Source: Actinomycetota bacterium (GTDB lineage: Bacteria > Actinomycetota > Acidimicrobiia > Spongiisociales > UBA11373). From it: a stretch of DNA of 64,000 nt. Location of the stretch: positions 21,824 through 85,823 of the forward strand of contig JAHLKU010000003.1 of the NCBI GenBank assembly GCA_020444505.1. The letters run 5' to 3'. Under the pieces are notes generated by a model. It saw only the letters and a list, made by a program, of their open reading frames with translations. It ran no database searches and had not been told where the DNA came from. A program made the translations under genes and the position numbers. Below, in pieces: positions 1 to 64,000 of this stretch. The first letter of the stretch is position 1. Every line of letters starts with the position of its first letter.

Positions 1-1
1 A

Positions 2-277
2 GAGCAGCAACGGGTGGCGATCGCCAGGGCGCTGGCCAAGCAGCCGCCGATCCTCCTGTGCGACGAGCCCACCGGTGAGCTCGACTTCGAGACCGGCAGG
101 ATGATCCTGGCCCTGCTGCGCCGCCTGAACCGGGAGAACGGGCAGACGGTGCTGCTGGTGACCCACAACGCGGCCGTCGCCGGCATGGCCGACCGGGTGG
201 TGCGGCTCCGGTCCGGGGCGGTCGTCGAGGACCGCGCCATCCCCGAGCCGGTCGATGCGGGGGAGCTGACGTGGTAG
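2..277 (+). CDS. ABC transporter ATP-binding protein, C-terminal fragment (MacB/FtsE-like); 5' end lies outside the window
   Basis: Translation contains the ABC signature/Walker B/H-loop region (LLCDEPTGELD ... LLVTHN). The frame is open to the window edge. It overlaps the downstream FtsX-type permease gene by 7 bp. Confidence 0.8.
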   Translation, partial: EQQRVAIARALAKQPPILLCDEPTGELDFETGRMILALLRRLNRENGQTVLLVTHNAAVAGMADRVVRLRSGAVVEDRAIPEPVDAGELTW

Positions 278-2601
278 CGCCGCTCACCTCCAAGCTGTGG
301 CGCGACATCCGGCGCCAGAAGGCGCAGTTCGCCGCCGTGGCCCTCACCGTGTTCCTCGGGGTGACGCTGTTCGCCGCCGCCTACGACTCCTATCAGAACC
401 TCACCGCGTCCTACGACGCGACCGCCACCGAGTACCGCTTCGCCAACCTGACCATGCAGGGCGGGGACGTCGAGGGGTTCGCCGCGCAGGCGGCGGCCAC
501 CGACGGCGTCGAGCAGGCCGGCACCCGCACGGTCGCCGACCTCCCGATGGAGGTGGACGGCGTCAAGTTCCTCGGGCGCGTCGTGGGCGTGCCCGACGGC
601 GGAGCGATCAACCGCGTCGCCAGCACGCTCTCCGCCGGTGGGACGGGCGGCGGGATCCGGGTGGAGAAGCACATGGCCGACCACTTCGGGCTGCAACCGG
701 GCGCGGCGATCACCGTCGCCGGGACCCGGCTCGTCGTGGACGACGTCGTGACCTCTCCCGAGTACATCTGGCCGGCGAGGAGCCGCCAGGACCTCTTCAC
801 CACCGGCGACAACTTCGGGGTGGTGTTCGTCCCCGAGGCGACGGCCCGGGACCTGGCGGGGACCGGCCCCACCGAGGCGCTCGTCTACTTCGACGGCGGG
901 GAGGCCGATCCGGACCTGGAGGCGTCGCTGTCGGACGCCGCCCGCAGCGCAGGGGCCACCGCGGTGTTCAGCCGCGCCGACCAGCCGTCCAACGCCGCCC
1001 TCGACGAGGACCTCAAGGGGTTCCAGGAGATGGCGTTGTTCTTCCCCATCCTGTTCCTGAGCGCCGCCGGCATGGCGGCGTACGTGATGATCAGCCGCCT
1101 GGTGTGGGCCCAGCGGCCCCAGATCGGCGTGCTGCTCGCCAACGGGTTCCGGACCCGGTCGGTGCTGCGGCACTACCTGGGCTACGGACTGGTGCCGGGC
1201 CTGCTCGGCGCGGTGCCGGGCGCCGTCGCCGGGGTGCTGCTGGCGCGCCTGATCACCGGGCTCTACACGGGCATGCTCGCCATCCCCGTCACCGAGATCG
1301 GGTTCTACCCCTTCACCCTGGTGATCGGCGTCGCCGTCGGACTGGCGGCCGCGGCGCTGGCCGCGCTCGCCCCGGCGCTGCTGGCGTCGCGGGTGCAGCC
1401 TGCAGAGGCCATGCGGGGCGGCACCCCGCCCGGCGGGGGCAAGCCGAGCGTGCTGGAGCGGATCGTCCCTCCGCTGGGGCGGCTCCCGATCCGGTGGCGC
1501 ATGGCACTGCGGGGCGTGGGGCGCAACCGCCGCCGCACGCTGTACACCATGCTCGGCGTGGTGCTGTCGCTGACGCTCGTGCTGGTGTCCTGGGGCATGA
1601 TCGACACGGTCGGCCACGTCCTGGACCTGCAGTACGTCGAGATCCAGCAGGAGGACGCCTCGGTCCGGTTCTCCGGGCCGGTCGGCGAGGGCCAGGTAGG
1701 GCTGTTGGAGGGCGTCGAGGGGGTCGCCGCCGCCGAACCCGCCCTGGAGGCACCGGTGACGATCCAGGGGGGCGGCGGCGCCTACGACACGCTGCTGGTC
1801 GCCCTCCCGGCCGACACCGCGATGCACCGGTTCCTGCTCGACGACGGCTCCTGGGGCACCCTGCCGGCGTCCGGGGTCTTCATGGGAGGCGGCATCGGCA
1901 GGGAGTTGGGCATTCGCGCCGGCGACGTGGTCACGCTGTCGAGCGCCGACCTGGGCGCCAGCGTGGACGTCCCGGTGGTGGCCCTGCTCGACGAGCCGCT
2001 GGGGTCGGTGGTGTACGCCTCGCGCGAGTTCGTCGCCGCCGGGGTCGGGCAGGTCCCGGCCACCTCGGCGCTGATCGCGTACTCCGACGGGGCCGACCCG
2101 GCCGCGGTGCGGGAGGCGGTGACGGCGTTGCCCTCGGTGCAGGCGTTCGAGGACGCCGGCGCGGTCTACCGGATGGTGCAGGACTACATGGTGCTCTTCT
2201 ACGGTTTCGTCGGGATCATGCTGGTGTTCGGCGGGGCGATGGCCTTCGCCCTCATCTTCAACTCGATGACCGTCAACATCGCCGAGAGGAAGCGGGAGGT
2301 GGCCACCCTGCTGGCGGTCGGTGTGCGCCGCCGCACGATCTCGCGGCTGATCACCGTCGAGAACCTGGTGGTGGCCGCCGCCGCCGTCCCCTTCGGGCTG
2401 GTGATCGGCACGTTCGTGTCGGCGCAGGCGATGGCCAGCTTCCAGAGCGACATGTTCTCCTTCGCCCTGTACATCCGGCCCCTCACCTACGCCGTCTCGG
2501 CGGCGGCGATCCTGGTGGTCGCGCTGCTGTCGGCGGTGCCGGGGTTGCGGGCGCTTCGCCGCATCTCCATCCCGGAGGTGATCAAGGAGCGCTCCACCTG
2601 A
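271..2601 (+). CDS. ABC transporter permease, FtsX-like family (MacB-type, two FtsX modules)
   Basis: 776-aa ORF with a GTG start overlapping the upstream ATPase gene. It has multiple hydrophobic segments and a large extracytoplasmic domain, typical of MacB/FtsX permeases. The overlapping 770-aa ORF at 297..2609 is an Arg/Gly-rich out-of-frame artefact. Confidence 0.8.
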   Translation: MVAPLTSKLWRDIRRQKAQFAAVALTVFLGVTLFAAAYDSYQNLTASYDATATEYRFANLTMQGGDVEGFAAQAAATDGVEQAGTRTVADLPMEVDGVKFLGRVVGVPDGGAINRVASTLSAGGTGGGIRVEKHMADHFGLQPGAAITVAGTRLVVDDVVTSPEYIWPARSRQDLFTTGDNFGVVFVPEATARDLAGTGPTEALVYFDGGEADPDLEASLSDAARSAGATAVFSRADQPSNAALDEDLKGFQEMALFFPILFLSAAGMAAYVMISRLVWAQRPQIGVLLANGFRTRSVLRHYLGYGLVPGLLGAVPGAVAGVLLARLITGLYTGMLAIPVTEIGFYPFTLVIGVAVGLAAAALAALAPALLASRVQPAEAMRGGTPPGGGKPSVLERIVPPLGRLPIRWRMALRGVGRNRRRTLYTMLGVVLSLTLVLVSWGMIDTVGHVLDLQYVEIQQEDASVRFSGPVGEGQVGLLEGVEGVAAAEPALEAPVTIQGGGGAYDTLLVALPADTAMHRFLLDDGSWGTLPASGVFMGGGIGRELGIRAGDVVTLSSADLGASVDVPVVALLDEPLGSVVYASREFVAAGVGQVPATSALIAYSDGADPAAVREAVTALPSVQAFEDAGAVYRMVQDYMVLFYGFVGIMLVFGGAMAFALIFNSMTVNIAERKREVATLLAVGVRRRTISRLITVENLVVAAAAVPFGLVIGTFVSAQAMASFQSDMFSFALYIRPLTYAVSAAAILVVALLSAVPGLRALRRISIPEVIKERST

Positions 2602-2640
2602 GCGGGTAGCGTGGCGGGAGAGCGAGCGGAGGAGCCGCAC

Positions 2641-3108
2641 ATGCCGACAGCCCCGGCGCGCACTCCCGCCCGGCGTCTCGCCGACACCCGGGCGCTGCTG
2701 GCGGAGGGCGTCGACTGCTGGGTGGCGACCGCCTCGGCGGGCGGTGAGCCGTACCTGGTCCCGTTGTCGTACGCCTGGCAGGACGGTGCGGTCCTGATGG
2801 CCACGCCCGGCCGGTACCGCACCGTTCGGAACCTCCGGGCCCGCCCCGAGGTGCGGCTGGCGTTCGGGTCGTTCCGCGACGTGGTGATCGCCGACGGCGT
2901 CGCCGAGATCGCCGAGGTGGCCGATCTGACCGACGGCGACCTCGACCGATTCGCCGGGCAGGCGGGCTGGGACCCGCGTGCCTCGGAGGGGAACGTGATC
3001 ATCCGGGTGCGGCTGCAGCGGGTGCTGGCGTGGCGCCAGGAGAACGAACTGGAGGGCCGGGTGCTGATGCGGGACGGGCACTGGATCGACGAGGAGGTGG
3101 CGAGATGA
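2641..3108 (+). CDS. pyridoxamine 5'-phosphate oxidase family protein (PPOX class, likely F420/FMN-binding split-barrel)
   Basis: About 155 aa with PNPOx-like split-barrel motifs (CWVATASAGGEPYLVPLSYAW ... RNLRARPEVRLAF). ATG at 2641 is preceded by GGAGGA. The track's 2611 start is an upstream GTG. Confidence 0.65.
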   Translation: MPTAPARTPARRLADTRALLAEGVDCWVATASAGGEPYLVPLSYAWQDGAVLMATPGRYRTVRNLRARPEVRLAFGSFRDVVIADGVAEIAEVADLTDGDLDRFAGQAGWDPRASEGNVIIRVRLQRVLAWRQENELEGRVLMRDGHWIDEEVAR

Positions 3109-4124
3109 GACGCCGGGTGCTGGGAGGCTCGGGCATCGTGGTGAGCGAGCTGGCGCTGGGGACGATGGTCTTCGGCGAGGGCCCGCCCCGGGGCACCGAT
3201 CCGCAGGACGCAGCGGCCATCATCCGCCGCTACCTGGAGGCGGGCGGCAACCACCTGGACACCGCCGACGTCTACGCCGGGGGGCGGTCCGAGGAGATCG
3301 TGGGCGAGGCCATCGCCGGCATCCGGGACCAGGTGGTGCTGGCCACCAAGGTGCGGTTCACCACCGGCCCCGGCCCCAACGACCGGGGCCTGTCGCGCCT
3401 CCACATCGTCCGCGGTGTCGAGGACAGCCTGCGGCGGCTGCGCACCGACCACGTGGACCTGCTCTACATGCACACCTGGGATCCGCTCACTCGCATCGAG
3501 GAGTCGCTGCGGGCGTTCGACGACCTGGTGTCGGGCGGCAAGGTGCGGGCGATCGGTGTGTCCAACTTCACGGCCTGGCAGGTGATGAAGTCGCTGGGGA
3601 TCAGCGACCGGTACGGGTGGGCCCGGTTCACCGCCGCCCAGTACCAGCACAGCCTGGTGGTGCGCGACGTCGAGCGGGAGTTCGTGGGGCTGTGCGAGGG
3701 CGAGGGCATCGGCATGGTGCCCTGGAGCCCGCTGGGCGGGGGCTTCCTCAGCGGCAAGTACCGCTCGGGGGATCGGCCCACCGACCCGGCCGCCGGCCGC
3801 CTCGCGACCCAACCGGACGACGACGAGGAGGCCTGGGACCGGCGCGACACCGAGCGCAACTGGGCCATCCTCGCCGAGGTGGAGCGGGTGGCGGCCGAGG
3901 TGGAGGCCACCCCGTCCCAGGTGGCGCTGGCCTGGCTGCTGACCAAGCCGGTCGTGTCGTCGGTGATCGTCGGGGTGCGGACGATGGCGCAGCTCGACGA
4001 CAACCTCGGTGCGGCCGGGCTCGACCTGCCGGCCGGGGCGGTGGCGGCGCTGGACGAGGCCAGCGCTCCCGGCTGGGGGTACCCGTACCGGTTCCTGGGC
4101 CTCTACGGGAGCAGGACGCCGTGA
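3105..4124 (+). CDS. aldo/keto reductase family oxidoreductase
   Basis: The N-terminus (LGGSGIVVSELALGTMVFG ... GGNHLDTADVYAGGRSEEIVG) and the remainder are typical AKR. The start overlaps the previous stop (ATGA). Confidence 0.85.
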   Translation: MRRRVLGGSGIVVSELALGTMVFGEGPPRGTDPQDAAAIIRRYLEAGGNHLDTADVYAGGRSEEIVGEAIAGIRDQVVLATKVRFTTGPGPNDRGLSRLHIVRGVEDSLRRLRTDHVDLLYMHTWDPLTRIEESLRAFDDLVSGGKVRAIGVSNFTAWQVMKSLGISDRYGWARFTAAQYQHSLVVRDVEREFVGLCEGEGIGMVPWSPLGGGFLSGKYRSGDRPTDPAAGRLATQPDDDEEAWDRRDTERNWAILAEVERVAAEVEATPSQVALAWLLTKPVVSSVIVGVRTMAQLDDNLGAAGLDLPAGAVAALDEASAPGWGYPYRFLGLYGSRTP

Positions 4125-4315
4125 CGCTCGTCCTCTGGCTGCTGCTGGCGATCGTGTCGCTGCCGCTGGCGATCCTGGCGTTGATCCTCTGGCCGATCGT
4201 GTGGCTGCTGAGCATCCCGTTCCGGCTGGTCGGCATCTCGGTGCGGGGCGTGCTCGACCTGGTGGAGGCGGTCGTACGCCTCCCCGCCCGGCTGCTGGGC
4301 GGGGGAGGGCGCTAG
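4121..4315 (+). CDS. small hydrophobic membrane protein (hypothetical, 64 aa)
   Basis: GTG start overlapping the AKR stop (GTGA). It has two predicted TM helices (LVLWLLLAIVSLPLAILALILWPIVWLLSIPF). It is in the frame of an otherwise spurious 232-aa track ORF. Confidence 0.35.
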   Translation: MTLVLWLLLAIVSLPLAILALILWPIVWLLSIPFRLVGISVRGVLDLVEAVVRLPARLLGGGGR

Positions 4316-4361
4316 CCGCCGTCTTGGCTCGGCAGCCGGTTCGTGCTGGACTGCGTTCACC

Positions 4362-5297
4362 ATGACCACGCGCGTCTCCGACCGGCTCGTCTGGGCGGTC
4401 GTCCTCCTCATCACCTTCGGGTGGGGCACGCTCCCGGTGCTGATCCGGGTGGCGCTGCGGGAGGACCTGCGCCCGCTGGTCATCGCCGCAGCACCCTCGA
4501 TCGTGGCGGCCGTCGCCCTGGCGCTGTTCCTGGTGGCGACGCGGCGCCTCCACTCGATCGGCTCCACCGAGGTCCGCATCGGGCTGGCGCTGGCGGCGTT
4601 GAGTGTGGTGCTGCCCAACCTGCTCCGCCCCCTGGCTGCCGAGCACGCGTCGGCGGGGTTCCTGGGGCTCACCTCGGCGCTGGTGCCGCTGACCACGGTG
4701 TTGCTGGCGCACTTCGTCCTCGCCGACGAACGGCTGAAGGCCGCCACGGCGGGCGGCCTGCTGCTCGGCCTGGCCGGCGTGGCGACCCTGGTGCTGTCGG
4801 GCGACTCCGGCCTCGGCGCCAAGGGCAACGTGGTGCTGGCGGCCGCCTACGCGATGGGGAGCGTGCTGTCGGTGTCGCTGTCGGCGGTGTTCGCCAAGCG
4901 CTTCGCCGGCCGGTACTCGGTGATGGGCGTGTCGTGGGTGCAGTTCGCCGCGGGGGCGGCGGTCCTGACCGCGGCAGCGCTGGTGTGGGAGGGGGTGCCG
5001 CCCAATCCGACACTGCTGGGGTGGGGCAGCCTCGTCTTCCTGGGCCTGCTCTGCACGTTCATGCCGGTGGTGCTCTTCTACTGGCTGCTGCAGCACGTCA
5101 CCGTCACCTACTCCACCATCATCGGGTATCTGATCCCGCTGGTGTCGGTGGTGGTGGGGTGGCTGTTCCTGGACGAGACCGTGGGGTGGGGGATCCTCCT
5201 CGGCGGCATCCTGATCCTCGGCGGGGTGGTCGTGACCGACCTCATCCGGGTCCGTGACGCCCGCCGGGAGCGGGCGGCCGCCGGCCGAACCCTCTGA
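4362..5297 (+). CDS. DMT superfamily (EamA-like) transporter
   Basis: 311 aa with about 10 TM segments and an EamA-like duplicated architecture. Confidence 0.75.
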   Translation: MTTRVSDRLVWAVVLLITFGWGTLPVLIRVALREDLRPLVIAAAPSIVAAVALALFLVATRRLHSIGSTEVRIGLALAALSVVLPNLLRPLAAEHASAGFLGLTSALVPLTTVLLAHFVLADERLKAATAGGLLLGLAGVATLVLSGDSGLGAKGNVVLAAAYAMGSVLSVSLSAVFAKRFAGRYSVMGVSWVQFAAGAAVLTAAALVWEGVPPNPTLLGWGSLVFLGLLCTFMPVVLFYWLLQHVTVTYSTIIGYLIPLVSVVVGWLFLDETVGWGILLGGILILGGVVVTDLIRVRDARRERAAAGRTL

Positions 5298-5378
5298 TGG
5301 CGGTGGCGCGCTGCGCTGCGATGGGGTAGGGTGACCCGGACTTGGTCTGATGGTAAGACCAACCCTCTGGGAGGCACG

Positions 5379-6656
5379 ATGCGACAGCCGCTCCGTCTCG
5401 ACGTGCACACCGTCGAGATCGACCAGATCCGCTTCGGGGACCACACCGGGGTGGACGACGGAGCCCTCGTCGTCGACCGCGACGCCCTGGCGGCCCTGAT
5501 CCTCGAGGACCCCCGGATCGCCGGCGTGGACGTCCGGATCGCCCAGCCCGGCGACGACATCCGCATCATCGGGTGCCTGGACGCCGTCGAGCCCCGCTGC
5601 AAGGTGGGAGATGGGTCGGTGTTCCCCGGGTTCCTCGGCGGCATGGAGACCGTCGGGGAGGGCGAGACCCTCCGCCTCGGCGGGGTGGCGGTGCTGGCGT
5701 CGAGCCGGTACCCGCAGCCGTTCTCAGGGCTGCTCCAGGCCCGCGAGGCGGTGGTGGACATGCGGGGGCCCACCGCCAACCTCAGCCCCTTCGGGCGGAC
5801 GCTCAACCTGGTGCTGGCCTACACCCCCAACCCCGACATCGACAACGAGGACTACGACGACGCCATCCGCCGCAGCAACCTGAGGGTGGCCGAGCACCTG
5901 GCTACGCAGGCGCTCGACGCCCCCCGCGCCTCCACCACCACGTTCGACATCTCCGAGCAGGACCCCGACCTCCCCAACGTGGTGTACTTCTACCAGTTGC
6001 AGGGCCAGGGCCCCATGGCCGACACCTACCTCTACGGCCGGGTCATCCACAACCTGGTGCCCACGGTGATGCACCCCAACGAGGCGCTCGACGGTGCCAT
6101 CGTGTGCGGGGTGTACGTGTACGGGTGCTACAAGAACGTCACCTACCTGCACCAGAACAACCCGATCATCTGGGAGTTGCAGCGCCGCCACGGCAAGGAG
6201 TTGAACTTCGCCGGGGTCGTCATCAACCGGGGCCACAACTACACCCAGGAGGACAAGGAGCGGTCCTCGCGGTGGGCGGCCAAGCTGATCGAGTTCCTCG
6301 AAGCCGACGGCGCCGTGTTCACCGCCGAGGGCGGCGGCAACTCGGCGATCGACATGATGCTCGCGGTCCAGTACCTGGAGCAGGCCGGGGTGGAGACCGC
6401 GGTGGTGTCCTCGGAGGCCGCCGGCGAGGACGGCTACGACTTCCCGCTCTTCTACACCGTGCCCGAGGCGGACGCCATCGTCAGCGTCGGGTCGGAGGAC
6501 GAGGTGTTCGACATGCCGGAGGTGGCCGAGGTCATCGGCGGCGACACGCTGTTGGACGGCCAGCCCGCCGCCGGGCCGTACCGGCTCAAGATGTACTTCC
6601 AGTTCTGCGGCACCCAGCAGGTCGGCGGCAACGTGCTCGTGGGGAGGGTCCACTGA
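5379..6656 (+). CDS. grdE: glycine/sarcosine/betaine reductase component B proprotein (GrdE/GrdG/GrdI family; alpha/gamma subunits, pyruvoyl enzyme precursor)
   Basis: N-terminus MRQPLRLDVHTVEIDQIRFGD ... DVRIAQPGDDIRIIGCLDAVEPRCKV parallels GrdE family N-termini. GGGAGG RBS upstream of ATG 5379. The stop overlaps the grdB start (TGATG). Confidence 0.75.
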   Translation: MRQPLRLDVHTVEIDQIRFGDHTGVDDGALVVDRDALAALILEDPRIAGVDVRIAQPGDDIRIIGCLDAVEPRCKVGDGSVFPGFLGGMETVGEGETLRLGGVAVLASSRYPQPFSGLLQAREAVVDMRGPTANLSPFGRTLNLVLAYTPNPDIDNEDYDDAIRRSNLRVAEHLATQALDAPRASTTTFDISEQDPDLPNVVYFYQLQGQGPMADTYLYGRVIHNLVPTVMHPNEALDGAIVCGVYVYGCYKNVTYLHQNNPIIWELQRRHGKELNFAGVVINRGHNYTQEDKERSSRWAAKLIEFLEADGAVFTAEGGGNSAIDMMLAVQYLEQAGVETAVVSSEAAGEDGYDFPLFYTVPEADAIVSVGSEDEVFDMPEVAEVIGGDTLLDGQPAAGPYRLKMYFQFCGTQQVGGNVLVGRVH

Positions 6657-7966
6657 TGGTGAGGGTCGCCCACTACATCAACCAGTTCTTCGCCGGCATC
6701 GGCGGCGAAGACAAGGCCGACCACCCCTTCGAGGTGCGCGAGGGCGCCGTCGGGCCCGGCCGGGCCGTGGAGATGGCGGGCGGTGGCGACGTGGAGATCG
6801 TCCAGACCCTGGTCTGCGGCGACAACGCCTTCCACGCCGACACCGAGGGCACCCTGGCAGCGATCGAGGCGGCCCTCGCCGAGAGCAAGCCGGACCTGCT
6901 CATCGCCGGCCCCGGGTTCAACGCCGGGCGGTACGGCCTGGCGTGCGCCGCGGTGTGCGCCGTCGCCACCGAGAAGCTGGGCATCCCGGCGCTCACCGGC
7001 GTGTACGTCGACGCCCCCGCCGTGGACGTGTACCGCAGCCGGGTGGTGATGGTGCCGACCGGCGACAGCGCGGCGGGGATGAAGGACGCCGTCGAGGGCA
7101 TGCTCCGGGTGGGCCTGCGCCTGGCGGCAGGGGAGCCGCTCGGTCCCGCCGAGGAGGACGGGCGCATCCCCATGGGCTTCCGCAAGGCCGTGGTCACCGA
7201 GACCCCGGTGGCGGCCCGGGTCGTGGACATGCTGATGGCCAAGCTGCGGGGCGAGCCGTTCACCAGCGAGGTCGCCCTGCCCGAGCCGGCCGAGGCGGTG
7301 CCGCCGGCGCCGCCGGTGGCCGACCTGTCCGGGGCGGTGGTGGCGGTGGTCACCGACGGCGGCCTGGTGCCGGTGGGCAACCCCGACGGCATCGAGTCGT
7401 CGAGCGCCACGAAGTGGGCCCGCTACCCGATCGACGACCTGGTCCGCAACGACGACCCCTCGTTCATGTCCATCCACGCCGGGTACGACTCGCAGTGGGT
7501 GGACGCCGACCCCGACCGCCTGGTGCCCATCGACGCCCTGCTGGACCTGGAGGCCGAGGGCGTGATCAAGGAGGCGCACCCCTACTACTACGTCACCACC
7601 GGCACCGGCACCACCGTCACCCACGCCGAGCGGATGGGGGAGGAGATCGCCAAGCAGTTGATCTCCGACGGCGTCCACGCCGTGCTGGTCACCAGCACCT
7701 GAGGCACCTCCACGCGTTGCGGTGCAACGCTCGCAAAGATGATCGAGAAGGCCGGCATCCCGGCGGCACACCTGGCGGCGATGACGTCGATGGCCAAGAT
7801 CGCCGGGTCGAACCGGATCATCTCCTCCGGCCTCATCCCCCATCCGGTCGGCGACCCGTCGCGCTCTCCGGAGGAGGAGCTGAAGTGGCGCACCGGGCAG
7901 GTCCGCAAGGCCCTGAACGCCGCGGCGACGCCGCTCGACGAGGCCCTGATCTTCCCGGACTGGTAA
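6656..7966 (+). CDS. grdB: glycine/sarcosine/betaine reductase selenoprotein B (GrdB/GrdF/GrdH family) with in-frame UGA (Sec) at 7700..7702
   Basis: The ORF 6656..7702 ends in ...VLVTST-UGA. Read-through continues in frame (UGTSTRCGATLAKMIEKAGIPAAH ... PHPVGDPSRSPEEELKW...) into track ORF 7739..7966. The total is 436 codons, the typical GrdB size. The flanking motif STU-GT-x-TRCGAT matches the family Sec site. A SECIS-like hairpin lies at 7714..7730. Confidence 0.8.
7714..7730 (+). promoter_or_regulatory. SECIS-like stem-loop downstream of grdB UGA (GCGTTGC-GGU-GCAACGC)
   Basis: Perfect 7-bp inverted repeat beginning 11 nt after UGA 7700..7702, with GGUG in the apical region. Spacing and position match bacterial SECIS elements. 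Confidence 0.55.
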
Positions 7967-7982
7967 TCGAGTGAGGGACGCC

Positions 7983-9410
7983 ATGATCCAACCCGCCATC
8001 CTCCACACCGCCTACGCCCTGGCCCACGCGCCGGACTTCGTCCGCTACGGCTCCAAGCCCACCAGGGAGCTGCCGGCCAACCCCGGGCTGCTGGAGGAGA
8101 TGACGGCGGCGCTGCGGCCCTGGGACGAGGTGGTGGCCTACCCGCCGAACCAGGTGTTCATCGGCAACCTGAGCCCCGACGAGCTCGCCGCCACCCCGCG
8201 GCCCTGGTACGAGCACCTGGTCCCCGACGCCTCGCCCATCGGCCCGTGGGGGCGCATCGTCACCCAGGCGGCGCTCTACGGCCTCATGAAGCTGTGCGAC
8301 GACTTCGACCTCCTGACGATCACCGAGGCGGTCGCCGCCGAGGCCCGCGAGGAGCTCACCCGCTTCGAGCACCGGCGGGACCGCATCACCGGCGTCCCGC
8401 CGGAGGACCTGGCGGCGCTCATCGGCAAGCACGACGGCCTCACCCTGTACCACCGCGGCGAGGTCGCGGGGTTCCTGCGCACCGCCCACGAGCAGGACCC
8501 CTCGCTGGACGCCCATGTGCTGTTCGAGAACCTGGCCTGCAAGGCGACGGCGGTGCTGGCCGTCAACGACGCGTTCGATGGTGGCCCCATCGGCCCCGAA
8601 GACGTCGACTACCTGCTCAACACCGGCGAGGAGGCCGTCGGCGACCGCTACCAGCGCGGCGGCGGCAGCCTGTCCAAGGCCGTCGGCGAGGTGGTGGGGT
8701 GCCTCAACGCCACCGGGTCGGACATCAAGGCGTTCTGCTCGGCCCCGGTGCACGCCATCATCTCCGCCTCGGCGATGGTGGCCTCCGGCCTCCACAAGTA
8801 CGTGGTGGTGCTCGGGGGCGGGTCGCAGGCGAAGATGGGCATGAAGTTCCGGGCCCACCTCCGCAACGGCGTCCCGGTGATGGAGGACTGCCTGGCGTCG
8901 ATGGCGTTCGTCGTCGGGCCGGACGACGGCACCGGCATGCGGGTGCGGCTCGACGTCACCGGCAAGCATCCCATCGGCGCCGGGTCGTCGGCCCAGCACG
9001 TGTACCAGGCGCTGGTGGTGGAGCCGCTGGAGCGGGCCGGCATGACCATGACCGACGTGGACCGCTACGCCGTCGAGATGCACAACCCCGAGATCACCGA
9101 ACCGGGCGACAGCGGCGACGTCCCCAAGACCAACTACCGCACGCTGGCGGCGATGGCGGTGCTGCGGGGCGAGATCGAGCGGGACCAGATGGACGAGTTC
9201 TCCGCCACCCACGGCATGCCCGGGTTCTCGCCCACCCAGGGCCACATCCCCGCCGGGGTGCCGTTCCTCGGCCACGCCCTGGCGGCCATGCGGCGCGGCG
9301 AGATGGACAACGCGATGATCGTCGCCAAGGGCAGCCTGTTCCTCGGCCGGATGACGCAACTCGTCGACGGGGTGTCGTTCCTCGTCGAGGCGCCGTCCGA
9401 GCCGTCGTGA
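7983..9410 (+). CDS. grdC: glycine reductase complex component C, beta-subunit-like protein (GrdC family, thiolase/FabH-like fold)
   Basis: Motifs PNQVFIGNLSPDELA, QRGGGSLSKA, GCLNATGSDIKAFCSAPVHA, YAVEMHNPEITEP, GHIPAGVPF and GSLFLGRMTQLVDGVSF resemble the GrdC family. ATG 7983 is preceded by GAGGGA. The track start at 7971 is an upstream GTG. Confidence 0.65.
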   Translation: MIQPAILHTAYALAHAPDFVRYGSKPTRELPANPGLLEEMTAALRPWDEVVAYPPNQVFIGNLSPDELAATPRPWYEHLVPDASPIGPWGRIVTQAALYGLMKLCDDFDLLTITEAVAAEAREELTRFEHRRDRITGVPPEDLAALIGKHDGLTLYHRGEVAGFLRTAHEQDPSLDAHVLFENLACKATAVLAVNDAFDGGPIGPEDVDYLLNTGEEAVGDRYQRGGGSLSKAVGEVVGCLNATGSDIKAFCSAPVHAIISASAMVASGLHKYVVVLGGGSQAKMGMKFRAHLRNGVPVMEDCLASMAFVVGPDDGTGMRVRLDVTGKHPIGAGSSAQHVYQALVVEPLERAGMTMTDVDRYAVEMHNPEITEPGDSGDVPKTNYRTLAAMAVLRGEIERDQMDEFSATHGMPGFSPTQGHIPAGVPFLGHALAAMRRGEMDNAMIVAKGSLFLGRMTQLVDGVSFLVEAPSEPS

Positions 9411-9447
9411 CCGTGATGGATCGAGCAGAGGAAGGAGGTGCACTGCA

Positions 9448-9915
9448 ATGGATCTGAAGGGAAAGCGCATCGTCGCCATCGGCGAGCGCGAGGGCATCAA
9501 CGGCCCCAGCCTGAAGCTGCTCGCCGAGTCGGCGGGTGCGACGGTGGTCTTCAGCGTCACCCAGTGCTTCGTCTGAACGGCTGGTGGAGCCATGGACCTG
9601 GACGACCAGGCGAACGTGAGTCGCCTGGCCGAGGAGTCCGGGACCGACGACATGCTCGTCGTCCTGGGCCAGCCGGATCCCAACAGTGCGGGCCTCTTCG
9701 CAGAGACCGTCACTCGAGGCGATCCGACCTGGGCAGGTCCGTTGGCCGGAGTCCCGTTGGGGCTCCCCGTGTATCACATCCTCGAAGAGGAGATCAAGGA
9801 GTCGATGGACCCCGACCTGTATCAGGAGCACGTGGGCCTGATGGAGTTGTCGGCGGACGTCGACGAGATCGTGAAGTGGGTCAAGTTCTACCGCGAGGGC
9901 GGCGGCGAGGCCTGA
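9448..9915 (+). CDS. grdA: glycine/sarcosine/betaine reductase selenoprotein A (GrdA) with in-frame UGA (Sec) at 9574..9576
   Basis: Strong RBS GAAGGAGG 8 nt upstream of ATG 9448. The N-terminal ORF MDLKGKRIVAIGEREGINGP ... VVFSVTQCFV ends at UGA. It continues in frame as TAGGAMDLDDQ ... ETVTRGDPTWAGPLAGVPLGLPVYHILEEEIKE (track ORF 9592..9915). The CFV-U-TA(A/G)GAMDL motif is the canonical GrdA Sec site. Confidence 0.85.
9579..9591 (+). promoter_or_regulatory. candidate SECIS apical hairpin downstream of grdA UGA (GGCU-GGUGG-AGCC); uncertain
   Basis: Short 4-bp stem with a GGUGG loop starting 2 nt after the UGA. Alternative stems exist at 9597..9610 and 9606..9628. The exact SECIS fold cannot be resolved by eye. 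Confidence 0.25.
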
Positions 9916-9931
9916 CAGTCAGGAGACGACG

Positions 9932-11395
9932 ATGTCCCAGGAGATCATGAAGCTCGACATGTTCGTCCACGGCGAGTGGCGCGCCGGATCGACCGGCGAC
10001 GTCGTCGAGGTGATGAACCCGGCCAAGGACGAGGTGCTCGCCACCGTGCCCGACGGCGGCGCCGAGGACCTCGACGCCGCGATGGCGTCGGCGGCCGAGG
10101 GCCTGAAGGTGTGGCGCGCCACCCATCCCCGCACGCGGGCCCAGGTCATCGCCAAGATGGCCGCGACCCTGCAGGAGCGGGCCCAGGAGTACGCCGAGTT
10201 GTACAGCCTCAACTCGGGCGGCTCGATCGGCACCGGGCTGTGGACCATGTACGACGTGGCCGGCCGGCGCTTCGAGTACTACGCCGGGCTCGCCGACAAG
10301 GTCCGGGGCGACACGTTCGTCACCCCCGGCGAGTTCCTCAGCTACACGCTGCGGGAGCCGGTGGGCATCACCGGGCACATCATCCCGTGGAACGGGCCGC
10401 TGTGGATCGGCAGCCGCACCATCGCCCCGGCGCTGGCCGCAGGGAACTCGGTGGTCGTGAAGCCGTCGAGCGAAGCGCCCGTCACCCTGCTCAAGTTCGC
10501 CGAGATGGCCGTGGAGTGCGGCCTGCCGCCCGGGGTGCTCAACGTGGTCACCGGCCGGGGCAGCGGCATGGGCGACCTGTTCACCCGCCACGAGGCCCTC
10601 GACGGCATCTACTTCACCGGGTCCACGTGGACCGGGCGGAAGATCCTCGCGAACACCGCGACCACCAACGTGCGGACGGTGATGGAACTGGGCGGCAAGT
10701 CGCCCAACATCGTGTTCGCCGACGCCGACATGGAGGCTGCCCTCGACGGGGCGATCATGGCGATCTTCGCCAACTCGGGGCAGATCTGCGTGGCCGGGTC
10801 CCGGCTGCTGGTGCAGGCGTCCATCCACGACGAGTTCGTGGAGCGCCTCGCCGCCAAGGCCGCCGAGATCACCATCGGCGGCCCCGAGGCGAACGCCCTC
10901 ATGGGCCCGCTGATCACCTCCGCCCAGCGCGAGAAGGTGCTCGAGTACATCGCCTCCGGCAAGGAGGAGGCCGACCTGGTGACCGGCGGCGGCGTCCCGG
11001 ACGACCCGGCGCTGCAGAAGGGCTACTTCGTGGCGCCGACGATCTTCGACGGCGTGCCCAACACCGCCCGGATCGCCCGCGAGGAGATCTTCGGGCCGGT
11101 GCTCTCCGTCACCTCGTTCGAGGACTTCGACGAGGCGATCACCCTGGCCAACGACACCGAGTACGGCCTGGCGTCGGCGGTGTGGACCGGCGACGTCGCC
11201 ACGGCGCACAACGCAGCACAGGCGCTGGAGGCCGGCCAGGTGTACATCAACCACTACTACACGGCCGCCTTCGAGACGAGCCGGTCGCCGTACAAGGCGA
11301 GCGGCCACGGCATGAGCGAGGGCCCCGACGCCATCTACGAGTACCTCAACCAGAAGGCCGTCAGCGTCAAGCTGGGCGAAGGCGAGGGGTGGTAG
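9932..11395 (+). CDS. NAD(P)-dependent aldehyde dehydrogenase family protein
   Basis: 487 aa with an ALDH catalytic Cys motif (GQICVAGSRLLV), ELGGKSP, and the N-terminal Rossmann GxxxxG region. Confidence 0.85.
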   Translation: MSQEIMKLDMFVHGEWRAGSTGDVVEVMNPAKDEVLATVPDGGAEDLDAAMASAAEGLKVWRATHPRTRAQVIAKMAATLQERAQEYAELYSLNSGGSIGTGLWTMYDVAGRRFEYYAGLADKVRGDTFVTPGEFLSYTLREPVGITGHIIPWNGPLWIGSRTIAPALAAGNSVVVKPSSEAPVTLLKFAEMAVECGLPPGVLNVVTGRGSGMGDLFTRHEALDGIYFTGSTWTGRKILANTATTNVRTVMELGGKSPNIVFADADMEAALDGAIMAIFANSGQICVAGSRLLVQASIHDEFVERLAAKAAEITIGGPEANALMGPLITSAQREKVLEYIASGKEEADLVTGGGVPDDPALQKGYFVAPTIFDGVPNTARIAREEIFGPVLSVTSFEDFDEAITLANDTEYGLASAVWTGDVATAHNAAQALEAGQVYINHYYTAAFETSRSPYKASGHGMSEGPDAIYEYLNQKAVSVKLGEGEGW

Positions 11396-11418
11396 CGCAC
11401 CGGGCAGCGGAAGCGTGT

Positions 11419-11438
11419 ATGGTCTGACCATAAGACCA
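11419..11438 (+). promoter_or_regulatory. FadR-type GntR operator-like palindrome ATGGTCtGACCAT with a third GACCA half-site
   Basis: Perfect 6-1-6 palindrome containing the TGGTCnGACCA core, in a relatively AT-rich 97-bp gap upstream of the adh-like gene (GTG 11492). The related site 5343..5361 lies upstream of grdE. Confidence 0.5.
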
Positions 11439-11491
11439 AGACGGCCCGCGGTGGCAGGCGCCGCGGCCGACCGAGACGATCTGGAGGCGTT

Positions 11492-12511
11492 GTGAAGGTT
11501 GCAGTGTTCACCGGGGTAGGCAGCGTGGAGATCCGGGAGGAACCGGATCCGGTGGCCGGCCCCCAGCAGGTCGTCATCGAGGTGGCCGCGTGCGGGATCT
11601 GCACGTTCGAGCGGCGCCTCTTCGCGGGCGACAAGCAGTGGTACCCGGTGAACCCGGGTCACGAGGCCTCCGGCACGGTCGTCGCCGTCGGCGAGGCGGT
11701 CGACGGTCTCCCCGGCTCGCCGCAGGTGGGCGACCGGGTCACCTTCGACCTCCTCACCCGCTGCGGCACCTGCAACCAGTGCCGCCGGGGCAAGTCGTCG
11801 CTGTGCCGGATGCGGCAGGGCCGCGTTCTCAGCGACGGCACGGTCTCGTTCGGTGGGTTCGCCGGCAAGGTCGCCATCGACGCCAAGTCGGTGTACCCGA
11901 TCGGCGATGCCCCGTTCACCCACGCCGCCATGGGCGAGCCGATCGCCTGCTGCGTGCACTCCATCCGCCAGGGCGGCCTGCTGCCCCGCGACCGGGTGGC
12001 CATCATCGGCGGCGGCCTGATGGGCCGCCTCCACCTGGCGCTGGCCCGCCTGGAGGGCGCCGGCCCGATCGGCGTCATCGACGTCTCGGAGCAGCGCCTC
12101 GCCGAGGCGACCGCCGCCGGCGCCGACTGGGTGGCCACCCCCGAGACCGCCCTCGAGGTGGGCGGCAAGCAGGACGTGGTCTTCGTCACCGCCATGGCAG
12201 GGGTGGACCTGGCCGTGGAGATGGCCGACCTCGGCGGCACGGTGGTCCTGTACAGCGCATTCGACAAGGACCTGCCGGCCACCGTCGGCGCGGACAAGTC
12301 GCACCGCGAGGAGGTCGCCATCGTCGGGGCCTTCAGCCAGGAGCCCGCCGACTGGCGCACCGGCTCGGCCCACATCCGCAGCGGCGTCATCGCCGACGCC
12401 CTCGATGCGCTGGTCACCGCCGAGTACCCGTTCTCCCAGGTGGAGGACGCCCTCAAGCTGGTGACCTCCGAGCCCACGTACCGCGTGTTCGTCGAGCCCG
12501 AGAGCGAGTGA
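11492..12511 (+). CDS. zinc-dependent alcohol dehydrogenase (MDR family; threonine/sorbitol dehydrogenase-like)
   Basis: Catalytic Zn ligands (C..H..E) and a structural Zn motif CGTCNQCRRGKSSLC. Rossmann motif GGGLMG. GTG start with GGAGG upstream. Confidence 0.8.
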   Translation: MKVAVFTGVGSVEIREEPDPVAGPQQVVIEVAACGICTFERRLFAGDKQWYPVNPGHEASGTVVAVGEAVDGLPGSPQVGDRVTFDLLTRCGTCNQCRRGKSSLCRMRQGRVLSDGTVSFGGFAGKVAIDAKSVYPIGDAPFTHAAMGEPIACCVHSIRQGGLLPRDRVAIIGGGLMGRLHLALARLEGAGPIGVIDVSEQRLAEATAAGADWVATPETALEVGGKQDVVFVTAMAGVDLAVEMADLGGTVVLYSAFDKDLPATVGADKSHREEVAIVGAFSQEPADWRTGSAHIRSGVIADALDALVTAEYPFSQVEDALKLVTSEPTYRVFVEPESE

Positions 12512-13824
12512 TGCCGGCAGAGGTCGTCGCCGGCGTCGACGTGGGCAGCAGTGCGGCGCGCGCCGTCGCGATCGATCGCGACGGCGCCGTGGTGGCCTCC
12601 TCCCGGGCCCCGTACCCCGCACACGACGGCAGCCTGGCCGGCGAGGTGGACCCCGCGGTCTGGCTCGCCGGCCTCGTCGCCGCCCTCGACGGGCTCGGTG
12701 CGCGGCCCCTGGCGCTCGGCGCCGGCGGCCACGGCCCCACCACGGTCGCCTCGACCGGCGAGCTGGCGCTGACGTTCCGCCACCCCGCCGGCGCCACCGA
12801 GGGCCCGGTGGGCCAGCACGCCGCCCACCTGCGGGTGTTGCGGGACCGCCTCGGCGACCACGTCGAGCCCCGCCAGATGTGGGACCACCTGCTGGCCCGT
12901 CTCGGTGGGGACCCCTCCACGCAGAGCATGTGGCCGGGTGAGGAGCCCCTGGAAGGCTTCGGGTCGCCGATCCCGGCCGGCACCGCCGTCGGGACCAGCG
13001 CCGGCGACCACGGCGAGCCGGAGGGGATGACCCTGGTGCCCGGCGCCAACGACGCCTACATGACCTCGTGGGCGTCGGCCATCGACACCCCCGGCCGGGC
13101 CTTCGACCCGGGCGGCAAGACCGGCGGGCTCGGCGTGGCGATCCGCGCCGAGGGGGAGCACGCCGAGATCGCCAAGTTCGGCATGCCGAGCCACGTGCCG
13201 GGCGTCGCCATCGTGGGGGGCCCGGTGGCCAGCCACGGGGCGATGATGGACTGGTGGTCGGCCGTCACCGGCCGCCCCGTCGCGGAACTGCTGGACCTGG
13301 CCGCCGACGTCGAGCCCGGCTCGCACGGCGTGATGGTGCTGCCGTTCCTCGAGGGGGAGCGTGCGCCCCGCTGGAACCTGGGCCTGCGGGCCGAGATCAC
13401 CGGCATCGGCGCCGAGACCGGCGTCGGAGTGCTGACCAGGGCGCTGGTGGAGTCCACGGCCTACGGCCTCGCCCACATCGCCCGCGACCTGGCCGGGCAC
13501 GGCATCGCGCTGGAGCGGGTCGTGTCGAGCGGCGGCCCGGCCCGCAGCCCGCTGTGGACGTCGATCAAGGCTGCTGTGCTGGACGTGCCGGTGGATGTGC
13601 CGGACTGCGACGAGATGAGCGCCTACGGGGCGGCTCTGGCCGCCGGGGCGGCGCTGGGATGGTGGCCGCGCCCGGGGGAGGGGGTCCCCGGCGACTGGCC
13701 GATGCCGGAGGTGACCACCTACGAGCCGAAGCCGCTCGAGGTGTATCGCAAGGGATTGGACCGGTTCATCGAACTCGGCGACGAGGCGGTGGCCCGGCTC
13801 GAGAGAAGCCAACCGAACGAGTAA
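12511..13824 (+). CDS. FGGY-family carbohydrate kinase (xylulokinase/LsrK-like)
   Basis: N-terminal VAGVDVGSSAARAVAID and C-terminal FGGY motifs (SGGPARSPLWTSIKAAVLDVPV ... AYGAALAAG). The start overlaps the upstream stop. Confidence 0.75.
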   Translation: MPAEVVAGVDVGSSAARAVAIDRDGAVVASSRAPYPAHDGSLAGEVDPAVWLAGLVAALDGLGARPLALGAGGHGPTTVASTGELALTFRHPAGATEGPVGQHAAHLRVLRDRLGDHVEPRQMWDHLLARLGGDPSTQSMWPGEEPLEGFGSPIPAGTAVGTSAGDHGEPEGMTLVPGANDAYMTSWASAIDTPGRAFDPGGKTGGLGVAIRAEGEHAEIAKFGMPSHVPGVAIVGGPVASHGAMMDWWSAVTGRPVAELLDLAADVEPGSHGVMVLPFLEGERAPRWNLGLRAEITGIGAETGVGVLTRALVESTAYGLAHIARDLAGHGIALERVVSSGGPARSPLWTSIKAAVLDVPVDVPDCDEMSAYGAALAAGAALGWWPRPGEGVPGDWPMPEVTTYEPKPLEVYRKGLDRFIELGDEAVARLERSQPNE

Positions 13825-13833
13825 GGAGAACGC

Positions 13834-14607
13834 ATGGAATACATGTCCTCGGCCATCGGGGCCGCCAAGACCCGCCGGGCCTCCCGGTTCCTCGAGGAGG
13901 ACGGCCGCGGCTTCCTGGTGGCCATCGACATGCAGTCGGCGTCGGGATCGGGCCCCGACCTGGACGTCGTCGAGAAGATCGCAGCCGGCGGCCCCAACGG
14001 CATCCTGGTGTCCTGGCAGATCGCTCGCCGCTACCCCGAGGCGTTCCGCAACTGCGGCATGATCCTCCGCATCGACGGCACCACCACGATGCTCGGGAAC
14101 TACGGCGCCGGCGACCAGTTCGCCCAGATGTACGAGATCGAGATGGCCGCCCGCATCGGCGCCGACGCCGTGGTCTGCATGGCGTTCCCCGGCGCCGACG
14201 ACGACGTCGTCGGCATGCGCAAGCTGGTCGCCATGGTCAACGAGGCCGAGAAGGTCGGCATGCCGGTGATCGCCGAGTCGATCCCCGGGTCGTGGGCCAA
14301 GACCGTCCCGTGGGACGCCGAGCACATCGCCAAGGCCGCCCGCATCTGCGTCGAGGTGGGCGCCGACGCCATCAAGACGATGATGCCGGAGGACCCCTCG
14401 GAGATCCCCGATGTCATCGCCAACATCGAGGCCCCGGTGTTCTGCCTGGGCGGTCCGAAGAAGGAGACCGAGGACGAGGCGGTCGAGTACGCCCGCACCG
14501 TCGTGGCCGCCGGTGCCAGCGGCATCGCCTTCGGCAGGAACGTGTTCGGGGCCAAGGACCCGACCGCCATGGTGCAGCGCCTGTACGAAGCCGTCCACGG
14601 CGCCTGA
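13834..14607 (+). CDS. class I aldolase, DhnA/FbaB family (DeoC/LacD-type TIM barrel; LsrF-like)
   Basis: 257 aa with DhnA-family motifs (GFLVAIDMQ ... RIDGTTTML ... GADAVVCMAFPG ... GMPVIAE ... FCLGGPKKETEDEAVEYARTVVAAGASGIAFGRNVF). Confidence 0.7.
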   Translation: MEYMSSAIGAAKTRRASRFLEEDGRGFLVAIDMQSASGSGPDLDVVEKIAAGGPNGILVSWQIARRYPEAFRNCGMILRIDGTTTMLGNYGAGDQFAQMYEIEMAARIGADAVVCMAFPGADDDVVGMRKLVAMVNEAEKVGMPVIAESIPGSWAKTVPWDAEHIAKAARICVEVGADAIKTMMPEDPSEIPDVIANIEAPVFCLGGPKKETEDEAVEYARTVVAAGASGIAFGRNVFGAKDPTAMVQRLYEAVHGA

Positions 14608-14618
14608 GGAGGAGCGAC

Positions 14619-15134
14619 ATGGCAGAAGAAGCCTTCACCGAAGCCTGCGTCGAGGTGATGGCGCGCACCGCCTCGGCGGTCGCCATCCTGACGCTGGAGG
14701 ACGGCGACGGCGAGAAGCATGGCATGACGATCACGTCGCTGTCGTCGGTCTCGTCGGAGCCGCCGTCGGTGGTGGTCTGTGTGGGCGAGGGCGCCTCGTC
14801 GCACCGCTGGCTCGTGCCAGGCGCCCGGTTCGGCGTGAGCCTGCTGGGCGCCGGCCAGGTGCCGTACTCCCTGGGGTTCTCCTGGGCGAAGTCCGACGAC
14901 CCGTTCGCCGACTTCCCGTGGGAGCGCGCCGAGGACGGCACGCCCTGGCTCAGCGAGGCCGCCGCCCACATGATCTGTGAGGTGGAGCAGGTGACCCCGT
15001 ACCACGGCAGCGCCGTGGTCATGGCCCGCGTGGTCGGCTGTGGGGTGCACAAGGACGAGACCCTGGTCTACTGGCGACGCAAGTACTTCGACGGCCTCAC
15101 CGAGGCCGAAGGAGGGGTGACCGGCACGTGGTGA
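14619..15134 (+). CDS. flavin reductase family protein (HpaC/RutF-like)
   Basis: 171 aa with flavin-reductase-like domain motifs (AVAILTLEDGDG ... GMTITSLSSVSSEPPSVVVCV). GAGGAGGAG RBS. It lies in the frame of a largely spurious 688-aa track ORF. Confidence 0.7.
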   Translation: MAEEAFTEACVEVMARTASAVAILTLEDGDGEKHGMTITSLSSVSSEPPSVVVCVGEGASSHRWLVPGARFGVSLLGAGQVPYSLGFSWAKSDDPFADFPWERAEDGTPWLSEAAAHMICEVEQVTPYHGSAVVMARVVGCGVHKDETLVYWRRKYFDGLTEAEGGVTGTW

Positions 15135-15616
15135 CCCCGGGCGGAGGCGCGAGGAGCGGGCCGGGCAGGACCCGGCTGACCCACCTCGCCCTCCGCGTCC
15201 ACGACCTGGAGCGCTCGATCGACTGGTACGAGCGGTACACGCCGATGCGCACCCTCAAGCGCTTCTCGGACGCCTACGGCGTGGGTGCCTGGCTGGCCGA
15301 CCCGGCCGACGGCGCGTGTCCGTTCACCATGGCCCTGTCGCAGTTCGACCCGGACAAGGATCCCTTCGCCTACGCCCCGGCTGCGGTGCTGGGACCCTTC
15401 GCCCACCTCGGGTTCGAGGTCGGCAGCCGCGACCAGGTGGATGCCATCGCCGCGATGGCCGAGGCGGAGGGCATCCTCAGCTACCCGGTCACCGAGATGC
15501 CGTATCCCATCGGGACGATCTGCTTCGTGGAGGACCCCGACGGCAACACCGTCGAGTTCTCCTTCGGGCAGGGCACCTATCCGATCTGGGACGAGGAGTG
15601 GGGGAGCGAAGCATGA
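15128..15616 (+). CDS. VOC family protein (glyoxalase/bleomycin-resistance/dioxygenase fold)
   Basis: LTHLALRVHDLERSIDWYERY ... GFEVGSRDQVDAI ... FVEDPDGNTVEF are typical VOC beta-alpha-beta-beta-beta motifs. The exact start is uncertain. Confidence 0.65.
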   Translation: MVTPGGGARSGPGRTRLTHLALRVHDLERSIDWYERYTPMRTLKRFSDAYGVGAWLADPADGACPFTMALSQFDPDKDPFAYAPAAVLGPFAHLGFEVGSRDQVDAIAAMAEAEGILSYPVTEMPYPIGTICFVEDPDGNTVEFSFGQGTYPIWDEEWGSEA

Positions 15617-16386
15617 GTGCCGACCGCCCCTTCGGGCCCGTGGAACGAGCCACCGTCCCCGAGCAGGTGCGCGACGACATCCACCGCCGCATCATCAGCG
15701 GCGAGATCCCGCCCGGCTCGCCGCTGCCGGCGGAGCGGGTGCTGGCGGAGCAGTTCGCCGTCGCCCGCACCTCGGTGCGGGAGGCCATCCAGGGGCTCAT
15801 CGCCCTCGGCGTCATCGAGCGGCGCGGGAACCGCTCCTACGTCGCCGAGCGCCTCCCCGACGCCGAGCTGCACCGCCCCGACGGCAGCAAGCGCTCATTG
15901 CGCGAGGCCCTGGAGGCGCACCACGTGCTGGAGCGCTCGCTGTTCGAGATGGCGGCCGCCCGGGCCACGATGCGGGAGCGCTCCGAGGCCCTGGCGCTGG
16001 CCCGCCGCCCCGCCCCCGCCGACGTCGGGGAGTTCCTCATCGTCGAGCGCCAGTTCCACGCCGCCATCGCCGGGGCGTGTGACAACCCGGTGCTGGTGGA
16101 GGTGTACGGCCGGATCATGGACGTGCTCATGGGCACCGACGAGGTGGTGGCCCTCGTGCTGGGGGTGGCGCCCGGCGAGGACCCGGCGCCCGCGATAGCC
16201 AAGGCCGCCTCCGAGCACCTGCGCATCGCCGAGGCGTACGTGGACCAGGACCTCACGAGGATGATGGAGGAGTGGGAGCACCACCGCGGGCCTTCGGCCT
16301 GGCGGCAGGCGGGCCGGGTGCGCCGCCCGGCCGGCCCCACCAGGGCGAGGGAGGCCTGGGGGCTCGAGAGGACGGTGGGGTCGTGA
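15613..16386 (+). CDS. GntR family transcriptional regulator, FadR subfamily (FCD domain)
   Basis: N-terminal winged HTH (PLPAERVLAEQFAVARTSVREAIQGLIALGVIERRGNRSYV) followed by an all-helical FCD-like domain. The start overlaps the upstream stop (ATGA). Confidence 0.75.
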   Translation: MSADRPFGPVERATVPEQVRDDIHRRIISGEIPPGSPLPAERVLAEQFAVARTSVREAIQGLIALGVIERRGNRSYVAERLPDAELHRPDGSKRSLREALEAHHVLERSLFEMAAARATMRERSEALALARRPAPADVGEFLIVERQFHAAIAGACDNPVLVEVYGRIMDVLMGTDEVVALVLGVAPGEDPAPAIAKAASEHLRIAEAYVDQDLTRMMEEWEHHRGPSAWRQAGRVRRPAGPTRAREAWGLERTVGS

Positions 16387-16511
16387 CCGGGGAGTGGCGC
16401 ACCCGTGTCCCCACGCCGGACGGCTCCGGATGGCGCCGCCGGGACGAAGACGTTGCCGCGAACGACACGGAATCGAGGAGTACCTGCACACACCCGGGAG
16501 CCCGCACGGCT

Positions 16512-16533
16512 CCGCCGGTGCCGTCACCGGCGG
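16512..16533 (+). other. GC-rich hairpin (CCGCCGGTG-ccgt-CACCGGCGG) in the gntR–bmp intergenic region
   Basis: Perfect 9-bp stem with a 4-nt loop, about 40 nt upstream of the BMP lipoprotein start. It could be a terminator for the upstream operon or a regulatory leader structure. Confidence 0.4.
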
Positions 16534-16573
16534 GCCGGGCTCCCAGAGCAACCGATTGGGAGGAACACCGACC

Positions 16574-17734
16574 ATGAGACGACTTGGTATCAAGTTGGTG
16601 GCGCTCATCGCCGTCCTGGGGCTGATCGCAGCCGCATGCGGCGACGACGACGCCGACACGACGGCCGCGCCGTCGACGACCGAGGCCGCTACGACGACCG
16701 AGGCCGCGACGACGACCGAGGCCGCGACGACGACCGAGGCCGCGACGACGACCGAGGCGATGGCCAACCCCGCCGACTTCAACGGCGACGGCGTGGTCCG
16801 CATCGGTGTGGCCACCGACGGCCCGCGCGACGACGGCGCCTACTACCAGGCGCTGGTGGAGAGGGTCGAGCGGATCTCGGCGGACAACGGCTTCGAAGCG
16901 CCGGTGGTCGTCGACGAGATCGACACGGCCAACTCCCGCGTCGAGCTGGAGAACCTGGCCGCCCAGAACGTGGACATCATCGCCATCGGCTCGGAGGCCG
17001 TGGCGCGGGACAACGAGGATCTCTTCACCACCTACGACGAGATCTTCTGGTACTGCAACTGCGGGTCCGGCTATGCCGACACCCCGGGCCTCCTCCGCAG
17101 CGCCGACAGCGGCGCCGAGCTGAACATCTCGGCCGGCTATGCCGCCGGGCTGCTGCTCCAGGAGCGTGGTGGCGACAGCGTGGCCTTCCTGGGCTGCTGT
17201 GACCTCCCCTTCGAGTTCGAGTCCCTGTGGGGCTTCGAATTCGGCCTGGCGCAGGTGGACCCGACGTTCACCGTCACCTACACGCCGACCGGCCAGTTCC
17301 CGTACGACTTCAACAACGTCGCCGGTGCGACGGAGGCGTACAACAACGCGGTCGCCGAGGGTGCGGATGCGGTCTACCCGTTCCTGGGCGGGGCGCACGA
17401 GCCCATCGTGCAGCTCGCCAATGCGGACGGGCTGATCGTGAACACGGCCGGTTCGTCGCAGGGTTGTGAGCGCGACGACCTCGACTACGACTTCGAGGTC
17501 ATGTTCGACGCCGGCGACTACCTCGAGCCGCTGTTCGAGGAGATCCTGGCCGGGACGGCCGAAGAGGGCACCGCCCGCTACTTCACCGTGGGCATCGACC
17601 CGCAGGTGGGTGCGGTGTTCTGCGACGCCACCCCCGAGCAGGTGCAGATGCTGGCGGACTTCAACGCCCGCATCGGGGCCGGCGACTTCGCCGACAAGAT
17701 CTACGAGATCCTGTCCGAGGCGTACGGCTTCTAG
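16574..17734 (+). CDS. BMP-family ABC transporter substrate-binding lipoprotein (PnrA-like; nucleoside/purine-type)
   Basis: Lipoprotein signal (LIAAAC lipobox), low-complexity (TTTEAA)n linker, then a BMP/PnrA-like periplasmic binding fold. Confidence 0.75.
   Translation: MRRLGIKLVALIAVLGLIAAACGDDDADTTAAPSTTEAATTTEAATTTEAATTTEAATTTEAMANPADFNGDGVVRIGVATDGPRDDGAYYQALVERVERISADNGFEAPVVVDEIDTANSRVELENLAAQNVDIIAIGSEAVARDNEDLFTTYDEIFWYCNCGSGYADTPGLLRSADSGAELNISAGYAAGLLLQERGGDSVAFLGCCDLPFEFESLWGFEFGLAQVDPTFTVTYTPTGQFPYDFNNVAGATEAYNNAVAEGADAVYPFLGGAHEPIVQLANADGLIVNTAGSSQGCERDDLDYDFEVMFDAGDYLEPLFEEILAGTAEEGTARYFTVGIDPQVGAVFCDATPEQVQMLADFNARIGAGDFADKIYEILSEAYGF
16673..16762 (+). repeat. five tandem 18-bp repeats (ACGACGACCGAGGCCGCG) encoding the (TTTEAA)n linker of the lipoprotein
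   Basis: Direct tandem repeat visible in the DNA and as EAATTT x4-5 in the protein, between the lipobox and the binding domain. Confidence 0.9.
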
Positions 17735-17744
17735 CCGCTCGATT

Positions 17745-17780
17745 GCCCGTGGCGGGCGCCTCCGGGCGCCCGCCACGGGC
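17745..17780 (+). other. perfect 16-bp-stem intercistronic hairpin between the SBP and ATPase genes
   Basis: GCCCGTGGCGGGCGCC-tccg-GGCGCCCGCCACGGGC immediately after the SBP stop (17734) and before the ATPase RBS. Confidence 0.6.
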
Positions 17781-17814
17781 CCGACCGACACCCGAGGGAG
17801 GAGCCACGACGACC

Positions 17815-19389
17815 ATGCCGGCCGAACACAGCGGTGACGCACCGGTCCTGCAGTTGCGGGAGATGACGAAGCGCTACGGCGAGGTCGTCGCGTGCGACCA
17901 CGTCGACCTCGACCTGCATCGCGGCGAGATCCACGGGATCCTCGGCGAGAACGGGGCGGGCAAGTCCACCCTCATGAAGATGGTCATCGGCCTGGCGCTG
18001 CCGGACGCCGGGACCATCCGCCTCGACGGGGAGGCGGTGCGCTTGCACGACCCCGTCCAGGCCGCCCGGCACGGCATCGGCATGGTCCACCAGCACTACA
18101 GCCTGGTGGGCGCCCTGACCGTGTGGGAGAACGTGGCGCTCGGAGAGAAGGGCGCCCTCGACCCCGGGTCCACCCGCGACCGGGTCGTCGAGATCACCGA
18201 GCGGTACGGCCTCGAGGTCGACCCGGACGCCTACGTCCGCGACCTCACCGCCGGCGTCCGCCAGCGGGTCGAGATCATCAAGTGCCTCCGTCACGAGCCG
18301 CGCATCATCATCCTGGACGAGCCCACCGCGGTGCTCACGCCGGCGGAGTCGGAGCACCTGTTCGAGGTGCTGGGCGAAGGCGTGCGGCGCGAGGGGTGGG
18401 CGGTGGCCCTGGTGAGCCACAAACTGGACGAGGTGCTCGCCGCCACCGATCGCATCACCATCATGCGCAACGGCCTGGTGGTGGACCGGGTGGCCACCGC
18501 GGACGCCGACGCCCACTCGCTCGCCAGGGAGATGGTGGGCCGCGAGGTCACCCTCCGCACCGGGGCGGCGGCGATCGGTTCGGTGGAGGCTCCCGCTGCG
18601 GCCGCCGGGGAGGCGGCAGAGGTGAAGGGCGAGCCGATCCTGGAGGTGCGCGACGCCGCCACCCGCGCCGCCGACGGCAGGGTGCTGCTCGACGGCCTCT
18701 CGCTGGAGGTGCACCCCGGCGAGGTGGTGGGTGTCGCCGGCGTCGAGGGGAACGGCCAGACGCCGCTGGTCAGGGTGCTGGAGAGCCTTCTCCGCCTGGA
18801 GACCGGCAGCGTCCGGGTGGACGGAGAGGAGATCCCCACCTGCAGGGCAGGTGCCATGGGGGCCGCCGGCATCGCCGTCATCCCCGCCGACCGGCACCAC
18901 TCGGGGTGCGTGCCCGACATGACGGTCGCCGAGAACCTGGTGCTCGGGTCGGTGGACCGGTTCGCCGAGTGGGGCCTGCTGAAGCGGGAGGACATCAAGG
19001 CGCACGCCAGGGTGCTGATCGAGGAGTTCGACATCCACTGCCCGTCGTGCGACACGCCGCTCGGCCAGTTGTCGGGCGGGAATCAGCAGCGGGTGGTGCT
19101 GGCCCAGGCCCTGTCGGTGGGCCCCAAAGTGCTGGTGGCCCACCAGCCCACCAGGGGCCTCGACGTCGGGGCCATCGAGTACATCGGGGGGCGCATCACG
19201 GCGGCCGCCGAGTCGGGGATCGGGGTGCTGCTCCTGTCCACCGACCTGGGCGAGATCGCCGCCCTCTCCGACCGCATCGTCGTCATCTACGAGGGCAGGA
19301 TCATCGGGGAGATGAGCCGGGCCGAGTTCGACATGGAGCGCCTCGGCCTGCTGATCGGCGGCTCCACCGCCGGGGAGGACGCCGCATGA
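17815..19389 (+). CDS. ABC transporter ATP-binding protein with duplicated ATPase domains (sugar/nucleoside CUT2-type)
   Basis: Two Walker A (GENGAGKST; GVEGNGQT), two signature (LSGG) and Walker B motifs. GAGGGAGG RBS. Confidence 0.85.
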   Translation: MPAEHSGDAPVLQLREMTKRYGEVVACDHVDLDLHRGEIHGILGENGAGKSTLMKMVIGLALPDAGTIRLDGEAVRLHDPVQAARHGIGMVHQHYSLVGALTVWENVALGEKGALDPGSTRDRVVEITERYGLEVDPDAYVRDLTAGVRQRVEIIKCLRHEPRIIILDEPTAVLTPAESEHLFEVLGEGVRREGWAVALVSHKLDEVLAATDRITIMRNGLVVDRVATADADAHSLAREMVGREVTLRTGAAAIGSVEAPAAAAGEAAEVKGEPILEVRDAATRAADGRVLLDGLSLEVHPGEVVGVAGVEGNGQTPLVRVLESLLRLETGSVRVDGEEIPTCRAGAMGAAGIAVIPADRHHSGCVPDMTVAENLVLGSVDRFAEWGLLKREDIKAHARVLIEEFDIHCPSCDTPLGQLSGGNQQRVVLAQALSVGPKVLVAHQPTRGLDVGAIEYIGGRITAAAESGIGVLLLSTDLGEIAALSDRIVVIYEGRIIGEMSRAEFDMERLGLLIGGSTAGEDAA

Positions 19390-20495
19390 CCGCCCGCACC
19401 GACACGCTCCTCGACCCCAGGGTCCGCAGCGGGCTCGAGATGGCCGGGCTGTACGTGCTCAGCCTCGCCGGCGCCCTGCTGCTGTCCGGTCTGCTGGTGG
19501 CCGCCACCGGCAACTCGGCGTTCAAGGTGTTCGGCGCCCTCCTCGACGGCGCCTTCCTCGCCCCCGGCCGCTGGGGCCAGACCCTGGTCGTGGCCGCCCC
19601 GATGCTGCTGGTGGCGCTCGGCATGGTGGTCGGCGTCAAGGCCGGCTTCTTCAACATCGGCCAGGAGGGACAGCTGCTCATCGGCGCCATGGCCATGGCA
19701 TGGGTGGGCACCCGGTGGCCCGGCCCCGGCCCGCTGCTGCTGTTCGTGGGGCTGGCACTGTCGATGGCATTCGGGGGCGGCTGGGCCGGCCTCGCCGCGC
19801 TGATGCGATTCCGGCGGGGGGTCCCGGAGGTGATCTCGACGCTGCTGCTGGTGTTCGTCGCCGCGCAGTTCAGCGGGTACGCCATCACCGCCGACTGGCT
19901 GTTGCGGGACCTGGACACCACCGGCCCGACCCGGTCGGTGAGCAGCGCCCCGCTGGACGAGGCCATCCGGCTGCCGGTGCTCCGCATCTTCGGCAACGAG
20001 TTCAACTGGGGCATCGTCATCGCCCTGGCGCTGGCGGTGCTGCTCGCCGTGGCGCTGGTGCGGTCGGTATGGGGGTTCCGGCTCCGCATGCTGGGCCACA
20101 ACCCGGCCGTCGCCCAGAAGGCAGGCGTCGCCTCCACCCGCATGGGCAGCCTCGCCCTGTTCCTGTCCGGCGGGCTCGCCGGGCTGGCCGGGGCGGTGAT
20201 GCTGGCCGGCGGCTCGTCGGGCTTCCGGGTCACGTCGGGGTTCTCGCAGAACTTCGGGTGGCAGGGCCTGCTGGTGGCCCTGCTGGCCCGCAGCAGCCCG
20301 ATCCTGGCCATCCCGATGGCCATCGTGTTCGCCGCGCTCCGCACCGGGAGCGGCTTCCTGGCCGCCACCGGGGTGGACCGCAAGATCGTCGACGTGGTGC
20401 AGGCGTTGCTGGTGTTGGCGCTGCTGATCCCACCGGCGGTCCAGTTCATCCGCGATCGCCGCAAGGCGCTGGCGATGGCCGGAGAGGAGGCATAG
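19386..20495 (+). CDS. ABC transporter permease (CUT2/BMP-system type)
   Basis: Polytopic membrane protein. The start overlaps the ATPase stop (ATGA). Confidence 0.8.
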   Translation: MTARTDTLLDPRVRSGLEMAGLYVLSLAGALLLSGLLVAATGNSAFKVFGALLDGAFLAPGRWGQTLVVAAPMLLVALGMVVGVKAGFFNIGQEGQLLIGAMAMAWVGTRWPGPGPLLLFVGLALSMAFGGGWAGLAALMRFRRGVPEVISTLLLVFVAAQFSGYAITADWLLRDLDTTGPTRSVSSAPLDEAIRLPVLRIFGNEFNWGIVIALALAVLLAVALVRSVWGFRLRMLGHNPAVAQKAGVASTRMGSLALFLSGGLAGLAGAVMLAGGSSGFRVTSGFSQNFGWQGLLVALLARSSPILAIPMAIVFAALRTGSGFLAATGVDRKIVDVVQALLVLALLIPPAVQFIRDRRKALAMAGEEA

Positions 20496-20496
20496 C

Positions 20497-21492
20497 GTGG
20501 GCGGGTTCTTCGAATCGCTGGGCGACCTCTTCCGGGCCCTGTTCGAGGTGTTCACCTCGGCGACCATGTACGGCAGCGCGGTGCGTCTCGGCGCCCTGCT
20601 GGCGTTCGCCGCGATCGGTGAGATGGTTGCCGAGAAGGCAGGCACCATCAACATCTCGGTGGAGGGCTCGCTGCTCGCCGGCGCCTTCACCGGCACGCTG
20701 GCCTACCACCAGACCGGCTCCACCGCCCTCGGCCTGCTGGCCGGGGTGGCCGGCGGGCTGATCATCTCCTGGATCCAGGCCAACATGAGCCATCGCCTCA
20801 CCGCCGACCAGTTCGTGGTGGGGCTCACCGCCAATGTGCTGGTGCTGGGCGTGGCCGGCTTCCTCAACGGCGTCATCGACCCGAAGGCGGCGAGCGCCGG
20901 GATCCTCGAGATCCCGCTGCTGTCGGACATCCCGTTGATCGGCCCCGCCCTGTTCGGGCAGCGCTGGCCGCTGTACCTGCTGTACCCGATCATCCCGCTG
21001 ACCTGGTGGCTGCTGTACCGCACCCGCTGGGGCCTGGAGGTGCGGGCGGTGGGGGAGAACCCGCAGGCCGCCGACGTGTCCGGCATCGACGTCAACAAGC
21101 GGCGGCGCCAGTCGATCTACTACGGCGGCATCCTCGCCGGCCTCGGCGGCGCGTTCATCGTGCTGGGCCCGATCGGGTCGTTCGAGACCGGCATCATCGG
21201 CGGGCGGGGCTTCATCGCCATCGCCGCCGTCTACTTCGGCGGATGGCGCCTCGGCGGCGTGGTGCTGGGGTCGTTCCTGTTCGGCCTGGCCGACGGGTTC
21301 CGCCTGGCGCTGCCGTCGGTGATCGCCAACGTGGACCCGCCGCTGGAGGGGGCGATGATCGACGGCCTCTCCAACGCCTCGTTCCTGGCGGCGCTGCCGT
21401 ACGTGCTGACCCTGCTGGTGATGTACCTGATCACCAAGGAGTTCCGCCAACCGGCGGCTCTGTCCCAGCCGTTCATCCGCGGGCTGCGGTAG
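20497..21492 (+). CDS. ABC transporter permease (second permease of the BMP system)
   Basis: Polytopic membrane protein with a GTG start 1 nt after the previous stop. Confidence 0.8.
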   Translation: MGGFFESLGDLFRALFEVFTSATMYGSAVRLGALLAFAAIGEMVAEKAGTINISVEGSLLAGAFTGTLAYHQTGSTALGLLAGVAGGLIISWIQANMSHRLTADQFVVGLTANVLVLGVAGFLNGVIDPKAASAGILEIPLLSDIPLIGPALFGQRWPLYLLYPIIPLTWWLLYRTRWGLEVRAVGENPQAADVSGIDVNKRRRQSIYYGGILAGLGGAFIVLGPIGSFETGIIGGRGFIAIAAVYFGGWRLGGVVLGSFLFGLADGFRLALPSVIANVDPPLEGAMIDGLSNASFLAALPYVLTLLVMYLITKEFRQPAALSQPFIRGLR

Positions 21493-21574
21493 GAATCCAC
21501 CGGGAGTCGGGGTGGTGCCCCTCCCCCGGGGGACGGTGCACCGGACGTGCGGGCCCGCCCCGGAGGGCGCGCCC

Positions 21575-22348
21575 TCACCCTTCCAGGGCCAGCAGGGCCG
21601 CCCCGTGGGCGCCGGTCAACTGGGGATGCTCGGGGACGATCACCTCGGTGTCGAGCGCCTCGCCGATCATCGCCCGGACCCCGGCGTTGCGGGCCACGCC
21701 GCCCGACATCATCAGCGGCGGTTCCCAGCCGACGGTGCGGACCATGGCGACCAGGCGCACCGTCAGCGAGCGGTGGAGGCCCTTGAGGATGGCGTCCACC
21801 TCGGCGCCGCGGGCGAGCAGCGAGATGATCTCCGACTCGGCGAAGACGGTGCAGGTGGAGGTGATCTGCTCCTCGCTGCCGGGGGCAGCCACCCGGCCGC
21901 CGAGGTCGGCGACGTCCAGGCCGAGGCGGCCGGCGGTGTACTCCAGGAACCGGCCGGTGCCGGCGGCGCACTTGTCGTTCATCACGAAGTCCGCCGGCCG
22001 GCCGTCGGGGCCGATGCGGATGACCTTGCTGTCCTGGCCGCCGATGTCCACCAGGGTCCCGGCCCGGCCCAGGTCGTCGAACACGCCCCTGGCGTGGCAC
22101 GTGATCTCGGTGACCCGCCGGTCGGCGCACTCCACCAGGCGGCGGCCGTAGCCGGTGGCGACGCAGCGGGCGCCGGGGGCCACGTCGTGGGCGGAGCGCA
22201 GGCCGTCGAGCATCGCCGCCGTCTGGTCGGCGATGCGGGGGAGGGCCTGCTCCAGGGCGGTGGCGACGACGGCGCCGGAGGGGTCCACCGCCACCGCCTT
22301 GCAGGTGGTGGACCCGGCGTCGATGCCGATGCCGGCGATGGCGGTCAC
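21575..22348 (-). CDS. 2-hydroxyacyl-CoA dehydratase activator ATPase (BadF/BadG/BcrA/BcrD/HgdC family)
   Basis: N-terminus [22 protein letters not shown] (ASKHA-fold phosphate-1 motif), then ...[14 protein letters not shown] ... [11 protein letters not shown] start overlapping the upstream stop (GTGA). The long N-terminal extension in track ORF 21575..23596 is spurious. Confidence 0.8.
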
Positions 22349-23655
22349 GACATCATCTCCACGAACGCCTCCAGGCGGGTGGTGGCCTGCTCCTCGGCGT
22401 AGGAGCGAGGGTCGTTGTGGTCGGCCTCCAGCAGCAGCGCAGGCACCCCCACGTCGGCGACCAGCCGGTCGCGCTGGTCGATCTGGCCCAGCGAGTACGG
22501 CTTGCACGACCGGTCGCTGTGCAGGATCACCCCGTCGATGGAGAACTCCTCCACCATGCGGCGCATCGCCGCCAGTTTGTGGCCGGTGGAGCGGTTGAGG
22601 ATCGGGTGCAGGTACACCCGGGCCATCGCCTCGAACGGCTCGGCCGGGTCCATCATCTCGGCCAGTTCGCCCCAGGCATGGGTGTAGGTGCTGGCCACCA
22701 CGTTCACGCCCCGCTCCGCCAGCCAGCGCGACAGCGGGCCGATGCGGTACCAGATGGGGAGGTTGTCCCACAGCACCCGGAGCCGCTCGTCCTTCACCGC
22801 CCCGACGCCCCGTGCGATGCGCTCGTCCAGTTCGGCCAGCAGCGACTCGTAGAAGGCCACGGTGGCCTGGTCGCCGCGCAGGTCGACGATCGGGCCCAGG
22901 TTCACGAACGAGTCGAAGGCGGTCAGCGGCGACGGGCGGTGGCGGGCCCGCTCCAGGATCTCCAGCCACAGGTCGCTGGCCTGCTTCGCCCTCGCCACCA
23001 CCGCCGTGAACCCGTCGAGCGAGAACTCCCGGCCGGCCGCCGCCTCGGCGGCCGGCACCATGTCCTCCAGCTGCCGCCGCACGAAGTCCACCTGGTGCGG
23101 CTCGGCGGCGTCGCCGTACAGGAACGGGGTGTCCACCAGCACCAGGGGGCAGCCGAAGTGGTCGGCGAGCACCCGGTACCAGTAGAGGACCGTCTGACAG
23201 ATGTTCGTGCAGCACAGCAGCAGGTCGGGCGGTGGGAGGCTTCCCACCGGCGTGTCGCCCGACAGCAGCGAGCCGAGGTCGGTGCGGGCGTACGAGCAGA
23301 GGTCGCGGGAGTACCCGGCGTCCTCGGCGGCCGACGACAGCGCCTCGGCCCGGCGGCGGGCCCCGCACAGCGCGGCGTGGTTCTCGGGGTAGACCAGGTG
23401 GTACCCGAGCGCCTTCAGGATCTCGGTGGGCGCCCCGCTCGTCACCCATGCCACCGGCCTGCTGCCCGACACCGAGCGGCCCGCCAGGTAGTGGCGGCTC
23501 ATCATCTCCCGCATGCGGATGGTGCTGCGCAACGGCGGGTTGAGGGGGCTGCCGGGGTCGGGCGCCCGCCGGTCGTAGCGGCGCTCGGCCCGCCACCGCT
23601 GCACCCGCAGGGCCGCCGACCCGGCGCCGAGGCGGAGGCGGTGGCCCATCGTCAT
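22345..23655 (-). CDS. 2-hydroxyacyl-CoA dehydratase family protein, subunit (HgdA/BcrB-like D-component)
   Basis: 436 aa with conserved Cys residues (e.g. ...[11 protein letters not shown]...) typical of the HgdAB/BcrBC [4Fe-4S] dehydratase family. Confidence 0.7.
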
Positions 23656-24728
23656 GCCAGCGTCTCCACGAACGCCTCGATGCGGGTGATCACCCGGTGC
23701 CCCAGCTCGCCGCCCAGCTCCACCTCGACGTGGGCCACGGGGTAGCCGGCGTCGCCCAGGTGGCGGCGCAGCAGCGGCACGTCGAACAGCTCCGGCTCGC
23801 AGAACGCCACGTCGTAGATCAGCATCCCCTTCGCCCCGGCGGCCGCCATCCGCCCGGCCAGCGCCGCGGCGCGCGCGGCGATCGGCGTGCCCCGGGTGGG
23901 GTCGGGCGGGGAGCCGAGCAGGCGGTCGGCCAGGCGCTCGATCGGGTCGGCGGCGTCCGACGGCGGGTAGAGGCGCCGCGCCCCGGCGGCCAGGTCGTCG
24001 GCCACCACCCGGGCCCCCGCCTCGGCCAGGTGGTCGAACAGGCTCATCGGCTCCGGCACGATGCCCGACAGCAACAGCCCGATCCCGCTCGGCGCCGTGC
24101 CGCGGGGCACGGCGGCCGCCGCCTCCACGAACTCCTCGGCGGCCAGGTACTCGCGGCTGCGGACCACCTCGTAGAACTCACGGTCGCCCACCGCCAGTGC
24201 CTCCCGGTCCCGGTAGAGGGCCGCCAGCGTCTCGTCGGCCGCCTCCTCGGCGGCGAGCGCATCCGCCCAGCCGGCATCGGTGGGCCGCCCCCCGGCGATC
24301 CCAGCCAGGCGGTCCGACAGCCGGCGCAACTCGGCGACCAGGTACTCGCGGTCGGTGGGCCGGCCCGCCCGGGGCAGGTACAGGGTCAGGACGTGCTGGG
24401 AGGGCTGCAGGAAGTCGCCGGCCACCGACCCCATGCCCTGCAGCGCGTCGCAGGTGTGGGGGACCAGCAGCACGCCGGCCCGCTCCAGGCCGCCCCGCAG
24501 CAGGAACGACGTCGCCCGCACCACGATGTCGCAGGTGTACGCCTGGAAGTGGCGGCCGCCCTCGTCCCGGGGCACGCCCGGCGGCCCCCACACCTCCACC
24601 GGGTGGAAGCCGTGTGCCCGCAGCAGGGCCCTCGGGTAGTGGTAGGGGAGCACGGCGGCGATCCGCTGCCCGCGCGCCTCGGCCCGGGCGATCGCCTCGC
24701 TGCGGCTGGGCCTGTGGGTGACGGTCAC
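23652..24728 (-). CDS. 2-hydroxyacyl-CoA dehydratase family protein, second subunit (HgdB-like)
   Basis: 358 aa, same family. The stop overlaps the start of the downstream subunit (ATGA). Together with 21575..22348 it forms a three-gene operon. Confidence 0.65.
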
Positions 24729-24847
24729 GGCCTCCCCTCGGTCGGCGCCATTCTGGCGCAGCGGGCGGCGCGGTGTGGGAGCGGGCGCATACGCGGGCGG
24801 CCTGCGGGGCGGGTAGGGTGCGGCCGAAACGACCAGGAGGGACGGCG

Positions 24848-25788
<941 letters not shown>

Positions 25789-25789
<1 letters not shown>

Positions 25790-26979
25790 TGCGCGCCGCC
25801 GTCCTGATCGCGCTCAAGGACCTGCGCCAGCGGGTGCGGGACAAGAGCTTCTTCCTGTGGGGGATCGTCGCCCCGGTCGGCCTGGCCGCCATCTTCAGCC
25901 TGCTGCTCGGCAGCGTGGCCGACGGCGACTCGATCAGCACCACCTTCGGGGCGGTGGACCTCGACGGCGGCGAGCAGGGCCGGGTGTTCGTCGAGGAGGT
26001 GCTGGGCGCCGTCGAGGACGCCGGGGTGGTGGACGGCATCGAGGTGTACGGCTCGCGGGACGCGGCCGAAGCGGAGGTGAGCACGGGCGCCCTGGATGCC
26101 GCGTTCGTGATCCCGGAGGGCTTCACCGCCGCCGTCGCCTCCGGCGGCGAGACCGCCATCGAGGTGATCGGCTACATCGACAGCCCCATCGGCACCGAGG
26201 TGGCCCGGTCGATCGCCACCCGGTACGTGGGCGAGGTCAACGGGGTCGGCGCCGCCATCGGCACGGTCGCCGCCCTCGAAGGGGCGATGCCGTCCCAGGC
26301 GGATCTCGACGAGATGGTGTCGGGGATCCTGCAGATCTCCTCGCCGCTGCGGGTGGGCACGATCGAGGCGGCCGACAAGGAACTCGAGTCGTCCACCTTC
26401 TACTCGGCGGCCATGGCGGTGATGTTCCTGTTCCTGATCGTGCAGTTCGGCGTGCTCGGCCTGCTGGAGGAGCGCGAGAACGGCACGCTCAACCGCCTCC
26501 TGGCCGCCCCGATGCGGCGGTTCTCGGTGGTGCTGGGCAAGGCGCTCACCTCGTTCACCATCGGCGTGCTGTCGATGACGGCGGTCATCGTCATCACCAC
26601 CTTCGCCCTCGGCGCCGACTGGGGCGACCCGATCGGCGTGGCGGTGCTGGTGCTGGCCGGGGTCATCGCCGCCCTCGGCCTGATGATGATGGTGGCGGCG
26701 TTCGCCAGGACGGCGGAGCAGGCGGCGAACCTGCAGGCGATCTTCGGGTTCCTGCTGGCCATGCTGGGCGGCGCGTTCTTCCCCGTGGCCGCGGCCGGCG
26801 GGCTCGTCGAGACGCTGAGCAAGATCACCCCGCACGCATGGTTCCTGCGGGGCCTCGGCGACCTCGCCGGCGGTGCCGGGCTCTCGGGCATCGTCGGGGC
26901 GCTGTGGCCGATCCTGCTGTTCGCCGCCGTCACCGGCGGTCTGGCGGCGATCCGCCTGCGGAAGGTGGTGGCGCCGTGA
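25789..26979 (+). CDS. ABC-2 type transporter permease
   Basis: N-terminal TM, large extracytoplasmic loop, C-terminal six-TM ABC-2 fold. ATGA overlap with the ATPase gene. Confidence 0.8.
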
Positions 26980-28151
26980 CCAAGGTGCTCGCCATCGGGG
27001 TGGTCAACACGAAGCGGTTCCTGCGGGAGAAGGCCAACCTGTTCTTCGTGTTCGTGTTCCCGATCCTGATCGTGCTGATGATCGGGGCCTTCTTCGGCGG
27101 CGGGCTCAGCTCCACGGTGGGCGTGTACGCCCCCGGCGACGGGGAGCTGTCGAAGGCGCTGGTGCAGGGCATCGACGACCTCGAAGAGGTGAAGGTGCGC
27201 GAGTACGGCAGCGAGGCGGCCCTGATCGACGGGGTGCAGCGCGGCGGGGTGCAGGGCGGCCTGGTGGTGCCCGCCGACTACGACGAGCGCCTCGCCGCAG
27301 GCGAGACGGTCGAGGTCGGGTACGTGGCCAGGCCGGACCAGACCGGCATCCTGCTGGGCGAGACCGTGAACGGCGTGGTGCAGCGGCAGGCCAACCTGGT
27401 GCGCGCCGCGCGGTTCGCCGCCGCCCGCGCCGGCGTCCCCTACGAGGACGCCCTGCCGGTGGCGATGGTGGTGGCGCCCGGCACCGAGCGGGTGACGGTG
27501 ACCACCACCGAAGCCGGCGCCGAGGACTCGCTGACCGCCGAGTTCGAGGGGCTGGGCGCCTTCGACCTCGGCGCGCACCAGGAGCTGATCCTGTTCATGT
27601 TCCTCACCTCGCTGGCGGGCTCGGCGGCCCTCATCCAGACCCGGCAACTGGGCGTGGCGCGCCGGATGCTGTCCACCCCCACCGGCACCGGCACGATCCT
27701 GGCGGGGGAGACGCTCGGCCGCTTCAACGTCGCGCTGGTGCAGGGCCTCTACATCGTCGGTGGCACGGTGCTGCTGTTCCGGGTGGACTGGGGCGACCCG
27801 CTGGGTGCCCTGGCCGTGGTGGTGGCGTTCTCGCTGGTCGGGGCGGCCGCCGGCATCCTGATGGGGGCGGTGTTCAGCAACGACTCGCAGGCGGGCGGCC
27901 TGGGCGTCCTCATCGGCCTCGGCCTGGCGGCGCTCGGGGGGTGCATGGTCCCGATCGAGATCTTCCCCGCCGGCATGCAGGCGGTGGCGAGGGCGACCCC
28001 GCACGCCTGGGCGGTGGACGCCTTCTCCGAGATGGTGCGGCGTGACGGGGGCCTCGTCGACATCCTGCCCAACCTGGGCGTGCTGCTGGCCTTCGCCGCC
28101 GTGCTGATGCTGCTCGGGACCTGGCGCCTGCGGCGGGTGCTGACCCGGTAG
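26976..28151 (+). CDS. ABC-2 type transporter permease (second)
   Basis: Same architecture as the preceding permease. GTG start overlapping the previous stop. Confidence 0.75.
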   Translation: MTKVLAIGVVNTKRFLREKANLFFVFVFPILIVLMIGAFFGGGLSSTVGVYAPGDGELSKALVQGIDDLEEVKVREYGSEAALIDGVQRGGVQGGLVVPADYDERLAAGETVEVGYVARPDQTGILLGETVNGVVQRQANLVRAARFAAARAGVPYEDALPVAMVVAPGTERVTVTTTEAGAEDSLTAEFEGLGAFDLGAHQELILFMFLTSLAGSAALIQTRQLGVARRMLSTPTGTGTILAGETLGRFNVALVQGLYIVGGTVLLFRVDWGDPLGALAVVVAFSLVGAAAGILMGAVFSNDSQAGGLGVLIGLGLAALGGCMVPIEIFPAGMQAVARATPHAWAVDAFSEMVRRDGGLVDILPNLGVLLAFAAVLMLLGTWRLRRVLTR

Positions 28152-28251
28152 CGCCGGATCGGCGGCCGGGCGGCCCGCCCCTGGTACCGTGACGGCGGCT
28201 CCCGGCCCCCCGTATCACCTCGCGGGCCCGGTGCCGCCCCTCACAGGATGG

Positions 28252-29487
28252 ATGACGATGACCAGCAACGACCGGCCGACCTTCGGTGACCTCGGCGTGG
28301 CGGACGACCTCGTCGAGGCCCTCGCCGGGACGGGCATCACCGAGCCCTTCCCGATCCAGGCGCTGACGATCCCCGACGCCATGGCCGGCCGCGATGTCTG
28401 CGGCCAGGCGCAGACCGGGTCGGGGAAGACCCTCGCCTTCGGCCTGCCCCTGGTGGAGCGGGCCCGTCCGGCGGCGCCGTCGGCGCCGACGGCGCTGGTG
28501 CTGGTGCCGACCCGTGAGCTGTGCCTGCAGGTGGCCGCCGAGGTGGGCCGCCTCGCCGGGGCGCGCGGCCTGGGCCTCGCCGCCGTGTACGGCGGCGCCC
28601 CCATGTCGGGCCAGATCAAGAAGGTGCGCGACGCCGCGGTGGTGGTGGCCACGCCCGGCCGCCTCATCGACATGGCCGACCGCCGCCACCTCTCGCTCGC
28701 CGACGTCGGCATCGTCGTGGTGGACGAGGCCGACCAGATGGCCGACATGGGCTTCCTGCCGCAGGTGCACGCCGTGATGCGCCTGGTCGGCGGCGGCCAC
28801 CAGACGATGCTGTTCTCGGCCACGCTCGACGGCGCGGTGGGGGCGCTGATCCGTTCCTACATGGACGACCCGGTCCGCTACGAGGCGCCCGACAGCGAGG
28901 AGGTGGTGGACACGCAGGAGCACCGCTTCCTGCAGGTGCACTACATGGACAAGCCGAGGGTGGTGGCCGCCATCGCCGAGCACGTGGACCGCGTGCTGGT
29001 GTTCGTCGGCACCAAGCGCAACGCCGACCGGGTGTCCTCAGATCTCCGCGCCGAGGGGGTGGACGCCACCGCCATCCACGGCGATCGGCGCCAGAGCGAC
29101 CGCGAGAAGGCCCTGAGCCGGTTCTCGAAGGGAGACCTGAAGGTGCTCGTCGCCACGAACGTCGCCGCCAGGGGCCTGCACATCGACGACGTGGACGTGG
29201 TGATCCACTACGACCCACCGCAGGACTACAAGAGCTTCATCCACCGCTCCGGGCGCACCGCCCGGGCCGGCGAGGAGGGCCTGGTGGTCACGCTGGTGGA
29301 GTGGGACCAGATCCAGGAGGTGGAGCGCCTGCAGCGCGCCTCCGGCCTCCACCAGGAGATCGTCAAGATGTACAGCAACGACCCCCGCCTCGCCGATCTG
29401 GTGGCCTTCGAACCTCCCCGCCGTGAGTTCAAGCGGGCCAGCGACGCCGACCTGTCTCGCAGGGCCGGCCGCCGCCGGAGGCGCTGA
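28252..29487 (+). CDS. DEAD-box ATP-dependent RNA helicase
   Basis: Q-motif, AQTGSGKT (motif I), VVDEAD (motif II), SAT and HRSGRTAR motifs, and an Arg-rich C-tail. The start could be 28252 or 28258. Confidence 0.9.
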   Translation: MTMTSNDRPTFGDLGVADDLVEALAGTGITEPFPIQALTIPDAMAGRDVCGQAQTGSGKTLAFGLPLVERARPAAPSAPTALVLVPTRELCLQVAAEVGRLAGARGLGLAAVYGGAPMSGQIKKVRDAAVVVATPGRLIDMADRRHLSLADVGIVVVDEADQMADMGFLPQVHAVMRLVGGGHQTMLFSATLDGAVGALIRSYMDDPVRYEAPDSEEVVDTQEHRFLQVHYMDKPRVVAAIAEHVDRVLVFVGTKRNADRVSSDLRAEGVDATAIHGDRRQSDREKALSRFSKGDLKVLVATNVAARGLHIDDVDVVIHYDPPQDYKSFIHRSGRTARAGEEGLVVTLVEWDQIQEVERLQRASGLHQEIVKMYSNDPRLADLVAFEPPRREFKRASDADLSRRAGRRRRR

Positions 29488-29524
29488 CGCCACGCGGCGG
29501 CGTCCGAGCCGCGAGAATCCCGCC

Positions 29525-30328
29525 ATGGACGCCGCCGCGTACCTGGACTACCTGGAGCGCCTCGTCGCCGACCTGGGGGAGGACCCGCGGGTGCGCGGCG
29601 TGCTCGCCTTCGGTTCGACCGCAGCCACCACCCACGAGCCCGACCGGTGGTCCGACCACGACCTGGGACTGGTGGTGGAGCAGGGCAGCGAGGAGGCGTT
29701 CCGCACCGATCCGTCCTGGCTGCCCGACCACGGCCGCCTGCTGCTGTGGATGCGCGAGGACCGGCGGAGCGTGAAGGGCGTCTTCGACGACGGGCACCAG
29801 GTCGAGGCGGCGGTGATCCCCCCCGAGGACCTGGCCCGGGTGCCCCTGGGCGCGGTCCGGGTGTTGCTCGACAAGGGCGGTGTGGCCGCCGCACTCCGGC
29901 AGCCGGGGAGGCCCGACCCGGCCGACGCCCGCAGGCCGGAGTCCCACCTGGTGGGCCAGTTCGTCACCGCGCTGCTGGTCGGCCTCGGGCGCTACGCCCG
30001 CGGCGAGGTGCTCAGCGGCGAGCAGTTCGTCAAGGTGCATGCGGCCGGGCACCTGCTCGCCCTGCTGCCGGCGGTGGCCCCGCCCGAGGACCCGGAGGCG
30101 CCGGACCCGGCCGACCCGTGGCGGCGGGTGGAGCGCGCCTACCCGGAGATCGCAGCGGAGGTGGCCGCGGCGCTCGACGCGGACGTGCCCCGGGCCGCGC
30201 TCGGCCTGCTGGCGGCGGCGGAGGCGTCGGTGATGCCGGCGGTGGGGGCCTGGCCGTCCGGGGTGGCGGCGATCGTGCGGCGGCGGGCGACCGGCCTCCT
30301 GGCGGCGCGGCAGACCCGGCGCCGGTAG
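29525..30328 (+). CDS. ANT(6)-like aminoglycoside nucleotidyltransferase family protein (MNT fold + C-terminal helical domain)
   Basis: Pol-beta-type NTase motif AFGSTAATTHEPDRWSDHDLGLVV. A later segment (RVPLGAVRVLLDKGGV) resembles AadK/ANT(6) proteins. Confidence 0.55.
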   Translation: MDAAAYLDYLERLVADLGEDPRVRGVLAFGSTAATTHEPDRWSDHDLGLVVEQGSEEAFRTDPSWLPDHGRLLLWMREDRRSVKGVFDDGHQVEAAVIPPEDLARVPLGAVRVLLDKGGVAAALRQPGRPDPADARRPESHLVGQFVTALLVGLGRYARGEVLSGEQFVKVHAAGHLLALLPAVAPPEDPEAPDPADPWRRVERAYPEIAAEVAAALDADVPRAALGLLAAAEASVMPAVGAWPSGVAAIVRRRATGLLAARQTRRR

Positions 30329-30367
30329 GCGCCGGGCCGGTCGTCTCGTGCTGTCCTCAGACGGTGC

Positions 30368-30586
30368 TCACCCCGCAGCAGCCAGGTCCACCGCACCGCA
30401 GCACGGGCACAGGGTGTCGGCCCCGGCGGTCCGGCGATCGGCCACACAGGCCGTGCAGTAGACCTTGCCGCAGGAGCGGCATTGCGCCCAGTCGGCCCCG
30501 GTGTCCCGGGGGTCCCGGCCGCAGCGGCAGCACGTGCTGTTGAGGGTCGCCGTGGCGGCGACGGAGGAGCAGGGTCGTTCGGTCAT
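30368..30586 (-). CDS. small cysteine-rich (11 Cys/72 aa) putative zinc-ribbon protein
   Basis: Four CxxC-like pairs (CCRC, CRSC, CTAC, CPCC). Strong GC3 codon bias consistent with real coding. GGGAGAAGG upstream of the ATG. Confidence 0.45.
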   Translation of the reverse strand: MTERPCSSVAATATLNSTCCRCGRDPRDTGADWAQCRSCGKVYCTACVADRRTAGADTLCPCCGAVDLAAAG

Positions 30587-30673
30587 GTGCCTTCTCCCGG
30601 TCAGCCGACATCGTCCTCCCGGGGGCGAGGTGCGGCCAAGGGGCTTTGGTCACCTCTGTGGACGGGGCGGCGG

Positions 30674-32092
30674 TCAGGCCGGGTCGTGGGGGAGCGAGCC
30701 GCGGGCGGCCCGGAGGAAGGCGTAGGGGGTCTCGAAGCGGAAGTTGGAGGCCCGGGATGTGTAGACGTCGGCGTAGCGCTCCACCTGGCGGGCGAACAGG
30801 CTCTTGTCGTTGCCGCTGCGCATCAGCGGCCCCCAGGCCTCGTTGCGGAGGCGGCCGGCGGCCCTGGCGAGCGGGGCGATCTCCTCGTCGAGGGCGACGA
30901 TCTCGGCCCGGAGGTCCTCGACGGCCCTGGTGAGGGCGCGATGGCCCTCACCGGCGGCCATGGCGTGCTGGCGCTCCAGGCGGAGCAGCGAGAGGCGGCG
31001 CTGCAGGTCTTCCTTCCGGGTCATCTGCGCCTGCAGGTCGTGCTCGGTGGGGACGAACTCGCTCTGGTCGAGGATCTCCGACTCCAGCTCGCGGATGATG
31101 AGCGCCGTCCGCCACCGCAGCAGCGTCTTGGACACGTGCACGTCGGCGAACAGGTGGTCGCCCACGTAGAGGATCTGGTCGCCGGAGAGCCCGAGCGACT
31201 CCTCGAGGTCGGCGGCGTTGCCCCCGAAGTAGACGGCCCCCGGAGCGATGGCCCCGGGGTGGGGGCGGAGCAGCCCGCGCTCCTCGTCCACCACCTCGAA
31301 CCACGGCGCCGACCCCTCGAAGAACCCCGGCTTGGACGACGACACGATCACCACCTCGAACAGGTCGCGCCAGGTGGTGCCGGCGGGGAGGTGGGGGTCG
31401 AGGGCGTAGGCCATCATCCGCTTCGTGTAGTCCCATCCCGAGTTGGTGATGAGCAGCAGGCGCTTCCCGGCGCCGTGCTGGTCCACCAGGGCGGCCGCCA
31501 TGTCGGGGTCGTGGACCACGTAGCGCTCGGGGTCGGCGGTGATCTTGTCCTTCAGGGCGCCCTCCATGTGCGCCTCGTCGATGGTCTCGCGCACCGCCCG
31601 GTACACGTCGGTGTAGGACATGCCCTTGGGGAGGAGGCCCTCGTCGAGGAGGTCGACCAGCTGGGCGAACAGGTGGGCCTCGGAGAGCGAGAACAGCGTG
31701 TTGAGGAATACGAAGCGGTCCTCGGCGAGATTCACGACGGTGCCGTGGTAGGCCCGGCGGAGCCGGTCGTAGTCGAGCGGCTCGGTGCCGTGCGACGCCT
31801 TGATGACGTACCCGAAACGGGTCGGCTTCACCAGGTTGCCGAGCTCGAGGTCGAGGGTGAGCCCCCGGATGACGGTGGCGGGGTCGAAGGCGAGGCCGTC
31901 CACCGGCCAGCCCCTGGCGGCGAGGGCGGCGCGTGCGGCCTCGTACGCGCCCCGCTCCCACTCCTCCACGCGGTAGTGGATGAGGGTGTAGTCCATGTCG
32001 TAGCCGATGGCCCGGATGCTGCGCAGGTTGAGCGTGCGGTTGGCGTAGATGCGCCGCTCGGGGGGGACGGCGGGCGGGGGGGAGGATTCCAT
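30674..32092 (-). CDS. HAD-superfamily cytosolic 5'-nucleotidase (cN-II/PF05761-like)
   Basis: N-terminal HAD motif I (IGYDMDYTLIHY), a HAD core (LLLITNSGWDYT ... YVGDHLFADV) and a C-terminal coiled tail, as in 5'-nucleotidase domain proteins. Confidence 0.7.
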   Translation of the reverse strand: MESSPPPAVPPERRIYANRTLNLRSIRAIGYDMDYTLIHYRVEEWERGAYEAARAALAARGWPVDGLAFDPATVIRGLTLDLELGNLVKPTRFGYVIKASHGTEPLDYDRLRRAYHGTVVNLAEDRFVFLNTLFSLSEAHLFAQLVDLLDEGLLPKGMSYTDVYRAVRETIDEAHMEGALKDKITADPERYVVHDPDMAAALVDQHGAGKRLLLITNSGWDYTKRMMAYALDPHLPAGTTWRDLFEVVIVSSSKPGFFEGSAPWFEVVDEERGLLRPHPGAIAPGAVYFGGNAADLEESLGLSGDQILYVGDHLFADVHVSKTLLRWRTALIIRELESEILDQSEFVPTEHDLQAQMTRKEDLQRRLSLLRLERQHAMAAGEGHRALTRAVEDLRAEIVALDEEIAPLARAAGRLRNEAWGPLMRSGNDKSLFARQVERYADVYTSRASNFRFETPYAFLRAARGSLPHDPA

Positions 32093-32135
32093 GGCTGCAT
32101 GCTAGGGCTGCAGGGATCCCCTCCAGCCGGGCACG

Positions 32136-32222
32136 TCGATCGAGTGATTCGATGGTCTGAAGTACTTGAGCAACGAGTTGCACGGTCGGTAGAACCATGA
32201 TACTGTTCGACACAGATCGAAC
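32136..32222 (+). promoter_or_regulatory. divergent promoter/operator region with TCGATCGA palindrome, ATGGTCTGA half-site and GTTCGA-N6-TCGAAC inverted repeat
   Basis: About 50% GC island between the divergently transcribed 5'-nucleotidase (minus, start 32092) and the ArsR-family gene (plus, start 32241). Confidence 0.4.
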
Positions 32223-32240
32223 GCCGTCAAGGAGATCGAC

Positions 32241-33326
32241 ATGACCACCACCACGCCCAAGGTCCGGGACTTCACCACCGCCGATCAGGGCCTGCGCGTC
32301 GACGTCGCCTCGGGTGAGGCGTTCGAGCTGCTGTTGAGCCTGTACGCCCTCTCCGGAGAGGAGGACCCCGCCGCATTCGAGATCGGGTCCGACTGGTTCG
32401 AGGGGGTCGAGGAACGGGCCGGGGCCGACCTGGTGGCCGAGTTGCGCGAGTACGGCGATTGGTCGGTGTGGCTGGCGCTGCTGGGCGAGGCCTTCGGCCT
32501 CGGCGCCCCGCACACCGTGGAGCGGCTGCTGGAGCACCTGGACACCGTCGATCCCGTGGTGCTGCGCCGGGGGCTCCTCGAAGTGGGGGCCTGCCACGCC
32601 AGCGAGACGGTGGACGCCGGGCAAGTGGACGCCGTCGCCGCCGGGGACCCGGAGGCCGTGGCCTCCGCCGCCGAGTGGTGCGACAAGTGCCCCGGCCTGC
32701 TCCGTCTGCTGCAGATGCCGCCGGAGGAGAGCAGGGATCGCCTCGCCGCCATGCTGCGCCGCTTCGCCGAGGCAGGGCCGATCCCCGACGGGGTGGGCCG
32801 CACGCTGGAGCGGGACGCCGAGCACAAGCGGTCGCTGGCCCGCAGGGTCGAGCCGGTCCGCCTGGTGGAGAAGGCGACCAACGGGATCACGGTGGCGCCC
32901 CACCCCGGGTTGGAGGGGGTCGTGCTGGTGCCCTCGGTGGTCCTCCGGCCCTGGGTGATCATCGCCGAACGGGCCGGGACGCAGATCCTGTGCTACTCGG
33001 TGGACGAGGAGATCCTGGGCAGCGACCCCGACGCCCCGCCCACCTGGCTGGTGCAGTTCTACAAGGCGCTGGGCGACGAGCGCCGGTTGGCGATCCTGCG
33101 GCGCCTGGCCGAGGGCCCCGCCGGGCTGAGCGACCTGGCGGAGATGCTCGACCTCGCCAAATCCACGGTGCACCACCACGTCCGCCAGCTGCGGACGGCC
33201 GGCCTGGTCCGGGTGACGGTGGGTGCGGACAAGGAGTACTCGCTGCGGATGGGCGCCGTCCCGGAGGCGACCCGGATGCTGGAAGGGTTCCTGGGGACGA
33301 TCGACGACGAGATGGGAGACCACTGA
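32241..33326 (+). CDS. ArsR/SmtB-family transcriptional regulator with a large (~250 aa) uncharacterised N-terminal domain
   Basis: C-terminal winged HTH (LGDERRLAILRRLAEGPAGLSDLAEMLDLAKSTVHHHVRQLRTAGLVRV). The N-terminal domain (with a CDKC pair) has no recognisable family. Confidence 0.7.
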   Translation: MTTTTPKVRDFTTADQGLRVDVASGEAFELLLSLYALSGEEDPAAFEIGSDWFEGVEERAGADLVAELREYGDWSVWLALLGEAFGLGAPHTVERLLEHLDTVDPVVLRRGLLEVGACHASETVDAGQVDAVAAGDPEAVASAAEWCDKCPGLLRLLQMPPEESRDRLAAMLRRFAEAGPIPDGVGRTLERDAEHKRSLARRVEPVRLVEKATNGITVAPHPGLEGVVLVPSVVLRPWVIIAERAGTQILCYSVDEEILGSDPDAPPTWLVQFYKALGDERRLAILRRLAEGPAGLSDLAEMLDLAKSTVHHHVRQLRTAGLVRVTVGADKEYSLRMGAVPEATRMLEGFLGTIDDEMGDH

Positions 33327-33520
33327 TGTACGCACACATGCACACGACCATGGTCCGTGCCCTGCAGGCCGAGCGCCGGGCGGCGGTCGAGCGGAGTGCC
33401 GGCTTGCGCACCGCCCGGGCGGCTCCGGTGGGGGATGCGCTCGCCCGGCCGGTGTTGCCGGCGCCGACGGCGGCGTGCGACCCGCACGACGACGCCCCGG
33501 TGACCCGGCGGGCCGCGTAG
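33326..33520 (+). CDS. small hypothetical protein (64 aa), translationally coupled to the ArsR-family gene
   Basis: ATG overlaps the upstream stop (TGATG). Good GC3 bias. No recognisable family. Confidence 0.25.
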   Translation: MYAHMHTTMVRALQAERRAAVERSAGLRTARAAPVGDALARPVLPAPTAACDPHDDAPVTRRAA

Positions 33521-33555
33521 CCGTCCCGCCGCCCCACCGGGGGCACGGACTCCTC

Positions 33556-33586
33556 CCTCCGCCGCAGCCGTGTGCTGCGGCGGAGG
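33556..33586. terminator. bidirectional intrinsic-terminator-like hairpin (CCTCCGCCGCAG-ccgtgtg-CTGCGGCGGAGG)
   Basis: Perfect 12-bp GC-rich stem with a 7-nt loop, between the convergent ArsR-operon (plus) and mscS (minus) genes. No U-tract, as is common in high-GC actinobacteria. Confidence 0.55.
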
Positions 33587-33853
33587 CGCGTCCGGGAAGG
33601 TTCACGGACGGTTCCCCGGCCCGTCACACCGGGTTCACCCTGGCCCCGTACCGTGGCCGCCGTCGACCAGACCCGGGCACCGAACGAACTCCGCCATGGT
33701 TCGCCGGCCGGGGGCAGCCTCCCTCCCGGGTGCCCCGCTCGGACCGGTTCGCCGGGAATGGGAGATCGGCGCCGCAGCCCACGGGTTGCGGCGCTGTCGC
33801 GTCCGGCACGCCCCGGGCGGGGCCGCCGCCTGCGAGACCGGCGGCTGCCGGGC

Positions 33854-34969
33854 CTAGCCGGTGCCCTCGGGGGCGCCGCGCGACTCGAAGTCCTCGACCG
33901 GGTGCTCCGGTTGCACCGGGGCGCGGGAGGGCGTGTCCTCCGGCTGGGAGGTGTGCAGCCACACGGTGCGCTGCGGGAACGGGATCTCGATCCCCTGGCG
34001 ATCGAAGGCGGCCTTGAGGCGCTTGCGGACCTCGCGTGCGGTGGCCCACTGCTCGCCGGGCTCCACCTTCAGGACGAGCCGGATGGCGATCGACGAGGCG
34101 CCGAACGACTCGACGCCCCAGATCTCGGGCTCCTCGAGCACGGTGGCGGTGTCCAGGTCGTCCTGCCACACGCCGTCGGCCACCTCCTTGATCACCGACA
34201 CGGCGAAGGGGATGTCGGTGTCGTAGGCGACCTCCACGTCGAGGACGGCCCGCGCCCACTGCTGCGACTTGTTGCCGACGCGCCGGATCTCGCCATTGGG
34301 GACGAACCACACCGTCCCGTTGACGTCGCGGAGGCGGGTGGTGCGGAGGCGGATCTCCTCGACCACGCCGGCGGCGTCGCCGACGTCGATGATGTCGCCG
34401 ACCCCGTACTGGTCCTCCACGAGCATGAAGATGCCGCTGAGGAAGTCCCTGACGAGCGTTTGGGCACCGAAGCCGAGGGCCACGCCGGCGATCCCGGCAC
34501 TGGCGATCAGCGGTCCGAGCGACACGTCGAACTCCGCCAGCGCCATCATCAGCGCCACCGTGTAGATGACGAGCGAGGCGACACTGCGGAGCACCGTGCC
34601 GAGCGCCTGGGCGCGCTGCTTGCCCCGTTCGGCCTGGTCGGCGATGAGGCGGGCCTTCTTCATGGCCCGGTGGAGGGACTGGGTGAAGCGCCCGTCCTCC
34701 ACCTCCTCCTCGTGCCGCTCGGAGGCCCTGGCCTCGCGGTCGGTGACGAGGCGCTGGACGAAGCCGTCGATGGCGCGCCGGACGATGCGGTTCAGAACCC
34801 ACGCGGCGAACAGGAACACCACGGCCATCACCGGCTTGGTGGCGACCTGGGCGAACTCCGCCGCCCCGGCGTTGCCGGTCAGGTCGTAGACCCACTTGCA
34901 CAGGATGCCGGGCTCGGCGCCGCAGGCATCGGTGAGGCCGGCGGTGGTCTGCATCAGGGCCACGAGCAT
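33854..34969 (-). CDS. mscS: mechanosensitive ion channel, MscS family
   Basis: N-terminal TM helices plus the conserved MscS beta-domain (GVALGFGAQTLVRDFLSGIFMLVEDQYGVGDIIDVGDAAGVVEEIRLRTTRLRD). Confidence 0.9.
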   Translation of the reverse strand: MLVALMQTTAGLTDACGAEPGILCKWVYDLTGNAGAAEFAQVATKPVMAVVFLFAAWVLNRIVRRAIDGFVQRLVTDREARASERHEEEVEDGRFTQSLHRAMKKARLIADQAERGKQRAQALGTVLRSVASLVIYTVALMMALAEFDVSLGPLIASAGIAGVALGFGAQTLVRDFLSGIFMLVEDQYGVGDIIDVGDAAGVVEEIRLRTTRLRDVNGTVWFVPNGEIRRVGNKSQQWARAVLDVEVAYDTDIPFAVSVIKEVADGVWQDDLDTATVLEEPEIWGVESFGASSIAIRLVLKVEPGEQWATAREVRKRLKAAFDRQGIEIPFPQRTVWLHTSQPEDTPSRAPVQPEHPVEDFESRGAPEGTG

Positions 34970-35054
34970 GGGTGTCCTCCTGCCGTCGTCGGCACGACGC
35001 TACCGCGGACGGCGCCGCAGACCTAGGCTGACGGCCTCCCGGGGACGGAGCGCC

Positions 35055-35894
35055 ATGCCCATGGATGCCCATCGCGAGGCCAATCGCCGCAACTGGGACG
35101 ACCGCGTCCCCATCCACCTGGGCAGCGAGGAGTACGCCGTCGAGCGCTTCGTCGCCGACCCGGGGCACCTCAGCAGCGTCGTCGAGTTCGACCGGGAGGT
35201 GCTGGGCGACGTGGCCGGGCTGCGGCTGCTGCACCTGCAGTGCCACTTCGGCAAGGACACGCTCTCGTGGGCGCGCCTCGGCGCCGAGGTGACCGGGGTG
35301 GACTTCTCCGAGCGGGCGGTGGCGGAGGCCAGGAGGCTCGCCGAGCGCTCCGGCGTGCCCGGCCGGTTCGTGACCGCCGAGGTGTACGACGCAGGGGAGG
35401 CCCTGGCGGGGGAGCGGTTCGACGTCGTGTACACCGGCGTCGGGGCGATCAACTGGCTGCCCGACATCGCAGGGTGGGCGCGGGTCGCCGCCGGGCTGCT
35501 CGACCCGGGCGGCAGGCTGTACGTGCGGGAGGGCCACCCGGTGCTGTGGAGCCTCGACTGGCGCGAGGACGACGACGAGCTGTCCATCCGGTTCCCCTAC
35601 TTCGAGACCCGGGACCCGGTGGAGTGGGTGGAGGACCACACCTACGCCGGCGAGGGGACGCTGGCCAATCCCACCCAGTACGAGTGGAACCACGGCATCG
35701 GCGAGATCGTCACCGCGGTGCTCGACGCCGGGCTCGAGGTGCGCATGCTGCGCGAGCACCGCGAACTGGAGTGGCAGGGCCTGCCGCACATGGAGGAGGG
35801 CCCCGACGGGCGGTGGCGGCTGCCTCCCGCCCAGCGCGACCTGGTGCCGCTGATGTTCAGCCTGCTGGCCGTGCGGCCCGCCGCCGGGGGGTAG
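35055..35894 (+). CDS. class I SAM-dependent methyltransferase
   Basis: Motif I-like LHLQCHFGKD...GAEVTGVDFSERAV and a Rossmann-fold MTase layout. The start is the ATG at 35055 within a longer track ORF. Confidence 0.65.
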   Translation: MPMDAHREANRRNWDDRVPIHLGSEEYAVERFVADPGHLSSVVEFDREVLGDVAGLRLLHLQCHFGKDTLSWARLGAEVTGVDFSERAVAEARRLAERSGVPGRFVTAEVYDAGEALAGERFDVVYTGVGAINWLPDIAGWARVAAGLLDPGGRLYVREGHPVLWSLDWREDDDELSIRFPYFETRDPVEWVEDHTYAGEGTLANPTQYEWNHGIGEIVTAVLDAGLEVRMLREHRELEWQGLPHMEEGPDGRWRLPPAQRDLVPLMFSLLAVRPAAGG

Positions 35895-35933
35895 GGTCGG
35901 CGCGAAGCCCGGTGGATCCCCCGGAGGTGCGCC

Positions 35934-37451
35934 ATGATCCCCACCGACCACCACCCGCCCGACTGCCTCACCACCCGAGACGGCCGCCTGTTCATCGAGG
36001 ACTGCGACACCGTCGCCCTCGTCGAGGAGTTCGGCAGCCCGATCTTCGCCTTCTCGGAGCGGCAGATCACCGAGAACTACACCCGGTTCCGCGACGCCTT
36101 CGCCGCCGGGTGGGAGCACGGGCCGGTCGACGTGATGCCGGCCATGAAGGCCAACACGATCCTGGCGATCCGCCGGCTGCTCACCAACCTCGGCGCCGGC
36201 GCCGACCTCTACTCGCCGGAGGAACTGGAGGGGGCGCTCCGCACCGGCGTGGACCCGGAGCGGACCTCGGCCAACGGCGGCGGCAAGAGCCGCGAGCACC
36301 TGCGGCGGTGCATCGAGGCGGGGGTGCGGATCACGGTGGAGGACCTCCACGAGATCGACTGGATCCAGGAGGAGGCGGCGGCGCTGGGGGCCACCGCCAG
36401 GATCCGGCTGCGGGTGAAGCCGGCGCTGCCCAACCTGTGGCGCCGCACGGACTTCTCCCAGCTCTGGGTGCCCATCGACCTGGGCGTCCAGGTGTACAAG
36501 TCGGGCATCCCGCCCGAGTACCTGGTCGACCTGGGCCGCAAGGCGTTCGCCGCCCCCAACGTGGAACTGGTCGGCCTGCACTTCCATGCCGGCCGCCACC
36601 ACCCGAGCCTGTGGTTCTGGCAGGGGATGATGGTGCGCTTCGCCCGCCTGGTGGGCGAGCTGTGCCGGGCGTGGGACGGCTGGAAGCCGCAGGAGATCGA
36701 CATCGGCGGCGGCATGGCCAGCCGGCGCGACCCGCACAACAAGGAGTTCGGCCGCTGGGAGTTCCTGCTCACCGCCGCCGGCTACCCGTTCCTGGTGGGG
36801 CTGCGGGGCCTGGGCGAGCAGGTGTACCACACGCTGCTGGGCAAGATCGTCAACGCCCTGCGCGAGTACCCCGACCCCAGGGGCGTGCCCACCATCGAGC
36901 AGTACGCCGCCACCATCACCGGCACGCTCAGCCGCGAGCTGCAGGCCCAGGGCGTCGCCCTGGACGGCGTCCGGCTGCAGACCGAGCCGGGGCGCAGCCT
37001 GTACGGCGACACCGCCGTCCACCTGTCGAAGGTGAAGGTGGTCAAGGAGCAGACGCAGCCGATCCCCTACACCTGGGTGCTGCTCGACACCACCTACTTC
37101 TTCCTCGCCGGCGGCGTCTACGAGAAGAACCGGCACCCCTACCTGGTGGCGAACAAGGCCGACGAGCCGGCCGACCTGCTCGCCGACATCGTCGGGCATT
37201 CCTGCTACGCCGACCAGATCGTGCTCGGCGCCAAGCTGCCCCGGGTGGAGCCGGGCGACGTGATGGCGATCCTCGAGGCCGGCGCCTACCAGGAGTCGTC
37301 GGCGTCGAACTTCAACGCCCTGCCCCGGCCGGCCACCGTGCTGGTGCGCGGCGACCGGGCCGAACTGATCAAGAGGAGCGAGACGATCGACGAGATCTAC
37401 GGGCGCGACATCGTGCCGGCCCGGCTGGGGGAGCAAGGGGCCGGAGCGTGA
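35934..37451 (+). CDS. PLP-dependent decarboxylase, Orn/DAP/Arg decarboxylase family (fold type III)
   Basis: N-terminal TIM-barrel PLP-binding region (PIFAFSERQITENYTRFRDAF ... AMKANT) and C-terminal beta-sandwich with motifs (EPGRSLYG ... GAYQES). It is longer than canonical LysA. Confidence 0.7.
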   Translation: MIPTDHHPPDCLTTRDGRLFIEDCDTVALVEEFGSPIFAFSERQITENYTRFRDAFAAGWEHGPVDVMPAMKANTILAIRRLLTNLGAGADLYSPEELEGALRTGVDPERTSANGGGKSREHLRRCIEAGVRITVEDLHEIDWIQEEAAALGATARIRLRVKPALPNLWRRTDFSQLWVPIDLGVQVYKSGIPPEYLVDLGRKAFAAPNVELVGLHFHAGRHHPSLWFWQGMMVRFARLVGELCRAWDGWKPQEIDIGGGMASRRDPHNKEFGRWEFLLTAAGYPFLVGLRGLGEQVYHTLLGKIVNALREYPDPRGVPTIEQYAATITGTLSRELQAQGVALDGVRLQTEPGRSLYGDTAVHLSKVKVVKEQTQPIPYTWVLLDTTYFFLAGGVYEKNRHPYLVANKADEPADLLADIVGHSCYADQIVLGAKLPRVEPGDVMAILEAGAYQESSASNFNALPRPATVLVRGDRAELIKRSETIDEIYGRDIVPARLGEQGAGA

Positions 37452-37840
37452 CCTCCGACGCCGGCACCTGGGTGGTGGCGGCCCTCATGGTGGTGGCGGC
37501 CCTGGTCATCGGGCTGTTCTGGATCACCTGGTTCCGCCGGGACCACGACGAGGCCTGGCTGCCGGAGGGCTACGAGACCCACGAGGCCCCCTTCGTGTGG
37601 ACCGACGTGCCGCTGGCGGTGCTGCTGGTGGCCGCCGCGGTGCTGCTGGTGCTGGAGGAGCCGCTGGGAGAGCGGCTGGCGCTGGTGGCCGCCGGGGCGC
37701 TGGCGTTCCTCGGTGTGCTCGACACCGCCTACTTCGCCCGCACCGGCATGTTCCGCCGGGAGCGCGACGGCCTCGCCAACCTGGGCGTGGTCTCCGGGGT
37801 GCTGCTGCTGAGCGCCATCCTGCTGGTGAGGTACCTGTGA
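37448..37840 (+). CDS. small integral membrane protein (130 aa, hypothetical)
   Basis: GTG overlaps the decarboxylase stop (GTGA). Four predicted TM helices. Confidence 0.45.
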   Translation: MTSDAGTWVVAALMVVAALVIGLFWITWFRRDHDEAWLPEGYETHEAPFVWTDVPLAVLLVAAAVLLVLEEPLGERLALVAAGALAFLGVLDTAYFARTGMFRRERDGLANLGVVSGVLLLSAILLVRYL

Positions 37841-38649
37841 GCTTCGGGGGCCGCCACGCCGTCGTGACCGGGGGATCGTCGGGGATCGGCCTGGCCACGG
37901 TCCGGATGCTGGTGGCCGACGGGGCGAGGGTGTCGGTCATCGCCCTCGACGACGGGTACCTGGCGGCGCTGGCGGCCGACCCGCCGACGGGGGAGCACCC
38001 GGTGCACCTGGAGGCGGCCGACGTCTCCGACCGTGCGCAGGCCGAGGCGGCGGTGACGGCGTGCGTTGCCGCCCACGGGCCGTGCGACGTGCTCATCACC
38101 TGTGCGGGGATCGTCCTGCCGGGCTACTTCGAGGACCTCGACGTGGCCGAGTTCGAGCGCGAGATGGCCGTCAACTACCTGGGCACCCTGTACGCAGTGA
38201 AGGCGGTGGTGCCCTCGATGCTGGAGCGGGGCGGGGGGGCGATCGCCTGCATCTCGTCCACGGCAGGGCTGATCCCGGTGTTCGGGTACACCGCCTACGG
38301 GCCGACGAAGTACGCGGTCCGGGGCCTGTGTGAGATCCTCCGCAACGAGATGAAGCCGCGGGGCATCACCGTGTCGGCGGTGTACCCGTCCGACGTGGAC
38401 ACCCCGCAACTGGCGTTCGAGGAGCCGCACAAGCCTGCGGAGTTGCGGGCCGTGGCGGGGACGGTGAAGCCGGTGAGCGCCGAGCAGGTGGCGGCGGCGA
38501 TCCTGGAGGGGATCCGCAAGGGCTCGGCGGTGATCTACCCGGAGGCGAAGACACGCTTCCTGGCGAGGGTCGCGGGGGCGTTCCCCGGCCTGACGAGGTC
38601 CATCCTGGACCGGATCGTCGGCAGGGCCCGGCGCAGGCGGCTCACCTGA
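37837..38649 (+). CDS. SDR family oxidoreductase (short-chain dehydrogenase/reductase)
   Basis: TGGSSGIG cofactor motif, catalytic YxxxK (YGPTKYA) and NAG-like CAG motif. GTG overlaps the previous stop. Confidence 0.85.
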   Translation: MSFGGRHAVVTGGSSGIGLATVRMLVADGARVSVIALDDGYLAALAADPPTGEHPVHLEAADVSDRAQAEAAVTACVAAHGPCDVLITCAGIVLPGYFEDLDVAEFEREMAVNYLGTLYAVKAVVPSMLERGGGAIACISSTAGLIPVFGYTAYGPTKYAVRGLCEILRNEMKPRGITVSAVYPSDVDTPQLAFEEPHKPAELRAVAGTVKPVSAEQVAAAILEGIRKGSAVIYPEAKTRFLARVAGAFPGLTRSILDRIVGRARRRRLT

Positions 38650-38668
38650 CGGGGGAGGCCTCCCGGGA

Positions 38669-38701
38669 CAACATTGTGCTATCATAACTAGCACAATGTT
38701 G
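38669..38701 (+). promoter_or_regulatory. AT-rich perfect 13-bp inverted repeat CAACATTGTGCTA-N7-TAGCACAATGTTG overlapping the start codon of the YtrA-like GntR gene (putative autoregulatory operator)
   Basis: Striking low-GC palindrome in a ~70% GC background. The right arm contains the ATG at 38696. It is preceded by a GGGAGGCCTCCC palindrome (38653..38664) just after the SDR stop. Confidence 0.6.
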
Positions 38702-39046
38702 CTGCGCATCGACCCGTCGAGCGGCGTGCCGCTCTACCTCCAGTTGTCGGCGGCGCTGCGGCGCGCCCTCGCCGAGGGCGAGGTCGATCCGGGCGACCGC
38801 CTGCCCCCGGCGCGCGAGATGGCCGCCTCCCTCGGGGTGAACATGCACACCGTGCTGCGCTCGTACCGCGAACTGCGCGACGAGGGCCTGCTCGACCTCC
38901 GGCGCGGAAGGGGCGCCGTCGTGTGCGAAGGCGCCGGTGGCGACGCCGCCCTCCGGGCGATGGTGTCCGGCCTGGCCGCCGAAGCCCGCCGCCAGGGGCG
39001 CACGCCCGACGAGATCGGAGCCATGATCCGAGAGGAGATGCGATGA
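38696..39046 (+). CDS. GntR-family transcriptional regulator, short YtrA-like (HTH domain only, 116 aa)
   Basis: Winged HTH (GDRLPPAREMAASLGVNMHTVLRSYRELRDEGLLDLRRGRGAVV) with a short C-terminal helix, typical of the YtrA subfamily. Confidence 0.75.
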   Translation: MLLRIDPSSGVPLYLQLSAALRRALAEGEVDPGDRLPPAREMAASLGVNMHTVLRSYRELRDEGLLDLRRGRGAVVCEGAGGDAALRAMVSGLAAEARRQGRTPDEIGAMIREEMR

Positions 39047-39957
39047 AGCGGCTGGCGTTCCTGGTCGGCCCCGGCATCCTGCTGGTGGCCGTTGCGGTCC
39101 CCGCCGTCGCCTTCTGGGGCGACTTCCCCGACCCGATCGCCGTCCACTGGGGCCTGAGCGGGGCGCCGGATGGGGCGCTGGCCCCGGCGGTGCTGTTCGC
39201 CGGCCTCGGCGCGCTGATGGCCGCCGTCTGGTGGGGGGCCGCGCGCGCCGCCGCCCGGGCCACGGTCGAGGCGGGCTCGTACGCCGCAGGGCTGTGGTTC
39301 GTCGGCGGTCTGCTCGCAGCGGTCTCCTGGGTGGTGGCGCTGGCCAATCGCGGCGTCGCCGACTGGCACGATGCCGGCAGGGTCGGGTGGCCGGCGATCG
39401 TGGCCGTCGTGGGCGGCGGCCTGGCGGCGGGCGTGCTCGGCTGGCTGGCCGCCGGGGGCCCCGGGGAAGCGGCGCCGCCCGCTCCCGCCCCGGCGGCGAA
39501 GCCCGATGCCGGCCTGGTGTGGTCGGGGTCGGCGCGTGGCTGGGTCGTGGCCGTCGCGGCCCTCGTCGTCGTCGTGGCGGGCTTCGTGCAGTGGGGATGG
39601 CCGACCGTGGTCCTGGCCGCCGTGGGGGTGGTGCTCCTGGTGTTCTCCGAGGTCCGGCTCACGGTCGGGGCCGACGGCGCCGTCGTCGGACTCGGGCCGC
39701 TGGGCGTGCCGTTCTGGAAGATCCCGCTGGCGGACGTCACCGGTGCCGACGCCGAGCACGTGTCCCCGATGGCCTACGGCGGGTGGGGCTACCGGGGCCG
39801 TCCCGGCGTGCGCGCCGTGGTGATCCGGGGCGGGGACGGGGTTCGCCTCCGGCGCGCTCGCAAGCCCGACCTGATCGTGACGGTGGACGACGCCGAGCGC
39901 GGGGCGGCGGTGGTGAACGCGCTGGTGGGCGCCGGGGCCGATGGGGGCCCCGGCTAG
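39043..39957 (+). CDS. membrane protein (DUF1648/SdpI-like N-terminus) translationally coupled to the YtrA-like regulator
   Basis: ATG overlaps the regulator stop (ATGA). Multiple TM segments, a Trp/Gly-rich membrane domain and a C-terminal soluble region. Confidence 0.5.
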   Translation: MKRLAFLVGPGILLVAVAVPAVAFWGDFPDPIAVHWGLSGAPDGALAPAVLFAGLGALMAAVWWGAARAAARATVEAGSYAAGLWFVGGLLAAVSWVVALANRGVADWHDAGRVGWPAIVAVVGGGLAAGVLGWLAAGGPGEAAPPAPAPAAKPDAGLVWSGSARGWVVAVAALVVVVAGFVQWGWPTVVLAAVGVVLLVFSEVRLTVGADGAVVGLGPLGVPFWKIPLADVTGADAEHVSPMAYGGWGYRGRPGVRAVVIRGGDGVRLRRARKPDLIVTVDDAERGAAVVNALVGAGADGGPG

Positions 39958-40733
39958 ACCCCCTCGGGGCGCCGCGCCACCCACACCACCCACGACAGCA
40001 CCTGCCGGTCGCGACGGTGGTCTTCGGCCCAGCGGCGCTGCTCTTCGCGGTGCTCGTCCGCCCGCGGGCCCTCCCAGGCGGCCGCCGACCCGGCGATGCG
40101 GGCGTCGTATGCCTCGAAGGAGTCGTCGGGCACGACGGTGGGCACGGCATCGGTGAGGCCCAATCCAGCCAGTGCGGCCGCCTGCTCGTCGAGCGACGGC
40201 ATCCGCCCGTGCTCGGCGGCCACCGCGGCGGAGTCGGCGCCGGGCTTCAGCACGAGGTCGCCGATGGCCATCGTGCCGCCGGGGCGGCAGCGCCCTGCCA
40301 CGGCGCGCGCCGTGCCGGTGAACCCGTGCCAGACCCAGGACGCCCCCAGGCAGGTGACGGCATCCCAGTGCCCGGCGGGGTACGCCCTCGCATCGCCCAG
40401 CACCCACCGCAGGTCGGCGTCGGGCACCCGCCGGCGGGCCTCCCGGGCCGCCCGGGAGACGGCCCACGGCGACAGGTCCACCCCGGTGCCGGCCACCGGG
40501 CCGCGTTCGGCGGCACGGATCAGCAGTTCGCCGTGGCCGCAGGCGAGGTCGAGCATGCCGGCGCCCGGGGCGGGCGCCAGCGCGTCGAGCAACCGCTCGA
40601 GGTCGGCGGGGAGCATGGGGTTGCAGATCCGCATGCGATGGTGGAGCGCCTCGAACACCTCGAACCGCTCCCACGAGCCGGTCACGTCGGTGCCGGGGAG
40701 CACCTCCACGCCCGGGGGCAGCCGGGGCGTCAC
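39954..40733 (-). CDS. class I SAM-dependent methyltransferase
   Basis: Motif I (MLDLACGHGEL) and post-I (VDLS). GTG start overlapping the thioesterase stop (GTGA). The longer N-terminal extension in the track (to 40922) overlaps the upstream gene and is rejected. Confidence 0.6.
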   Translation of the reverse strand: MTPRLPPGVEVLPGTDVTGSWERFEVFEALHHRMRICNPMLPADLERLLDALAPAPGAGMLDLACGHGELLIRAAERGPVAGTGVDLSPWAVSRAAREARRRVPDADLRWVLGDARAYPAGHWDAVTCLGASWVWHGFTGTARAVAGRCRPGGTMAIGDLVLKPGADSAAVAAEHGRMPSLDEQAAALAGLGLTDAVPTVVPDDSFEAYDARIAGSAAAWEGPRADEHREEQRRWAEDHRRDRQVLSWVVWVARRPEGV

Positions 40734-41146
40734 CCGTACTCGACCCCGGTGACGGCGAACGTGCCGCCGCCCACCGCGGTCAGGCGCCCGGCGGCCGTGC
40801 GCACCTCGGCGTCGGCGGCGGCGAGGCGCCTGCCCAGCCGCACGATCTCGCCGGTGGCCACCAGGTCCTCGCCCTCCGCAGGCTCGAGCAGCCGGACGCT
40901 GAAGTCCACCGTGGAGATCCACGTGTCGTAGTGCACCGCGGCGGTGAACCAGGCGGCCGTGTCGATGAGGGTGGCGAAGACGCCGCCGTGGACCTGCCCG
41001 AGGCCGTGGTCCAGGAACGGGGCGTGGGCGATGCCGACCACGGCGCGGAGGTCGGCATCGAACCGCAGGGTCATCCCGAGGTGTGCGGCCAGCGGGGCGC
41101 GGCCGAACAGGTCGGTCATGCGGGTGGCGCGGGCGTCGGGTGTCAC
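40730..41146 (-). CDS. PaaI-family hotdog-fold thioesterase
   Basis: 138 aa. The HGGVFATLIDTA motif is typical of PaaI/YbgC-type thioesterases. Confidence 0.75.
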   Translation of the reverse strand: MTPDARATRMTDLFGRAPLAAHLGMTLRFDADLRAVVGIAHAPFLDHGLGQVHGGVFATLIDTAAWFTAAVHYDTWISTVDFSVRLLEPAEGEDLVATGEIVRLGRRLAAADAEVRTAAGRLTAVGGGTFAVTGVEYG

Positions 41147-41177
41147 GACCGGGATCGTACCGGCCCCGGCTCCCGGA

Positions 41178-42119
41178 TCAGACCAGGTCTTCCTCGCGGA
41201 GGCCGAAGGCGGGGTGGCGAAGCTTGGCCAGGGCCCGCTTCTCCAGCTGGCGGATGCGCTCGGGGGTCAGCTTCAGCGACCCGCCGATCTCCTCCAGCGT
41301 GCGCGGGATGCCGTCCTCGCCGAACCCGAAGCGGGCGGTGAGGATGTAGCGCTCCCGCTCGTCGAGGCGGGACACCGCGCTGCGCAGCTCGCGGGCCACG
41401 TCGGCGCGCTCGGCGGCCAGGCCGATGTCGTCGGCGTCGGCGTCGGCGATGAAGTCGGCGAGTTCGGCGCCGTCCTCGCCGACCGGCTGCTCGATGGACA
41501 CCTCGCTGGAGACGGCGAGGGCCCGCTCGACCTGCGCCAGGTCGATGCCGGTCTCCTCGGCGATCTCCTCGGGGCGGGGCTCCCGGCCCAGGATGCCGCG
41601 GAGCGTGGAGGAGGCGGAGCGGATCGTGCCGAGGGTCTCGTGCAGGTGCACCGGGATCCGGACCACCCGGGACTTCTCGGCGACGGCGCGCTGCAGCGCC
41701 TGGCGGATCCACCAGGTGGCGTAGGTGGAGAACTTGAAGCCCTTGCGCCAGTCGAACTTCTCGACGGCCCGGATGAGGCCCAGGTTGCCTTCCTGGACCA
41801 GATCGCCCATCTCGAGCCCGTTGGCGTTGGCGAAGCGGCGGGCGTTGGCGACCACCAGGCGCAGGTTGGAGGCGACGAAGCGGTCCTTGGCCTGGCGCCC
41901 GAGCCGGGCCTCGCGGCGGAGCCGGGTCTGGTCGACCTTGCCGTCGTAGTCGCCGCTCTCGAGCCGCTCGGCGGCCTCGCGGCCGGCCTCGATGGCCTGC
42001 GCCAGTTCGACCTCCTCGTCTGCCGTGAGCAGGTCGTAGCGCCCCATCTCCTCCATGTAGAGGGTGAGGCCGTCGGGAAGCGGCTCCGTGCGCGGTCGTG
42101 CGGTCATCGTGGTCATCAC
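41178..42119 (-). CDS. RNA polymerase sigma-70 family sigma factor (group 1/2-like, regions 1.2–4)
   Basis: Region 2 (NLRLVVANARRF ... DLVQEGNLGLIRAVEKFD ... FSTYATWWIRQ), region 3 and region 4 (LTPERIRQLEKRALAKLR). Confidence 0.9.
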   Translation of the reverse strand: MMTTMTARPRTEPLPDGLTLYMEEMGRYDLLTADEEVELAQAIEAGREAAERLESGDYDGKVDQTRLRREARLGRQAKDRFVASNLRLVVANARRFANANGLEMGDLVQEGNLGLIRAVEKFDWRKGFKFSTYATWWIRQALQRAVAEKSRVVRIPVHLHETLGTIRSASSTLRGILGREPRPEEIAEETGIDLAQVERALAVSSEVSIEQPVGEDGAELADFIADADADDIGLAAERADVARELRSAVSRLDERERYILTARFGFGEDGIPRTLEEIGGSLKLTPERIRQLEKRALAKLRHPAFGLREEDLV

Positions 42120-42213
42120 TGGCTAGAACGACCGGGTGGGGCCGGAGATTCCCGGTTTTCGCGCCGTCCGGCACTCCTAGGCTGCCCGGGTAGGGAGTGA
42201 GGAGGAGACGGGC

Positions 42214-43110
42214 ATGGCCGACATCGTGGTGGTGGGGAGCCTGAACGAGGACACCACGGTCCGTGTCGCCCATCTCCCGCACCCCGGCGAGACCGTGCTC
42301 GGCCAGGGGCATTTCTCCGATGCCGGTGGCAAGGGTGCCAACCAGGCGGTCGCCGCCGCCCGGCTGGGCGCCGCCGTGGCCATGATCGGGATGGTGGGCG
42401 CCGACGCCCAGGGCGCCCGGCTGCTGGCGGGGCTCCGCGCCGCCGGGGTGGACACGGCGGCGGTCGGCAAGTCGCCCGAAGCCGCGACCGGCCTGGCGCT
42501 GATCACCGTCGACGAGCACGGCGAGAACATGATCGTGGTCAGCCCCGGGGCCAACGCCGTCCTCCGCCCCGCCGACGTGGCCGCCGCCGGCCTGGTCGAG
42601 GAGGCCGGCATCACGCTGCTGCAACTGGAGATCCGCGCCGACACGGTGCAGGAGGCCGCCGTCAGGAGCCGGGGCACGGTGATCCTGAACCCGGCTCCCG
42701 CCCGCCACCTGGACGCCGCGCTCCTCGCCGAGGTGGACGTCCTGATCCCGAATCGCACCGAACTGGCCGCCCTTGCCGGCGCCCCCGAGCCCGGCACCAT
42801 CGAGGAGGCGGCCGCCCTGGCGGCGGCGATCCGGGGGCCCGGCGCCGTGGTGGTGACCCTCGGTGCCGAGGGGGCGCTGCTGGTGGAGGGCGGCAGGTCG
42901 CTGCACGTGCCCGCGGTGCCGGTGGCGCCGGTGGACCCGACGGGTGCCGGCGACGCGTTCTGCGCCGGCATGGCCGACGCACTGGTGCGGGGCGCCGCCA
43001 TCGACGAGGCCGTGCGGTGGGCGGTGCGGTGCGGAGCCGCCGCCACCACGCGCTGGGGCGCCCAGGCGGCGCTGCCGCGGCGCGCCGACGTGGAGGCGCT
43101 GGCGCCGTGA
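42214..43110 (+). CDS. rbsK: ribokinase (PfkB family)
   Basis: N-terminal GG motif (GGKGANQAVAAARLGA) and C-terminal anion-hole DPTGAGDAF, a classic ribokinase pattern. Confidence 0.85.
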   Translation: MADIVVVGSLNEDTTVRVAHLPHPGETVLGQGHFSDAGGKGANQAVAAARLGAAVAMIGMVGADAQGARLLAGLRAAGVDTAAVGKSPEAATGLALITVDEHGENMIVVSPGANAVLRPADVAAAGLVEEAGITLLQLEIRADTVQEAAVRSRGTVILNPAPARHLDAALLAEVDVLIPNRTELAALAGAPEPGTIEEAAALAAAIRGPGAVVVTLGAEGALLVEGGRSLHVPAVPVAPVDPTGAGDAFCAGMADALVRGAAIDEAVRWAVRCGAAATTRWGAQAALPRRADVEALAP

Positions 43111-44039
43111 CCCGGCGGATCGTGATCGACACCGACCCCGGCCAGGACGACGCCGTCGCCCTGCTGCTCGCCCTCGCATCCCCCGAGCTGGAGGTGGCCG
43201 CCGTCACCGCCGTCGCCGGCAATGTGCCGCTGTCGCGCACCTCGGTCAACGCCCGGGTGGTGTGCGAGCTGGCGGGGCGGCCGGACGTGCCGGTGTATGC
43301 CGGGTGCGACCGGCCCCTGCGACGCGAGCCGTACACCGCCGAGTACGTCCACGGCCCGACGGGGCTGGACGGGGCCGACCTGCCCGAACCGGTCATGCCG
43401 CTCGCCGACGGCCATGCGGTGGACGCCCTGGCCCGTCTGTTGACCGCGGCCGAGCCGGCGTCGGTGACCCTCTGCACCCTGGGGCCGCTCACCAACGTGG
43501 CGACGCTGCTCCGCGACCATCCCGGCGCCGGCCGCGGCCTCGCCGGCATCGTCGCGATGGGCGGGGGGTTCTTCGAGGGAGGCAACACCACGCCGGCAGC
43601 GGAGTTCAACATCTACGTGGACCCCGAGGCCGCCGACATCGTGTTCCGGTCGGGGCTGCCGCTGACGTTGTTCCCGCTCGACGCCACCCACCAGGTGCTG
43701 ATCCTCGACGACCACCTGCGCAGGCTGCGGGCGCTGGGGCGGGTCGGCCGGGCCGTCGCCGGGTGGCTGGAGTTCTACGAACGGTGGGACGTGGCCAAGT
43801 ACGGCTTCGAGGGCGGGCCGCTGCACGACCCCTGCGTGATCGCCTACCTGCTCGCCCCCGGGCTGTTCGGCGGAAAGGACTGCAACGTCCAGATCGAGGT
43901 CGAGTCGCCGCTGACCGTGGGGATGACGGTGGTGGACTGGTGGGGCGTCACCGGGGACCCCGCCAACTGCCACGTGGTGCGCGACGTGGACGCCGAAGGG
44001 TTCTTCGATCTGCTGATCGAGCGTCTCGGCAGGCTGTGA
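43107..44039 (+). CDS. nucleoside hydrolase (inosine-uridine preferring, IU-NH family)
   Basis: N-terminal DTDPGQDD aspartate cluster fingerprint. GTG overlaps the ribokinase stop. Confidence 0.85.
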   Translation: MTRRIVIDTDPGQDDAVALLLALASPELEVAAVTAVAGNVPLSRTSVNARVVCELAGRPDVPVYAGCDRPLRREPYTAEYVHGPTGLDGADLPEPVMPLADGHAVDALARLLTAAEPASVTLCTLGPLTNVATLLRDHPGAGRGLAGIVAMGGGFFEGGNTTPAAEFNIYVDPEAADIVFRSGLPLTLFPLDATHQVLILDDHLRRLRALGRVGRAVAGWLEFYERWDVAKYGFEGGPLHDPCVIAYLLAPGLFGGKDCNVQIEVESPLTVGMTVVDWWGVTGDPANCHVVRDVDAEGFFDLLIERLGRL

Positions 44040-44048
44040 ACCGGGCCG

Positions 44049-44561
44049 TCAGGGTGCCCGCAACGTGCCGTCGGTGAACAGCCGGGGCGGGAGCAGCCAC
44101 CGCAGCCTGCAGGTGCCGGGACCGATCGCCTCCCAGGACGACACCAGGGTCTCCAGCCCCGCTGCGGCCGCGGTGGGCATCCGTACCCTGCCGCCGCCCG
44201 CCAGCACCGACACGGTCTCGGACCAGGTGGGCTCGTGACCGACCACCAGCACCCGGATCGACGGCCCCGGCACCGCCTTGACGGCGGCGAGCACGTCGGC
44301 GGGCCCGCCGCCGTAGAGGTCGTCGACCACCATCACCTCGGCGCTCCACCCGCCGGCTGCGGCGGCCATCTCGGCGGTGGTGAACGCCCGCACCGCCGGC
44401 GAGGTGAGGATGAAGTCCGGCACCCGGCCGGCGGCGGTGAGCACCCGGCCCATGGTGTCGGCGGCGGCCCTGCCCCGGGCCGATAACGGCCGGCGGGCGT
44501 CGAGCTCGAACGACGCCTCCCAGTCGGACTTGGCGTGCCGCATCAGGATCAACTCGGCCAT
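44049..44561 (-). CDS. sixA: phosphohistidine phosphatase SixA (histidine phosphatase superfamily)
   Basis: RHAKS catalytic motif at the N-terminus (LMRHAKSDWE), about 170 aa. The start overlaps the upstream stop. Confidence 0.75.
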   Translation of the reverse strand: MAELILMRHAKSDWEASFELDARRPLSARGRAAADTMGRVLTAAGRVPDFILTSPAVRAFTTAEMAAAAGGWSAEVMVVDDLYGGGPADVLAAVKAVPGPSIRVLVVGHEPTWSETVSVLAGGGRVRMPTAAAAGLETLVSSWEAIGPGTCRLRWLLPPRLFTDGTLRAP

Positions 44562-45193
44562 CACACCATCCCCACCGAGAGGGCGAAGAGCACCTGGGCC
44601 GCGTAGTACAGGGGCAGCCCCACGATGCGGTTGTCGAACCCCCGGGCGACGAACTGGTCCCGGGCCACGAAGAGGTCGGAGACGTAGAACAGGGAGGCAC
44701 CGGTCAGCACCGGCCACGGCGCGCCGCCCGACGACGCCCCGACGGCGGCGGCGACCATGGCCGTGATCACCACCAGGTAGGCGATCACCGGCGGCCGCAG
44801 CCCCCGGGGGACGTGGGGGAGCAGCCATCGGCCGACGGCCGCCGCCACGGCGGCGAGGATCCCGGCGGCCACGACGGCGGCGATGGCCCGGATGCCGAGG
44901 TCCCCGAAGGCGCCGAGGAAGGCGACGTGGGCCGCCAGGAAGGCGCCGAGGCCGGCGGCGAACATCGGGCGGAGATCGATGGACAGCGCCACGTCGCCCA
45001 CCCAGGCCAGGGCGAGGGCCGCGAGCACCCAGCGTCCGTAGGTGGTGTCGGACGCGCCGGAGGCGAGGGCCAGCGCCAGGTAGCCGGCTGAGGCCGCCGC
45101 CTTGGGCCACACCCGCCAACCCTCCCTGGTCCGCTCTCCGACGAGGGTGACGGCCAGCGAGACGGCGACGGCCGCGACCAGGGCGACTTCCAT
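44561..45193 (-). CDS. lysoplasmalogenase family membrane protein (YhhN)
   Basis: 210 aa with 7–8 TM helices and a YhhN-like pattern. Confidence 0.6.
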   Translation of the reverse strand: MEVALVAAVAVSLAVTLVGERTREGWRVWPKAAASAGYLALALASGASDTTYGRWVLAALALAWVGDVALSIDLRPMFAAGLGAFLAAHVAFLGAFGDLGIRAIAAVVAAGILAAVAAAVGRWLLPHVPRGLRPPVIAYLVVITAMVAAAVGASSGGAPWPVLTGASLFYVSDLFVARDQFVARGFDNRIVGLPLYYAAQVLFALSVGMV

Positions 45194-45226
45194 GGCGCCG
45201 AGCCTACCCCTGCGAGGCGGGTGCGC

Positions 45227-46336
45227 TCAGAGGCGCTCCAGCACGTGGTCGAGGGCGGCGGCGAGGCGCTCCACGTCGTCGAGGGCGACGTTGGGGAACA
45301 TGCCGAATCGCACGGTGTTGCCGCCCATCTTCCGGTAGCCGCGGGTGTCGAGGTAGCCGTTCGCCTCCAGGACGTCGGACACCTCGGCGGCGTCGGGACC
45401 CTCGATCTCCAGGCTCACCACGGTGGGGCTGCGATGGGCGGGGTCGGTCACGAAGGGGCGGGCCCGCTCCGATCGCTCCGCCCACTCGTACAGCACGCTC
45501 GATGCCCGGCGGCAGTGCTCGGCGGCGGCGGCCAGGCCGCCCCGGGCGGCCATCCACTCGATCTGGTCGGCCAGCAGGAACAGGGTGGCCAGTGCCGGGG
45601 TGTTGACGGTCTGGTCTCGTCGCGAGGCCGCCAGCGCGGCGGCCAGGTCCAGCATCGCCGGCACCGCCCGCCCGGCGGCGAGGCGCTCGACGCGCTCGAC
45701 GGCGGCGGGGGACAGCAGTGCGAGCCACAGTCCGCCCTCGGCGCCGAAGGCCTTCTGGGGCGAGAAGTAGTACGCGTCGAAGTGCGCGGGATCCACCTCC
45801 ATGGCCCCCGCCGCCGAGGTGGCGTCCACCAGCACCAGGGCGTCTCCCCGGGGGCGGTGGACCGGCATCCACACGCCGGTGGACGTCTCGTTGTGGGTCT
45901 CGGCCACGGCGTCGGCCCCGGTGGCGCCCACCGGGTCGGGGCGCGAGCCCGGCGGGGCGGCGGCCGTGTCGGGAGGGTCCAGATGGGGGGCGGCGGTCAC
46001 CGCGGCGGCGAAGCGGTCGGAGAACGCCCCGAATGTGTAGTGCAGGCTGCGCCGCTCGATCAGGGTGGCGACGGCGGCGTCCCAGAACAGCGTGGCGCCC
46101 CCGTTGCCGAGGGCCACCTCGTAGCCGTCGGGCAGGCCGTAGAGGGCGGCCAGGCCGGCGCGGATGCGGGCGACCACGTCGCGCACGCCGGGGCGGCGGT
46201 GGCTGGTGCCCAGGTAGGTGGCGCCGGTGGCGGCGAGGGCGGAGAGGGCCTCGGTGCGGACCAGCGACGGGCCGGACCCGAAGCGCCCGTCGCGGGGCGT
46301 GAGGCCGGGCGGGAGGGTGATGGCTGCGGGGCTCAC
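45227..46336 (-). CDS. serC: phosphoserine aminotransferase (actinobacterial SerC type)
   Basis: Aligns along its length with mycobacterial SerC ([10 protein letters not shown] ... GTSHR ... LPDGYEVxLGNGGAT ... HNETSTGV ... [18 protein letters not shown] ... YNTPA). Start placed at GTG 46336 to avoid overlapping the divergent aspC-like start. The alternative ATG 46381 is noted. Confidence 0.8.
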
Positions 46337-46379
46337 GATTGCCGATAACCTACCGTCTCGCGCACCTTTGGGGGCTGGC

Positions 46380-47573
46380 ATGAGGAAGATCTCGCTGCGG
46401 CTGGCGGCGATCGAGGAGTCGGCGACCCTGGCCATCACGGCCAAGGCGAAGGCGCTGCGGGCCGCCGGGGAGCCGGTGATCGGGTTCGGCGCCGGGGAGC
46501 CCGACTTCCCGACGCCGCCGCACGTGGTGGAGGCGGCGGTCGCCGCCTGCCGGATGCCGTCGGCGCACAAGTACAGCCCCGCCGCCGGCCTGGGGGACCT
46601 GCGGGAGGCGATCGCCGAGGTCACCGCCCGCGATGCCGGCTACGAGGCCGAAGCGTCCCAGGTGGTGGTGACCAACGGCGCCAAGTTCGCCATCTTCTCC
46701 GCCCTGGCCGCGGTCCTCGACCCGGGTGACGAGGTGCTCATGCCGGCGCCCTACTGGGTGACGTACCCGGAGGCGATCGCGCTGTCGGGCGGGACCATGG
46801 TGCCGGTGGCGACCGACGTGGCGTCGGGGTTCCGGGTCACGGTGGACCAACTGGAGGCGGCCAGGACCCCCAGGACCAAGGCGCTCATCTTCGTCTCGCC
46901 GTCCAATCCCACCGGGGCGGTCTACCCGCCGGAGCGGATCGCTGCGATCGGGCGGTGGGCCGCGGAGCACGGCATCTGGGTGATCACCGACGAGATCTAC
47001 CAGTACCTCGTGTACGGCGACACGCCGTTCGCCTCGATGCCGGTGGTGGCCCCCGAGGTGGCGAGCCACTGCCTGGTGGTCAACGGCGTCTCGAAGACGT
47101 ATGCGATGACCGGCTGGCGGGTGGGGTGGCTGATCGCCCCGCAGGACATCGCCACGGCGGTGACGCGCTTCCAGTCGCACGCCACCTCCAACGTCGACAA
47201 CATCGCCCAGCACGCCGCCCTCGCCGCCCTCCGCGGCGGGCTGGAGCCGGTGGAGGAGATGCGGCTGGCCTTTGACCGGCGCCGCAAGGTGATGCATCGC
47301 ATGTTGTCGGAGACGCCCGGTGTGGAGGTGATCGAGCCGGAGGGGGCGTTCTACGCCTTCCCCTCGGTGGGGGGCCTGCTGGGACGCGACCTGGGCGGGT
47401 CGGCCGCCGCGACCTCGATGGAGCTCGCCGGGCTGCTGCTGGAGCAGGAGAAGATCGCGGTGGTCCCCGGCGAGGCGTTCGGGGCGCCCGGCTACCTCCG
47501 CTTCTCGTTCGCCATGGGCGACGACGACATCGTGGAGGGCCTCGGGCGTCTGCAACGCCTGGCGGCGGGCTGA
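46380..47573 (+). CDS. pyridoxal-phosphate-dependent aminotransferase class I (aspartate aminotransferase-like)
   Basis: N-terminus [46 protein letters not shown] and PLP-lysine region ([13 protein letters not shown]) are typical of AspC-type enzymes. Confidence 0.85.
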
Positions 47574-47577
47574 CCGC

Positions 47578-48006
47578 TCAGCCGGGCCCGGCCAGGATCT
47601 CGAGCGCCTGCCGGTAGCCCTCGGCGCCGTGCCCGGAGATCATCGCCGCGCACGCCGGGGCGGTCACCGAGGTCGCCCGCCACGGTTCCCGTGCCCCGAT
47701 GTCGGACAGGTGCACTTCGATCACCCGCAGCCCGGTGGCCAGCACCGCGTCGTGGAGGGCGTAGGAGGTGTGGGCGAGGGCCCCGGGGTTCATCACCACC
47801 GCGTCGGCGGTCCCGATGGCCCCGTGGAGCCGGTCGATGAGCGCCCCCTCGTGGTTCGACTGGAACGTCTCGATCTCCATGCCGAGGCCGGCCGCCCACG
47901 CCCGGCACCGGTCCTCCAGCTCCGGGAGGGTGGCGGCGCCGTACACCTCGGGCTGGCGGGTGCCCAGCAGGTTCAGGTTGGGGCCGTGGAGCAGCAGCAC
48001 TCGCAT
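47578..48006 (-). CDS. aroQ: type II 3-dehydroquinate dehydratase
   Basis: 142 aa. N-terminus MRVLLLHGPNLNLLGTRQPEVYG and HEGALID ... HLSDI motifs are diagnostic. Confidence 0.9.
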   Translation of the reverse strand: MRVLLLHGPNLNLLGTRQPEVYGAATLPELEDRCRAWAAGLGMEIETFQSNHEGALIDRLHGAIGTADAVVMNPGALAHTSYALHDAVLATGLRVIEVHLSDIGAREPWRATSVTAPACAAMISGHGAEGYRQALEILAGPG

Positions 48007-48015
48007 GGCGCCAGG

Positions 48016-48798
48016 CTATCGGAGCGGGGCCGCGGCGATGCGCTCGGCCAGTGCCAGGGTCTCGGGGTCGAACGCGCCGTCGCCGATCGTGCGGCCCTCG
48101 GCGAACGCCTCCCGGACGGCTTCGAGGACGCTGGCGGTGGTGACGGGGGCGTGGTCGGCGACGGCGCCGGTGGCGGCCGGGTCCCACGCCACGCCGAGCA
48201 CGCCGTACACCGGGGTGAGGGCCCGGTTGACCAGATCGGCTCTGCCGGCCACCACCACGCCCCCCACGAACGTGGCGCCGTCCACCAGGCGCTGGCCGAC
48301 ACCGGCCAGCTTCGCGGCGCCGCCCGCGTTGATGGAGTGCGACCCGGGGCAGTACTCGCCCGGGACCTCGCCGACCCTGGCATCGACGCCCAGCGAGCGG
48401 AGTGCGGCCCTCAGGATGGCGGCGACGGCGTCGAACCGGGCCCGGATGGCGGCTCGCGGCTCGGGGTCGGGGATCGCCCACCCGAAGGCGACGGTCTCCT
48501 CGTGGAACACGGCGGCGCGTCCCCCCGCGAGCCGCAGGTAGCTGCCGAACCCGGCGGCGGCGGCCGCCCGTTTCGCCTCGGCATAGGCGGGGTGCACGGC
48601 GTCGCGGCTCCCGAAGGCCACCACCCGGTCGGGGACGTGGAGCCGCAGCGTCTCGGGCAGCTCCCCGGCCGCGACCCGCTGCAGCAGGGCGCGCGACACC
48701 GCGGTGTCGAAGCGGGGCCTGCCGGGGTGGCGGTCGGTGACGACGGTGAGCTCGGAGGGCACGACACGGGAGCGTACCGGTGCGGGTGGACCACGCAC
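48016..48798 (-). CDS. lipoate–protein ligase family protein (BPL/LPL catalytic domain; LipB/LplA-like)
   Basis: BPL_LPL catalytic-domain pattern (RLAGGRAAVFHEETVAFGWAIP ... KLAGVGQRLVDGATFVGGVVV). The precise start is uncertain. Confidence 0.6.
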   Translation of the reverse strand: MRGPPAPVRSRVVPSELTVVTDRHPGRPRFDTAVSRALLQRVAAGELPETLRLHVPDRVVAFGSRDAVHPAYAEAKRAAAAAGFGSYLRLAGGRAAVFHEETVAFGWAIPDPEPRAAIRARFDAVAAILRAALRSLGVDARVGEVPGEYCPGSHSINAGGAAKLAGVGQRLVDGATFVGGVVVAGRADLVNRALTPVYGVLGVAWDPAATGAVADHAPVTTASVLEAVREAFAEGRTIGDGAFDPETLALAERIAAAPLR

Positions 48799-48857
48799 GC
48801 CGGGGTGCCGACCATAATCCGGGGGAGCCCGGCCGGATGCCGGGCCGAGGAGGCCCC

Positions 48858-49562
48858 GTGCGCCGCATCGCCGCCGCCATCGCCGTCGCCGTCGCCCTCG
48901 CCGCCGCGGGGTGCGGCGACGCGCTCTCGGGGGTCGGGGACTTCTCGAGCGACTTCGTCCACGGGGACCGCACCTCCACCAGCGTGACGGTCGCCGACAC
49001 CGGCCCGGTGCTGCAGATCACCGGCATCACCGGGGCCGTGTGGGTGAACGACGGGCTCGACCTGACGGCCTCCGGGAACCGCGACGTGTTGCTGCGCGAC
49101 ATCTGGGCCCGCAGCGACGGCCAGTCGTCGTACATCCAGTCGGGGCGGGCGGAGATCGCCATGGCCCTGCCGGGGGTGGAGGTCCCGACGCTGATGCCGT
49201 CGTCGGTGACCCACATCAGCAGCCAACTGGTGTTCGACCCCCAGACCGCGCTGCTGGAGGCCTCCACCTCGGCGGCGTTCGGCTACTGGTCGGGCGAGCC
49301 GTACGTGAAGCCGCGCTCGGAGGGGCAGCTGATGGTGCTCCGGGTGGGCCTGGCGACCAGCGAGGAGGCGGCGCAGTTCTCCGACATCTCCGTCTTCAAC
49401 GTGGAGGGCGGGCGGGAGCTCGCCTGGGTGAACGGCGGCTACGTCTACCAGTTGTTCTGCCGCACCGGCGTCATCGAGGAGGCGTGCCTGGCGGTGGCGG
49501 ACTCGTTCCAGCCGCTGACCCTGCTCACCATGCTGGACGCCCCCGCCCCGGCCGGGGGCTAG
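48858..49562 (+). CDS. hypothetical secreted lipoprotein
   Basis: Signal peptide with lipobox (IAVAVALAAAGCG) after GTG 48858, which is preceded by GAGGAGG. No recognisable family. Confidence 0.5.
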   Translation: MRRIAAAIAVAVALAAAGCGDALSGVGDFSSDFVHGDRTSTSVTVADTGPVLQITGITGAVWVNDGLDLTASGNRDVLLRDIWARSDGQSSYIQSGRAEIAMALPGVEVPTLMPSSVTHISSQLVFDPQTALLEASTSAAFGYWSGEPYVKPRSEGQLMVLRVGLATSEEAAQFSDISVFNVEGGRELAWVNGGYVYQLFCRTGVIEEACLAVADSFQPLTLLTMLDAPAPAGG

Positions 49563-49601
49563 CGGGGCGGCCTTCCGGCCCGCCGGCGGTAGAGTCCCGG
49601 G

Positions 49602-50882
49602 GTGCTCCGCCTGCAGATCGCCATCGCCGCAGGGCGCCTCGCCGGCCGGGCCAGCCAGCTGCTCGGGAGGGGCGGCTCGGCGGTCCCCGGCCTCGTCGCC
49701 GAGCGGATCGACCCCCGCCTCATCGACCGGCTGGTGGCCTCCATCCCCCGGGTGGTGGTGGTCACCGGCACCAACGGCAAGACGACCACCACCAAGCTGC
49801 TGGTGGGGATGCTGGAGTCGGCCGGACGGCGGGTGGTCACCAACCCCACCGGCTCCAACCTGGCGCGCGGCGTCGCCACGCGGCTCATCGAGGTGGCACG
49901 GCGCGGCCGGGTGGACACCGACATCGCCGTCTTCGAGGTCGACGAGGCCGCGGTGCGCGCCCTCGGGCCCCGGTTGCGCCCCGCGGTGACCGTGGTCACC
50001 AACCTGGCCCGCGACCAGTTGGACCGCTACGGCGAACTGGACACCACCGCCGCCCACGTCCGCTCGGCGCTCGAGCACGCCGCGATCGCCGTGCTCAACG
50101 CCGACGACCCGATGGTCGCCGGGCTGGCCGGCACCGCCGGGGCCGACCGGTTCTTCGGGGGGTCCGACCCGGTACGGGCCCAGATGCCCGACGACCGCAC
50201 GCTCTACGGCGACGCCGGCGGGCCCCGCCCCGGGCCGGAGCCGTCGGTGCTGGTGCGCGCTGCCGAGCCGGCGGGGGAAGGGCAGCGGGCCGCCCTCACC
50301 GTGGACGGAGAGGACCTCGAGGTGCGGCTGCTCCTGCCCGGCGTGTACAACGCCTACAACGCCGCCGCCGCCGTCGCCGCCGCCACCGCCCTGGGTGTGG
50401 AGGCGGCCGTCGCCGCCGGGGCGGCGGCGGGCGTGGTGCCGGCGTGGGGCCGTGGACAGACCGTCGAGTACCGGGGCCGCAGGGTCCGGCTGCTGCTGGT
50501 GAAGAACCCGGCGGGCTTCAACCAGGCGATCCGCCTGCTGGCCGGAGAGGAGCCGGGTGCGCAGGTGATGATCTCGATCAACGACCACACCGCCGACGGG
50601 CGCGATGTGTCGTGGCTGTGGGACGCCCGGGTGGAGGACCTGGCCGGCACCGGCCACCGCTTCGTGACGTCGGGCACGAGGGCGCTCGACATGGCGGTGC
50701 GCCTCAAGTACGCCGGCGCCGCCGCCGAGTGGGCGGAGCCCGACCCGCGCACCGCCCTCGACCGGTTCGTCGACGGCGTCGCCGCAGGCGGCACGGCCAC
50801 CCTGGTGCCCACCTACACCGCGATGCTCGACCTGCTGCACCTGCTGCAGCCCGACACCCACCGGCGGGAGGCGTGGACGTGA
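49602..50882 (+). CDS. murT: lipid II isoglutaminyl synthase (glutamine-hydrolysing) subunit MurT (Mur ligase family)
   Basis: Mur-ligase central domain P-loop (VVVVTGTNGKTTTTKLL), MurT-specific DUF1727-like C-terminus, and adjacency to gatD. Confidence 0.8.
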   Translation: MLRLQIAIAAGRLAGRASQLLGRGGSAVPGLVAERIDPRLIDRLVASIPRVVVVTGTNGKTTTTKLLVGMLESAGRRVVTNPTGSNLARGVATRLIEVARRGRVDTDIAVFEVDEAAVRALGPRLRPAVTVVTNLARDQLDRYGELDTTAAHVRSALEHAAIAVLNADDPMVAGLAGTAGADRFFGGSDPVRAQMPDDRTLYGDAGGPRPGPEPSVLVRAAEPAGEGQRAALTVDGEDLEVRLLLPGVYNAYNAAAAVAAATALGVEAAVAAGAAAGVVPAWGRGQTVEYRGRRVRLLLVKNPAGFNQAIRLLAGEEPGAQVMISINDHTADGRDVSWLWDARVEDLAGTGHRFVTSGTRALDMAVRLKYAGAAAEWAEPDPRTALDRFVDGVAAGGTATLVPTYTAMLDLLHLLQPDTHRREAWT

Positions 50883-51592
50883 GGCTGGTGATCGCCCATC
50901 TGTACCCCGCCGAGATGAACATCTACGGCGACACCGGCAACGTCATCGCCCTCTCCCGGCGCCTGGAGTGGAGGGGCATCGACGCCGTGGTCGAGCGCAT
51001 CGCCGTGGGCGACCCGTACGACTTCACGGCGGCCGACGTGGTGGTGGCCGGCGGCGGTGAGGATCGCGCCCAGCTGGCGGTGGCCGCCGACCTGCAGCGG
51101 CGCGCCGGTGACATCCGCGAGGCGGTGGCGGCGGGGACGGTGTTCCTCACCATCTGCGGCACCTACCAGTTGTTCGGGCACCGCTTCGTCACCCACGACG
51201 GCGACGAGATGCCGGGCATCGGGGTGTTCGACCTGGAGACCCACGGTGGGGACGAGCGGATGATCGGCAACATCGTGCTCGACACCGAGTGGGGCCCCCT
51301 GGTGGGGTTCGAGAACCACAGCGGCAGGACCTTCCTGGGTGAGGGACAGCAACCGCTGGGGATGGTGCGCAAGGGGTACGGGAACAACGAGCGCGACTTC
51401 GACGAGGGAGCGGTCGCCGCCAACGCCTTCGGTTCGTACCTGCACGGGGCGCTGCTGCCCAAGAACCCGGCGTTCGCCGACGAACTGCTGCGGCGGGCGC
51501 TGGTGCAGCGCCACGGGGACGATGCCGTGCTGGGGCCGCTGGACGACGGGGTGGAGCGGGCGGCAGCCGACGCGGCGGCCACCCGGCCCTGA
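50879..51592 (+). CDS. gatD: lipid II isoglutaminyl synthase glutaminase subunit GatD (class I glutamine amidotransferase, CobQ-like)
   Basis: LVIAHLYPAEMNIYGDTGN ... TICGTYQLFG (catalytic Cys) ... HGALLPKNP. GTG overlaps the murT stop. Confidence 0.8.
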   Translation: MRLVIAHLYPAEMNIYGDTGNVIALSRRLEWRGIDAVVERIAVGDPYDFTAADVVVAGGGEDRAQLAVAADLQRRAGDIREAVAAGTVFLTICGTYQLFGHRFVTHDGDEMPGIGVFDLETHGGDERMIGNIVLDTEWGPLVGFENHSGRTFLGEGQQPLGMVRKGYGNNERDFDEGAVAANAFGSYLHGALLPKNPAFADELLRRALVQRHGDDAVLGPLDDGVERAAADAAATRP

Positions 51593-51595
51593 CGA

Positions 51596-51976
51596 TCAGA
51601 CCGCCAGGGAGGAGGGCCCGTGCCCGGTGTCGTCGATGCCGATGGCGAACTCCAGGCCCTCCGCCGACGAACGCAGCAGGTAGACGGCGTCGATGTTGAC
51701 CCCGGCGTCGGCGAGGCGCCGGGTCATGGCGGCGACCGCACCGGGCTCATGGGGGAGGTGGGTCACCTGCACGGGCCGCTCTTCGAAGGAGATGGCGGCG
51801 TCGCGCAGCACCGTCCGTGCGGTGGGGGCGTCGTCCACCATCAGGCGCACCACCCCGATCTCGTTGACCCCGAACGCGGCCAGCGCCTCGATGTTGACGC
51901 CGGCCTCGGCCAGCTTCTCAGTGAGGCAGGCCAGCATCCCGGGCTGGTTGGCGAGGTGCACCGTGAACTCGGTCAT
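51596..51976 (-). CDS. ACT domain-containing protein (two ACT repeats)
   Basis: 126 aa with duplicated βαββαβ ACT-like segments (LAEAGVNIEALAAFG ... LADAGVNIDAVYLL). Confidence 0.6.
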   Translation of the reverse strand: MTEFTVHLANQPGMLACLTEKLAEAGVNIEALAAFGVNEIGVVRLMVDDAPTARTVLRDAAISFEERPVQVTHLPHEPGAVAAMTRRLADAGVNIDAVYLLRSSAEGLEFAIGIDDTGHGPSSLAV

Positions 51977-52105
51977 GCTCCGATGCTACGCCAGGACGGC
52001 GACGAGTAGCGTGGCGTCCGTGCGATGGACCGAGACCGCCCTGCCGCCCGCCCTCCCCGACGCCGGCGCCCGCATCACCGCCGCGGCGGACCCGGAGCCG
52101 GGCGG

Positions 52106-52651
52106 ATGACCGCCGGACGCCACCGGACGTGGGTGGACGGGAGATGGGCAGAGGTGCCGGTGGCGTCCATGGGCGGCGAGTCGCTGGTCGTGCCGGTGGT
52201 GGCCGCGCTGGTGTTCCCCGACGACCGGCGCGACCGGATCCTGCTGCAGCGCAGGGACAAGCGGGATGCGGTCCGGGGCAGACGGGAGATCCCGATGGGG
52301 CGGTGGCGGGCGGGGGAGACGCCGGAGGAGGCGCTCACCCGCGAGGTGGAGGAGGAGACCGGCCTGCGGGTGGTGGCCGTCGAGGCGCCCGCCGTGCGCC
52401 ACGAGGCGGCGCCCGGCAGGCCGTTCCTGGCCCTGGAGCCGCTCACCGTCACCGTGGGCGTCGCCGGCGCCTACCCGGCCCTCCACCTGTGCTTCGCCTG
52501 CATCGCCGAGGGGGAGCCCCGGGCACTGGAGGGAGAGACGGCCGACCCGGAGTGGGTGCCGGTCGCCCGCCTCGCAGGGTTGCTCTCCTCGCCGGAGGAG
52601 TTCACCGGCCCGGCGCTGGCGATCCTGCGGACCTGGCTGGCGCGCCGCTGA
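52106..52651 (+). CDS. NUDIX hydrolase
   Basis: Nudix box GRWRAGETPEEALTREVEEETGL (Gx5Ex7REVxEExG). Confidence 0.8.
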   Translation: MTAGRHRTWVDGRWAEVPVASMGGESLVVPVVAALVFPDDRRDRILLQRRDKRDAVRGRREIPMGRWRAGETPEEALTREVEEETGLRVVAVEAPAVRHEAAPGRPFLALEPLTVTVGVAGAYPALHLCFACIAEGEPRALEGETADPEWVPVARLAGLLSSPEEFTGPALAILRTWLARR

Positions 52652-52658
52652 CCGCCCG

Positions 52659-53543
52659 CTACGAGGTGGCGTCGAGGAAGGCCACGAGGGCGGCGCCCAC
52701 CTCCTCGCCGGCGTCCTCCTGCAGGAAGTGGCCGGCCCCCTCGATGGTCTGCAGCAGCCCGGCGCCCGGGATGTGCGCGGCGAGGCGCTCGCCCACCCGG
52801 GTGGGGAAGATCGGGTCGCCGGTGGAGAACAGCACCTGGGCGGGGCGGTCCCAGCGCCCCAGGGCCTCCAGGGTCGCGGCCATCGCCGCCGCCCCCGCGT
52901 CGTCCGGCGACGTCGGGACGATCAGCGGGAACCGGTGGGCCCCGGCGAGGTACTCGGGGCCGGGGAAGGGCGCCTCGTAGGCGGCGAGGACGTCGTCGGG
53001 CCAGGGGCGGGCCATCGACCGGCGCATGATGGTGCCGACCGGCAGCACCTCGACCTGCTCGACGAACGCCCGCCACGCCAGGAACCCCTCCGACATCCGG
53101 CCGCTCCCGGTGAACAGGGCGGTGTTGAGGATCGAGAGGCGCGAGAACCGCTCGGGGTGCTCGACGGCGAGGCGCAGCCCGATGGGGCCGCCCCAGTCCT
53201 GGACCACCGCGGCCGCCCCTTCGAGGCCGAGGTGCTCGGCGGCGGCCGCCATCGCCGCCACGTGGCGGTCGTAGGTGTACCAGGAGCGATCGGCGGGCTT
53301 GTCGCTGCGGCCGAAGCCGGGCAGGTCGGGGGCGATCGCCCGGTAGCCGGCGGCGAGGAGGGCGTCGATCACCTTGCGGTAGAGGTAGGACCAGGTGGGC
53401 TCGCCGTGGAACAGCATCACCGGCGGGCCATCGCCCTCGTCCACGTAGTGGAGCCGCAGCCCATCCCAGTCGAGGTACCGGGGCTCCCAGGGCAGCAGGC
53501 CGTCGAACCGGACGTCGGGGGTGCGCAGCGCTTCGACGCTCAC
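52659..53543 (-). CDS. haloalkane dehalogenase-like alpha/beta hydrolase
   Basis: RLHYVDEGDGPPVMLFHGEPTWSYLYR, nucleophile elbow VQDWGGPIG and C-terminal His region, all DhaA/DhlA-like. GTG start overlapping the USP stop. The long N-terminal extension in the track is spurious. Confidence 0.75.
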   Translation of the reverse strand: MSVEALRTPDVRFDGLLPWEPRYLDWDGLRLHYVDEGDGPPVMLFHGEPTWSYLYRKVIDALLAAGYRAIAPDLPGFGRSDKPADRSWYTYDRHVAAMAAAAEHLGLEGAAAVVQDWGGPIGLRLAVEHPERFSRLSILNTALFTGSGRMSEGFLAWRAFVEQVEVLPVGTIMRRSMARPWPDDVLAAYEAPFPGPEYLAGAHRFPLIVPTSPDDAGAAAMAATLEALGRWDRPAQVLFSTGDPIFPTRVGERLAAHIPGAGLLQTIEGAGHFLQEDAGEEVGAALVAFLDATS

Positions 53544-54034
53544 GCCCCGGCGTCCTCCGCCTCCGACGGGCGCGCTGCCGGCACCACCAGCACCGGCCGC
53601 TGCAGGTCGCGCATCACCCGCGCCGACACGCTCTCCCAGTCGTCGAACAACTGCCTGGTCGCGCCCACCACCACCACGTCGGCGTCCATGTCGTCGGCCT
53701 GGGCGATGATGGTCGCCGCCGGGTCCTCGCCCTCGACGTAGCGGACCGAGGCCTCGAGGCCCCTGCCCCGCAGCGCGGCCAGCACCGGCTCGGTGATCCT
53801 CTGGCCCCGCTCGGCCACGTACCGCTCGATGACGGCGTCCTCCTCCTCGGTCCAGTCCGGGGAACTGCCGGTGAGCGGGTGCCACTGTTCGGAGCGGATC
53901 GTGTCCAGGAACGAGCGGGGCACTTCGATCACGGTGATGACGGCGACCCCGCCTCCCTCGCCCACCAGACGCGAGGCGAACTCGGCCACGGGCTCGGGGT
54001 TCAGGACGCCGGCGGTGGCGATCAGCATGCGCAC
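53540..54034 (-). CDS. universal stress protein (UspA family)
   Basis: 164 aa with a USP fold pattern (MLIATAG ... VVVVGATR ... VLVVP). Confidence 0.75.
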   Translation of the reverse strand: MRMLIATAGVLNPEPVAEFASRLVGEGGGVAVITVIEVPRSFLDTIRSEQWHPLTGSSPDWTEEEDAVIERYVAERGQRITEPVLAALRGRGLEASVRYVEGEDPAATIIAQADDMDADVVVVGATRQLFDDWESVSARVMRDLQRPVLVVPAARPSEAEDAGA

Positions 54035-54090
54035 CAGCCCAGGTTATCGACCCGGCCCGGGGTACGCTCCGCTGCCCGTCGGGAGGTGCC

Positions 54091-54603
54091 GTGGAACGCG
54101 ACGTCGCAGCCGAGACCGTCAACCGGGTCCTGTGGAAGATCCCCAACGTCCTCTGCCTGGTCGGGAGCCGGGCCGGGGACCGATGGAACGGGATGACCGC
54201 CTCGTGGGTGACCCAGGTGGCGATGGACCCGGTGCTCGTCGCGGTCGGGATCGACGCCGCGTCCCTCACCCGCGAACTGATCGCCGAGGGCGGTTCGTTC
54301 ACCGTGAACCTGTGGCCGCGCGACGACACCCGCACGTTCGTGAAGTTCTCCAAGCCCGCCGACAAGGACGGCATGACCCTCAACGGCCGGCCGATCCGCG
54401 AGGGCGTCACCGGTGCGCCGGTGTTCGAGGAGGCGGCCGCCTACCTCGACTGTCGGGTGTGGAAGACCGTCGACGCGGGCAGCCACGCGCTCGTGCTCGG
54501 CGAGGTGGTGGACTGCGGGTTCCACGGAGACCCGGAGGCACCCGTGGCCCGGATGGAGGACACGCGCATGAAGTACGGGGGCGTGGCCCGCGGGGGCCAC
54601 TGA
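54091..54603 (+). CDS. flavin reductase family protein (NADH:FMN oxidoreductase RutF-like)
   Basis: Flavin-reductase-like domain (VLCLVGSRAGDRWNGMTASWVTQVAMDPVLVAVGI ... SFTVNL). A paralogous fold to 14619..15134. Confidence 0.7.
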   Translation: MERDVAAETVNRVLWKIPNVLCLVGSRAGDRWNGMTASWVTQVAMDPVLVAVGIDAASLTRELIAEGGSFTVNLWPRDDTRTFVKFSKPADKDGMTLNGRPIREGVTGAPVFEEAAAYLDCRVWKTVDAGSHALVLGEVVDCGFHGDPEAPVARMEDTRMKYGGVARGGH

Positions 54604-54605
54604 GC

Positions 54606-55166
54606 TCAGACGCCTGTGGATCCGTCCCGCAGACAGGCGACGATCGCCGCCCGCTCGGAGCGGCGGAGCGGACGGCTCGGGTGCCGCCACACCGCCTCGG
54701 CGAACCGGCCCGGCCGCACGACGAGCAGGCGGCCCAGCCGGTGGCCGGCTTCGCCGGGGACCGGGCTCACCAGCACCGGGTAGGGGAACACGTCGCCCGG
54801 CAGGTGGGAGAGCCGGGCGCGGAGGGCGGTCGCGGTGCGCAGGGCACGCTTGACCGGTTCCGGGTCGCGTGCGCCGGCGCGTACCAGCCCGAGCCGCTCC
54901 CTGACGGCCCCGGGGCGGGGATCGGGGTCGCGGCACACCGCGAACACGCCGTTGGGCCCGACGGCCGCCAGATCGGCGGTCTCGGGTCCGGCGGCGACGC
55001 CGTCGAGCACGACCCAGTCGCCGGGGAGTGCGCCGAGCGCCTCCACCGCCGTCGGAGGCGGCGCAGCGGCGGGGCCGGGGGGCAGGTGCGGCGCGATCGG
55101 CACCACCCGGGCCAGCGTGGGCGCGGCCGGGGCGTCGACGGTGTGCGGCAGGGGCACCACGGACAT
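54606..55166 (-). CDS. NERD-domain-like protein (putative)
   Basis: Segment ADLAAVGPNGVFAVCRD resembles the NERD (nuclease-related domain) core. Otherwise low complexity. Confidence 0.35.
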   Translation of the reverse strand: MSVVPLPHTVDAPAAPTLARVVPIAPHLPPGPAAAPPPTAVEALGALPGDWVVLDGVAAGPETADLAAVGPNGVFAVCRDPDPRPGAVRERLGLVRAGARDPEPVKRALRTATALRARLSHLPGDVFPYPVLVSPVPGEAGHRLGRLLVVRPGRFAEAVWRHPSRPLRRSERAAIVACLRDGSTGV

Positions 55167-55202
55167 GCCGGTGTGATCGGCGGGTCCCGCGGCGGCCTTG
55201 AG

Positions 55203-56402
55203 TCAGGCGAGCGGGTAGCCGGGCTGGCCCGCCGCCACCCATGCGTCGAAGGCGGCGTCGTTGCCGATGTCCCGCCCTGCCTCGACGGCGGCGACGAAGC
55301 GGTAGTGGAGGAAGTCGGTGTAGGCCTGCACCGGGTCCTCGGTCCGCCGGTGCGGGAGCTCCTGGAGCCGGCGCAGCAGCGGCTCGAACACCTCGACCCG
55401 CCACCGGATGGCGGCGAGGGTCTTGTCCACCGGGCCGCGCTCCCGCAGCCCGGCCTCGTAGTAGTGCAGGTCGGCGAGGATCTGGCGGGCCTGGTGCTCG
55501 GAGGCGTCCACGCCGGTCAGTTCGCGGAGCCGGTGGCGGTGGTAGGTGCGGCCGGTGACGGCCAGGTGGAGGCGGAGCCGACTGCCGCCCTCCTCCGGGA
55601 CCAGGTCCAGGTCGCCCACCTCGAAACCGAGCTGGTTGATGGCGGCGATCCGTCCCTGGATGCGGTAGCGCTCCGACGGGTGCAATACCTCGAGGCGGGT
55701 CACCTCGGCCCACAGGGCGTGGTAGCGCTCGGCGATGGCCTCGCCGAGCGCCAGGTCGGCCTCGTCGATGTCGCGGCCGGAGGCGGCGGCGATGTCGGCC
55801 ATGCCGCCCGCCACGTTCACGATCATGATCTCGATGTCGTCGCGGCGCTGGCCGTCGGAGAGGGCCGGGCGGACCTCGGCCGTCTCGCCGTCCACCATCG
55901 TCACCTGGATCGCCTCGGCGTCGTAGCGGTACAGCACGTTGGAGAGCGAGCAGTCCCCCCAGTAGCACCCCAGCAGGTGCAGTTCGACCAGCAGCCCGGC
56001 GAAGGCGTCGAGCATCTGGTTGCGGCGGGCGCCGAACCCGGCCCCGGACAGCAGTTCCCGGTAGGAGAAGGCGTGATTGAGGTAGACGGTGATGACCGCC
56101 GCCGACCACTCCTCCGACGCATCCACCCAGGGGCGCTCCACCAGGCCCACCGGGACCACGGACGGAGCCTCGAGATCCTCCAGTGCCCGGAGCACCGTGT
56201 ACTCCTGCCGGGCGGCGGCCAGCGGCAACTCCTTGATGGCGTAGATGCCCTGCGCGTAGCCGTAGAACTGCACCTCGTGGCGGCTGATGCCCTTGGGGAG
56301 ATCGATGCGCCTGCGGTGCTCCCACCCCGTCATCGGCCGGTCCCAGGGGAGGTCGAGGAAGTCGGGATGGCCGCTGCGGACGGTCAGATGGGGCGTCGGC
56401 AT
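55203..56402 (-). CDS. DUF4032 domain-containing protein
   Basis: Conserved actinobacterial DUF4032-like sequence (HPDFLDLPWDRP ... WGDCSLSNVLYRYD ...). Start at ATG 56402. The track start at 56552 is an upstream GTG with a low-complexity extension. Confidence 0.55.
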   Translation of the reverse strand: MPTPHLTVRSGHPDFLDLPWDRPMTGWEHRRRIDLPKGISRHEVQFYGYAQGIYAIKELPLAAARQEYTVLRALEDLEAPSVVPVGLVERPWVDASEEWSAAVITVYLNHAFSYRELLSGAGFGARRNQMLDAFAGLLVELHLLGCYWGDCSLSNVLYRYDAEAIQVTMVDGETAEVRPALSDGQRRDDIEIMIVNVAGGMADIAAASGRDIDEADLALGEAIAERYHALWAEVTRLEVLHPSERYRIQGRIAAINQLGFEVGDLDLVPEEGGSRLRLHLAVTGRTYHRHRLRELTGVDASEHQARQILADLHYYEAGLRERGPVDKTLAAIRWRVEVFEPLLRRLQELPHRRTEDPVQAYTDFLHYRFVAAVEAGRDIGNDAAFDAWVAAGQPGYPLA

Positions 56403-56473
56403 GCGGCCATTGTGGTCGCTCGCCGCCGCCGTGGCCTGCACCCGTAGGATGACGGGGTCCCGAGGAGGCAGCG

Positions 56474-58177
56474 ATGACCGGCCCCACGCCACAGGCGCCC
56501 ACCCCGACCTCGCAGCTCGACCGCACCGTCGAGACCCTGCGCGCCGCCGCACCGGCGTGGGCCGGGGCGCCCATCGGCGAGCGGATCGCCCACCTCCGCA
56601 CGCTGCTGCGCCGCACCGCCGAGGTGGGGCCGGCGCTGGTGGATGCGGCGCTGGCGGCCAAGGGCGTGGACGGCCGGTTCGCAGGCGAGGAGTGGGTCGG
56701 CGCCGTGGCGATCCAGGCCCGGGTGCTGCGGGTGCTCATCGACACGCTGGAGGGGATCGAGCGACACGGGCGGGTGCCGATCCCGGCGTCGGCGGTGTCC
56801 ACCCGGCCCGACGGGCAGGTCGTGGTGCGGGTGACCCCCTTCGACGTCTACGACCGGGCGCTGTTCACCGGGTGGAGAGGGGAGGTGTGGCTGGAGCCGG
56901 AGGTGACCCTCGACGGCCTGGACGCCGCGCTCGGAGGCTTCTACACCAAGGGCGGCGCGGCCGAGCCGGGGGTCTCTGCGGTGATGGGTGCCGGCAACGT
57001 GGCCTGCATCGCCCCCACCGACGCCGTCCACAAGCTGTTCGTGGAGGGCAAGGCCGCCGTCGTGAAGCTGAACCCGGTCAACGACTACATCGGCCCGTTC
57101 CTGGAGCGGGTGTTCGCCGACCTCATCGACGCCGGCTGCGTCGGGGTGGCCTACGGGGGCGCCGGCGTCGGCGAGCACCTGGTGCACCACCCCCTGGTCA
57201 CCGACGTCCACCTGACCGGGTCGGCCGCCACCTACGACGCCATCGTCTACGGCACCGGCCCCGAGGGGGCGGCGCGCAAGGAGCGCGGCGAGCGGCTCCT
57301 CGACAAGTCGATCACGGCGGAGCTGGGCAACGTGAGCCCGGTGATCGTGGTGCCGGGGGAGTGGTCTGCCGGCGACCTGCGGTTCCAGGCCGAGCACATC
57401 GCCACGCAGATGAAGCACAACGACGGCTTCAACTGCAATGCCGCCAAGGTGCTGGTCCTGGCTGCGGGGTGGGCGCAGAAGGAGGCGTTCCTGGGGGAGC
57501 TGCGCCGGGTGCTCGGCTTCCTGCCGCCCCGCCCCGCCTACTACCCGGGGGCGATCGAACGATGGGAGGCCTTCACGGCATCGCATCCCGACGTAGAGCT
57601 GCTGGGGCCGGTCGCGCCGGGAAGGGTCCCGGCCACCCTGCTGCTGGGCGTCCCGGCAGGGTCCGGGCACAAGGCGTTCACCGACGAGGCGTTCTGCGCC
57701 GTCACCGCCGTGGTGGAACTGGATGCCGACGGCCCGCAGCGGTTCCTGGAACGGGCCGTCGCCTTTGCCAACGACGAGCTCACCGGGACGCTCAACGCGA
57801 CGATCCTCGCCGACCCCGGTGCCGTTGCCGCCCTCGGCGGCGGGCTGGACGCCGCGGTGGCGGGGCTGCGGTACGGCTCCGTGGGCGTGAACATGTGGGG
57901 CGGGGCCACCTACGCGCTCGGCGCGACCGTCTGGGGCGGCTTCCCCGCCGCCGACGGTGAGCCCACCCCGAGCGGCGTCGGGTTCGTGCACAACGGCCGC
58001 CTCATCGACCGGCCGCAGAAGTCGGTGCTGTGGGCGCCTTTCCGCATCCGGCCCAAGCCGCCGTGGTTCCTCACGCATCGCAACGGCAACCGGGCGATGC
58101 GGCACTTCGCCCGGTTCGAGACGGCGCCCGGGCCGCTGACCCTGGCGAGGGTGGCGGCAGCGTCGTTGCGGGGGTGA
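56474..58177 (+). CDS. aldehyde dehydrogenase family protein (long form, 567 aa, with C-terminal extension)
   Basis: ALDH-like catalytic core (ELGNVSPVIV ... NCNAAKVLVL) with an extra ~80-aa Trp/Pro-rich tail. Confidence 0.6.
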   Translation: MTGPTPQAPTPTSQLDRTVETLRAAAPAWAGAPIGERIAHLRTLLRRTAEVGPALVDAALAAKGVDGRFAGEEWVGAVAIQARVLRVLIDTLEGIERHGRVPIPASAVSTRPDGQVVVRVTPFDVYDRALFTGWRGEVWLEPEVTLDGLDAALGGFYTKGGAAEPGVSAVMGAGNVACIAPTDAVHKLFVEGKAAVVKLNPVNDYIGPFLERVFADLIDAGCVGVAYGGAGVGEHLVHHPLVTDVHLTGSAATYDAIVYGTGPEGAARKERGERLLDKSITAELGNVSPVIVVPGEWSAGDLRFQAEHIATQMKHNDGFNCNAAKVLVLAAGWAQKEAFLGELRRVLGFLPPRPAYYPGAIERWEAFTASHPDVELLGPVAPGRVPATLLLGVPAGSGHKAFTDEAFCAVTAVVELDADGPQRFLERAVAFANDELTGTLNATILADPGAVAALGGGLDAAVAGLRYGSVGVNMWGGATYALGATVWGGFPAADGEPTPSGVGFVHNGRLIDRPQKSVLWAPFRIRPKPPWFLTHRNGNRAMRHFARFETAPGPLTLARVAAASLRG

Positions 58178-58180
58178 CCC

Positions 58181-61100
58181 TCAGCGGGTGGTGAGCCCCT
58201 TGTAGGACTCGACGAACCCGGCGTCGAGCAAGGCCCTGCCCAGCGGGGTCTCGCGGGCGGGCGCCCCGTCGATGGCGGCGATGGTGTGCCGCCGGCCCCT
58301 CGCCCCGCCGCGTTGCAGGGCCGCCGCCAGCGCGGCGGCCACCGGTTCCGGCGAGGCGCCGTCGAACGTGGCCACGCGCCGCCCTCCCCGCTCCACGAAC
58401 GCGGCGAGGCGCCCGCCGTCGAGCACCACCAGCGCCCCGGCGGTGCGCGACGGACGCGCCCGGTCGCGCTCGGGCCACGGCAGCGCCGCGCCGTACGGGT
58501 TTGCGGGGTCGGTGGCGCCGAGCACCACGGCGGGGCCCGGGTCGGCGGGAGCCCGCAGCCGCTCTACCGCCCCGGCGAGGGCGAACTGCGAGCCGCCGAG
58601 GCCCTCGACGAAGTAGCCGCGGCGGACCCGCCCCGCCTCCTCCATGGCGCCGAACACCGGGTAGAGGCCGGCGAACCCGCCGGGGATCGCCTCGGAGAGC
58701 ACCGCATCGCGGACCACGATGCCGTGGCGCTCCAGCAACTGCTCGGCACGGGCTGCGGCGGCGGCGGTGGGGTCGGCGCGGCCCGGCAGGCCCTCTACGA
58801 GCCCCCAGCGGCCGCTGGCGGCGGGAGGCGCCGACGAGGAGGGCAGCGCCGGCCGCCCCGCCGTGCGGCGGTTGCGGCCCGTCAGGCGGGCGCGCAGCGG
58901 AGCGAGGGTGTCGTTGGTGACCTCGCCCGCCCACACCAGGTCCCACAGGGCATCGACGACGGCGTCGGGGTCGCCGCCGCCGGCCGCCTCGTACAGGTCG
59001 CCGAAGAACGATGCGCCCCGCCGCTCGAGGTGGGTGCGGAGGGCGTCGTGGAGCGGCCCGTCCGGCCGGTCCACGTCGAGCGGCCACGCCAGGGTGGCGG
59101 CATGGTCACGCAGGTACAGGGCCACCCGCCCGTCCCCGGCGCCCAGCGGGCCCCTGCCCACCCACACCACCTCGCCTGCTGCGGCGAGGGCGTCGAGCAT
59201 CGCCGGGGCGTAGTCGAGGCGGGCCGCCAGGGCCGACGACTCCAGCGTCGAAGCGGGCAGCGCCGCCCCCTGCAGGCGGCGGACGGCCCGCAGCAGGTCG
59301 TCGGTGGAGCCTCCGCCGTCGCCGATGCCGTGCCAGGAGACGCCGAAGCGGGCGAACGCCGCCGGGTCGGCCGGCTCCACCTCGCTCCGCAGCCGGGCCA
59401 GCGAACGGCGCCGCAGCCGCCGCAACACCCCGGCGTCCACCCACTCCCGGCCCGCCCCTCCCGGGCGGAAGGCGCCCCGGGAGACCCGCCCGGCGCGCTC
59501 CAGCGAGCTCAGGGCGCCGTCCACGACGGCGGGCGGGAGGCCGAGGGACGCGGCCGCCTCCCCGGCGGTGAACGGAGTGTGGGTACGGGCGAAGCGTCCC
59601 ACCACGTCGCCGAGCGGGTCGGCGGGGGAGTCCAGGAACGCATCGGGGACGCCCCGGGGAGGCGGGATGCCCAGGGCGTCGCGCAGCCGCCCGGCGTCCT
59701 CGACGGCGGCCCAGCGGAGTCCGTCACCGGCCCCGATCCGCATCACGCGGTGGCCCTGCTCCAGGGCCTCCAGTGCTTCGTCGAGCGCGCTCGGGTCGTC
59801 GGTGCGGGCGGCGAGGCCGGGGCGGTCGAGGGGGCCCAGGTCGCGGAGCAGGTCGTGGAGGCCGTCTACGCCGCGCGCGGCTCGCTCCGGTGCCAGGTGT
59901 TGCAGTTCGAGCTCTACCTCGGCGATGACGTCGGGCGACAGCAGCTCGCGCAGCTCGGGCTCGCCCAGCAGGTCCCGCAGCAGATCGCGGTCGATGGTGA
60001 GCGCCATGGCCCTCCGCTCGGCCGGAGGGGCGTCGTACTCGTACATGAACGAGGCGATGAAGTCGAAGGTGAGCGACGACGCGAACGGGCTGGAGGCCGG
60101 CAGGTCGACGGTGGTGAGCCGGATGCGGCGGGCGGAGATGTCGCCCAGCACCTCCCGCAGCGCGGGCAGGTCGAAGTGCTCCTGGAGCACCTCCCGGTAG
60201 GCCTCCAGCACGATGGGGAAGCCGGGATGGCGGCGGGCCACTTCCAGCAGCCCGGCCGCCTTGCGGCGCTGCAGCCACAGCGGGGTGCGCCGCCCCGGGC
60301 GCCGGCGGGGCAGCAGCAGGGAGCGGCCGGCCGCCTCCCGGAAGCGCGAGGCGAACAGGGCGGTGGCGCCCACTTCATCGACCACGAGGGGCTCCACCTC
60401 GTCGGGCTCGAGGGCGAGCACCTGCGGCGGCGGGGTCTCGTCGGCGTCGGGGAAGCGGAGGATGATGCCGTCGTCCGACCAGACCGCATCGGCCTCCATG
60501 CCGTGCTCGTCGCGGATGCGGCGGGCCGCCGCCATCGCCCACGGGGCGTGGACCCTGGCGCCGAACGGCGAGAGCAGCACCATTCGCCAGTCGCCGATCT
60601 CGTCGCGGAACCGCTCGACGACGACGGTGCGGTCGGTGGGCAGCGCCCCGGTGGCCTGCCGCTCGTCCTCCAGGTACTGGACCAGGTTGGCGGCGGCCCG
60701 CCGCTCGAGGCGGTACACCGTCTCGAGGCGCTCCCGGGCGTCGGCGGGGGGGAGCGCCCCGATCTCCCGGATGAACGCCCCCAGGGCGCGGCCGGTCTCC
60801 AGCGGGCGCCCCAGCCGGTCGCCGTGCCAGAAGGGCATGCGGGCGGCGGGCCGGCCCGGCGCCGGCGTGACGATGACCCGGTCGTGGCCGATCTCGTCGA
60901 TGCGCCAGGTGGTGGACCCGAGCACGAACACGTCGCCGACCCGGCTCTCGTACACCATCTCCTCGTCGAGTTCGCCCACGCGGCCACCCTCGGGGAGGGT
61001 GACGGTGAACAGGCCGCGGTCGGGGATGGTGCCCGGGTTGGTGACGGCGAGCAGCCGGGCGTTGGGCCGGGCCGACAGGGTGCCCGCCACCCGGTCCCAC

Positions 61101-62560
61101 ACCAGGCGGGGGCGCAACTCGGCGAACTCGTCGGACGGGTAGCGCCCGGAGAGCATGTCGAGCACCGCCTCGAAGGGGCCGCGGCCCAGGTCGGCGTAGT
61201 TGGCGGCCCGCCGCACCATGTCGTAGAGGGCATCCACCTCCCAGTCGTCCTGGCTGACGGCGGCGACCACCTGCTGGGCGAGCACGTCGAGCGGGTTGGC
61301 CGGGATGCGGGTGGCCTCGACCAACCCGTCCTGCATCCGGTCCACCACCAGCGCGGCCTCCAGCAGGTCGCCGCGGTGCTTGGGGAACACCTTCGCCTTG
61401 CTGGGGGCGCCCACCTGGTGCCCCGCCCTGCCCACCCGCTGCAGCCCGCGGGCAACCGAGGTGGGCGACTCCACCAGCACCACCAGGTCGACGGCCTCCA
61501 TGTCCACCCCGAGCTCCAGCGACGAGGTGGCGACCACGCAGCGGAGGTCGCCGCGCTTGAGATCGTCCTCGATGGCCACCCGCTGCTCCCGGCTCACCGA
61601 GCCGTGGTGTGCCTTGGCGACCTCCTCGCCGGCGAGGGCGTTCAGCTCGGCGGCGATGCGCTCCACCAGGCTCCTGCTGTTGGAGAAGACGATCGTGGAG
61701 CGGTGCGCCATCACCTGCTCCAGCAGTTCGGGGTACATCGCCGGCCAGATCGACCGCCTCGGTGGTTCGTCGCCGTCGGCGGGAGCGCCGACGTCGGGGC
61801 GGGTGAGGTCCTCCACCGGCACCACCACCTCGACATCGAGGGCCTTGTCGCGCGGGGCGTCCACCACCGTCACCGGCCGCGGGCTCCGGGTGCCGCCGGC
61901 CACCTCGGCGCCGCCGAGGAACCGGGCGATCTCGTCCAGCGGCCGCTGGGTGGCCGACAGGCCGATCCGCTGCGGCGGGGCGGCGGCGACCTCCTCGAGA
62001 CGCTCCAGGCTGAGCGCCAGGTGGGCGCCCCGCTTGGTCCCCGCCACCGAGTGGATCTCGTCCACCACCACCCACCGGACCGGGGCGAGGATCTCCCGGG
62101 CGGCGCTGGTGAGGATCAGGTAGAGGCTCTCGGGGGTGGTGATGAGCACGTCCGGTGGATGGCGCTGCATGCGCCTGCGGTCGGCGGCGGGGGTGTCGCC
62201 GGTCCGCATCGCGGTCGCAGGCGCGGCCACCTCGACGCCGGCCGCCGCCGCGGCGTTGGCGATGCCGGTGAGCGGCGCCCGCAGGTTGCGCTCGATGTCG
62301 TAGGCCAGCGCCTTCAGCGGAGAGACGTACAGCAATCGCAGCCGCTGCCGTTCTGGTGGGGCCGGCTCGGAGAACAGGCGGTCGAGGCCCCACAGGAAGG
62401 CGGCGAGGGTCTTGCCGGAGCCGGTGGGGGCGTGGATGAGTGTGTGGCCGCCGGCGCCGATGGCCGCCCACCCCTGTTCCTGCGCCGGCGTCGGGGCGGC
62501 GAACGCCGAGGCGAACCACGCCCGCGTGGGGGCGGCGAACAGGTCGAGGGAGCCGGCCAT
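58181..62560 (-). CDS. lhr: ATP-dependent DNA helicase Lhr (long form: Lhr-Core + C-terminal extension)
   Basis: N-terminus FAAPTRAWFASAFAAPTPAQEQGW, motif I HAPTGSGKTLAA, DExH VVVDEIHS, plus the long C-terminal domain typical of actinobacterial Lhr. Start placed at ATG 62560. The upstream 268 codons of the track ORF are Arg/Pro/His low-complexity and rejected. Confidence 0.85.
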   Translation of the reverse strand: MAGSLDLFAAPTRAWFASAFAAPTPAQEQGWAAIGAGGHTLIHAPTGSGKTLAAFLWGLDRLFSEPAPPERQRLRLLYVSPLKALAYDIERNLRAPLTGIANAAAAAGVEVAAPATAMRTGDTPAADRRRMQRHPPDVLITTPESLYLILTSAAREILAPVRWVVVDEIHSVAGTKRGAHLALSLERLEEVAAAPPQRIGLSATQRPLDEIARFLGGAEVAGGTRSPRPVTVVDAPRDKALDVEVVVPVEDLTRPDVGAPADGDEPPRRSIWPAMYPELLEQVMAHRSTIVFSNSRSLVERIAAELNALAGEEVAKAHHGSVSREQRVAIEDDLKRGDLRCVVATSSLELGVDMEAVDLVVLVESPTSVARGLQRVGRAGHQVGAPSKAKVFPKHRGDLLEAALVVDRMQDGLVEATRIPANPLDVLAQQVVAAVSQDDWEVDALYDMVRRAANYADLGRGPFEAVLDMLSGRYPSDEFAELRPRLVWDRVAGTLSARPNARLLAVTNPGTIPDRGLFTVTLPEGGRVGELDEEMVYESRVGDVFVLGSTTWRIDEIGHDRVIVTPAPGRPAARMPFWHGDRLGRPLETGRALGAFIREIGALPPADARERLETVYRLERRAAANLVQYLEDERQATGALPTDRTVVVERFRDEIGDWRMVLLSPFGARVHAPWAMAAARRIRDEHGMEADAVWSDDGIILRFPDADETPPPQVLALEPDEVEPLVVDEVGATALFASRFREAAGRSLLLPRRRPGRRTPLWLQRRKAAGLLEVARRHPGFPIVLEAYREVLQEHFDLPALREVLGDISARRIRLTTVDLPASSPFASSLTFDFIASFMYEYDAPPAERRAMALTIDRDLLRDLLGEPELRELLSPDVIAEVELELQHLAPERAARGVDGLHDLLRDLGPLDRPGLAARTDDPSALDEALEALEQGHRVMRIGAGDGLRWAAVEDAGRLRDALGIPPPRGVPDAFLDSPADPLGDVVGRFARTHTPFTAGEAAASLGLPPAVVDGALSSLERAGRVSRGAFRPGGAGREWVDAGVLRRLRRRSLARLRSEVEPADPAAFARFGVSWHGIGDGGGSTDDLLRAVRRLQGAALPASTLESSALAARLDYAPAMLDALAAAGEVVWVGRGPLGAGDGRVALYLRDHAATLAWPLDVDRPDGPLHDALRTHLERRGASFFGDLYEAAGGGDPDAVVDALWDLVWAGEVTNDTLAPLRARLTGRNRRTAGRPALPSSSAPPAASGRWGLVEGLPGRADPTAAAAARAEQLLERHGIVVRDAVLSEAIPGGFAGLYPVFGAMEEAGRVRRGYFVEGLGGSQFALAGAVERLRAPADPGPAVVLGATDPANPYGAALPWPERDRARPSRTAGALVVLDGGRLAAFVERGGRRVATFDGASPEPVAAALAAALQRGGARGRRHTIAAIDGAPARETPLGRALLDAGFVESYKGLTTR

Positions 62561-62644
62561 GGCGGCAGCGTACCGGGGACCGCCGACACGGCGTCGGCAG
62601 CGACGGCGCCCGCCGGATGCCATCATGAGGGAGTGAGGAAGCCG

Positions 62645-63109
62645 TTGCTCGCCGTCGGGATGGCGGTCGTGATCTGGGTGGTGTTCCTGCCCGGCATGCT
62701 GGTGAACAACCGCACCGGATCGTGGACGCCGCCCTGGCGGCCGTGGTTCCTGGTGGTGCTGGGCGCGGCGACGCTCGCGGTGGGGTGCTGGCTGATCTGG
62801 CGGGCGGCCGTGCAGTTGCAGGACGCAGGGATCTCGCCGTTCGCGGCGCACCCCGGGCCGGTCCTGCTCACCGACGGCCTGTACGCCCGGGTCCGGAACC
62901 CCATGGACCTGGGCACCACCCTGACGGCGCTGGCGCCGGCCGTGGCCGTCGACCTCTCGGTGGTGTGGATCGTGCCGTTCGCCGCCTTCGTCTACTACGC
63001 CATGGGCCGCGGCCCGCTGGAGCACTCCTATCTGCACGAGGCGTTCGGCGAGCAGTGGGAGGACTACCGGGCGGCCGTGCCGTTGTGGACGCCGCTCTGG
63101 ACCAGGTGA
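62645..63109 (+). CDS. isoprenylcysteine carboxyl methyltransferase (ICMT)/phospholipid methyltransferase family membrane protein
   Basis: Multi-TM protein with the ICMT family C-terminal motif (GLYARVRNPMDLG ... EHSYLHEAFGEQWEDY). The start is ambiguous (TTG 62645, ATG 62660 or GTG 62633). It lies in the frame of the tail of a spurious 1607-aa antisense track ORF. Confidence 0.6.
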   Translation: MLAVGMAVVIWVVFLPGMLVNNRTGSWTPPWRPWFLVVLGAATLAVGCWLIWRAAVQLQDAGISPFAAHPGPVLLTDGLYARVRNPMDLGTTLTALAPAVAVDLSVVWIVPFAAFVYYAMGRGPLEHSYLHEAFGEQWEDYRAAVPLWTPLWTR

Positions 63110-64000
63110 GCGGGCGCACTGCCGGCGGCACGGACGTGTCGGTGGTGATCGCCACCTACGACCGTCCCGACACCCTGGCCGTCGCCCTCGACTCGGTGCT
63201 CCGCCAGACGGCCGGGCCGCGGGAGGTGGTGGTAGTCGGGGACGGGTGCGACGACCGGACCGCCGAGGTCGTGGCCGGGACGGGTGGGCCGGTTCGCTAC
63301 CTCGACCTCCCGTTCCGCTGCGGTGAGCAGGCCATCCCCAACGCGGCGGGGTCGGCCATCGCACGGGGGGAGGTCATCGCCTACCTGAATCACGACGACG
63401 TGTGGCTCCCCGATCACCTCGAGCACTCGCTCGCCGCCATGCACGGCTCGGGAGCGGCCTGGCATCTCGGCGCGGCGCTGTTCGCGTTGCGCAAGGAGGG
63501 ATCGGCGGTGCCCCGATTCACCGATCGCACGCCGGAAGGCCGGTCGATCGGCGAGGCCTTCCACCGCACCCACCGCTATCTGGAGCCGGTCAGCACCTGG
63601 CTGGTGAGCAGGGCGGCGCTCGCCGGCGTCGGGTGGTGGCGCCCCGCTCGCCGGTTGTACCGGACGCCCACGCAGGACCTGGCACTCCGGCTGTGGCGAT
63701 CGGCGGGTGCGCCCTCGCTCTCCGACCGGCCGACCGTGTTGAAGGCGGCGGGGGGAGGCACGCGCCCGGCGAAGGGCAGTGGTGGGGCGATCCCCTCGTA
63801 TCGCCAGCCCTCGGCGTGGCATGCCGACATCGCCGCTGCGATGCGGTCCGGATCGCTCCGCGCTGCGTTCCCACCCCTCGACGGCGCCCGCCTCGATCGG
63901 GGCTCGCATGTCGCTGCCGACCCGGGCGGGCCGCCGCGATGGATGCGCCCGGTGGCCGAACGGTTGATCGGGCGGCGCGCAGCCGGGCTGTACCGGCGCA
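63106..64000 (+). CDS. family-2 glycosyltransferase, partial (runs off the 3' end of the window)
   Basis: GTG overlaps the ICMT stop (GTGA). N-terminal GT-A motif VSVVIATYDRPDTLAVALDSVLRQT ... VVVGDGCDD. The frame has no stop to position 64000. It is absent from the ORF track because it is incomplete. Confidence 0.6.
   Translation, partial: MSGRTAGGTDVSVVIATYDRPDTLAVALDSVLRQTAGPREVVVVGDGCDDRTAEVVAGTGGPVRYLDLPFRCGEQAIPNAAGSAIARGEVIAYLNHDDVWLPDHLEHSLAAMHGSGAAWHLGAALFALRKEGSAVPRFTDRTPEGRSIGEAFHRTHRYLEPVSTWLVSRAALAGVGWWRPARRLYRTPTQDLALRLWRSAGAPSLSDRPTVLKAAGGGTRPAKGSGGAIPSYRQPSAWHADIAAAMRSGSLRAAFPPLDGARLDRGSHVAADPGGPPRWMRPVAERLIGRRAAGLYRR

Follow-up and report, generated by a model that had tools for sequence, protein, structure and literature searches.

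The stretch of DNA considered here (64,000 nucleotides with a G+C content of 73%, hereafter the window) is placed by its GrdC homologues among uncultured Acidimicrobiia/Actinomycetota. It carries on the plus strand a complete-looking grd operon of five tightly packed genes (5379-11395), which run in the order grdE, grdB, grdC, grdA and aldehyde dehydrogenase, with no grdD among them. The first gene, grdE-like and coding for a component B proprotein (5379-6656; Pfam Gly_reductase, E 7e-120), starts from an ATG at 5379 behind the SD sequence GGAGG at 5370-5374, and its best NCBIfam match is sarcosine GrdG, far below the cut-off. It is followed by a gene for a grdB-like selenoprotein B (6656-7974; Pfam GRDB, E 1e-130) with an in-frame TGA (Sec) at 7700-7702, by grdC for the beta subunit of reductase complex component C (7971-9410; NCBIfam reduct_C_beta, 595 bits against a cut-off of 450), by grdA for selenoprotein A (9448-9915), whose Sec TGA at 9574-9576 falls in the motif CFVUTAGGAMDL, and by the aldehyde dehydrogenase gene (9932-11395; Pfam Aldedh, E 5e-157). 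Ordinary gene finders would miscall both TGA codons as stops. The best NCBIfam scores of the component B subunits come from sarcosine reductase models, and because these scores lie far below the cut-offs (305 against 780 and 377 against 800 bits), they suggest that the substrate of this reductase is not sarcosine.

A second group of genes, the adh operon, comprises in order a Zn-ADH gene with a GTG start (11492-12511) and genes for an FGGY kinase (12508-13824), a DeoC/LacD-type aldolase (13834-14607), a flavin reductase (14604-15134), a glyoxalase/VOC protein (15128-15616) and, in sixth and last place, a GntR regulator (gntR; 15613-16386), all on the plus strand. Since these genes overlap or abut, they most likely form a single transcript. 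A gap of 187 nt (16387-16573) separates gntR from genes for a Bmp/PnrA-type lipoprotein SBP, an ABC ATPase and permeases; the true start of the SBP gene is the ATG at 16574, and an ORF start at 16394 was rejected as spurious. The gap contains a long G+C-rich hairpin at about 16496-16544 (the fold of 16440-16575 has an energy of -58.4 kcal/mol, z = -2.3), which may act as a terminator or a processing site and so set the transporter genes apart from the adh-gntR operon. The ABC transporter genes are followed directly by an adjacent pair of HGD-D (2-hydroxyacyl-CoA dehydratase D-component-like) genes on the minus strand (22345-24728), with no activator ATPase gene noted nearby.

The product of gntR combines an N-terminal GntR winged helix-turn-helix (wHTH) with a C-terminal all-helical FCD/FadR_C domain (Pfam GntR, E 2e-17; FCD, E 1e-11; both above the gathering scores), which bears out its assignment to the FadR subfamily in an earlier first-pass annotation of this DNA. 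Its closest solved relatives are Rv0494, FadR-family structures, PdhR, LldR (PDB 2di3) and NanR, and its wHTH aligns with those of Rv0494, PdhR and the FadR family. Residues equivalent to the DNA-contact residues R35, R45, T46, R49 and G66 of FadR are present here and invariant in all nine orthologues (9/9). No NCBIfam equivalog reached its cut-off; the top match was NanR (73.5 bits against 260), and orthology with LldR was rejected (63.3 bits against 311). A second GntR-family gene in the window (38696-39046), 27 kb from the sites described below, encodes a YtrA-like protein of 116 aa with an HTH domain only, and no evidence links it to the motif found there.

An asymmetric 19-bp element in front of two operons

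Between an EamA/DMT transporter gene (4362-5297) and the grdE-like gene there is a gap of 81 nt, which contains at 5343-5361 the sequence TGGTCTGATGGTAAGACCA (plus strand). This perfect 6-7-6 inverted repeat ends 17 nt short of the ATG and so extends from 36 to 18 nt before the start, the position given in the first-pass annotation. The sister site that was proposed upstream of the adh-like gene is likewise present as an exact match, TGGTCTGACCATAAGACCA, at 11420-11438 of the plus strand, 54 nt before the GTG of the Zn-ADH gene in the gap that follows the aldehyde dehydrogenase gene. These two predicted operators, designated O1 and O2, are both intergenic and stand directly before the first genes of the two tightly packed operons. 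Within the 64 kb, TGGTCT-N7-AGACCA has exactly these two exact matches, against 0.00 expected from 100 dinucleotide-preserving shuffles; for the asymmetric 19-mer TGGTCTKACCATMAGACCA, 0.02 matches are expected even at up to three mismatches. With a site matrix, O1 scored 33.6 bits (on the minus strand) and O2 37.3 bits, and the next best position in the window reached 6.9 bits.

Two candidates for a third site were rejected, as both scored below 6 bits with this matrix. One is TGGTCCGACCA at 29648, inside ORF 29423-30328. The other is the half-site at 32152-32160 to which the earlier annotation had drawn attention: the string ATGGTCTGA is indeed there, but it is a mere 8-9-mer match of the kind expected by chance (TGGTCTGA occurs 4 times against 1.1 expected). 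The surrounding region (32093-32240) lies between divergent genes, one for a 5'-nucleotidase (minus strand) and the other, on the plus strand, for a protein whose C terminus carries an ArsR-type HTH, and contains no match to the GntR motif. That short words containing TGGTC do arise at random might be taken to mean that O1 and O2 are themselves chance palindromes without function, yet the full pattern is expected only 0.00-0.02 times and is kept at orthologous positions in many genomes. This conservation effectively refutes a chance origin, to which we assign a negligible probability.

Read on the minus strand, O1 (TGGTCTTACCATCAGACCA) is identical to O2 at 17 of 19 positions, and the count rises to 21 of 23 with the flanking T/A and AG; the two sites are thus copies, in opposite orientations, of a single asymmetric element. 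The alternative that the palindrome of O1 lies in a different register from that of O2 was rejected, since reverse-complementing O1 reveals the same element inverted. The 19-mer contains three half-sites. TGGTC (positions 1-5) and GACCA (7-11) together give the 11-bp palindrome TGGTC-N-GACCA, and a second GACCA (15-19) follows 3 nt downstream as the third half-site. In O2 the core palindrome TGGTCTGACCA occupies 11420-11430 and the third half-site 11434-11438, and in O1 the core (4-3-4 or 5-1-5) occupies 5351-5361 and reads TGGTAAGACCA, or TGGTCTTACCA on the other strand. The consensus of the element is TGGTC(T/A)GACC(A/G)(T/A)C(A/T)G(A/T)CC(A/G), in which the third half-site, 3 bp beyond the palindrome, takes the form GNCC(A).

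Which of the two symmetries matters can be read from 147 unique sites, a set that is partly circular, as it was gathered with the site matrix. Information is concentrated in TGGTC (1-5), GACC (7-10), G15 and C17-C18, with moderate preferences for A-T-C at 11-13. Complementarity is kept at the inner dyad pairs (2-10, 3-9 and 4-8) in 143-147 of the 147 sites; by contrast, pair 4-16 of the outer repeat is broken without compensation in 39 sites (T-T in 38 of them), and pair 6-14 is unpaired without compensation in 60. The 6-7-6 repeat was rejected as the functional unit on these grounds, and it is a by-product of half-sites 1 and 3. The 6-7-6 repeat described earlier thus exists, but the unit that is conserved is the asymmetric 19-mer, a 5-1-5 palindrome with a third half-site, which is inverted in O1 relative to O2.

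The same variation bears on whether the repeat works as RNA, that is, as a hairpin in the grdE 5' leader that affects stability or translation. The sequence 5340-5364 can indeed form a hairpin of 7 bp (-8.7 kcal/mol, z = -2.7). The 147 sites, however, preserve sequence and not pairing, with no compensatory variation; the asymmetric element points towards the downstream gene in some cases and away from it in others, and many copies are found between divergent genes or in front of the likely transcription start. A cis-regulatory RNA, be it a riboswitch or a leader hairpin, was rejected on the basis of the uncompensated breaks at 4-16 and 6-14, together with an Rfam scan of the whole window in which no family matched. 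A role as RNA is accordingly very improbable, and the pattern of variation across the aligned sites is what one expects of a protein-binding DNA site. At 11444-11469, between O2 and the adh SD, there is a separate inverted repeat rich in G+C, GGCCCGCGG...CCGCGGCC; it was seen only in the window and its closest relative (L027), and its folding energy is no better than that of shuffled sequences (z = -0.07).

Conservation of the site and its association with the regulator gene

A scan with a GrdC alignment, using one genome per species, yielded 80 loci, 10 of which share the adh-FGGY-deoC genes; an orthologue of the GntR regulator (52-72% identity) is found in 8 of these 10. The 19-mer is nearly invariant in these eight syntenic Acidimicrobiia loci (GrdC 74-85% identical) and in one partial locus (L007), and its flanks are unalignable. 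A site stands 14-22 nt before the grdE ATG in six loci (L001, L003, L004, L006, L018 and L027), with the inverted orientation of O1 recurring in L027, and the site in the gap between the aldehyde dehydrogenase and adh genes is kept in these six and in L007, L019 and L020. One further locus, L002, was not scored for an O2 equivalent, as its contig ends 262 nt after the aldehyde dehydrogenase gene. The site is therefore kept upstream of orthologous grd operons, which was one of the two checks set for it by the first-pass annotation.

Additional copies extend the set of putative targets. Six of the eight syntenic loci have a site (TGGTCTGACCATCAGTCCA) in the gap between gntR and the SBP gene; L001 and L003 have extra copies before glyoxalase-gntR, which would point to autoregulation; L004 has one before EamA; and L001 has one before a non-homologous SsuA-like SBP gene, which is located upstream of the grd operon and replaces the Bmp-type one. 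No such transporter-proximal site was found in the gntR-SBP gap of the window (best score -1.6 bits), and the gaps of L027 and L001 also lack it. Because this site is missing in the window and in L027, the predicted regulon is not identical across lineages.

Among the 10 syntenic loci, presence of the motif follows presence of the regulator gene: it occurs in all eight that have the GntR gene and in neither of the two that do not (L005 and L015). The matrix used for these counts was built from 23 sites and then rediscovers them, a circularity that is mitigated by a zero background and by an independent metagenome set. As for the background, the 23-site matrix gave no hit of at least 14 bits in about 1.2 Mb of the other 70 grdC loci; the site is thus absent from related DNA without the regulator, and its occurrence is not that of a random word, which was the other check.

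The metagenome set was assembled with an alignment of the nine GntR orthologues and consists of 80 contigs (39-85% identity). Sites scoring 20 bits or more occur in 65 of the 80, and in 59 a site lies within 400 bp of gntR; of 145 sites, none falls inside the gntR coding sequence. Most contigs at 42-48% identity are arranged differently and have no grd genes: gntR and the glyoxalase gene diverge from a shared region that contains one or two sites, and further sites precede glyoxalase-like genes, a block of hydantoinase A/B, AMP-ligase and Rieske oxygenase genes, and a Bmp-type SBP gene. The motif therefore tracks the regulator and not the grd genes, which is the strongest evidence in hand that this GntR protein is the one predicted to bind the sites. 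The sites lie between genes in presumed promoter regions, and they co-occur with the regulator.

These data also bear on whether the sites could belong to another protein, either the short GntR protein of 38696-39046 or an LldR/PdhR-like FadR-type regulator whose gene lies in another part of the genome; the local FCD regulator would in that case recognise something else. In favor of this idea, the TGGTnnnACCA core is common to several FadR-type regulators, a second GntR-family gene does exist in the window, and the analysis of this genome covered the window only. Against it, the motif accompanies the FCD-GntR gene in two unrelated gene arrangements, and still does so at 39% identity; sites are found in the divergent promoter region of that very gene; the motif is missing from syntenic loci that lost the gene; and the wHTH is nearly invariant among the orthologues, as is the motif. 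We consider a different regulator improbable and take the product of gntR to be the likely binding protein.

The gene content linked to the motif in the more distant contigs can be seen in L103-L160, for example in L130 (6600-20200), where the motif is found before three glyoxalase/VOC genes, hydantoinase/oxoprolinase A and B, an AMP-dependent ligase, two Rieske oxygenases and a Bmp-type SBP. These contigs have in common with the regulon of the window only the glyoxalase-like gene, gntR and the Bmp-type transporter.

Relation to known GntR operators

The consensus operator of the FadR subfamily is TNGTNNNACNA (Rigali et al., as quoted in PMC11472048). Both sites in the window fit it exactly (TGGT-CTG-ACCA and TGGT-AAG-ACCA), with TGGTCTGACCA at 11420-11430 and TGGTAAGACCA at 5351-5361 as the (pseudo)palindromes. 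The operator of E. coli FadR and the PdhR box are examples of this consensus, and the PdhR box shares the TGGTnnnACCA core. The regulator resembles this subfamily in its PdhR- and Rv0494-like wHTH and in the FadR contact residues that it keeps; the element differs from FadR-subfamily operators in its extra conserved third half-site, which extends it to an asymmetric 19 bp. A selenoprotein reductase together with an ADH, a kinase and an aldolase has not been described among the targets of the subfamily.

A close precedent is LldR of Corynebacterium glutamicum, a FadR-type GntR repressor of cgl2917-lldD whose operator, defined by ITC and EMSA and located at -4 to +13, is TGGTCTGACCA itself; one LldR dimer occupies this high-affinity site and helps a second dimer cooperatively onto an adjacent weak site (PMC2602784). 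The 11-bp core, the actinobacterial host and the GntR plus FCD architecture are thus alike, and the core of O1 and O2 has the form of a FadR-subfamily operator, as the first-pass annotation had proposed. The LldR site overlaps the transcription start, a position to which that of the present sites can be likened by way of their putative -10 hexamers (see below). The two systems differ in that the second LldR element is a separate pseudo-palindrome, whereas here a single GACCA half-site follows at 3 bp, and in that lactate genes are absent from this locus and the regulator is not an LldR orthologue. Membership in an LldR (L-lactate) regulon was rejected accordingly, as the cluster has neither lldD nor lldP and the LldR score is below the cut-off.

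A functional third half-site has a precedent in E. coli NanR, a FadR-subfamily repressor acting on (GGTATA)3, three closely spaced half-site repeats to which three dimers bind cooperatively (PMC8012715). The NanR repeats are all direct and of different sequence, whereas in the present element two half-sites are inverted and one is direct.

Outside the FadR subfamily, the outer repeat shares the half-site words TGGTCT and AGACCA with dre, the DasR-responsive element of Streptomyces, whose consensus is TGGTCTAGACCA. In dre, however, the half-sites abut (16 bp); in the present element 7 bp separate them, and it is the inner TGGTC-N-GACCA that forms the conserved dyad. Moreover, DasR belongs to the HutC subfamily and has a UTRA domain, while the local regulator carries FCD, and DasR structures were weak, HTH-only matches to it. 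Membership in the DasR/dre (HutC) class was rejected because of this spacing, the 5-1-5 dyad and the FCD domain. No relevant report of a GntR-controlled grd operon or of an Acidimicrobiia glycine reductase turned up in literature searches. The type of switch, a GntR/FadR-type repressor with a TGGTnnnACCA operator, is already known, and the predicted pair of regulator and operator appears to be new.

Promoter geometry and the predicted switch

A putative -10 hexamer of the TANNNT type, TAGGGT, lies on the plus strand at 5327-5332, 10 nt upstream of O1, and TAGGGT recurs at the same distance from the site in L027. At O2 the putative hexamer is TATGGT (11418-11423, plus strand), which overlaps the 5' end of the operator and is found at offset -2 in all 10 adh sites (10/10); in L001, L003, L004, L006 and L018 it is preceded by TGC, resembling the TGn of an extended -10 element. 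Overall, 25 of 27 sites have a TANNNT hexamer, either across the 5' end of the operator or 13-22 nt upstream of it, with the promoters so predicted following a loose TANNNT rule. In L018, L019 and L020 the operator abuts the SD. Scans around O1 and O2 found no E. coli-type sigma-70 promoter and no intrinsic terminator.

The reading that we favor, with a probability of roughly 0.8, is that the 19-bp sites are two operators of the GntR/FCD regulator encoded at 15613-16386, acting as a repressor-type switch. Repression rather than activation is indicated by the -10-like hexamers, which the sites either overlap or closely follow. An activator or dual role of the same protein is the alternative: FadR-subfamily members can activate, as E. 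coli FadR does at fabA, and the scan found no canonical sigma-70 promoter. Activator sites, however, normally lie near -40 or further upstream, and the sites here stand 14-22 nt before grdE starts, or even against the SD in the three loci just named, and they overlap or follow the sole -10-like hexamers, the position of the LldR repressor site (-4 to +13). Activation is thus unlikely, though somewhat less so than the involvement of another regulator.

If the protein is a repressor, the 11-bp TGGTC-N-GACCA palindrome would be the site for one winged-helix dimer, and the third half-site would probably recruit or stabilise a second dimer, a point that is conjectural. With operators that overlap the likely -10 hexamer or fall between the hexamer and the SD, the unliganded regulator may block RNA polymerase by promoter occlusion or as an early roadblock, and would in this way repress both grdE-grdB-grdC-grdA-aldehyde dehydrogenase and adh-kinase-aldolase-flavin reductase-glyoxalase-gntR. 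A small-molecule effector bound by the FCD domain would presumably release it. As gntR is the last gene of the operon behind O2, the circuit would be autoregulated.

The earlier suggestion that the grd operon and the catabolic adh operon constitute one local regulon gains support from the sites before both. The grd operon, the ADH-kinase-aldolase operon and, in relatives, the Bmp-type ABC transporter would then be one inducible unit of uncultured, mostly marine Acidimicrobiia, which supports the idea that all of them act on one substrate. A regulator-operator pair of this kind can be cloned, and its inducer could reveal the substrate of a divergent glycine/sarcosine-type reductase.

A wider reading is more tentative, and we hold it to be possible rather than probable. 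It supposes that the three-half-site element, with two inverted and one direct TGGTC, defines a distinct and widespread GntR-FCD subfamily of Acidimicrobiia/Actinomycetota that places more than one dimer on a compact operator, in a NanR-like manner. The regulon would then mark an uncharacterised pathway that always includes a Bmp-type ABC importer and glyoxalase-like enzymes and to which, in the lineage of the window, a Sec-dependent GrdE/GrdB/GrdC/GrdA reductase of new substrate specificity was recruited beside an ADH-kinase-aldolase route. If this is true, the operator offers a way to the inducer, and through it to the substrate of the reductase.

Being rich in information and free of false matches in about 1.2 Mb, the motif lends itself to regulon reconstruction in complete MAGs. 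The contig of locus L001 (CAXMOL010000162.1) is labelled 'uncultured Kiloniellaceae', an alphaproteobacterial family, yet it is syntenic with the Acidimicrobiia loci, its GrdC is 81% identical and it has the same operators; it is probably a mis-binned contig.

Follow-up and report, generated by a model that had tools for sequence, protein, structure and literature searches.

A Grd-type reductase locus with two selenoproteins from Acidimicrobiia, possibly a betaine-type reductase of a separate clade

Four consecutive genes in the window, which is the whole 64,000-nucleotide stretch of DNA analyzed here, encode a reductase system of the glycine/sarcosine/betaine (Grd) type. The explanation that we prefer, and that we hold at about even confidence taken as a whole, is that of a working two-selenoprotein enzyme from a separate clade native to Acidimicrobiia and Chloroflexi, with a betaine-type substrate. 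Judged by gene context, the enzyme would probably release an amine and leave GrdC with an acetyl-thioester; among substrate classes N-methylated glycines are the most likely, with glycine betaine as the leading candidate.

Locus organization and features

All four genes lie on the forward strand at the coordinates given in the first-pass annotation (Table 1), and the stop of the grdE-like gene overlaps the ATG of the grdB-like gene by 1 nt. Family HMM searches match all four products with E-values of 1e-58 to 1e-179, which bears out their proposed Grd-type identity and, together with the conserved UGA codons described below, a genuine system with two selenoproteins. The order E-B-C-A was rightly called non-canonical, as it is unlike all three control loci: trxB-trx-grdE-grdA-grdB-grdC-grdD in Acetoanaerobium noterae, trxB-trx-grdA-grdC-grdD-grdI-grdH in Enterococcus gilvus, and trxB-trx-grdA-grdA-grdC-grdD followed by grdE-like and grdB-like genes in Photobacterium. 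The cluster runs into dehydrogenase genes directly after grdA, also as proposed.

Table 1. Features of the Grd locus and its neighborhood in the window
Feature	Position	Strand	Remarks
EamA/DMT-family transporter	4362-5297	+	directly upstream of grdE; Pfam EamA, 114 bits
grdE-like, GrdE-family subunit of substrate-specific B component	5379-6656	+	425 aa; Pfam Gly_reductase, 401 bits
grdB-like, GrdB-family selenoprotein B	6656-7966	+	436 aa; in-frame TGA 7700-7702 = U349; Pfam GRDB, 436 bits; TIGR01918 subfamily, 465 bits (cut-off 65)
putative SECIS hairpin of grdB	7714-7730	+	GCGUUGC-GGU-GCAACGC; 11 nt past UGA; folded
grdC, component C beta, thiolase-fold acyl-transfer subunit (predicted), short form	7983-9410	+	475 aa; NCBIfam NF040746 (reduct_C_beta), 595 bits (cut-off 450)
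grdA, selenoprotein A	9448-9915	+	155 aa; in-frame TGA 9574-9576 = U43 in CFVU motif; NCBIfam NF040748 (reduct_selen_A), 198 bits (cut-off 130); Pfam GRDA, 195 bits
NAD-dependent, non-acylating aldehyde dehydrogenase	9932-11395	+	Pfam Aldedh, 524 bits
Zn-dependent polyol(-phosphate) dehydrogenase (Zn alcohol dehydrogenase)	11492-12511	+	Pfam ADH_N, ADH_zinc_N
FGGY-family sugar kinase	12508-13824	+	Pfam FGGY_C, 91 bits
class I aldolase, DhnA/FbaB/LsrF type (Pfam DeoC/LacD)	13834-14607	+	Pfam DeoC, 95 bits
flavin reductase	14619-15134	+	Pfam
VOC/glyoxalase-family protein	15128-15616	+	Pfam
GntR/FCD regulator	15598-16386	+	Pfam
CUT2-type ABC importer: Bmp-like binding protein, double ABC ATPase, two BPD_transp_2 permeases	16556-21492	+	Pfam

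By tblastn, GrdD, TrxB, Trx and GrdX were found in the three controls, in all of which grdD adjoins grdC, and neither in the window nor in about 35 related loci. The reported lack of adjacent grdD, grdX or trx genes thus stands. The set had nevertheless been described as complete, which is not the case: GrdD is missing at the locus family-wide, and GrdC lacks about 35 residues of the canonical C-terminal tail. Selenocysteine machinery was not found within the 64 kb window; this machinery, GrdD and thioredoxin may be encoded elsewhere in the genome.

The GrdB-like protein stays below the NCBIfam equivalog cut-offs of the sarcosine model GrdF (475 vs 800 bits), the betaine model GrdH (449 vs 775 bits) and the glycine model GrdB (413 vs 602 bits), and matches the proline reductase models weakly (PrdB 83 bits, cut-off 300; PrdA 45 bits, cut-off 700). 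Its motif is TSTUGTSTRCGAT in place of the canonical TSTUGTCTRCGAT, by which UxxCxxC becomes UxxSxxC and the first cysteine is gone. GrdC also matches Pfam DUF5940 and ACP_syn_III and keeps the conserved cysteine in AFCSAP; its AlphaFold model (pLDDT 84, pTM 0.88) matches SpoVAD, FabH, HMG-CoA synthase and thiolases, and a thiolase fold is predicted on this basis.

The E subunit, identical to MCB2222833.1, scores 305 bits with NCBIfam GrdG (cut-off 780) and 156 bits with FarE (cut-off 675). It had been taken for a pyruvoyl proprotein, which the alignment contradicts: Tyr246 (CGV-Y-VYGC) lies opposite Cys242 of A. noterae GrdE (SGN-C-VSAC), and the Asn-Cys242 cleavage site is replaced by Val-Tyr here and by Ser-Phe in E. 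gilvus GrdI. In 115 homologues the column of Cys242 holds Tyr (81), Phe (19) or His (15); the glycine-type control sequences possess the Asn-Cys pyruvoyl site. This site is reported as conserved in glycine and sarcosine enzymes (PMC10838667, PMC9908766), and processing reportedly does not occur in GrdI and FarE (PMC10838667). Like these two, the E subunit is predicted from its sequence to carry no pyruvoyl cofactor.

Selenocysteine codons

The in-frame UGA codons noted earlier in grdB and grdA recur at the identical codon in 26 of 26 GrdB and 20 of 20 GrdA homologues from the related loci. Protein conservation and reading frame extend beyond both TGAs, and the signal in a GC3 frame plot keeps the grdB and grdA frames across them. 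Independent assemblies from three sequencing runs all recovered this locus with identically split ORFs, and because they agree the TGAs are not sequencing errors. The stem of the putative grdB hairpin is invariant in 26 loci, synonymous third positions included, except for two single-sequence changes (one G-U wobble and one G-A mismatch); wider variation is limited to the third loop base, and covariation was not measurable. In grdA a conserved hairpin, CCUGG-N4-CCAGG, lies downstream of the UGA. Gene callers break both genes at the TGAs, which would suit true stops or errors in a decayed, non-functional locus, but the shared codon, the coding signals that persist past it, the conserved hairpin and the concordant assemblies all speak against decay, and we consider it extremely improbable.

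Distribution and gene contexts

Clustered at 90% identity, the proteins of the clade fall into more than 120 clusters, each sharing at least 58% identity with the window protein and mostly from Acidimicrobiia and Chloroflexi MAGs. The window subunits share 34-53% identity with canonical ones, glycine and betaine types being about equally distant, and in the E-subunit tree the window clade forms a branch of its own, apart from the Asn-Cys clade and from GrdI. Because of this branch, these identities and scores below all equivalog cut-offs of the substrate-specific subunits, we regard the clade as distinct. The first-pass annotation had suggested an under-studied host lineage, in agreement with a clade that is common in these MAGs yet unstudied; by the same count, its description of the genes as unusual in a high-GC background does not hold. 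Horizontal acquisition, its other suggestion, finds no backing, as GC3 and codon usage of the cluster are like those of flanking genes and the whole block is syntenic across many Acidimicrobiia MAGs; there is no sign of recent transfer.

E-B-C-A and the aldehyde dehydrogenase (ALDH) gene move as one unit, inherited together across phyla at 58-68% identity; the ALDH, at 60-62% identity to its counterparts in Chloroflexi loci, is as conserved as the Grd proteins, and the sugar module reaches only 30-35%. Three kinds of neighbors recur beside this unit: a module of polyol dehydrogenase, kinase (or PTS) and class I aldolase, BKACE genes, and MttB/MtmB-corrinoid genes. The sugar-type module is found in varied arrangements with non-orthologous parts, with an ABC importer and FGGY kinase in Acidimicrobiia and a mannose-type PTS, which replaces the kinase, in Chloroflexi. 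It also occurs beside C-A alone and beside a Chloroflexi variant in which a flavin amine oxidase stands between E and B, without A or C. Among relatives within the clade there is an operon E-B-C-A-MttB-OCD-corrinoid protein-MtmB; further members of the MttB context are an HpcH aldolase, an Fe alcohol dehydrogenase and an enzyme resembling sugar-acid dehydratases. BKACE also occurs in the same operon as grdE and grdB, with a 3HCDH dehydrogenase and a TMAO-demethylase-like GcvT protein close by. On the E-subunit tree these contexts are intermingled, an argument for a single substrate common to them.

The nearest solved relatives of the Zn dehydrogenase are galactitol-1-phosphate 5-dehydrogenase, iditol/sorbitol dehydrogenases and threonine dehydrogenase, and those of the aldolase are MJ0400, archaeal class I FBP aldolase and LsrF; the kinase weakly matches xylulokinase, ribulokinase and glycerol kinase. 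The binding-protein gene directly follows the aldolase gene in loci L010 and L013 (70% identity), and L039 and L042 have the same CUT2-type importer arrangement after the aldolase. Synteny of the flavin reductase/VOC/GntR stretch extends to about 10 Acidimicrobiia loci; in Spongiisociaceae loci neither the flavin reductase nor the VOC protein was found. A small NAD(P)H:flavin or F420-type oxidoreductase occurs in both phylum-specific versions. In many Acidimicrobiia loci an EamA gene adjoins the Grd genes, and in Chloroflexi a non-orthologous EamA (26% identity in a 76-residue local alignment) takes the same place. Anaerobic metabolism is hinted at by a 2-hydroxyacyl-CoA-dehydratase-like set that the window also contains.

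Proposed mechanism and substrate

The sequence features named here are as observed, and all chemical steps are modeled on the canonical system. The B component (GrdE-like plus GrdB-like) would bind a compound X-CH2-COO-; because X would already be a good leaving group, neither Schiff base nor pyruvoyl cofactor would be needed. The U349 selenolate would displace X to give a Se-carboxymethyl intermediate, the carboxymethyl group would move to U43 of GrdA, and attack by the neighboring GrdA cysteine would yield an acetyl-thioester on the thiolase-fold GrdC. Without the phosphotransacylase GrdD, the acetyl group probably ends up not as acetyl phosphate but as acetyl-CoA or acetate, and electrons for the re-reduction of oxidized GrdA may come from a housekeeping thiol system or from the small NAD(P)H oxidoreductase of the cluster. 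Glycine betaine would be made in situ by the co-inherited ALDH from the matching aldehyde, and (tri)methylamine would be the product. The polyol dehydrogenase/kinase/class I aldolase/ABC importer module could supply either the aldehyde (ketose-1-phosphate to DHAP and X-CH2-CHO) or NADH for the reductase.

A betaine-type substrate is suggested by the Val-Tyr in place of Asn-Cys242, as in unprocessed GrdI and FarE, by the betaine- and methylamine-themed genes of clade relatives (MttB/MtmB, BKACE, GcvT-like), and by the best NCBIfam matches of the ALDH, two betaine-aldehyde dehydrogenase models (468 and 445 bits, below cut-offs). Against it, the GrdB-like protein scores no better with the betaine than with the sarcosine model, the ALDH is about equally similar to ALDH1/2 and BADH in the PDB, pyrrolysine is absent from the MttB and MtmB homologues, and the cluster has no BCCT- or OpuA-type betaine transporter, its transporters being the sugar-type ABC system and the EamA protein. 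We know of no natural compound that gives betaine aldehyde via a DHAP-dependent aldolase, so that a betaine substrate leaves the link between sugar module and reductase unexplained. A second reading is a novel X-CH2-COO- substrate other than an N-methylglycine, made by the neighboring genes, which we consider unlikely, though less so than the two discussed below. By analogy with sulfoglycolysis or the DHAP shunt, a sugar-like precursor would be imported (ABC or PTS), phosphorylated (FGGY kinase or PTS) and oxidized by the Zn polyol dehydrogenase to a ketose-1-phosphate, from which the aldolase would form DHAP and X-CH2-CHO; the ALDH would then give X-CH2-COO- for reductive release of X, which could be an amino, ammonio, thio, arsenic or N-heteroaryl group, terminal on a deoxy-pentitol or deoxy-pentulose. 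The module is tied to Grd genes in two phyla with different gene orders and non-orthologous parts, even to C-A alone and to the E/amine-oxidase/B variant, the ALDH gene directly follows grdA and is inherited with it, the MttB context likewise has an aldehyde-generating aldolase (HpcH), and loss of the pyruvoyl site suits any good leaving group. However, there is no candidate compound, BKACE contexts lack the module, Spongiisociaceae loci keep it without the ALDH, and the module alone resembles an ordinary ketose-1-phosphate pathway to glycolate, lactate or glycerate.

The neighbors might instead be coupled to the reductase through redox only, in a Stickland-like manner, polyol and aldehyde oxidation providing NADH that is spent on reducing separately imported betaine, with EamA as the importer. 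Two separate transporters (EamA by grdE, ABC/PTS by the sugar genes), the small oxidoreductase of both phyla and the dehydratase-like set mentioned above are compatible with this, but donor and acceptor pathways in one operon would be unusual, and the amine oxidase encoded between E and B is more in keeping with a common substrate that bears an amine than with a pure electron sink; we rate such coupling as improbable. Slightly less probable still is an ordinary glycine reductase, of Stickland or reductive-glycine-pathway type, with GrdD, thioredoxin and thioredoxin reductase encoded elsewhere and the neighbors unrelated. Public annotation calls the proteins 'glycine reductase', and GrdA and GrdC pass their equivalog cut-offs, yet these are common to glycine, sarcosine and betaine reductases. 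The missing Asn-Cys site, the low score with the glycine model and the position apart from the Asn-Cys clade argue against glycine, and the non-glycine substrate suggested earlier is probably correct; moreover, GrdD, whose gene adjoins grdC in all three controls, is absent from about 35 loci, and the neighbors are conserved across phyla.

Comparison with known systems

Betaine reductase (GrdH/GrdI with GrdA, GrdC and GrdD; Eubacterium acidaminophilum type, control E. gilvus pCR1A) comprises the same four protein families, with selenocysteine in both B and A and an E-family subunit without the pyruvoyl-forming cysteine, which should be unprocessed and handle its substrate without a Schiff base (PMC10838667); the window clade also has relatives among betaine- and methylamine-related genes. 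It differs in identity (34% for E vs GrdI, 44% for B vs GrdH), in a GrdH score below cut-off and a branch separate from GrdI, in the absence of GrdD, Trx, TrxB and a BCCT transporter from the locus, and in UxxSxxC for UxxCxxC, a tail-less GrdC and the order E-B-C-A. Fluoroacetate reductase FarE/FarB of Synergistota, a recently recognized Grd-derived B component, has a FarE without processing cysteines and a FarB with an altered CxxC motif, and shows that the Grd scaffold can displace non-amine leaving groups (PMC10838667). The window E likewise lacks the processing site and the window B motif is also altered, but the FarE model score is far below cut-off, and FarEB reportedly uses the shared GrdA/GrdC/GrdD of its host, whereas the window clade has its own A and C and no D.

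Glycine reductase (GrdA/B/C/D/E; Acetoanaerobium/Clostridium sticklandii type) shares the subunit families, CxxU in GrdA, the TSTUGT motif in GrdB and the thiolase-fold GrdC. In contrast to it, the window locus lacks the Asn-Cys242 proprotein site, GrdD, GrdX, Trx and TrxB, falls short of the GrdB cut-off, and has its genes in a catabolic operon with ALDH, polyol dehydrogenase, kinase and aldolase. D-proline reductase has homologous selenoprotein B and E-family domains in PrdB and PrdA, the latter a pyruvoyl proprotein; the window proteins match these models weakly and below cut-off, and the Chloroflexi E/amine-oxidase/B variant recalls the two-component layout. Proline reductase needs neither GrdA nor GrdC, whereas the window locus has both.

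Gene content and family assignment

The window (G+C content ~72%) contains four consecutive genes on the forward strand, at 5379-9915, which were defined by a frame plot of GC3 (G+C content at the third codon position) together with translation. The first-pass annotation had described a selenoprotein reductase cluster of the Grd type here, and both the frame plot and the HMM search of the products confirm it: the family scores place all four predicted products beyond doubt in the Grd families, so that the system can be regarded as genuine. GrdB matches the models of the selenoprotein B superfamily over its full length (TIGR01918, 465 bits at a cut-off of 65; PF07355 (GRDB), 436 bits) and the predicted protein, with selenocysteine in TSTUGT, is a member of this superfamily of glycine, sarcosine, betaine and D-proline reductases. 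The E protein has the same sequence as MCB2222833.1, annotated from a MAG under the label 'Actinobacteria bacterium'. Three separate runs each assembled the same locus, with identical products and the same ORFs split by TGA.

Features of the locus in the window and in related loci fetched for comparison
Sequence	Feature	Coordinates	Strand	Remarks
Window	EamA transporter			5' of grdE
Window	grdE-like	5379-6656	+	425 aa; Pfam Gly_reductase 401 bits
Window	grdB-like	6656-7966	+	436 aa; ATG shares one base with grdE stop
Window	grdC	7983-9410	+	475 aa; NCBIfam component C beta 595 bits (cut-off 450)
Window	grdA	9448-9915	+	155 aa; NCBIfam selenoprotein A NF040748 198 bits (cut-off 130)
Window	Non-acylating aldehyde dehydrogenase (ALDH)	9932-11395		Top NCBIfam matches are betaine-aldehyde dehydrogenase models
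Window	Zn polyol(-phosphate) dehydrogenase	11492-12511
Window	FGGY kinase	12508-13824
Window	Class I aldolase, DhnA/FbaB/LsrF type	13834-14607
Window	Flavin reductase, VOC protein, GntR/FCD regulator			After aldolase
Window	CUT2-type ABC importer	ends 21492
Window	BcrAD/BadFG-type activator ATPase and two HGD-D subunits	21575-24728	-
Window	5'-nucleotidase-family gene	30674-32092
Window	PfkB kinase and inosine-uridine nucleoside hydrolase	42226-44039
L033	grdE-B-C-A, then directly MttB-OCD/mu-crystallin-corrinoid protein-MtmB	10001-19321
L037	As L033	10001-19205
L039	grdC-grdA only	10001-12653		Complete-genome-scale contig
L040	grdC-grdA only	10001-11914		Complete-genome-scale contig
L010	~140-aa gene between grdC and grdA	14330-14755
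L039	~140-aa gene between grdC and grdA	11571-11996
L042	~140-aa gene between grdC and grdA	11547-11963
L022	GrdE-like, flavin amine oxidase (PF01593), GrdB-like	10001-13963		Chloroflexi variant
L024	As L022	2071-6031		Chloroflexi variant
L025	As L022	10001-14017		Chloroflexi variant
L029	As L022	10001-13915		Chloroflexi variant

The block from the EamA transporter to the ABC importer is syntenic in ~10 Acidimicrobiia MAG loci. The minus-strand set beyond the importer looks like that of a 2-hydroxyacyl-CoA dehydratase or, alternatively, a benzoyl-CoA reductase, and is a hint of radical chemistry sensitive to oxygen in the MAG. About 20 kb separate genes of nucleoside salvage or catabolism (PfkB kinase and nucleoside hydrolase) from the ABC importer, which is of the Bmp type, and the 5'-nucleotidase-family gene is farther off; no link of these genes to the Grd cluster was established.

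Selenocysteine codons and RNA hairpins

Both grdB and grdA carry an in-frame TGA, at 7700-7702 (U349, motif TSTUGTSTRC) and at 9574-9576 (U43, a CFVU motif of the CxxU type), respectively, and in both genes the high-GC3 frame runs on through this codon. In 26 comparison loci, taken from species representatives of GTDB, all GrdB (26/26) and all GrdA (20/20) homologues found have their TGA at the identical codon. A 7-bp hairpin, GCGUUGC-GGN-GCAACGC, begins 11 nt after the UGA of grdB and is a putative SECIS. Its stem shows just two single-sequence changes in the 26 loci, one G-U wobble and one G-A mismatch, synonymous third positions included, and beyond these only the third base of the loop varies. 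Although the proteins are 44-100% identical across the loci, the stem is thus nearly invariant, which indicates a constraint on the putative element at the RNA level; the same invariance leaves no covariation to measure. In grdA the hairpin CCUGG-N4-CCAGG is conserved and a nearby stem shows one compensatory pair. Rfam at gathering thresholds returned no annotated SECIS or other RNA, ARAGORN found no tRNA-Sec in the window and 23 loci, and no selA, selB or selD occurs within the window or the fetched flanks. Within the cluster, grdA has a clearly lower GC3 (0.87) and the largest codon-usage distance (0.176), both of which may stem from constraints on RNA structure near the UGA.

Phylogenetic position and distribution

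The subunits share 34-53% sequence identity with their canonical counterparts, with neither the glycine nor the betaine type favoured. Searching 1.84 billion cluster representatives gave 264 E-family clusters at E <= 1e-30, and a neighbour-joining tree was built from the nearest 145 representatives (50%-identity clusters). The E subunit of the window groups with sequences from Acidimicrobiia and Chloroflexi that bear Val-Tyr or Val-His at the site of the canonical Asn-Cys; the canonical Asn-Cys proteins and GrdI form a clade apart from this group. Asn-Cys is kept by only ~8 of the 145 nearest representatives, most having Tyr, Phe or His, so that the E-subunit superfamily (264 clusters) is probably non-pyruvoyl for the most part.

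The clade is populous, with the best 120 E-subunit matches all at least 58% identical and the GrdC matches uniformly of a short form of ~475 residues. Its members originate from saline, marine, sponge and groundwater metagenomes, and public databases name the proteins 'glycine reductase'. In the library searched, no paper ties Acidimicrobiia to glycine reductase and none describes the clade. The earlier view of a Grd system in an under-studied lineage is supported. Horizontal acquisition had been offered as the other explanation. The cluster has a GC3 of 0.97-0.98 except for grdA, and its codon-usage distances fall inside the range of 34 other genes of the window; this match with the flanking genes gives no sign of recent transfer, and the explanation was rejected.

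Departures from canonical Grd loci

Three canonical control loci, annotated or mappable, were fetched from Acetoanaerobium noterae (grdX-trxB-trx-grdE-grdA-grdB-grdC-grdD), Enterococcus gilvus (trxB-trx-grdA-grdC-grdD-grdI-grdH-BCCT) and Photobacterium. GrdD is a PlsX-like, acetyl-phosphate-forming protein which together with GrdC makes up component C, and thioredoxin and its reductase encoded with the operon are typical for glycine reductase, if not strictly defining. With GrdD, TrxB and Trx (E <= 1e-3) and GrdX (E <= 1) as queries, tblastn recovers the respective genes in the controls, where grdD adjoins grdC in 3/3 and Trx and TrxB are found in 3/3. The same searches gave no match to GrdD in the 64-kb window or in ~35 related loci, nor to Trx, TrxB or GrdX in the window or related loci, and PF02504 has no match among the window genes scanned. 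Contrary to the earlier view, the set at the locus is not complete: GrdD, Trx and TrxB were not found there.

The E subunit had been taken for a pyruvoyl proprotein. Cys242 of A. noterae GrdE (SGN-C-VSAC) aligns with Tyr246 of the window protein and the preceding Asn with Val245; in 115 full-length homologues this column holds Tyr (81), Phe (19) or His (15) and no Cys. The pyruvoyl site of C. difficile GrdE was mapped to Cys242 (PMC9908766), and the label is wrong because Val-Tyr replaces Asn-Cys at this site. Position 243 of E, a Cys in the window protein but Ser in the majority of relatives, was rejected as a cleavage site, as the Ser is conserved throughout the superfamily and the site aligned with Asn-Cys lies three residues beyond. 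GrdI is reported not to be a proprotein, and GrdI and FarE are described as unprocessed because the cleavage site is absent (PMC10838667); in GrdI of E. gilvus, Ser-Phe stands in place of Asn-Cys.

The GrdB motif of the clade reads U-G-T-S/G-T-R-C, in contrast to the canonical U-G-T-C-T-R-C. In its thiolase-type nucleophile region GrdC has kept the conserved Cys, and it ends ~35 residues short of canonical GrdC; its AlphaFold model (pLDDT 84, pTM 0.88) resembles SpoVAD, FabH, HMG-CoA synthase and thiolases. Sequence search detected no solved structure homologous to any Grd component. The locus encodes a Grd-type system with two selenoproteins which belongs to a distinct clade and has neither a pyruvoyl site nor GrdD and thioredoxin genes at the locus.

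Gene contexts across the clade

The unit E-B-C-A-ALDH is conserved in Chloroflexi at 58-68% identity, whereas the Chloroflexi aldolase and Zn dehydrogenase are merely ~30-35% identical to those of the window, a complete mannose-type PTS stands in place of the ABC importer and kinase, and the EamA transporter is non-orthologous. It follows that the unit travels and that the sugar-type module (polyol dehydrogenase, kinase or PTS, class I aldolase) was attached more than once.

In two related loci the Grd genes are followed directly by an MttB homologue and farther on by an MtmB homologue, both without pyrrolysine; the MttB homologue reaches 458 bits against the trimethylamine methyltransferase model (cut-off 525). 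Neighbours in this context are a sugar-acid dehydratase-like enzyme, an HpcH aldolase, an Fe alcohol dehydrogenase and an Ldh_2 protein. A second alternative context comprises BKACE, 3HCDH, GcvT/TMAO-demethylase-like and amidohydrolase genes, and in one genome BKACE shares an operon with grdE and grdB. The sugar, MttB/MtmB and BKACE contexts interleave in the E-subunit tree, where they track taxonomy and form no separate deep branches, which speaks in favour of a single substrate that different routes supply.

Loci with grdC-grdA only, grdE and grdB not being adjacent, retain the usual neighbours (sugar module or BKACE set), so that the A/C pair and the B component behave as separable modules. 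The ~140-aa gene inserted between grdC and grdA is found in loci of sponge-associated Acidimicrobiia, and one copy (L042) weakly matches retropepsin-like aspartic proteases (gag-asp_proteas). In the Chloroflexi variant, where a flavin amine oxidase separates E from B, E has Asn-Tyr or Asn-Phe at the Cys242 position and B keeps the TGA, with no GrdC or GrdA within 10 kb; the variant could be a PrdAB-like two-component relative. This variant again adjoins an aldolase, a Zn alcohol dehydrogenase and an FGGY kinase.

Proposed substrate and mechanism

A substrate other than glycine, already considered in the first-pass annotation, is probable. On an X-CH2-COO- substrate the B component would expel X, a good leaving group, with no need of activation through a Schiff base; the carboxymethyl remainder would pass to GrdA and give an acetyl-thioester on GrdC, which would exit as acetyl-CoA or acetate, not as acetyl phosphate. 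The ALDH was considered as a replacement for GrdD that converts the acetyl-thioester to acetaldehyde and was set aside, as it is far nearer to hydrolytic class 1/2 enzymes and betaine-aldehyde dehydrogenases than to CoA-acylating ones (241 bits against the CoA-acylating MMSDH model). A DERA-type role of the 'DeoC' aldolase in 2-deoxy-sugar cleavage was dropped because the protein falls in the DhnA/FbaB/LsrF branch. Catabolism of the riboflavin side chain (ribityl to formylmethylflavin, carboxymethylflavin and lumichrome) was considered, prompted by the flavin reductase and by transporters of the Bmp and EamA types, and was set aside; the flavin reductase does not belong to the core.

We give about even chances to an N-methylated glycine as substrate, with glycine betaine first among the candidates, since E is GrdI-like, the co-inherited ALDH is similar to betaine-aldehyde dehydrogenase, the contexts with BKACE recall carnitine breakdown and those with MttB/MtmB point to methylamines. 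The sugar-type module may be solely an electron-donor branch, or it may generate an aldehyde precursor (ketose-1-phosphate to DHAP and X-CH2-CHO), which would imply a substrate new to science. The presence of the Chloroflexi amine-oxidase variant beside aldolase, Zn dehydrogenase and kinase makes a metabolic connection with an amine-bearing compound likelier than a purely redox link. No ligand-specific relatives of the binding protein, the kinase, the aldolase or the Zn dehydrogenase emerged from PDB sequence searches. There is a more far-reaching reading that we regard as rather unlikely: a self-contained E/B/C/A selenoenzyme which needs no pyruvoyl cofactor, GrdD or dedicated thioredoxin and makes acetyl-CoA directly, acting on a carboxymethyl-onium or -heteroatom compound new as a metabolite and derived from a terminally substituted deoxy-sugar or polyol via a sulfoglycolysis-like route of kinase, dehydrogenase, aldolase and ALDH. 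If true, this would be a new catabolic pathway, and a widespread one among Acidimicrobiia and Chloroflexi from marine, sponge-associated and subsurface settings.

Comparison with known reductases

Stickland-fermenting Firmicutes are the textbook source of Grd-type reductases, which serve as markers of glycine, sarcosine or betaine reduction and of trimethylamine formation. The present clade is a large, little-studied Grd branch of Acidimicrobiia and Chloroflexi, 'glycine reductase' by label, in which three hallmarks (pyruvoyl site, GrdD and thioredoxin genes) are missing and which is wired into several different catabolic operons. A betaine-type reductase would here mean that methylamine formation beyond the Firmicutes has been overlooked, would imply selenium dependence in abundant environmental Actinomycetota and, lacking GrdD, would be a test case for the fate of the acetyl-thioester.

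The E and B subunits of the window score below the curated cut-offs of the known types. The E subunit scores 156 bits against FarE of fluoroacetate reductase (NF053623, cut-off 675) and 305 bits against GrdG of sarcosine reductase (NF040793, cut-off 780), and the B subunit 475 bits against GrdF (NF040794, cut-off 800). With glycine reductase (GrdABCDE) the locus shares the CxxU of GrdA; it lacks Asn-Cys242, GrdD and Trx/TrxB, and its GrdB falls below the TIGR01917 cut-off (413 vs 602 bits). Betaine reductase (GrdH/GrdI) converts glycine betaine to trimethylamine and acetyl phosphate. The window GrdB likewise lies below the GrdH equivalog (NF040795, 449 vs 775 bits), and the E subunit, as predicted from its sequence, shares with GrdI the feature of an unprocessed E-type subunit without the cleavage Cys.

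Follow-up and report, generated by a model that had tools for sequence, protein, structure and literature searches.

The window, i.e., the whole 64-kb stretch of DNA that we analyzed (GC content 73%), carries on its forward strand a cluster consisting of a grdE-like gene, a grdB-family gene, grdC, and grdA; all coordinates given here are positions within this window. The first gene (5379..6656; PF09338 7.7e-120) encodes a 425 aa GrdE/GrdG/GrdI-like partner subunit of protein B, for which the best NCBIfam match, GrdG at 305 bits, is far under the cutoff of 780. It is followed by the GrdB-family selenoprotein B gene (6656..7966), whose ATG at 6656 overlaps the TGA of the upstream GrdE-like gene as TGATG, and by grdC (7983..9410), which encodes the component C beta subunit (NF040746 595 bits, cutoff 450) with 64-79% identity to clade relatives. 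The second selenoprotein gene of the window, grdA (9448..9915), lies 1.5 kb downstream and encodes selenoprotein A in 155 codons with an in-frame UGA of its own at 9574-9576 (codon 43, CFVU motif); its product matches PF04723 over the full length (7.3e-58) and NF040748 with 198 bits (cutoff 130). The gene cluster is apparently translationally coupled.

Upstream of the cluster is an EamA-family (DMT) transporter gene (4362..5297; Pfam EamA 6.5e-33), which occupies the same position in the related loci L003, L007, and L164-L166. Directly after grdA is a betaine-aldehyde-dehydrogenase-like aldehyde dehydrogenase gene (9932..11395; PF00171 5e-157; TIGR01804 468 bits, below the cutoff of 669), which is syntenic in L001-L005, L008, and L166, and the conserved cluster also includes a Zn-dependent alcohol dehydrogenase (ADH), an FGGY kinase, and a DhnA/DeoC-type aldolase. 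As NCBIfam searches of the downstream ADH, kinase, aldolase, flavin reductase, and glyoxalase genes returned no equivalog-level match, we do not propose a pathway.

Reading frame and probable selenocysteine codon

The GrdB-family gene starts with the ATG at 6656 and ends with a TAA at 7964-7966, and its sole interruption is an in-frame TGA at 7700-7702. The original prediction, made from the sequence letters, held that an ORF ending at this TGA continues in the same frame through a second ORF to give a 436-codon protein of GrdB length, and both the coordinates and the length are confirmed. After the TGA the frame continues GTSTRCGATLAKMIEKAGIP..., the mechanically called ORF at 7739-7966 is contained in this same frame, and the whole comprises 436 sense codons with the UGA counted. 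The read-through product belongs to the selenoprotein B family from end to end, matching PF07355 with 436 bits (cutoff 22; 2e-130) and TIGR01918 with 465 bits (cutoff 65), the latter placing residues 3-433 on model positions 1-430 of 431. As predicted, the part encoded after the UGA aligns with the C-terminus of the family. A sequence search of the PDB found no solved relative. Three assemblies, made independently from separate sequencing runs, give exactly the 1311 nt of the gene, and the TGA is therefore not an assembly error.

If the UGA were a real stop, the locus would be a split gene or pseudogene yielding a 348 aa protein, perhaps with a separate 75 aa product from the ATG at 7739. Public gene callers annotate the locus in exactly this way (348 + 75 aa, with NCBI entry MCB2222834.1 at 348 aa), which is the truncation that had been anticipated, and TGA is the normal stop of this genome, ending 45 of the 62 predicted genes in the window that end in a stop. 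However, the family model alignments cross the UGA, and in relatives a single frame covers all of residues 1-436. The stretch of 87 codons 3' of the UGA keeps its length in most relatives and shows 62-93% identity inside the clade, and its GC3 is 0.91; compared with the closest relative, L166, 30 of the 37 nucleotide differences in this stretch fall at third positions, with 26 synonymous against 6 non-synonymous codons. These codons evolve as protein. Moreover, no peptide of the region is more conserved than that encoded by the 12 codons from the UGA to the ATG at 7739 (GTSTRCGATLAK), which would go untranslated if translation ended at the UGA.

The conservation of the codon itself weighs against a real stop as well. 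Among the matches listed, the homologous codon is TGA at 164 of 164 sites, which belong to 160 loci in Acidimicrobiia, Chloroflexota, and Bacillota. The window's site is in register (TST-U-GT), and a Cys codon is never seen. The matches listed by the metagenome scan were mostly Bacillota homologues with only three close relatives, and closer ones, of which one (P0030) contributed gene calls alone, were obtained via exact-protein look-ups. The UGA codon is also where most of the 120 best database homologues stop, with lengths of 346-351 aa, and three full-length database entries carry W at this position, as expected if UGA is translated with code 4. Because TGA ends more of the window's genes than either other stop codon, the genetic code is not reassigned. 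Taken with the purifying selection and conserved length of the downstream frame, this makes a true stop at 7700-7702 exceedingly improbable, and the UGA is almost certainly a genuine selenocysteine codon (residue 349, motif TST-U-GTSTRCGAT) accompanied by an insertion hairpin.

The annotation needs fixing, since MCB2222834.1 and all metagenomic calls for the clade are without the Sec residue and the 87 residues that follow it. Public gene calls likewise split grdA into 42 + 107 aa. With both genes truncated, the enzyme would be misread or discounted whenever the metabolism of these Acidimicrobiia MAGs is reconstructed.

The hairpin downstream of the UGA

The predicted perfect stem was found as described: the sequence GCGTTGC-GGT-GCAACGC at 7714-7730 forms a 7-bp stem (GCGUUGC/GCAACGC) with a GGU loop, separated from the UGA by an 11-nt spacer (7703-7713), and includes a conserved 6-bp core at 7715-7729. 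The hairpin alone has a folding energy of -9.0 kcal/mol. A stem-loop just 3' of the UGA with a small, G-containing apical loop is what characterizes bacterial SECIS elements. Perfect 7-bp hairpins nevertheless occur 8-20 nt downstream of 2.3% of the window's 481 TGA trinucleotides, so that a bare hairpin of this kind after a TGA is only mildly improbable by chance. Folding 7695..7760, a check suggested along with the original prediction, did not bear the hairpin out: the 66-nt minimum free energy (MFE) fold omits it and shows no gain in stability over shuffles (z = +0.43), and with the upstream bases included other pairing is preferred. As MFE is uninformative in coding sequence of 73% GC, we relied on comparative evidence. 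Another perfect 7-bp hairpin lies at 7682-7698, just 5' of the UGA; no relative conserves it, and it was treated as chance.

The comparative evidence has to be weighed against the view that the hairpin is a mere by-product of coding the invariant peptide RCGAT, with no RNA function. All stem nucleotides do fall in codons whose residues are invariant, four of the seven stem pairs never vary, and the MFE z-score and the roughly 2% chance rate given above are both in keeping with a by-product. In contrast, synonymous choice is frozen in the stem only. Across 146 distinct sequences, the stem codons are CGU in 144, UGC in 146, GCA in 146, and ACG in 117, whereas the Cys codon three codons before the stem Cys, serving as an internal control, is UGU in 114 and UGC in 17. 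CGU and GCA are frozen despite being rare codons in a 73% GC genome (in the window CGU makes up 2.4% of Arg codons and GCA 3.6% of Ala codons, with GGU at 4.0% of Gly codons). The wobble position varies outside the stem, at the loop Gly (GGN) and the flanking Thr, and it is likewise free downstream of the UGA in grdA.

RNAalifold applied to the homologues recovered the helix at 7714-7730 and no other. In the alignment, 94% of cells are paired and three pairs show changes on both sides. Of 500 shuffles, none came up to the real alignment in paired fraction or covariation score, and two did so in the number of pairs changed on both sides. In the locus L076, two pairs are altered on both sides with pairing retained (AGA...UCU), and a compensatory change is also found at the closing pair. 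The TGA at all 164 sites and the invariant synonymous positions of the stem lift the hairpin far above chance; selection acts on its RNA structure beyond protein coding, and a coding by-product is very unlikely.

In a permissive scan, the Rfam family RF01990 (SECIS_4) matched 7703..7739 over its full length (model positions 1-38 of 38) with 28.3 bits (E = 5.2e-5 over 101 nt, 1.1e-3 over 2.2 kb), while an Rfam scan of the whole window at the gathering threshold (38 bits for this family) gave no match. With the frozen stem codons, the recovered helix, and this full-length though sub-threshold alignment, the claim of a SECIS-like hairpin is upheld, and the hairpin is very probably the known grdB SECIS. 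For grdA, which retains TGA at 141 of 141 homologous sites, we found two candidate hairpins, no Rfam match, and no frozen wobble sites downstream of its UGA.

By analogy with known systems, SelB-GTP carrying Sec-tRNA(Sec) would bind the small G-containing apical loop and stem as the ribosome nears the UGA 11 nt upstream, and would outcompete release factor 2 there. Being made of codons for the invariant R-C-G-A-T, the hairpin is under selection at synonymous positions and not via free covariation. We assume that the organism is able to decode Sec. A tRNA scan of the 64-kb window found no tRNA at all, hence no selC, and no selA, selB, or selD Pfam families are among its ~60 predicted genes; Sec machinery has been reported from another Acidimicrobiia order (bioRxiv 10.64898/2026.04.03.716425). 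The lack of these genes within the window would suit a UGA that is read through as another residue, e.g., suppressed as Cys or Trp after loss of the Sec machinery, and so would the protective UxxCxxC motif having lost its middle Cys. However, the SECIS is strongly constrained in this clade too, grdA also retains its UGA, and no homologue has changed the UGA to a Cys codon, though such changes would be expected after loss of the machinery. We therefore regard non-Sec read-through as most unlikely, and hold with high confidence that this is a single selenoprotein B-family gene in a cluster with grdA and grdC, with its UGA recoded as Sec 349 and the hairpin acting as the SECIS.

Sec recoding in this family is well known, genes of this kind are routinely cut short by gene callers, and the mechanism is textbook; in this respect the finding is correct but ordinary. 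The lineage is predicted to be selenium-dependent and carries a Grd-type reductase, a system usually tied to strictly anaerobic Bacillota, and we found no paper in the searched literature tying Acidimicrobiia to glycine or betaine reductase. The only potentially new part lies in the Sec motif, the partner cysteine, the missing grdD, trxB, and grdX, and the conserved aldehyde dehydrogenase neighborhood.

Departures from canonical glycine reductase

The motif around the stop had been said to match the family Sec site. This stands as far as the UGA falling at the Sec codon is concerned, but the motif itself, U-G-T-S-T-R-C, reads UxxSxxC with the second Cys kept, and not the family UxxCxxC (PMC6778437, PMC13188914). 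Ser occupies the middle position in L166 also and Gly in the remaining clade, and Cys is found there in 131 of the 146 distinct sequences. The partner subunit departs at a second site. In C. difficile GrdE, a proprotein, the pyruvoyl-precursor residue is Cys242 (PMC9908766), and Tyr246 of the window's partner (6114-6116) aligns with it. In an alignment with 125 homologues, the window's 'CGVYVYGCYKN' stands against the canonical 'SGNCVSACDKN'; this column is Cys in 114 of the 126 and Tyr, His, or Phe in the clade.

The label grdB holds in its broad family sense and not in the glycine-specific one. The product scores 413 bits with TIGR01917 (GrdB), below the cutoff of 602, and is similarly below cutoff for GrdF (475 vs 800), GrdH (NF040795, 449 vs 775), and PrdB (83 vs 300). 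A canonical glycine-specific GrdB with a pyruvoyl-dependent partner would agree with the established family membership and the grdE-like/grdB/grdC/grdA cluster, and JGI names many homologues 'glycine reductase'. Against this, in addition to the equivalog scores, the Tyr in place of Cys242, and the UxxSxxC motif, the protein is alike 43-48% identical to GrdB-type and GrdI-linked Firmicute paralogues, and grdD, trxB, and grdX lie near the gene in none of 16 clade loci, as opposed to 104, 118, and 94 of the other loci, respectively. These three genes and thioredoxin were not found in the 64-kb window, and grdD, trxB, and grdX could lie elsewhere in the genome. A canonical enzyme is accordingly improbable; the gene is most likely not the canonical glycine-specific GrdB, and its branch departs from the textbook enzyme.

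The GrdB-family protein would have three partners, namely GrdC, the other selenoprotein GrdA, and the GrdE-like subunit encoded next to it, and together they may reductively cleave a substrate of the X-CH2-COOH type. Clustered at 90% identity, the relatives in Acidimicrobiia and Chloroflexota (57-79% identity) form more than 100 groups. We tentatively suggest, as one possibility, that they constitute a widespread, uncharacterised Grd branch with a pyruvoyl-independent protein B that, with no linked GrdD, thioredoxin reductase, or GrdX, uses GrdA and GrdC on a substrate other than glycine or sarcosine, the X-CH2-COOH form of which would come from the adjacent aldehyde dehydrogenase. If so, betaine is one candidate substrate, and a new compound, as fluoroacetate was in the case of FarBE, is another.

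Comparison with known systems

The GrdB proteins of Bacillota (e.g., Peptoclostridium acidaminophilum, Clostridium sticklandii, and C. difficile) belong to the same Pfam and TIGR family at ~436 aa, have Sec at the same codon in STUGT...TRCGAT and the same SECIS core, CGUUGC-GGN-GCAACG, and likewise adjoin a GrdE-type partner, GrdC, and GrdA. In contrast to these, with which identity is only 45-48%, the window's protein has UxxSxxC, its partner lacks Cys242, grdD, trxB, and grdX are not nearby, and its host genome is Acidimicrobiia-like with 73% GC.

The betaine reductase GrdH/GrdI resembles the system described here in that the partner GrdI is reportedly also without the pyruvoyl-forming cysteine (PMC10838667). 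The betaine-aldehyde-dehydrogenase-like gene in the window's cluster adds to the likeness, and JGI names some homologues 'betaine reductase'. However, the GrdH model score is below cutoff, identity to the GrdI-linked paralogues is 43-44%, and these retain UxxCxxC and have a different partner motif, 'SGSFMPASSKW'. The fluoroacetate reductase FarB/FarE of Cloacibacillus (Synergistota) is a GrdB/GrdE-type pair acting on a non-amine X-CH2-COOH substrate, and offers a precedent for an altered Cys motif after Sec together with a non-proprotein partner (PMC10838667). FarB reportedly lacks both CxxC cysteines (PMC10838667), whereas the window's protein keeps the second, and the FarE model scores only 156 bits, where the cutoff is 675.

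At the RNA level, the consensus of RF01990 reads as the grdB SECIS; its alignment begins at the first base past the UGA, and the 6-bp stem and the GGU loop are identical. The match stays under the gathering score, the model's outer 2-bp helix is not formed in the window, the flanks differ (Ser and Leu-Ala codons), and G7714-C7730 adds a seventh base pair to the stem. The minimal fdhF SECIS element has an 11-nt spacing. The E. coli fdhF SECIS, the SelB-dependent paradigm, is also a coding-region stem-loop just 3' of its UGA with a small G-containing apical loop (PMC1088965), but its sequence is unrelated to that of the window's hairpin, which has a 3-nt loop and no evident bulged U.

A continuous reading frame across the UGA at 7700-7702

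The selenoprotein B gene starts at ATG 6656, which shares bases with the stop codon of the gene before it (TGATG), and its frame reaches TGA at 7700-7702 and then stays open to TAA at 7964-7966, giving 436 sense codons with the UGA decoded. The mechanical ORFs at 6656-7702 and 7739-7966 are both parts of this single frame, 6656-7966, and a frame check found every coordinate accurate in the original prediction, which had joined the two ORFs through the UGA into one 436-codon gene. The 1311 nt recur without a single difference in three assemblies that are independent of one another and come from different sequencing runs, which rules out an assembly error as the source of the stop codon.

Family searches were run on the product with Cys put at the UGA position. 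The read-through product matched Pfam GRDB at 2e-130 and the NCBIfam model TIGR01918 ([quoted passage not shown]) at 465 bits (cutoff 65), and because residues 3-433 align to model positions 1-430 of 431, the alignment crosses the UGA. With tblastn against genome and metagenome contigs, query residues 1-436 were matched in one frame, and across 160 fetched loci TGA stands at all 164 homologous sites and a Cys codon at none. This UGA occupies the Sec position of the family, as had been proposed.

A split gene is what the public gene calls give (348 + 75 aa), as the original prediction had foreseen, and in NCBI the 348-aa truncation, with the name "family reductase selenoprotein B" already given to it, is MCB2222834.1. 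Most of the best 120 matches in a search of 5.8 billion proteins are 346-351 aa long, so these entries are cut at the same codon. However, the 12-codon stretch that separates the UGA from the internal ATG at 7739 (GTSTRCGATLAK) encodes the best-conserved peptide of the region, with which a split gene is incompatible. The 87 codons downstream of the UGA align with the family C-terminus, as predicted. Most relatives have the same number of them, and identity is 62-93% inside the clade formed by the window's cluster and its Acidimicrobiia/Chloroflexota relatives; against one of these, L166, 30 of 37 nucleotide differences fall at third positions, with 26 synonymous and 6 non-synonymous codons. 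The frame 6656-7966 is therefore one gene and not two. Separately, in the homologous locus L005 the C-terminal part of selenoprotein B diverges at about 7250-7345 and has 12 extra codons; this resembles a frameshift, either real or from an assembly error.

Three full-length database entries have W at the UGA position, as expected if the UGA was translated with code 4. In the window, whose GC content is 73%, TGA is the commonest ordinary stop (45 of the 62 genes that end in a stop); hence the code has not been reassigned.

The hairpin at 7714-7730 as a SECIS element

The sequence GCGTTGC-GGT-GCAACGC lies at 7714-7730, 11 nt downstream of the UGA, exactly where a SECIS-like hairpin had been described. 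By thermodynamics alone it is unremarkable: by itself the hairpin has -9.0 kcal/mol, the minimum free energy fold of 66 nt is uninformative (z = +0.43) with other pairing preferred once upstream bases are included, and by chance a perfect 7-bp hairpin follows about 2.3% of the window's TGA trinucleotides at 8-20 nt. The comparative evidence decides its identity.

The stem is made of the codons of an invariant peptide, R-C-G-A-T, and so might be a mere by-product of coding. Pairing in the stem joins every wobble base to a first codon position that is itself fixed, so selection on the structure should leave synonymous sites frozen, and such sites were found. Among 146 distinct sequences, the stem Arg codon is CGU in 144, Cys is UGC and Ala is GCA in all 146, and Thr is ACG in 117 and ACA in 27, while the loop Gly codon varies (GGU/C/G/A), all four Thr codons occur directly 5' of the core stem, and the Cys that stands three codons earlier is UGU in 114 and UGC in 17. 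Among the codons of the window's own genes, the share of CGU for Arg is 2.4%, of GCA for Ala 3.6% and of GGU for Gly 4.0%. Wobble sites downstream of the UGA of grdA vary freely, so frozen wobble positions are not a general trait of such genes.

RNAalifold on 25 diverse sequences predicted this hairpin as the sole helix. Counting pairs across the alignment, 94% of cells are paired and in three pairs both bases have changed; of 500 shuffles, not one matched the observed paired fraction or covariation score and two matched the both-sides count, and slid registers were all much worse. In L076, a Clostridiaceae homologue, positions 7042-7092 encode R-C-G-A-S with AGA...UCU replacing CGU...ACG, so that both sides of two stem pairs are altered and pairing is kept, which is a naturally occurring compensatory mutation of the SECIS of grdB.

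The Rfam model RF01990 (SECIS_4), with a consensus that is plainly that of Firmicute grdB, aligned over its full length (1-38 of 38) to 7703-7739, beginning at the base after the UGA. The match reached 28.3 bits, with E = 5e-5 locally and 1e-3 over 2.2 kb, and fell short of the gathering score of 38; the shortfall comes from differing flanks and from the lack of the outer 2-bp helix that the model has. Bacterial SECIS elements have been described as having a small apical loop that contains G, and the loop GGU agrees with this (PMC1088965). We conclude that the hairpin is a SECIS: its RNA structure is under selection, and its distance from the UGA is the right one. A second perfect 7-bp hairpin at 7682-7698 (GUGCUGG-UCA-CCAGCAC) ends one base upstream of the UGA; it is conserved in no relative and so is probably due to chance.

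The UGA is very probably recoded as Sec through the SECIS at 7714-7730; a split gene, a coding by-product and non-Sec read-through are, even taken together, improbable. By the established bacterial pathway, SelB-GTP-Sec-tRNA(Sec) would bind the hairpin as the ribosome arrives at the UGA, and Sec349 would be inserted.

The gene cluster and its second selenoprotein gene

The plus-strand cluster comprises an EamA transporter (4362-5297), a GrdE/G/I-like partner (5379-6656, PF09338), the selenoprotein B gene, grdC (7983-9410; NF040746, 595 bits against 450), grdA (9448-9915), an aldehyde dehydrogenase (ALDH, 9932-11395) and, at 11504-16386, a Zn-ADH, an FGGY kinase, a DhnA/DeoC-type aldolase, a flavin reductase, a glyoxalase-fold protein and a GntR regulator. 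None of the genes from ALDH to GntR (9932-16386) reaches an NCBIfam equivalog cutoff, and their order after grdA is conserved across the clade, where the order EamA, grdE-like, grdB-like, grdC, grdA, ALDH, ADH, kinase, aldolase recurs; an Anaerolineales MAG keeps it up to ALDH. A 64-codon ORF at 4121-4315, between the aldo/keto reductase and EamA genes, has no match in Pfam or NCBIfam; the homologous loci L161-L163 and L166 have a gene call of 63-64 aa at the corresponding position.

The cluster holds a second Sec gene. grdA has its own in-frame UGA at 9574-9576 (codon 43, motif CFVU), its product matches Pfam GRDA over the full length and NF040748 at 198 bits (cutoff 130), and TGA stands at all 141 homologous sites in the fetched loci; public gene calls cut it into 42 + 107 aa. 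For its SECIS there was no Rfam match, and two candidate hairpins lie at 9579-9591 (GGCU-GGUGG-AGCC) and 9597-9610 (CCUGG-ACGA-CCAGG). By analogy, Sec349 would be the nucleophile of protein B and pass a carboxymethyl-type group to Sec43 of GrdA, with GrdC presumably involved in forming the acyl intermediate.

The window contains no tRNA, and selA, selB, selD, thioredoxin, thioredoxin reductase and grdD are absent among the roughly 60 predicted window genes scanned, so the organism's Sec machinery is inferred. A preprint reports selA, selB, selC and selD throughout another Acidimicrobiia order (bioRxiv 10.64898/2026.04.03.716425), so the Sec trait exists in the class. On the minus strand, 21575-24728 encodes a BcrAD/BadFG-type activator ATPase and two 2-hydroxyglutaryl-CoA dehydratase D-component-like proteins, oxygen-sensitive radical enzymes that hint at an anaerobic or facultative lifestyle of this Acidimicrobiia-like organism.

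A non-canonical branch of selenoprotein B

The recoding event is textbook: the family has a name, Rfam has a curated model, and NCBI has already named the protein, though in truncated form; the residual interest lies in the branch, on which we found no paper in the library searched. The closest genomes by tblastn are Acidimicrobiia MAGs (69-75% identity), Candidatus Spongiisociaceae (64-65%) and the Anaerolineales MAG (62%), whereas Bacillota GrdB proteins are about 47% identical. Firmicute GrdB-type and GrdI-linked paralogues are both 43-48% identical to the window protein and about 45-52% identical to each other. The product passes the broad subfamily model only and falls below every substrate-specific equivalog (GrdB 413 bits against a cutoff of 602, GrdF 475/800, GrdH 449/775, PrdB 83/300).

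The Sec motif is UxxSxxC, not UxxCxxC, with Ser352 encoded by UCC at 7709-7711; the first Cys is also Ser in L166 and L167 and Gly in the rest of the clade. UxxCxxC is regarded as conserved and protective (PMC6778437, PMC13188914), and a published analysis took its absence as a sign of a pseudogene, yet the clade without the full motif has many members, and purifying selection acts on it. Near the gene, grdD, trxB and grdX are lacking in all 16 clade loci (the 64-kb window, L001-L008, L081-L083, L161 and L164-L166); among other loci, 104 have grdD, 118 trxB and 94 grdX, in most Bacillota loci adjoining grdB. Given the failed equivalogs and three altered hallmarks, the gene is, by its sequence, placed in the selenoprotein B family and outside glycine reductase GrdB proper, so that the label grdB holds for the family and not for the glycine-specific enzyme. 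The substrate of this branch may differ and its partner set may be reduced; component C may do without GrdD, or grdD may lie in another part of the genome.

The GrdE-like partner (5379-6656) has Tyr246 (6114-6116) at the column of the cysteine of Firmicute GrdE, reading CGVYVYGCYKN against SGNCVSACDKN, and its relatives have His or Phe there. The Firmicute cysteine is residue 242 in the numbering of the homologous locus L012, in agreement with the C. difficile pyruvoyl peptide, mapped to aa 242-266 (PMC9908766). Tyr at this column suggests that the B component needs no pyruvoyl group and that its partner is no proprotein, as with GrdI and FarE, partners reported to have lost the pyruvoyl-precursor cysteine (PMC10838667).
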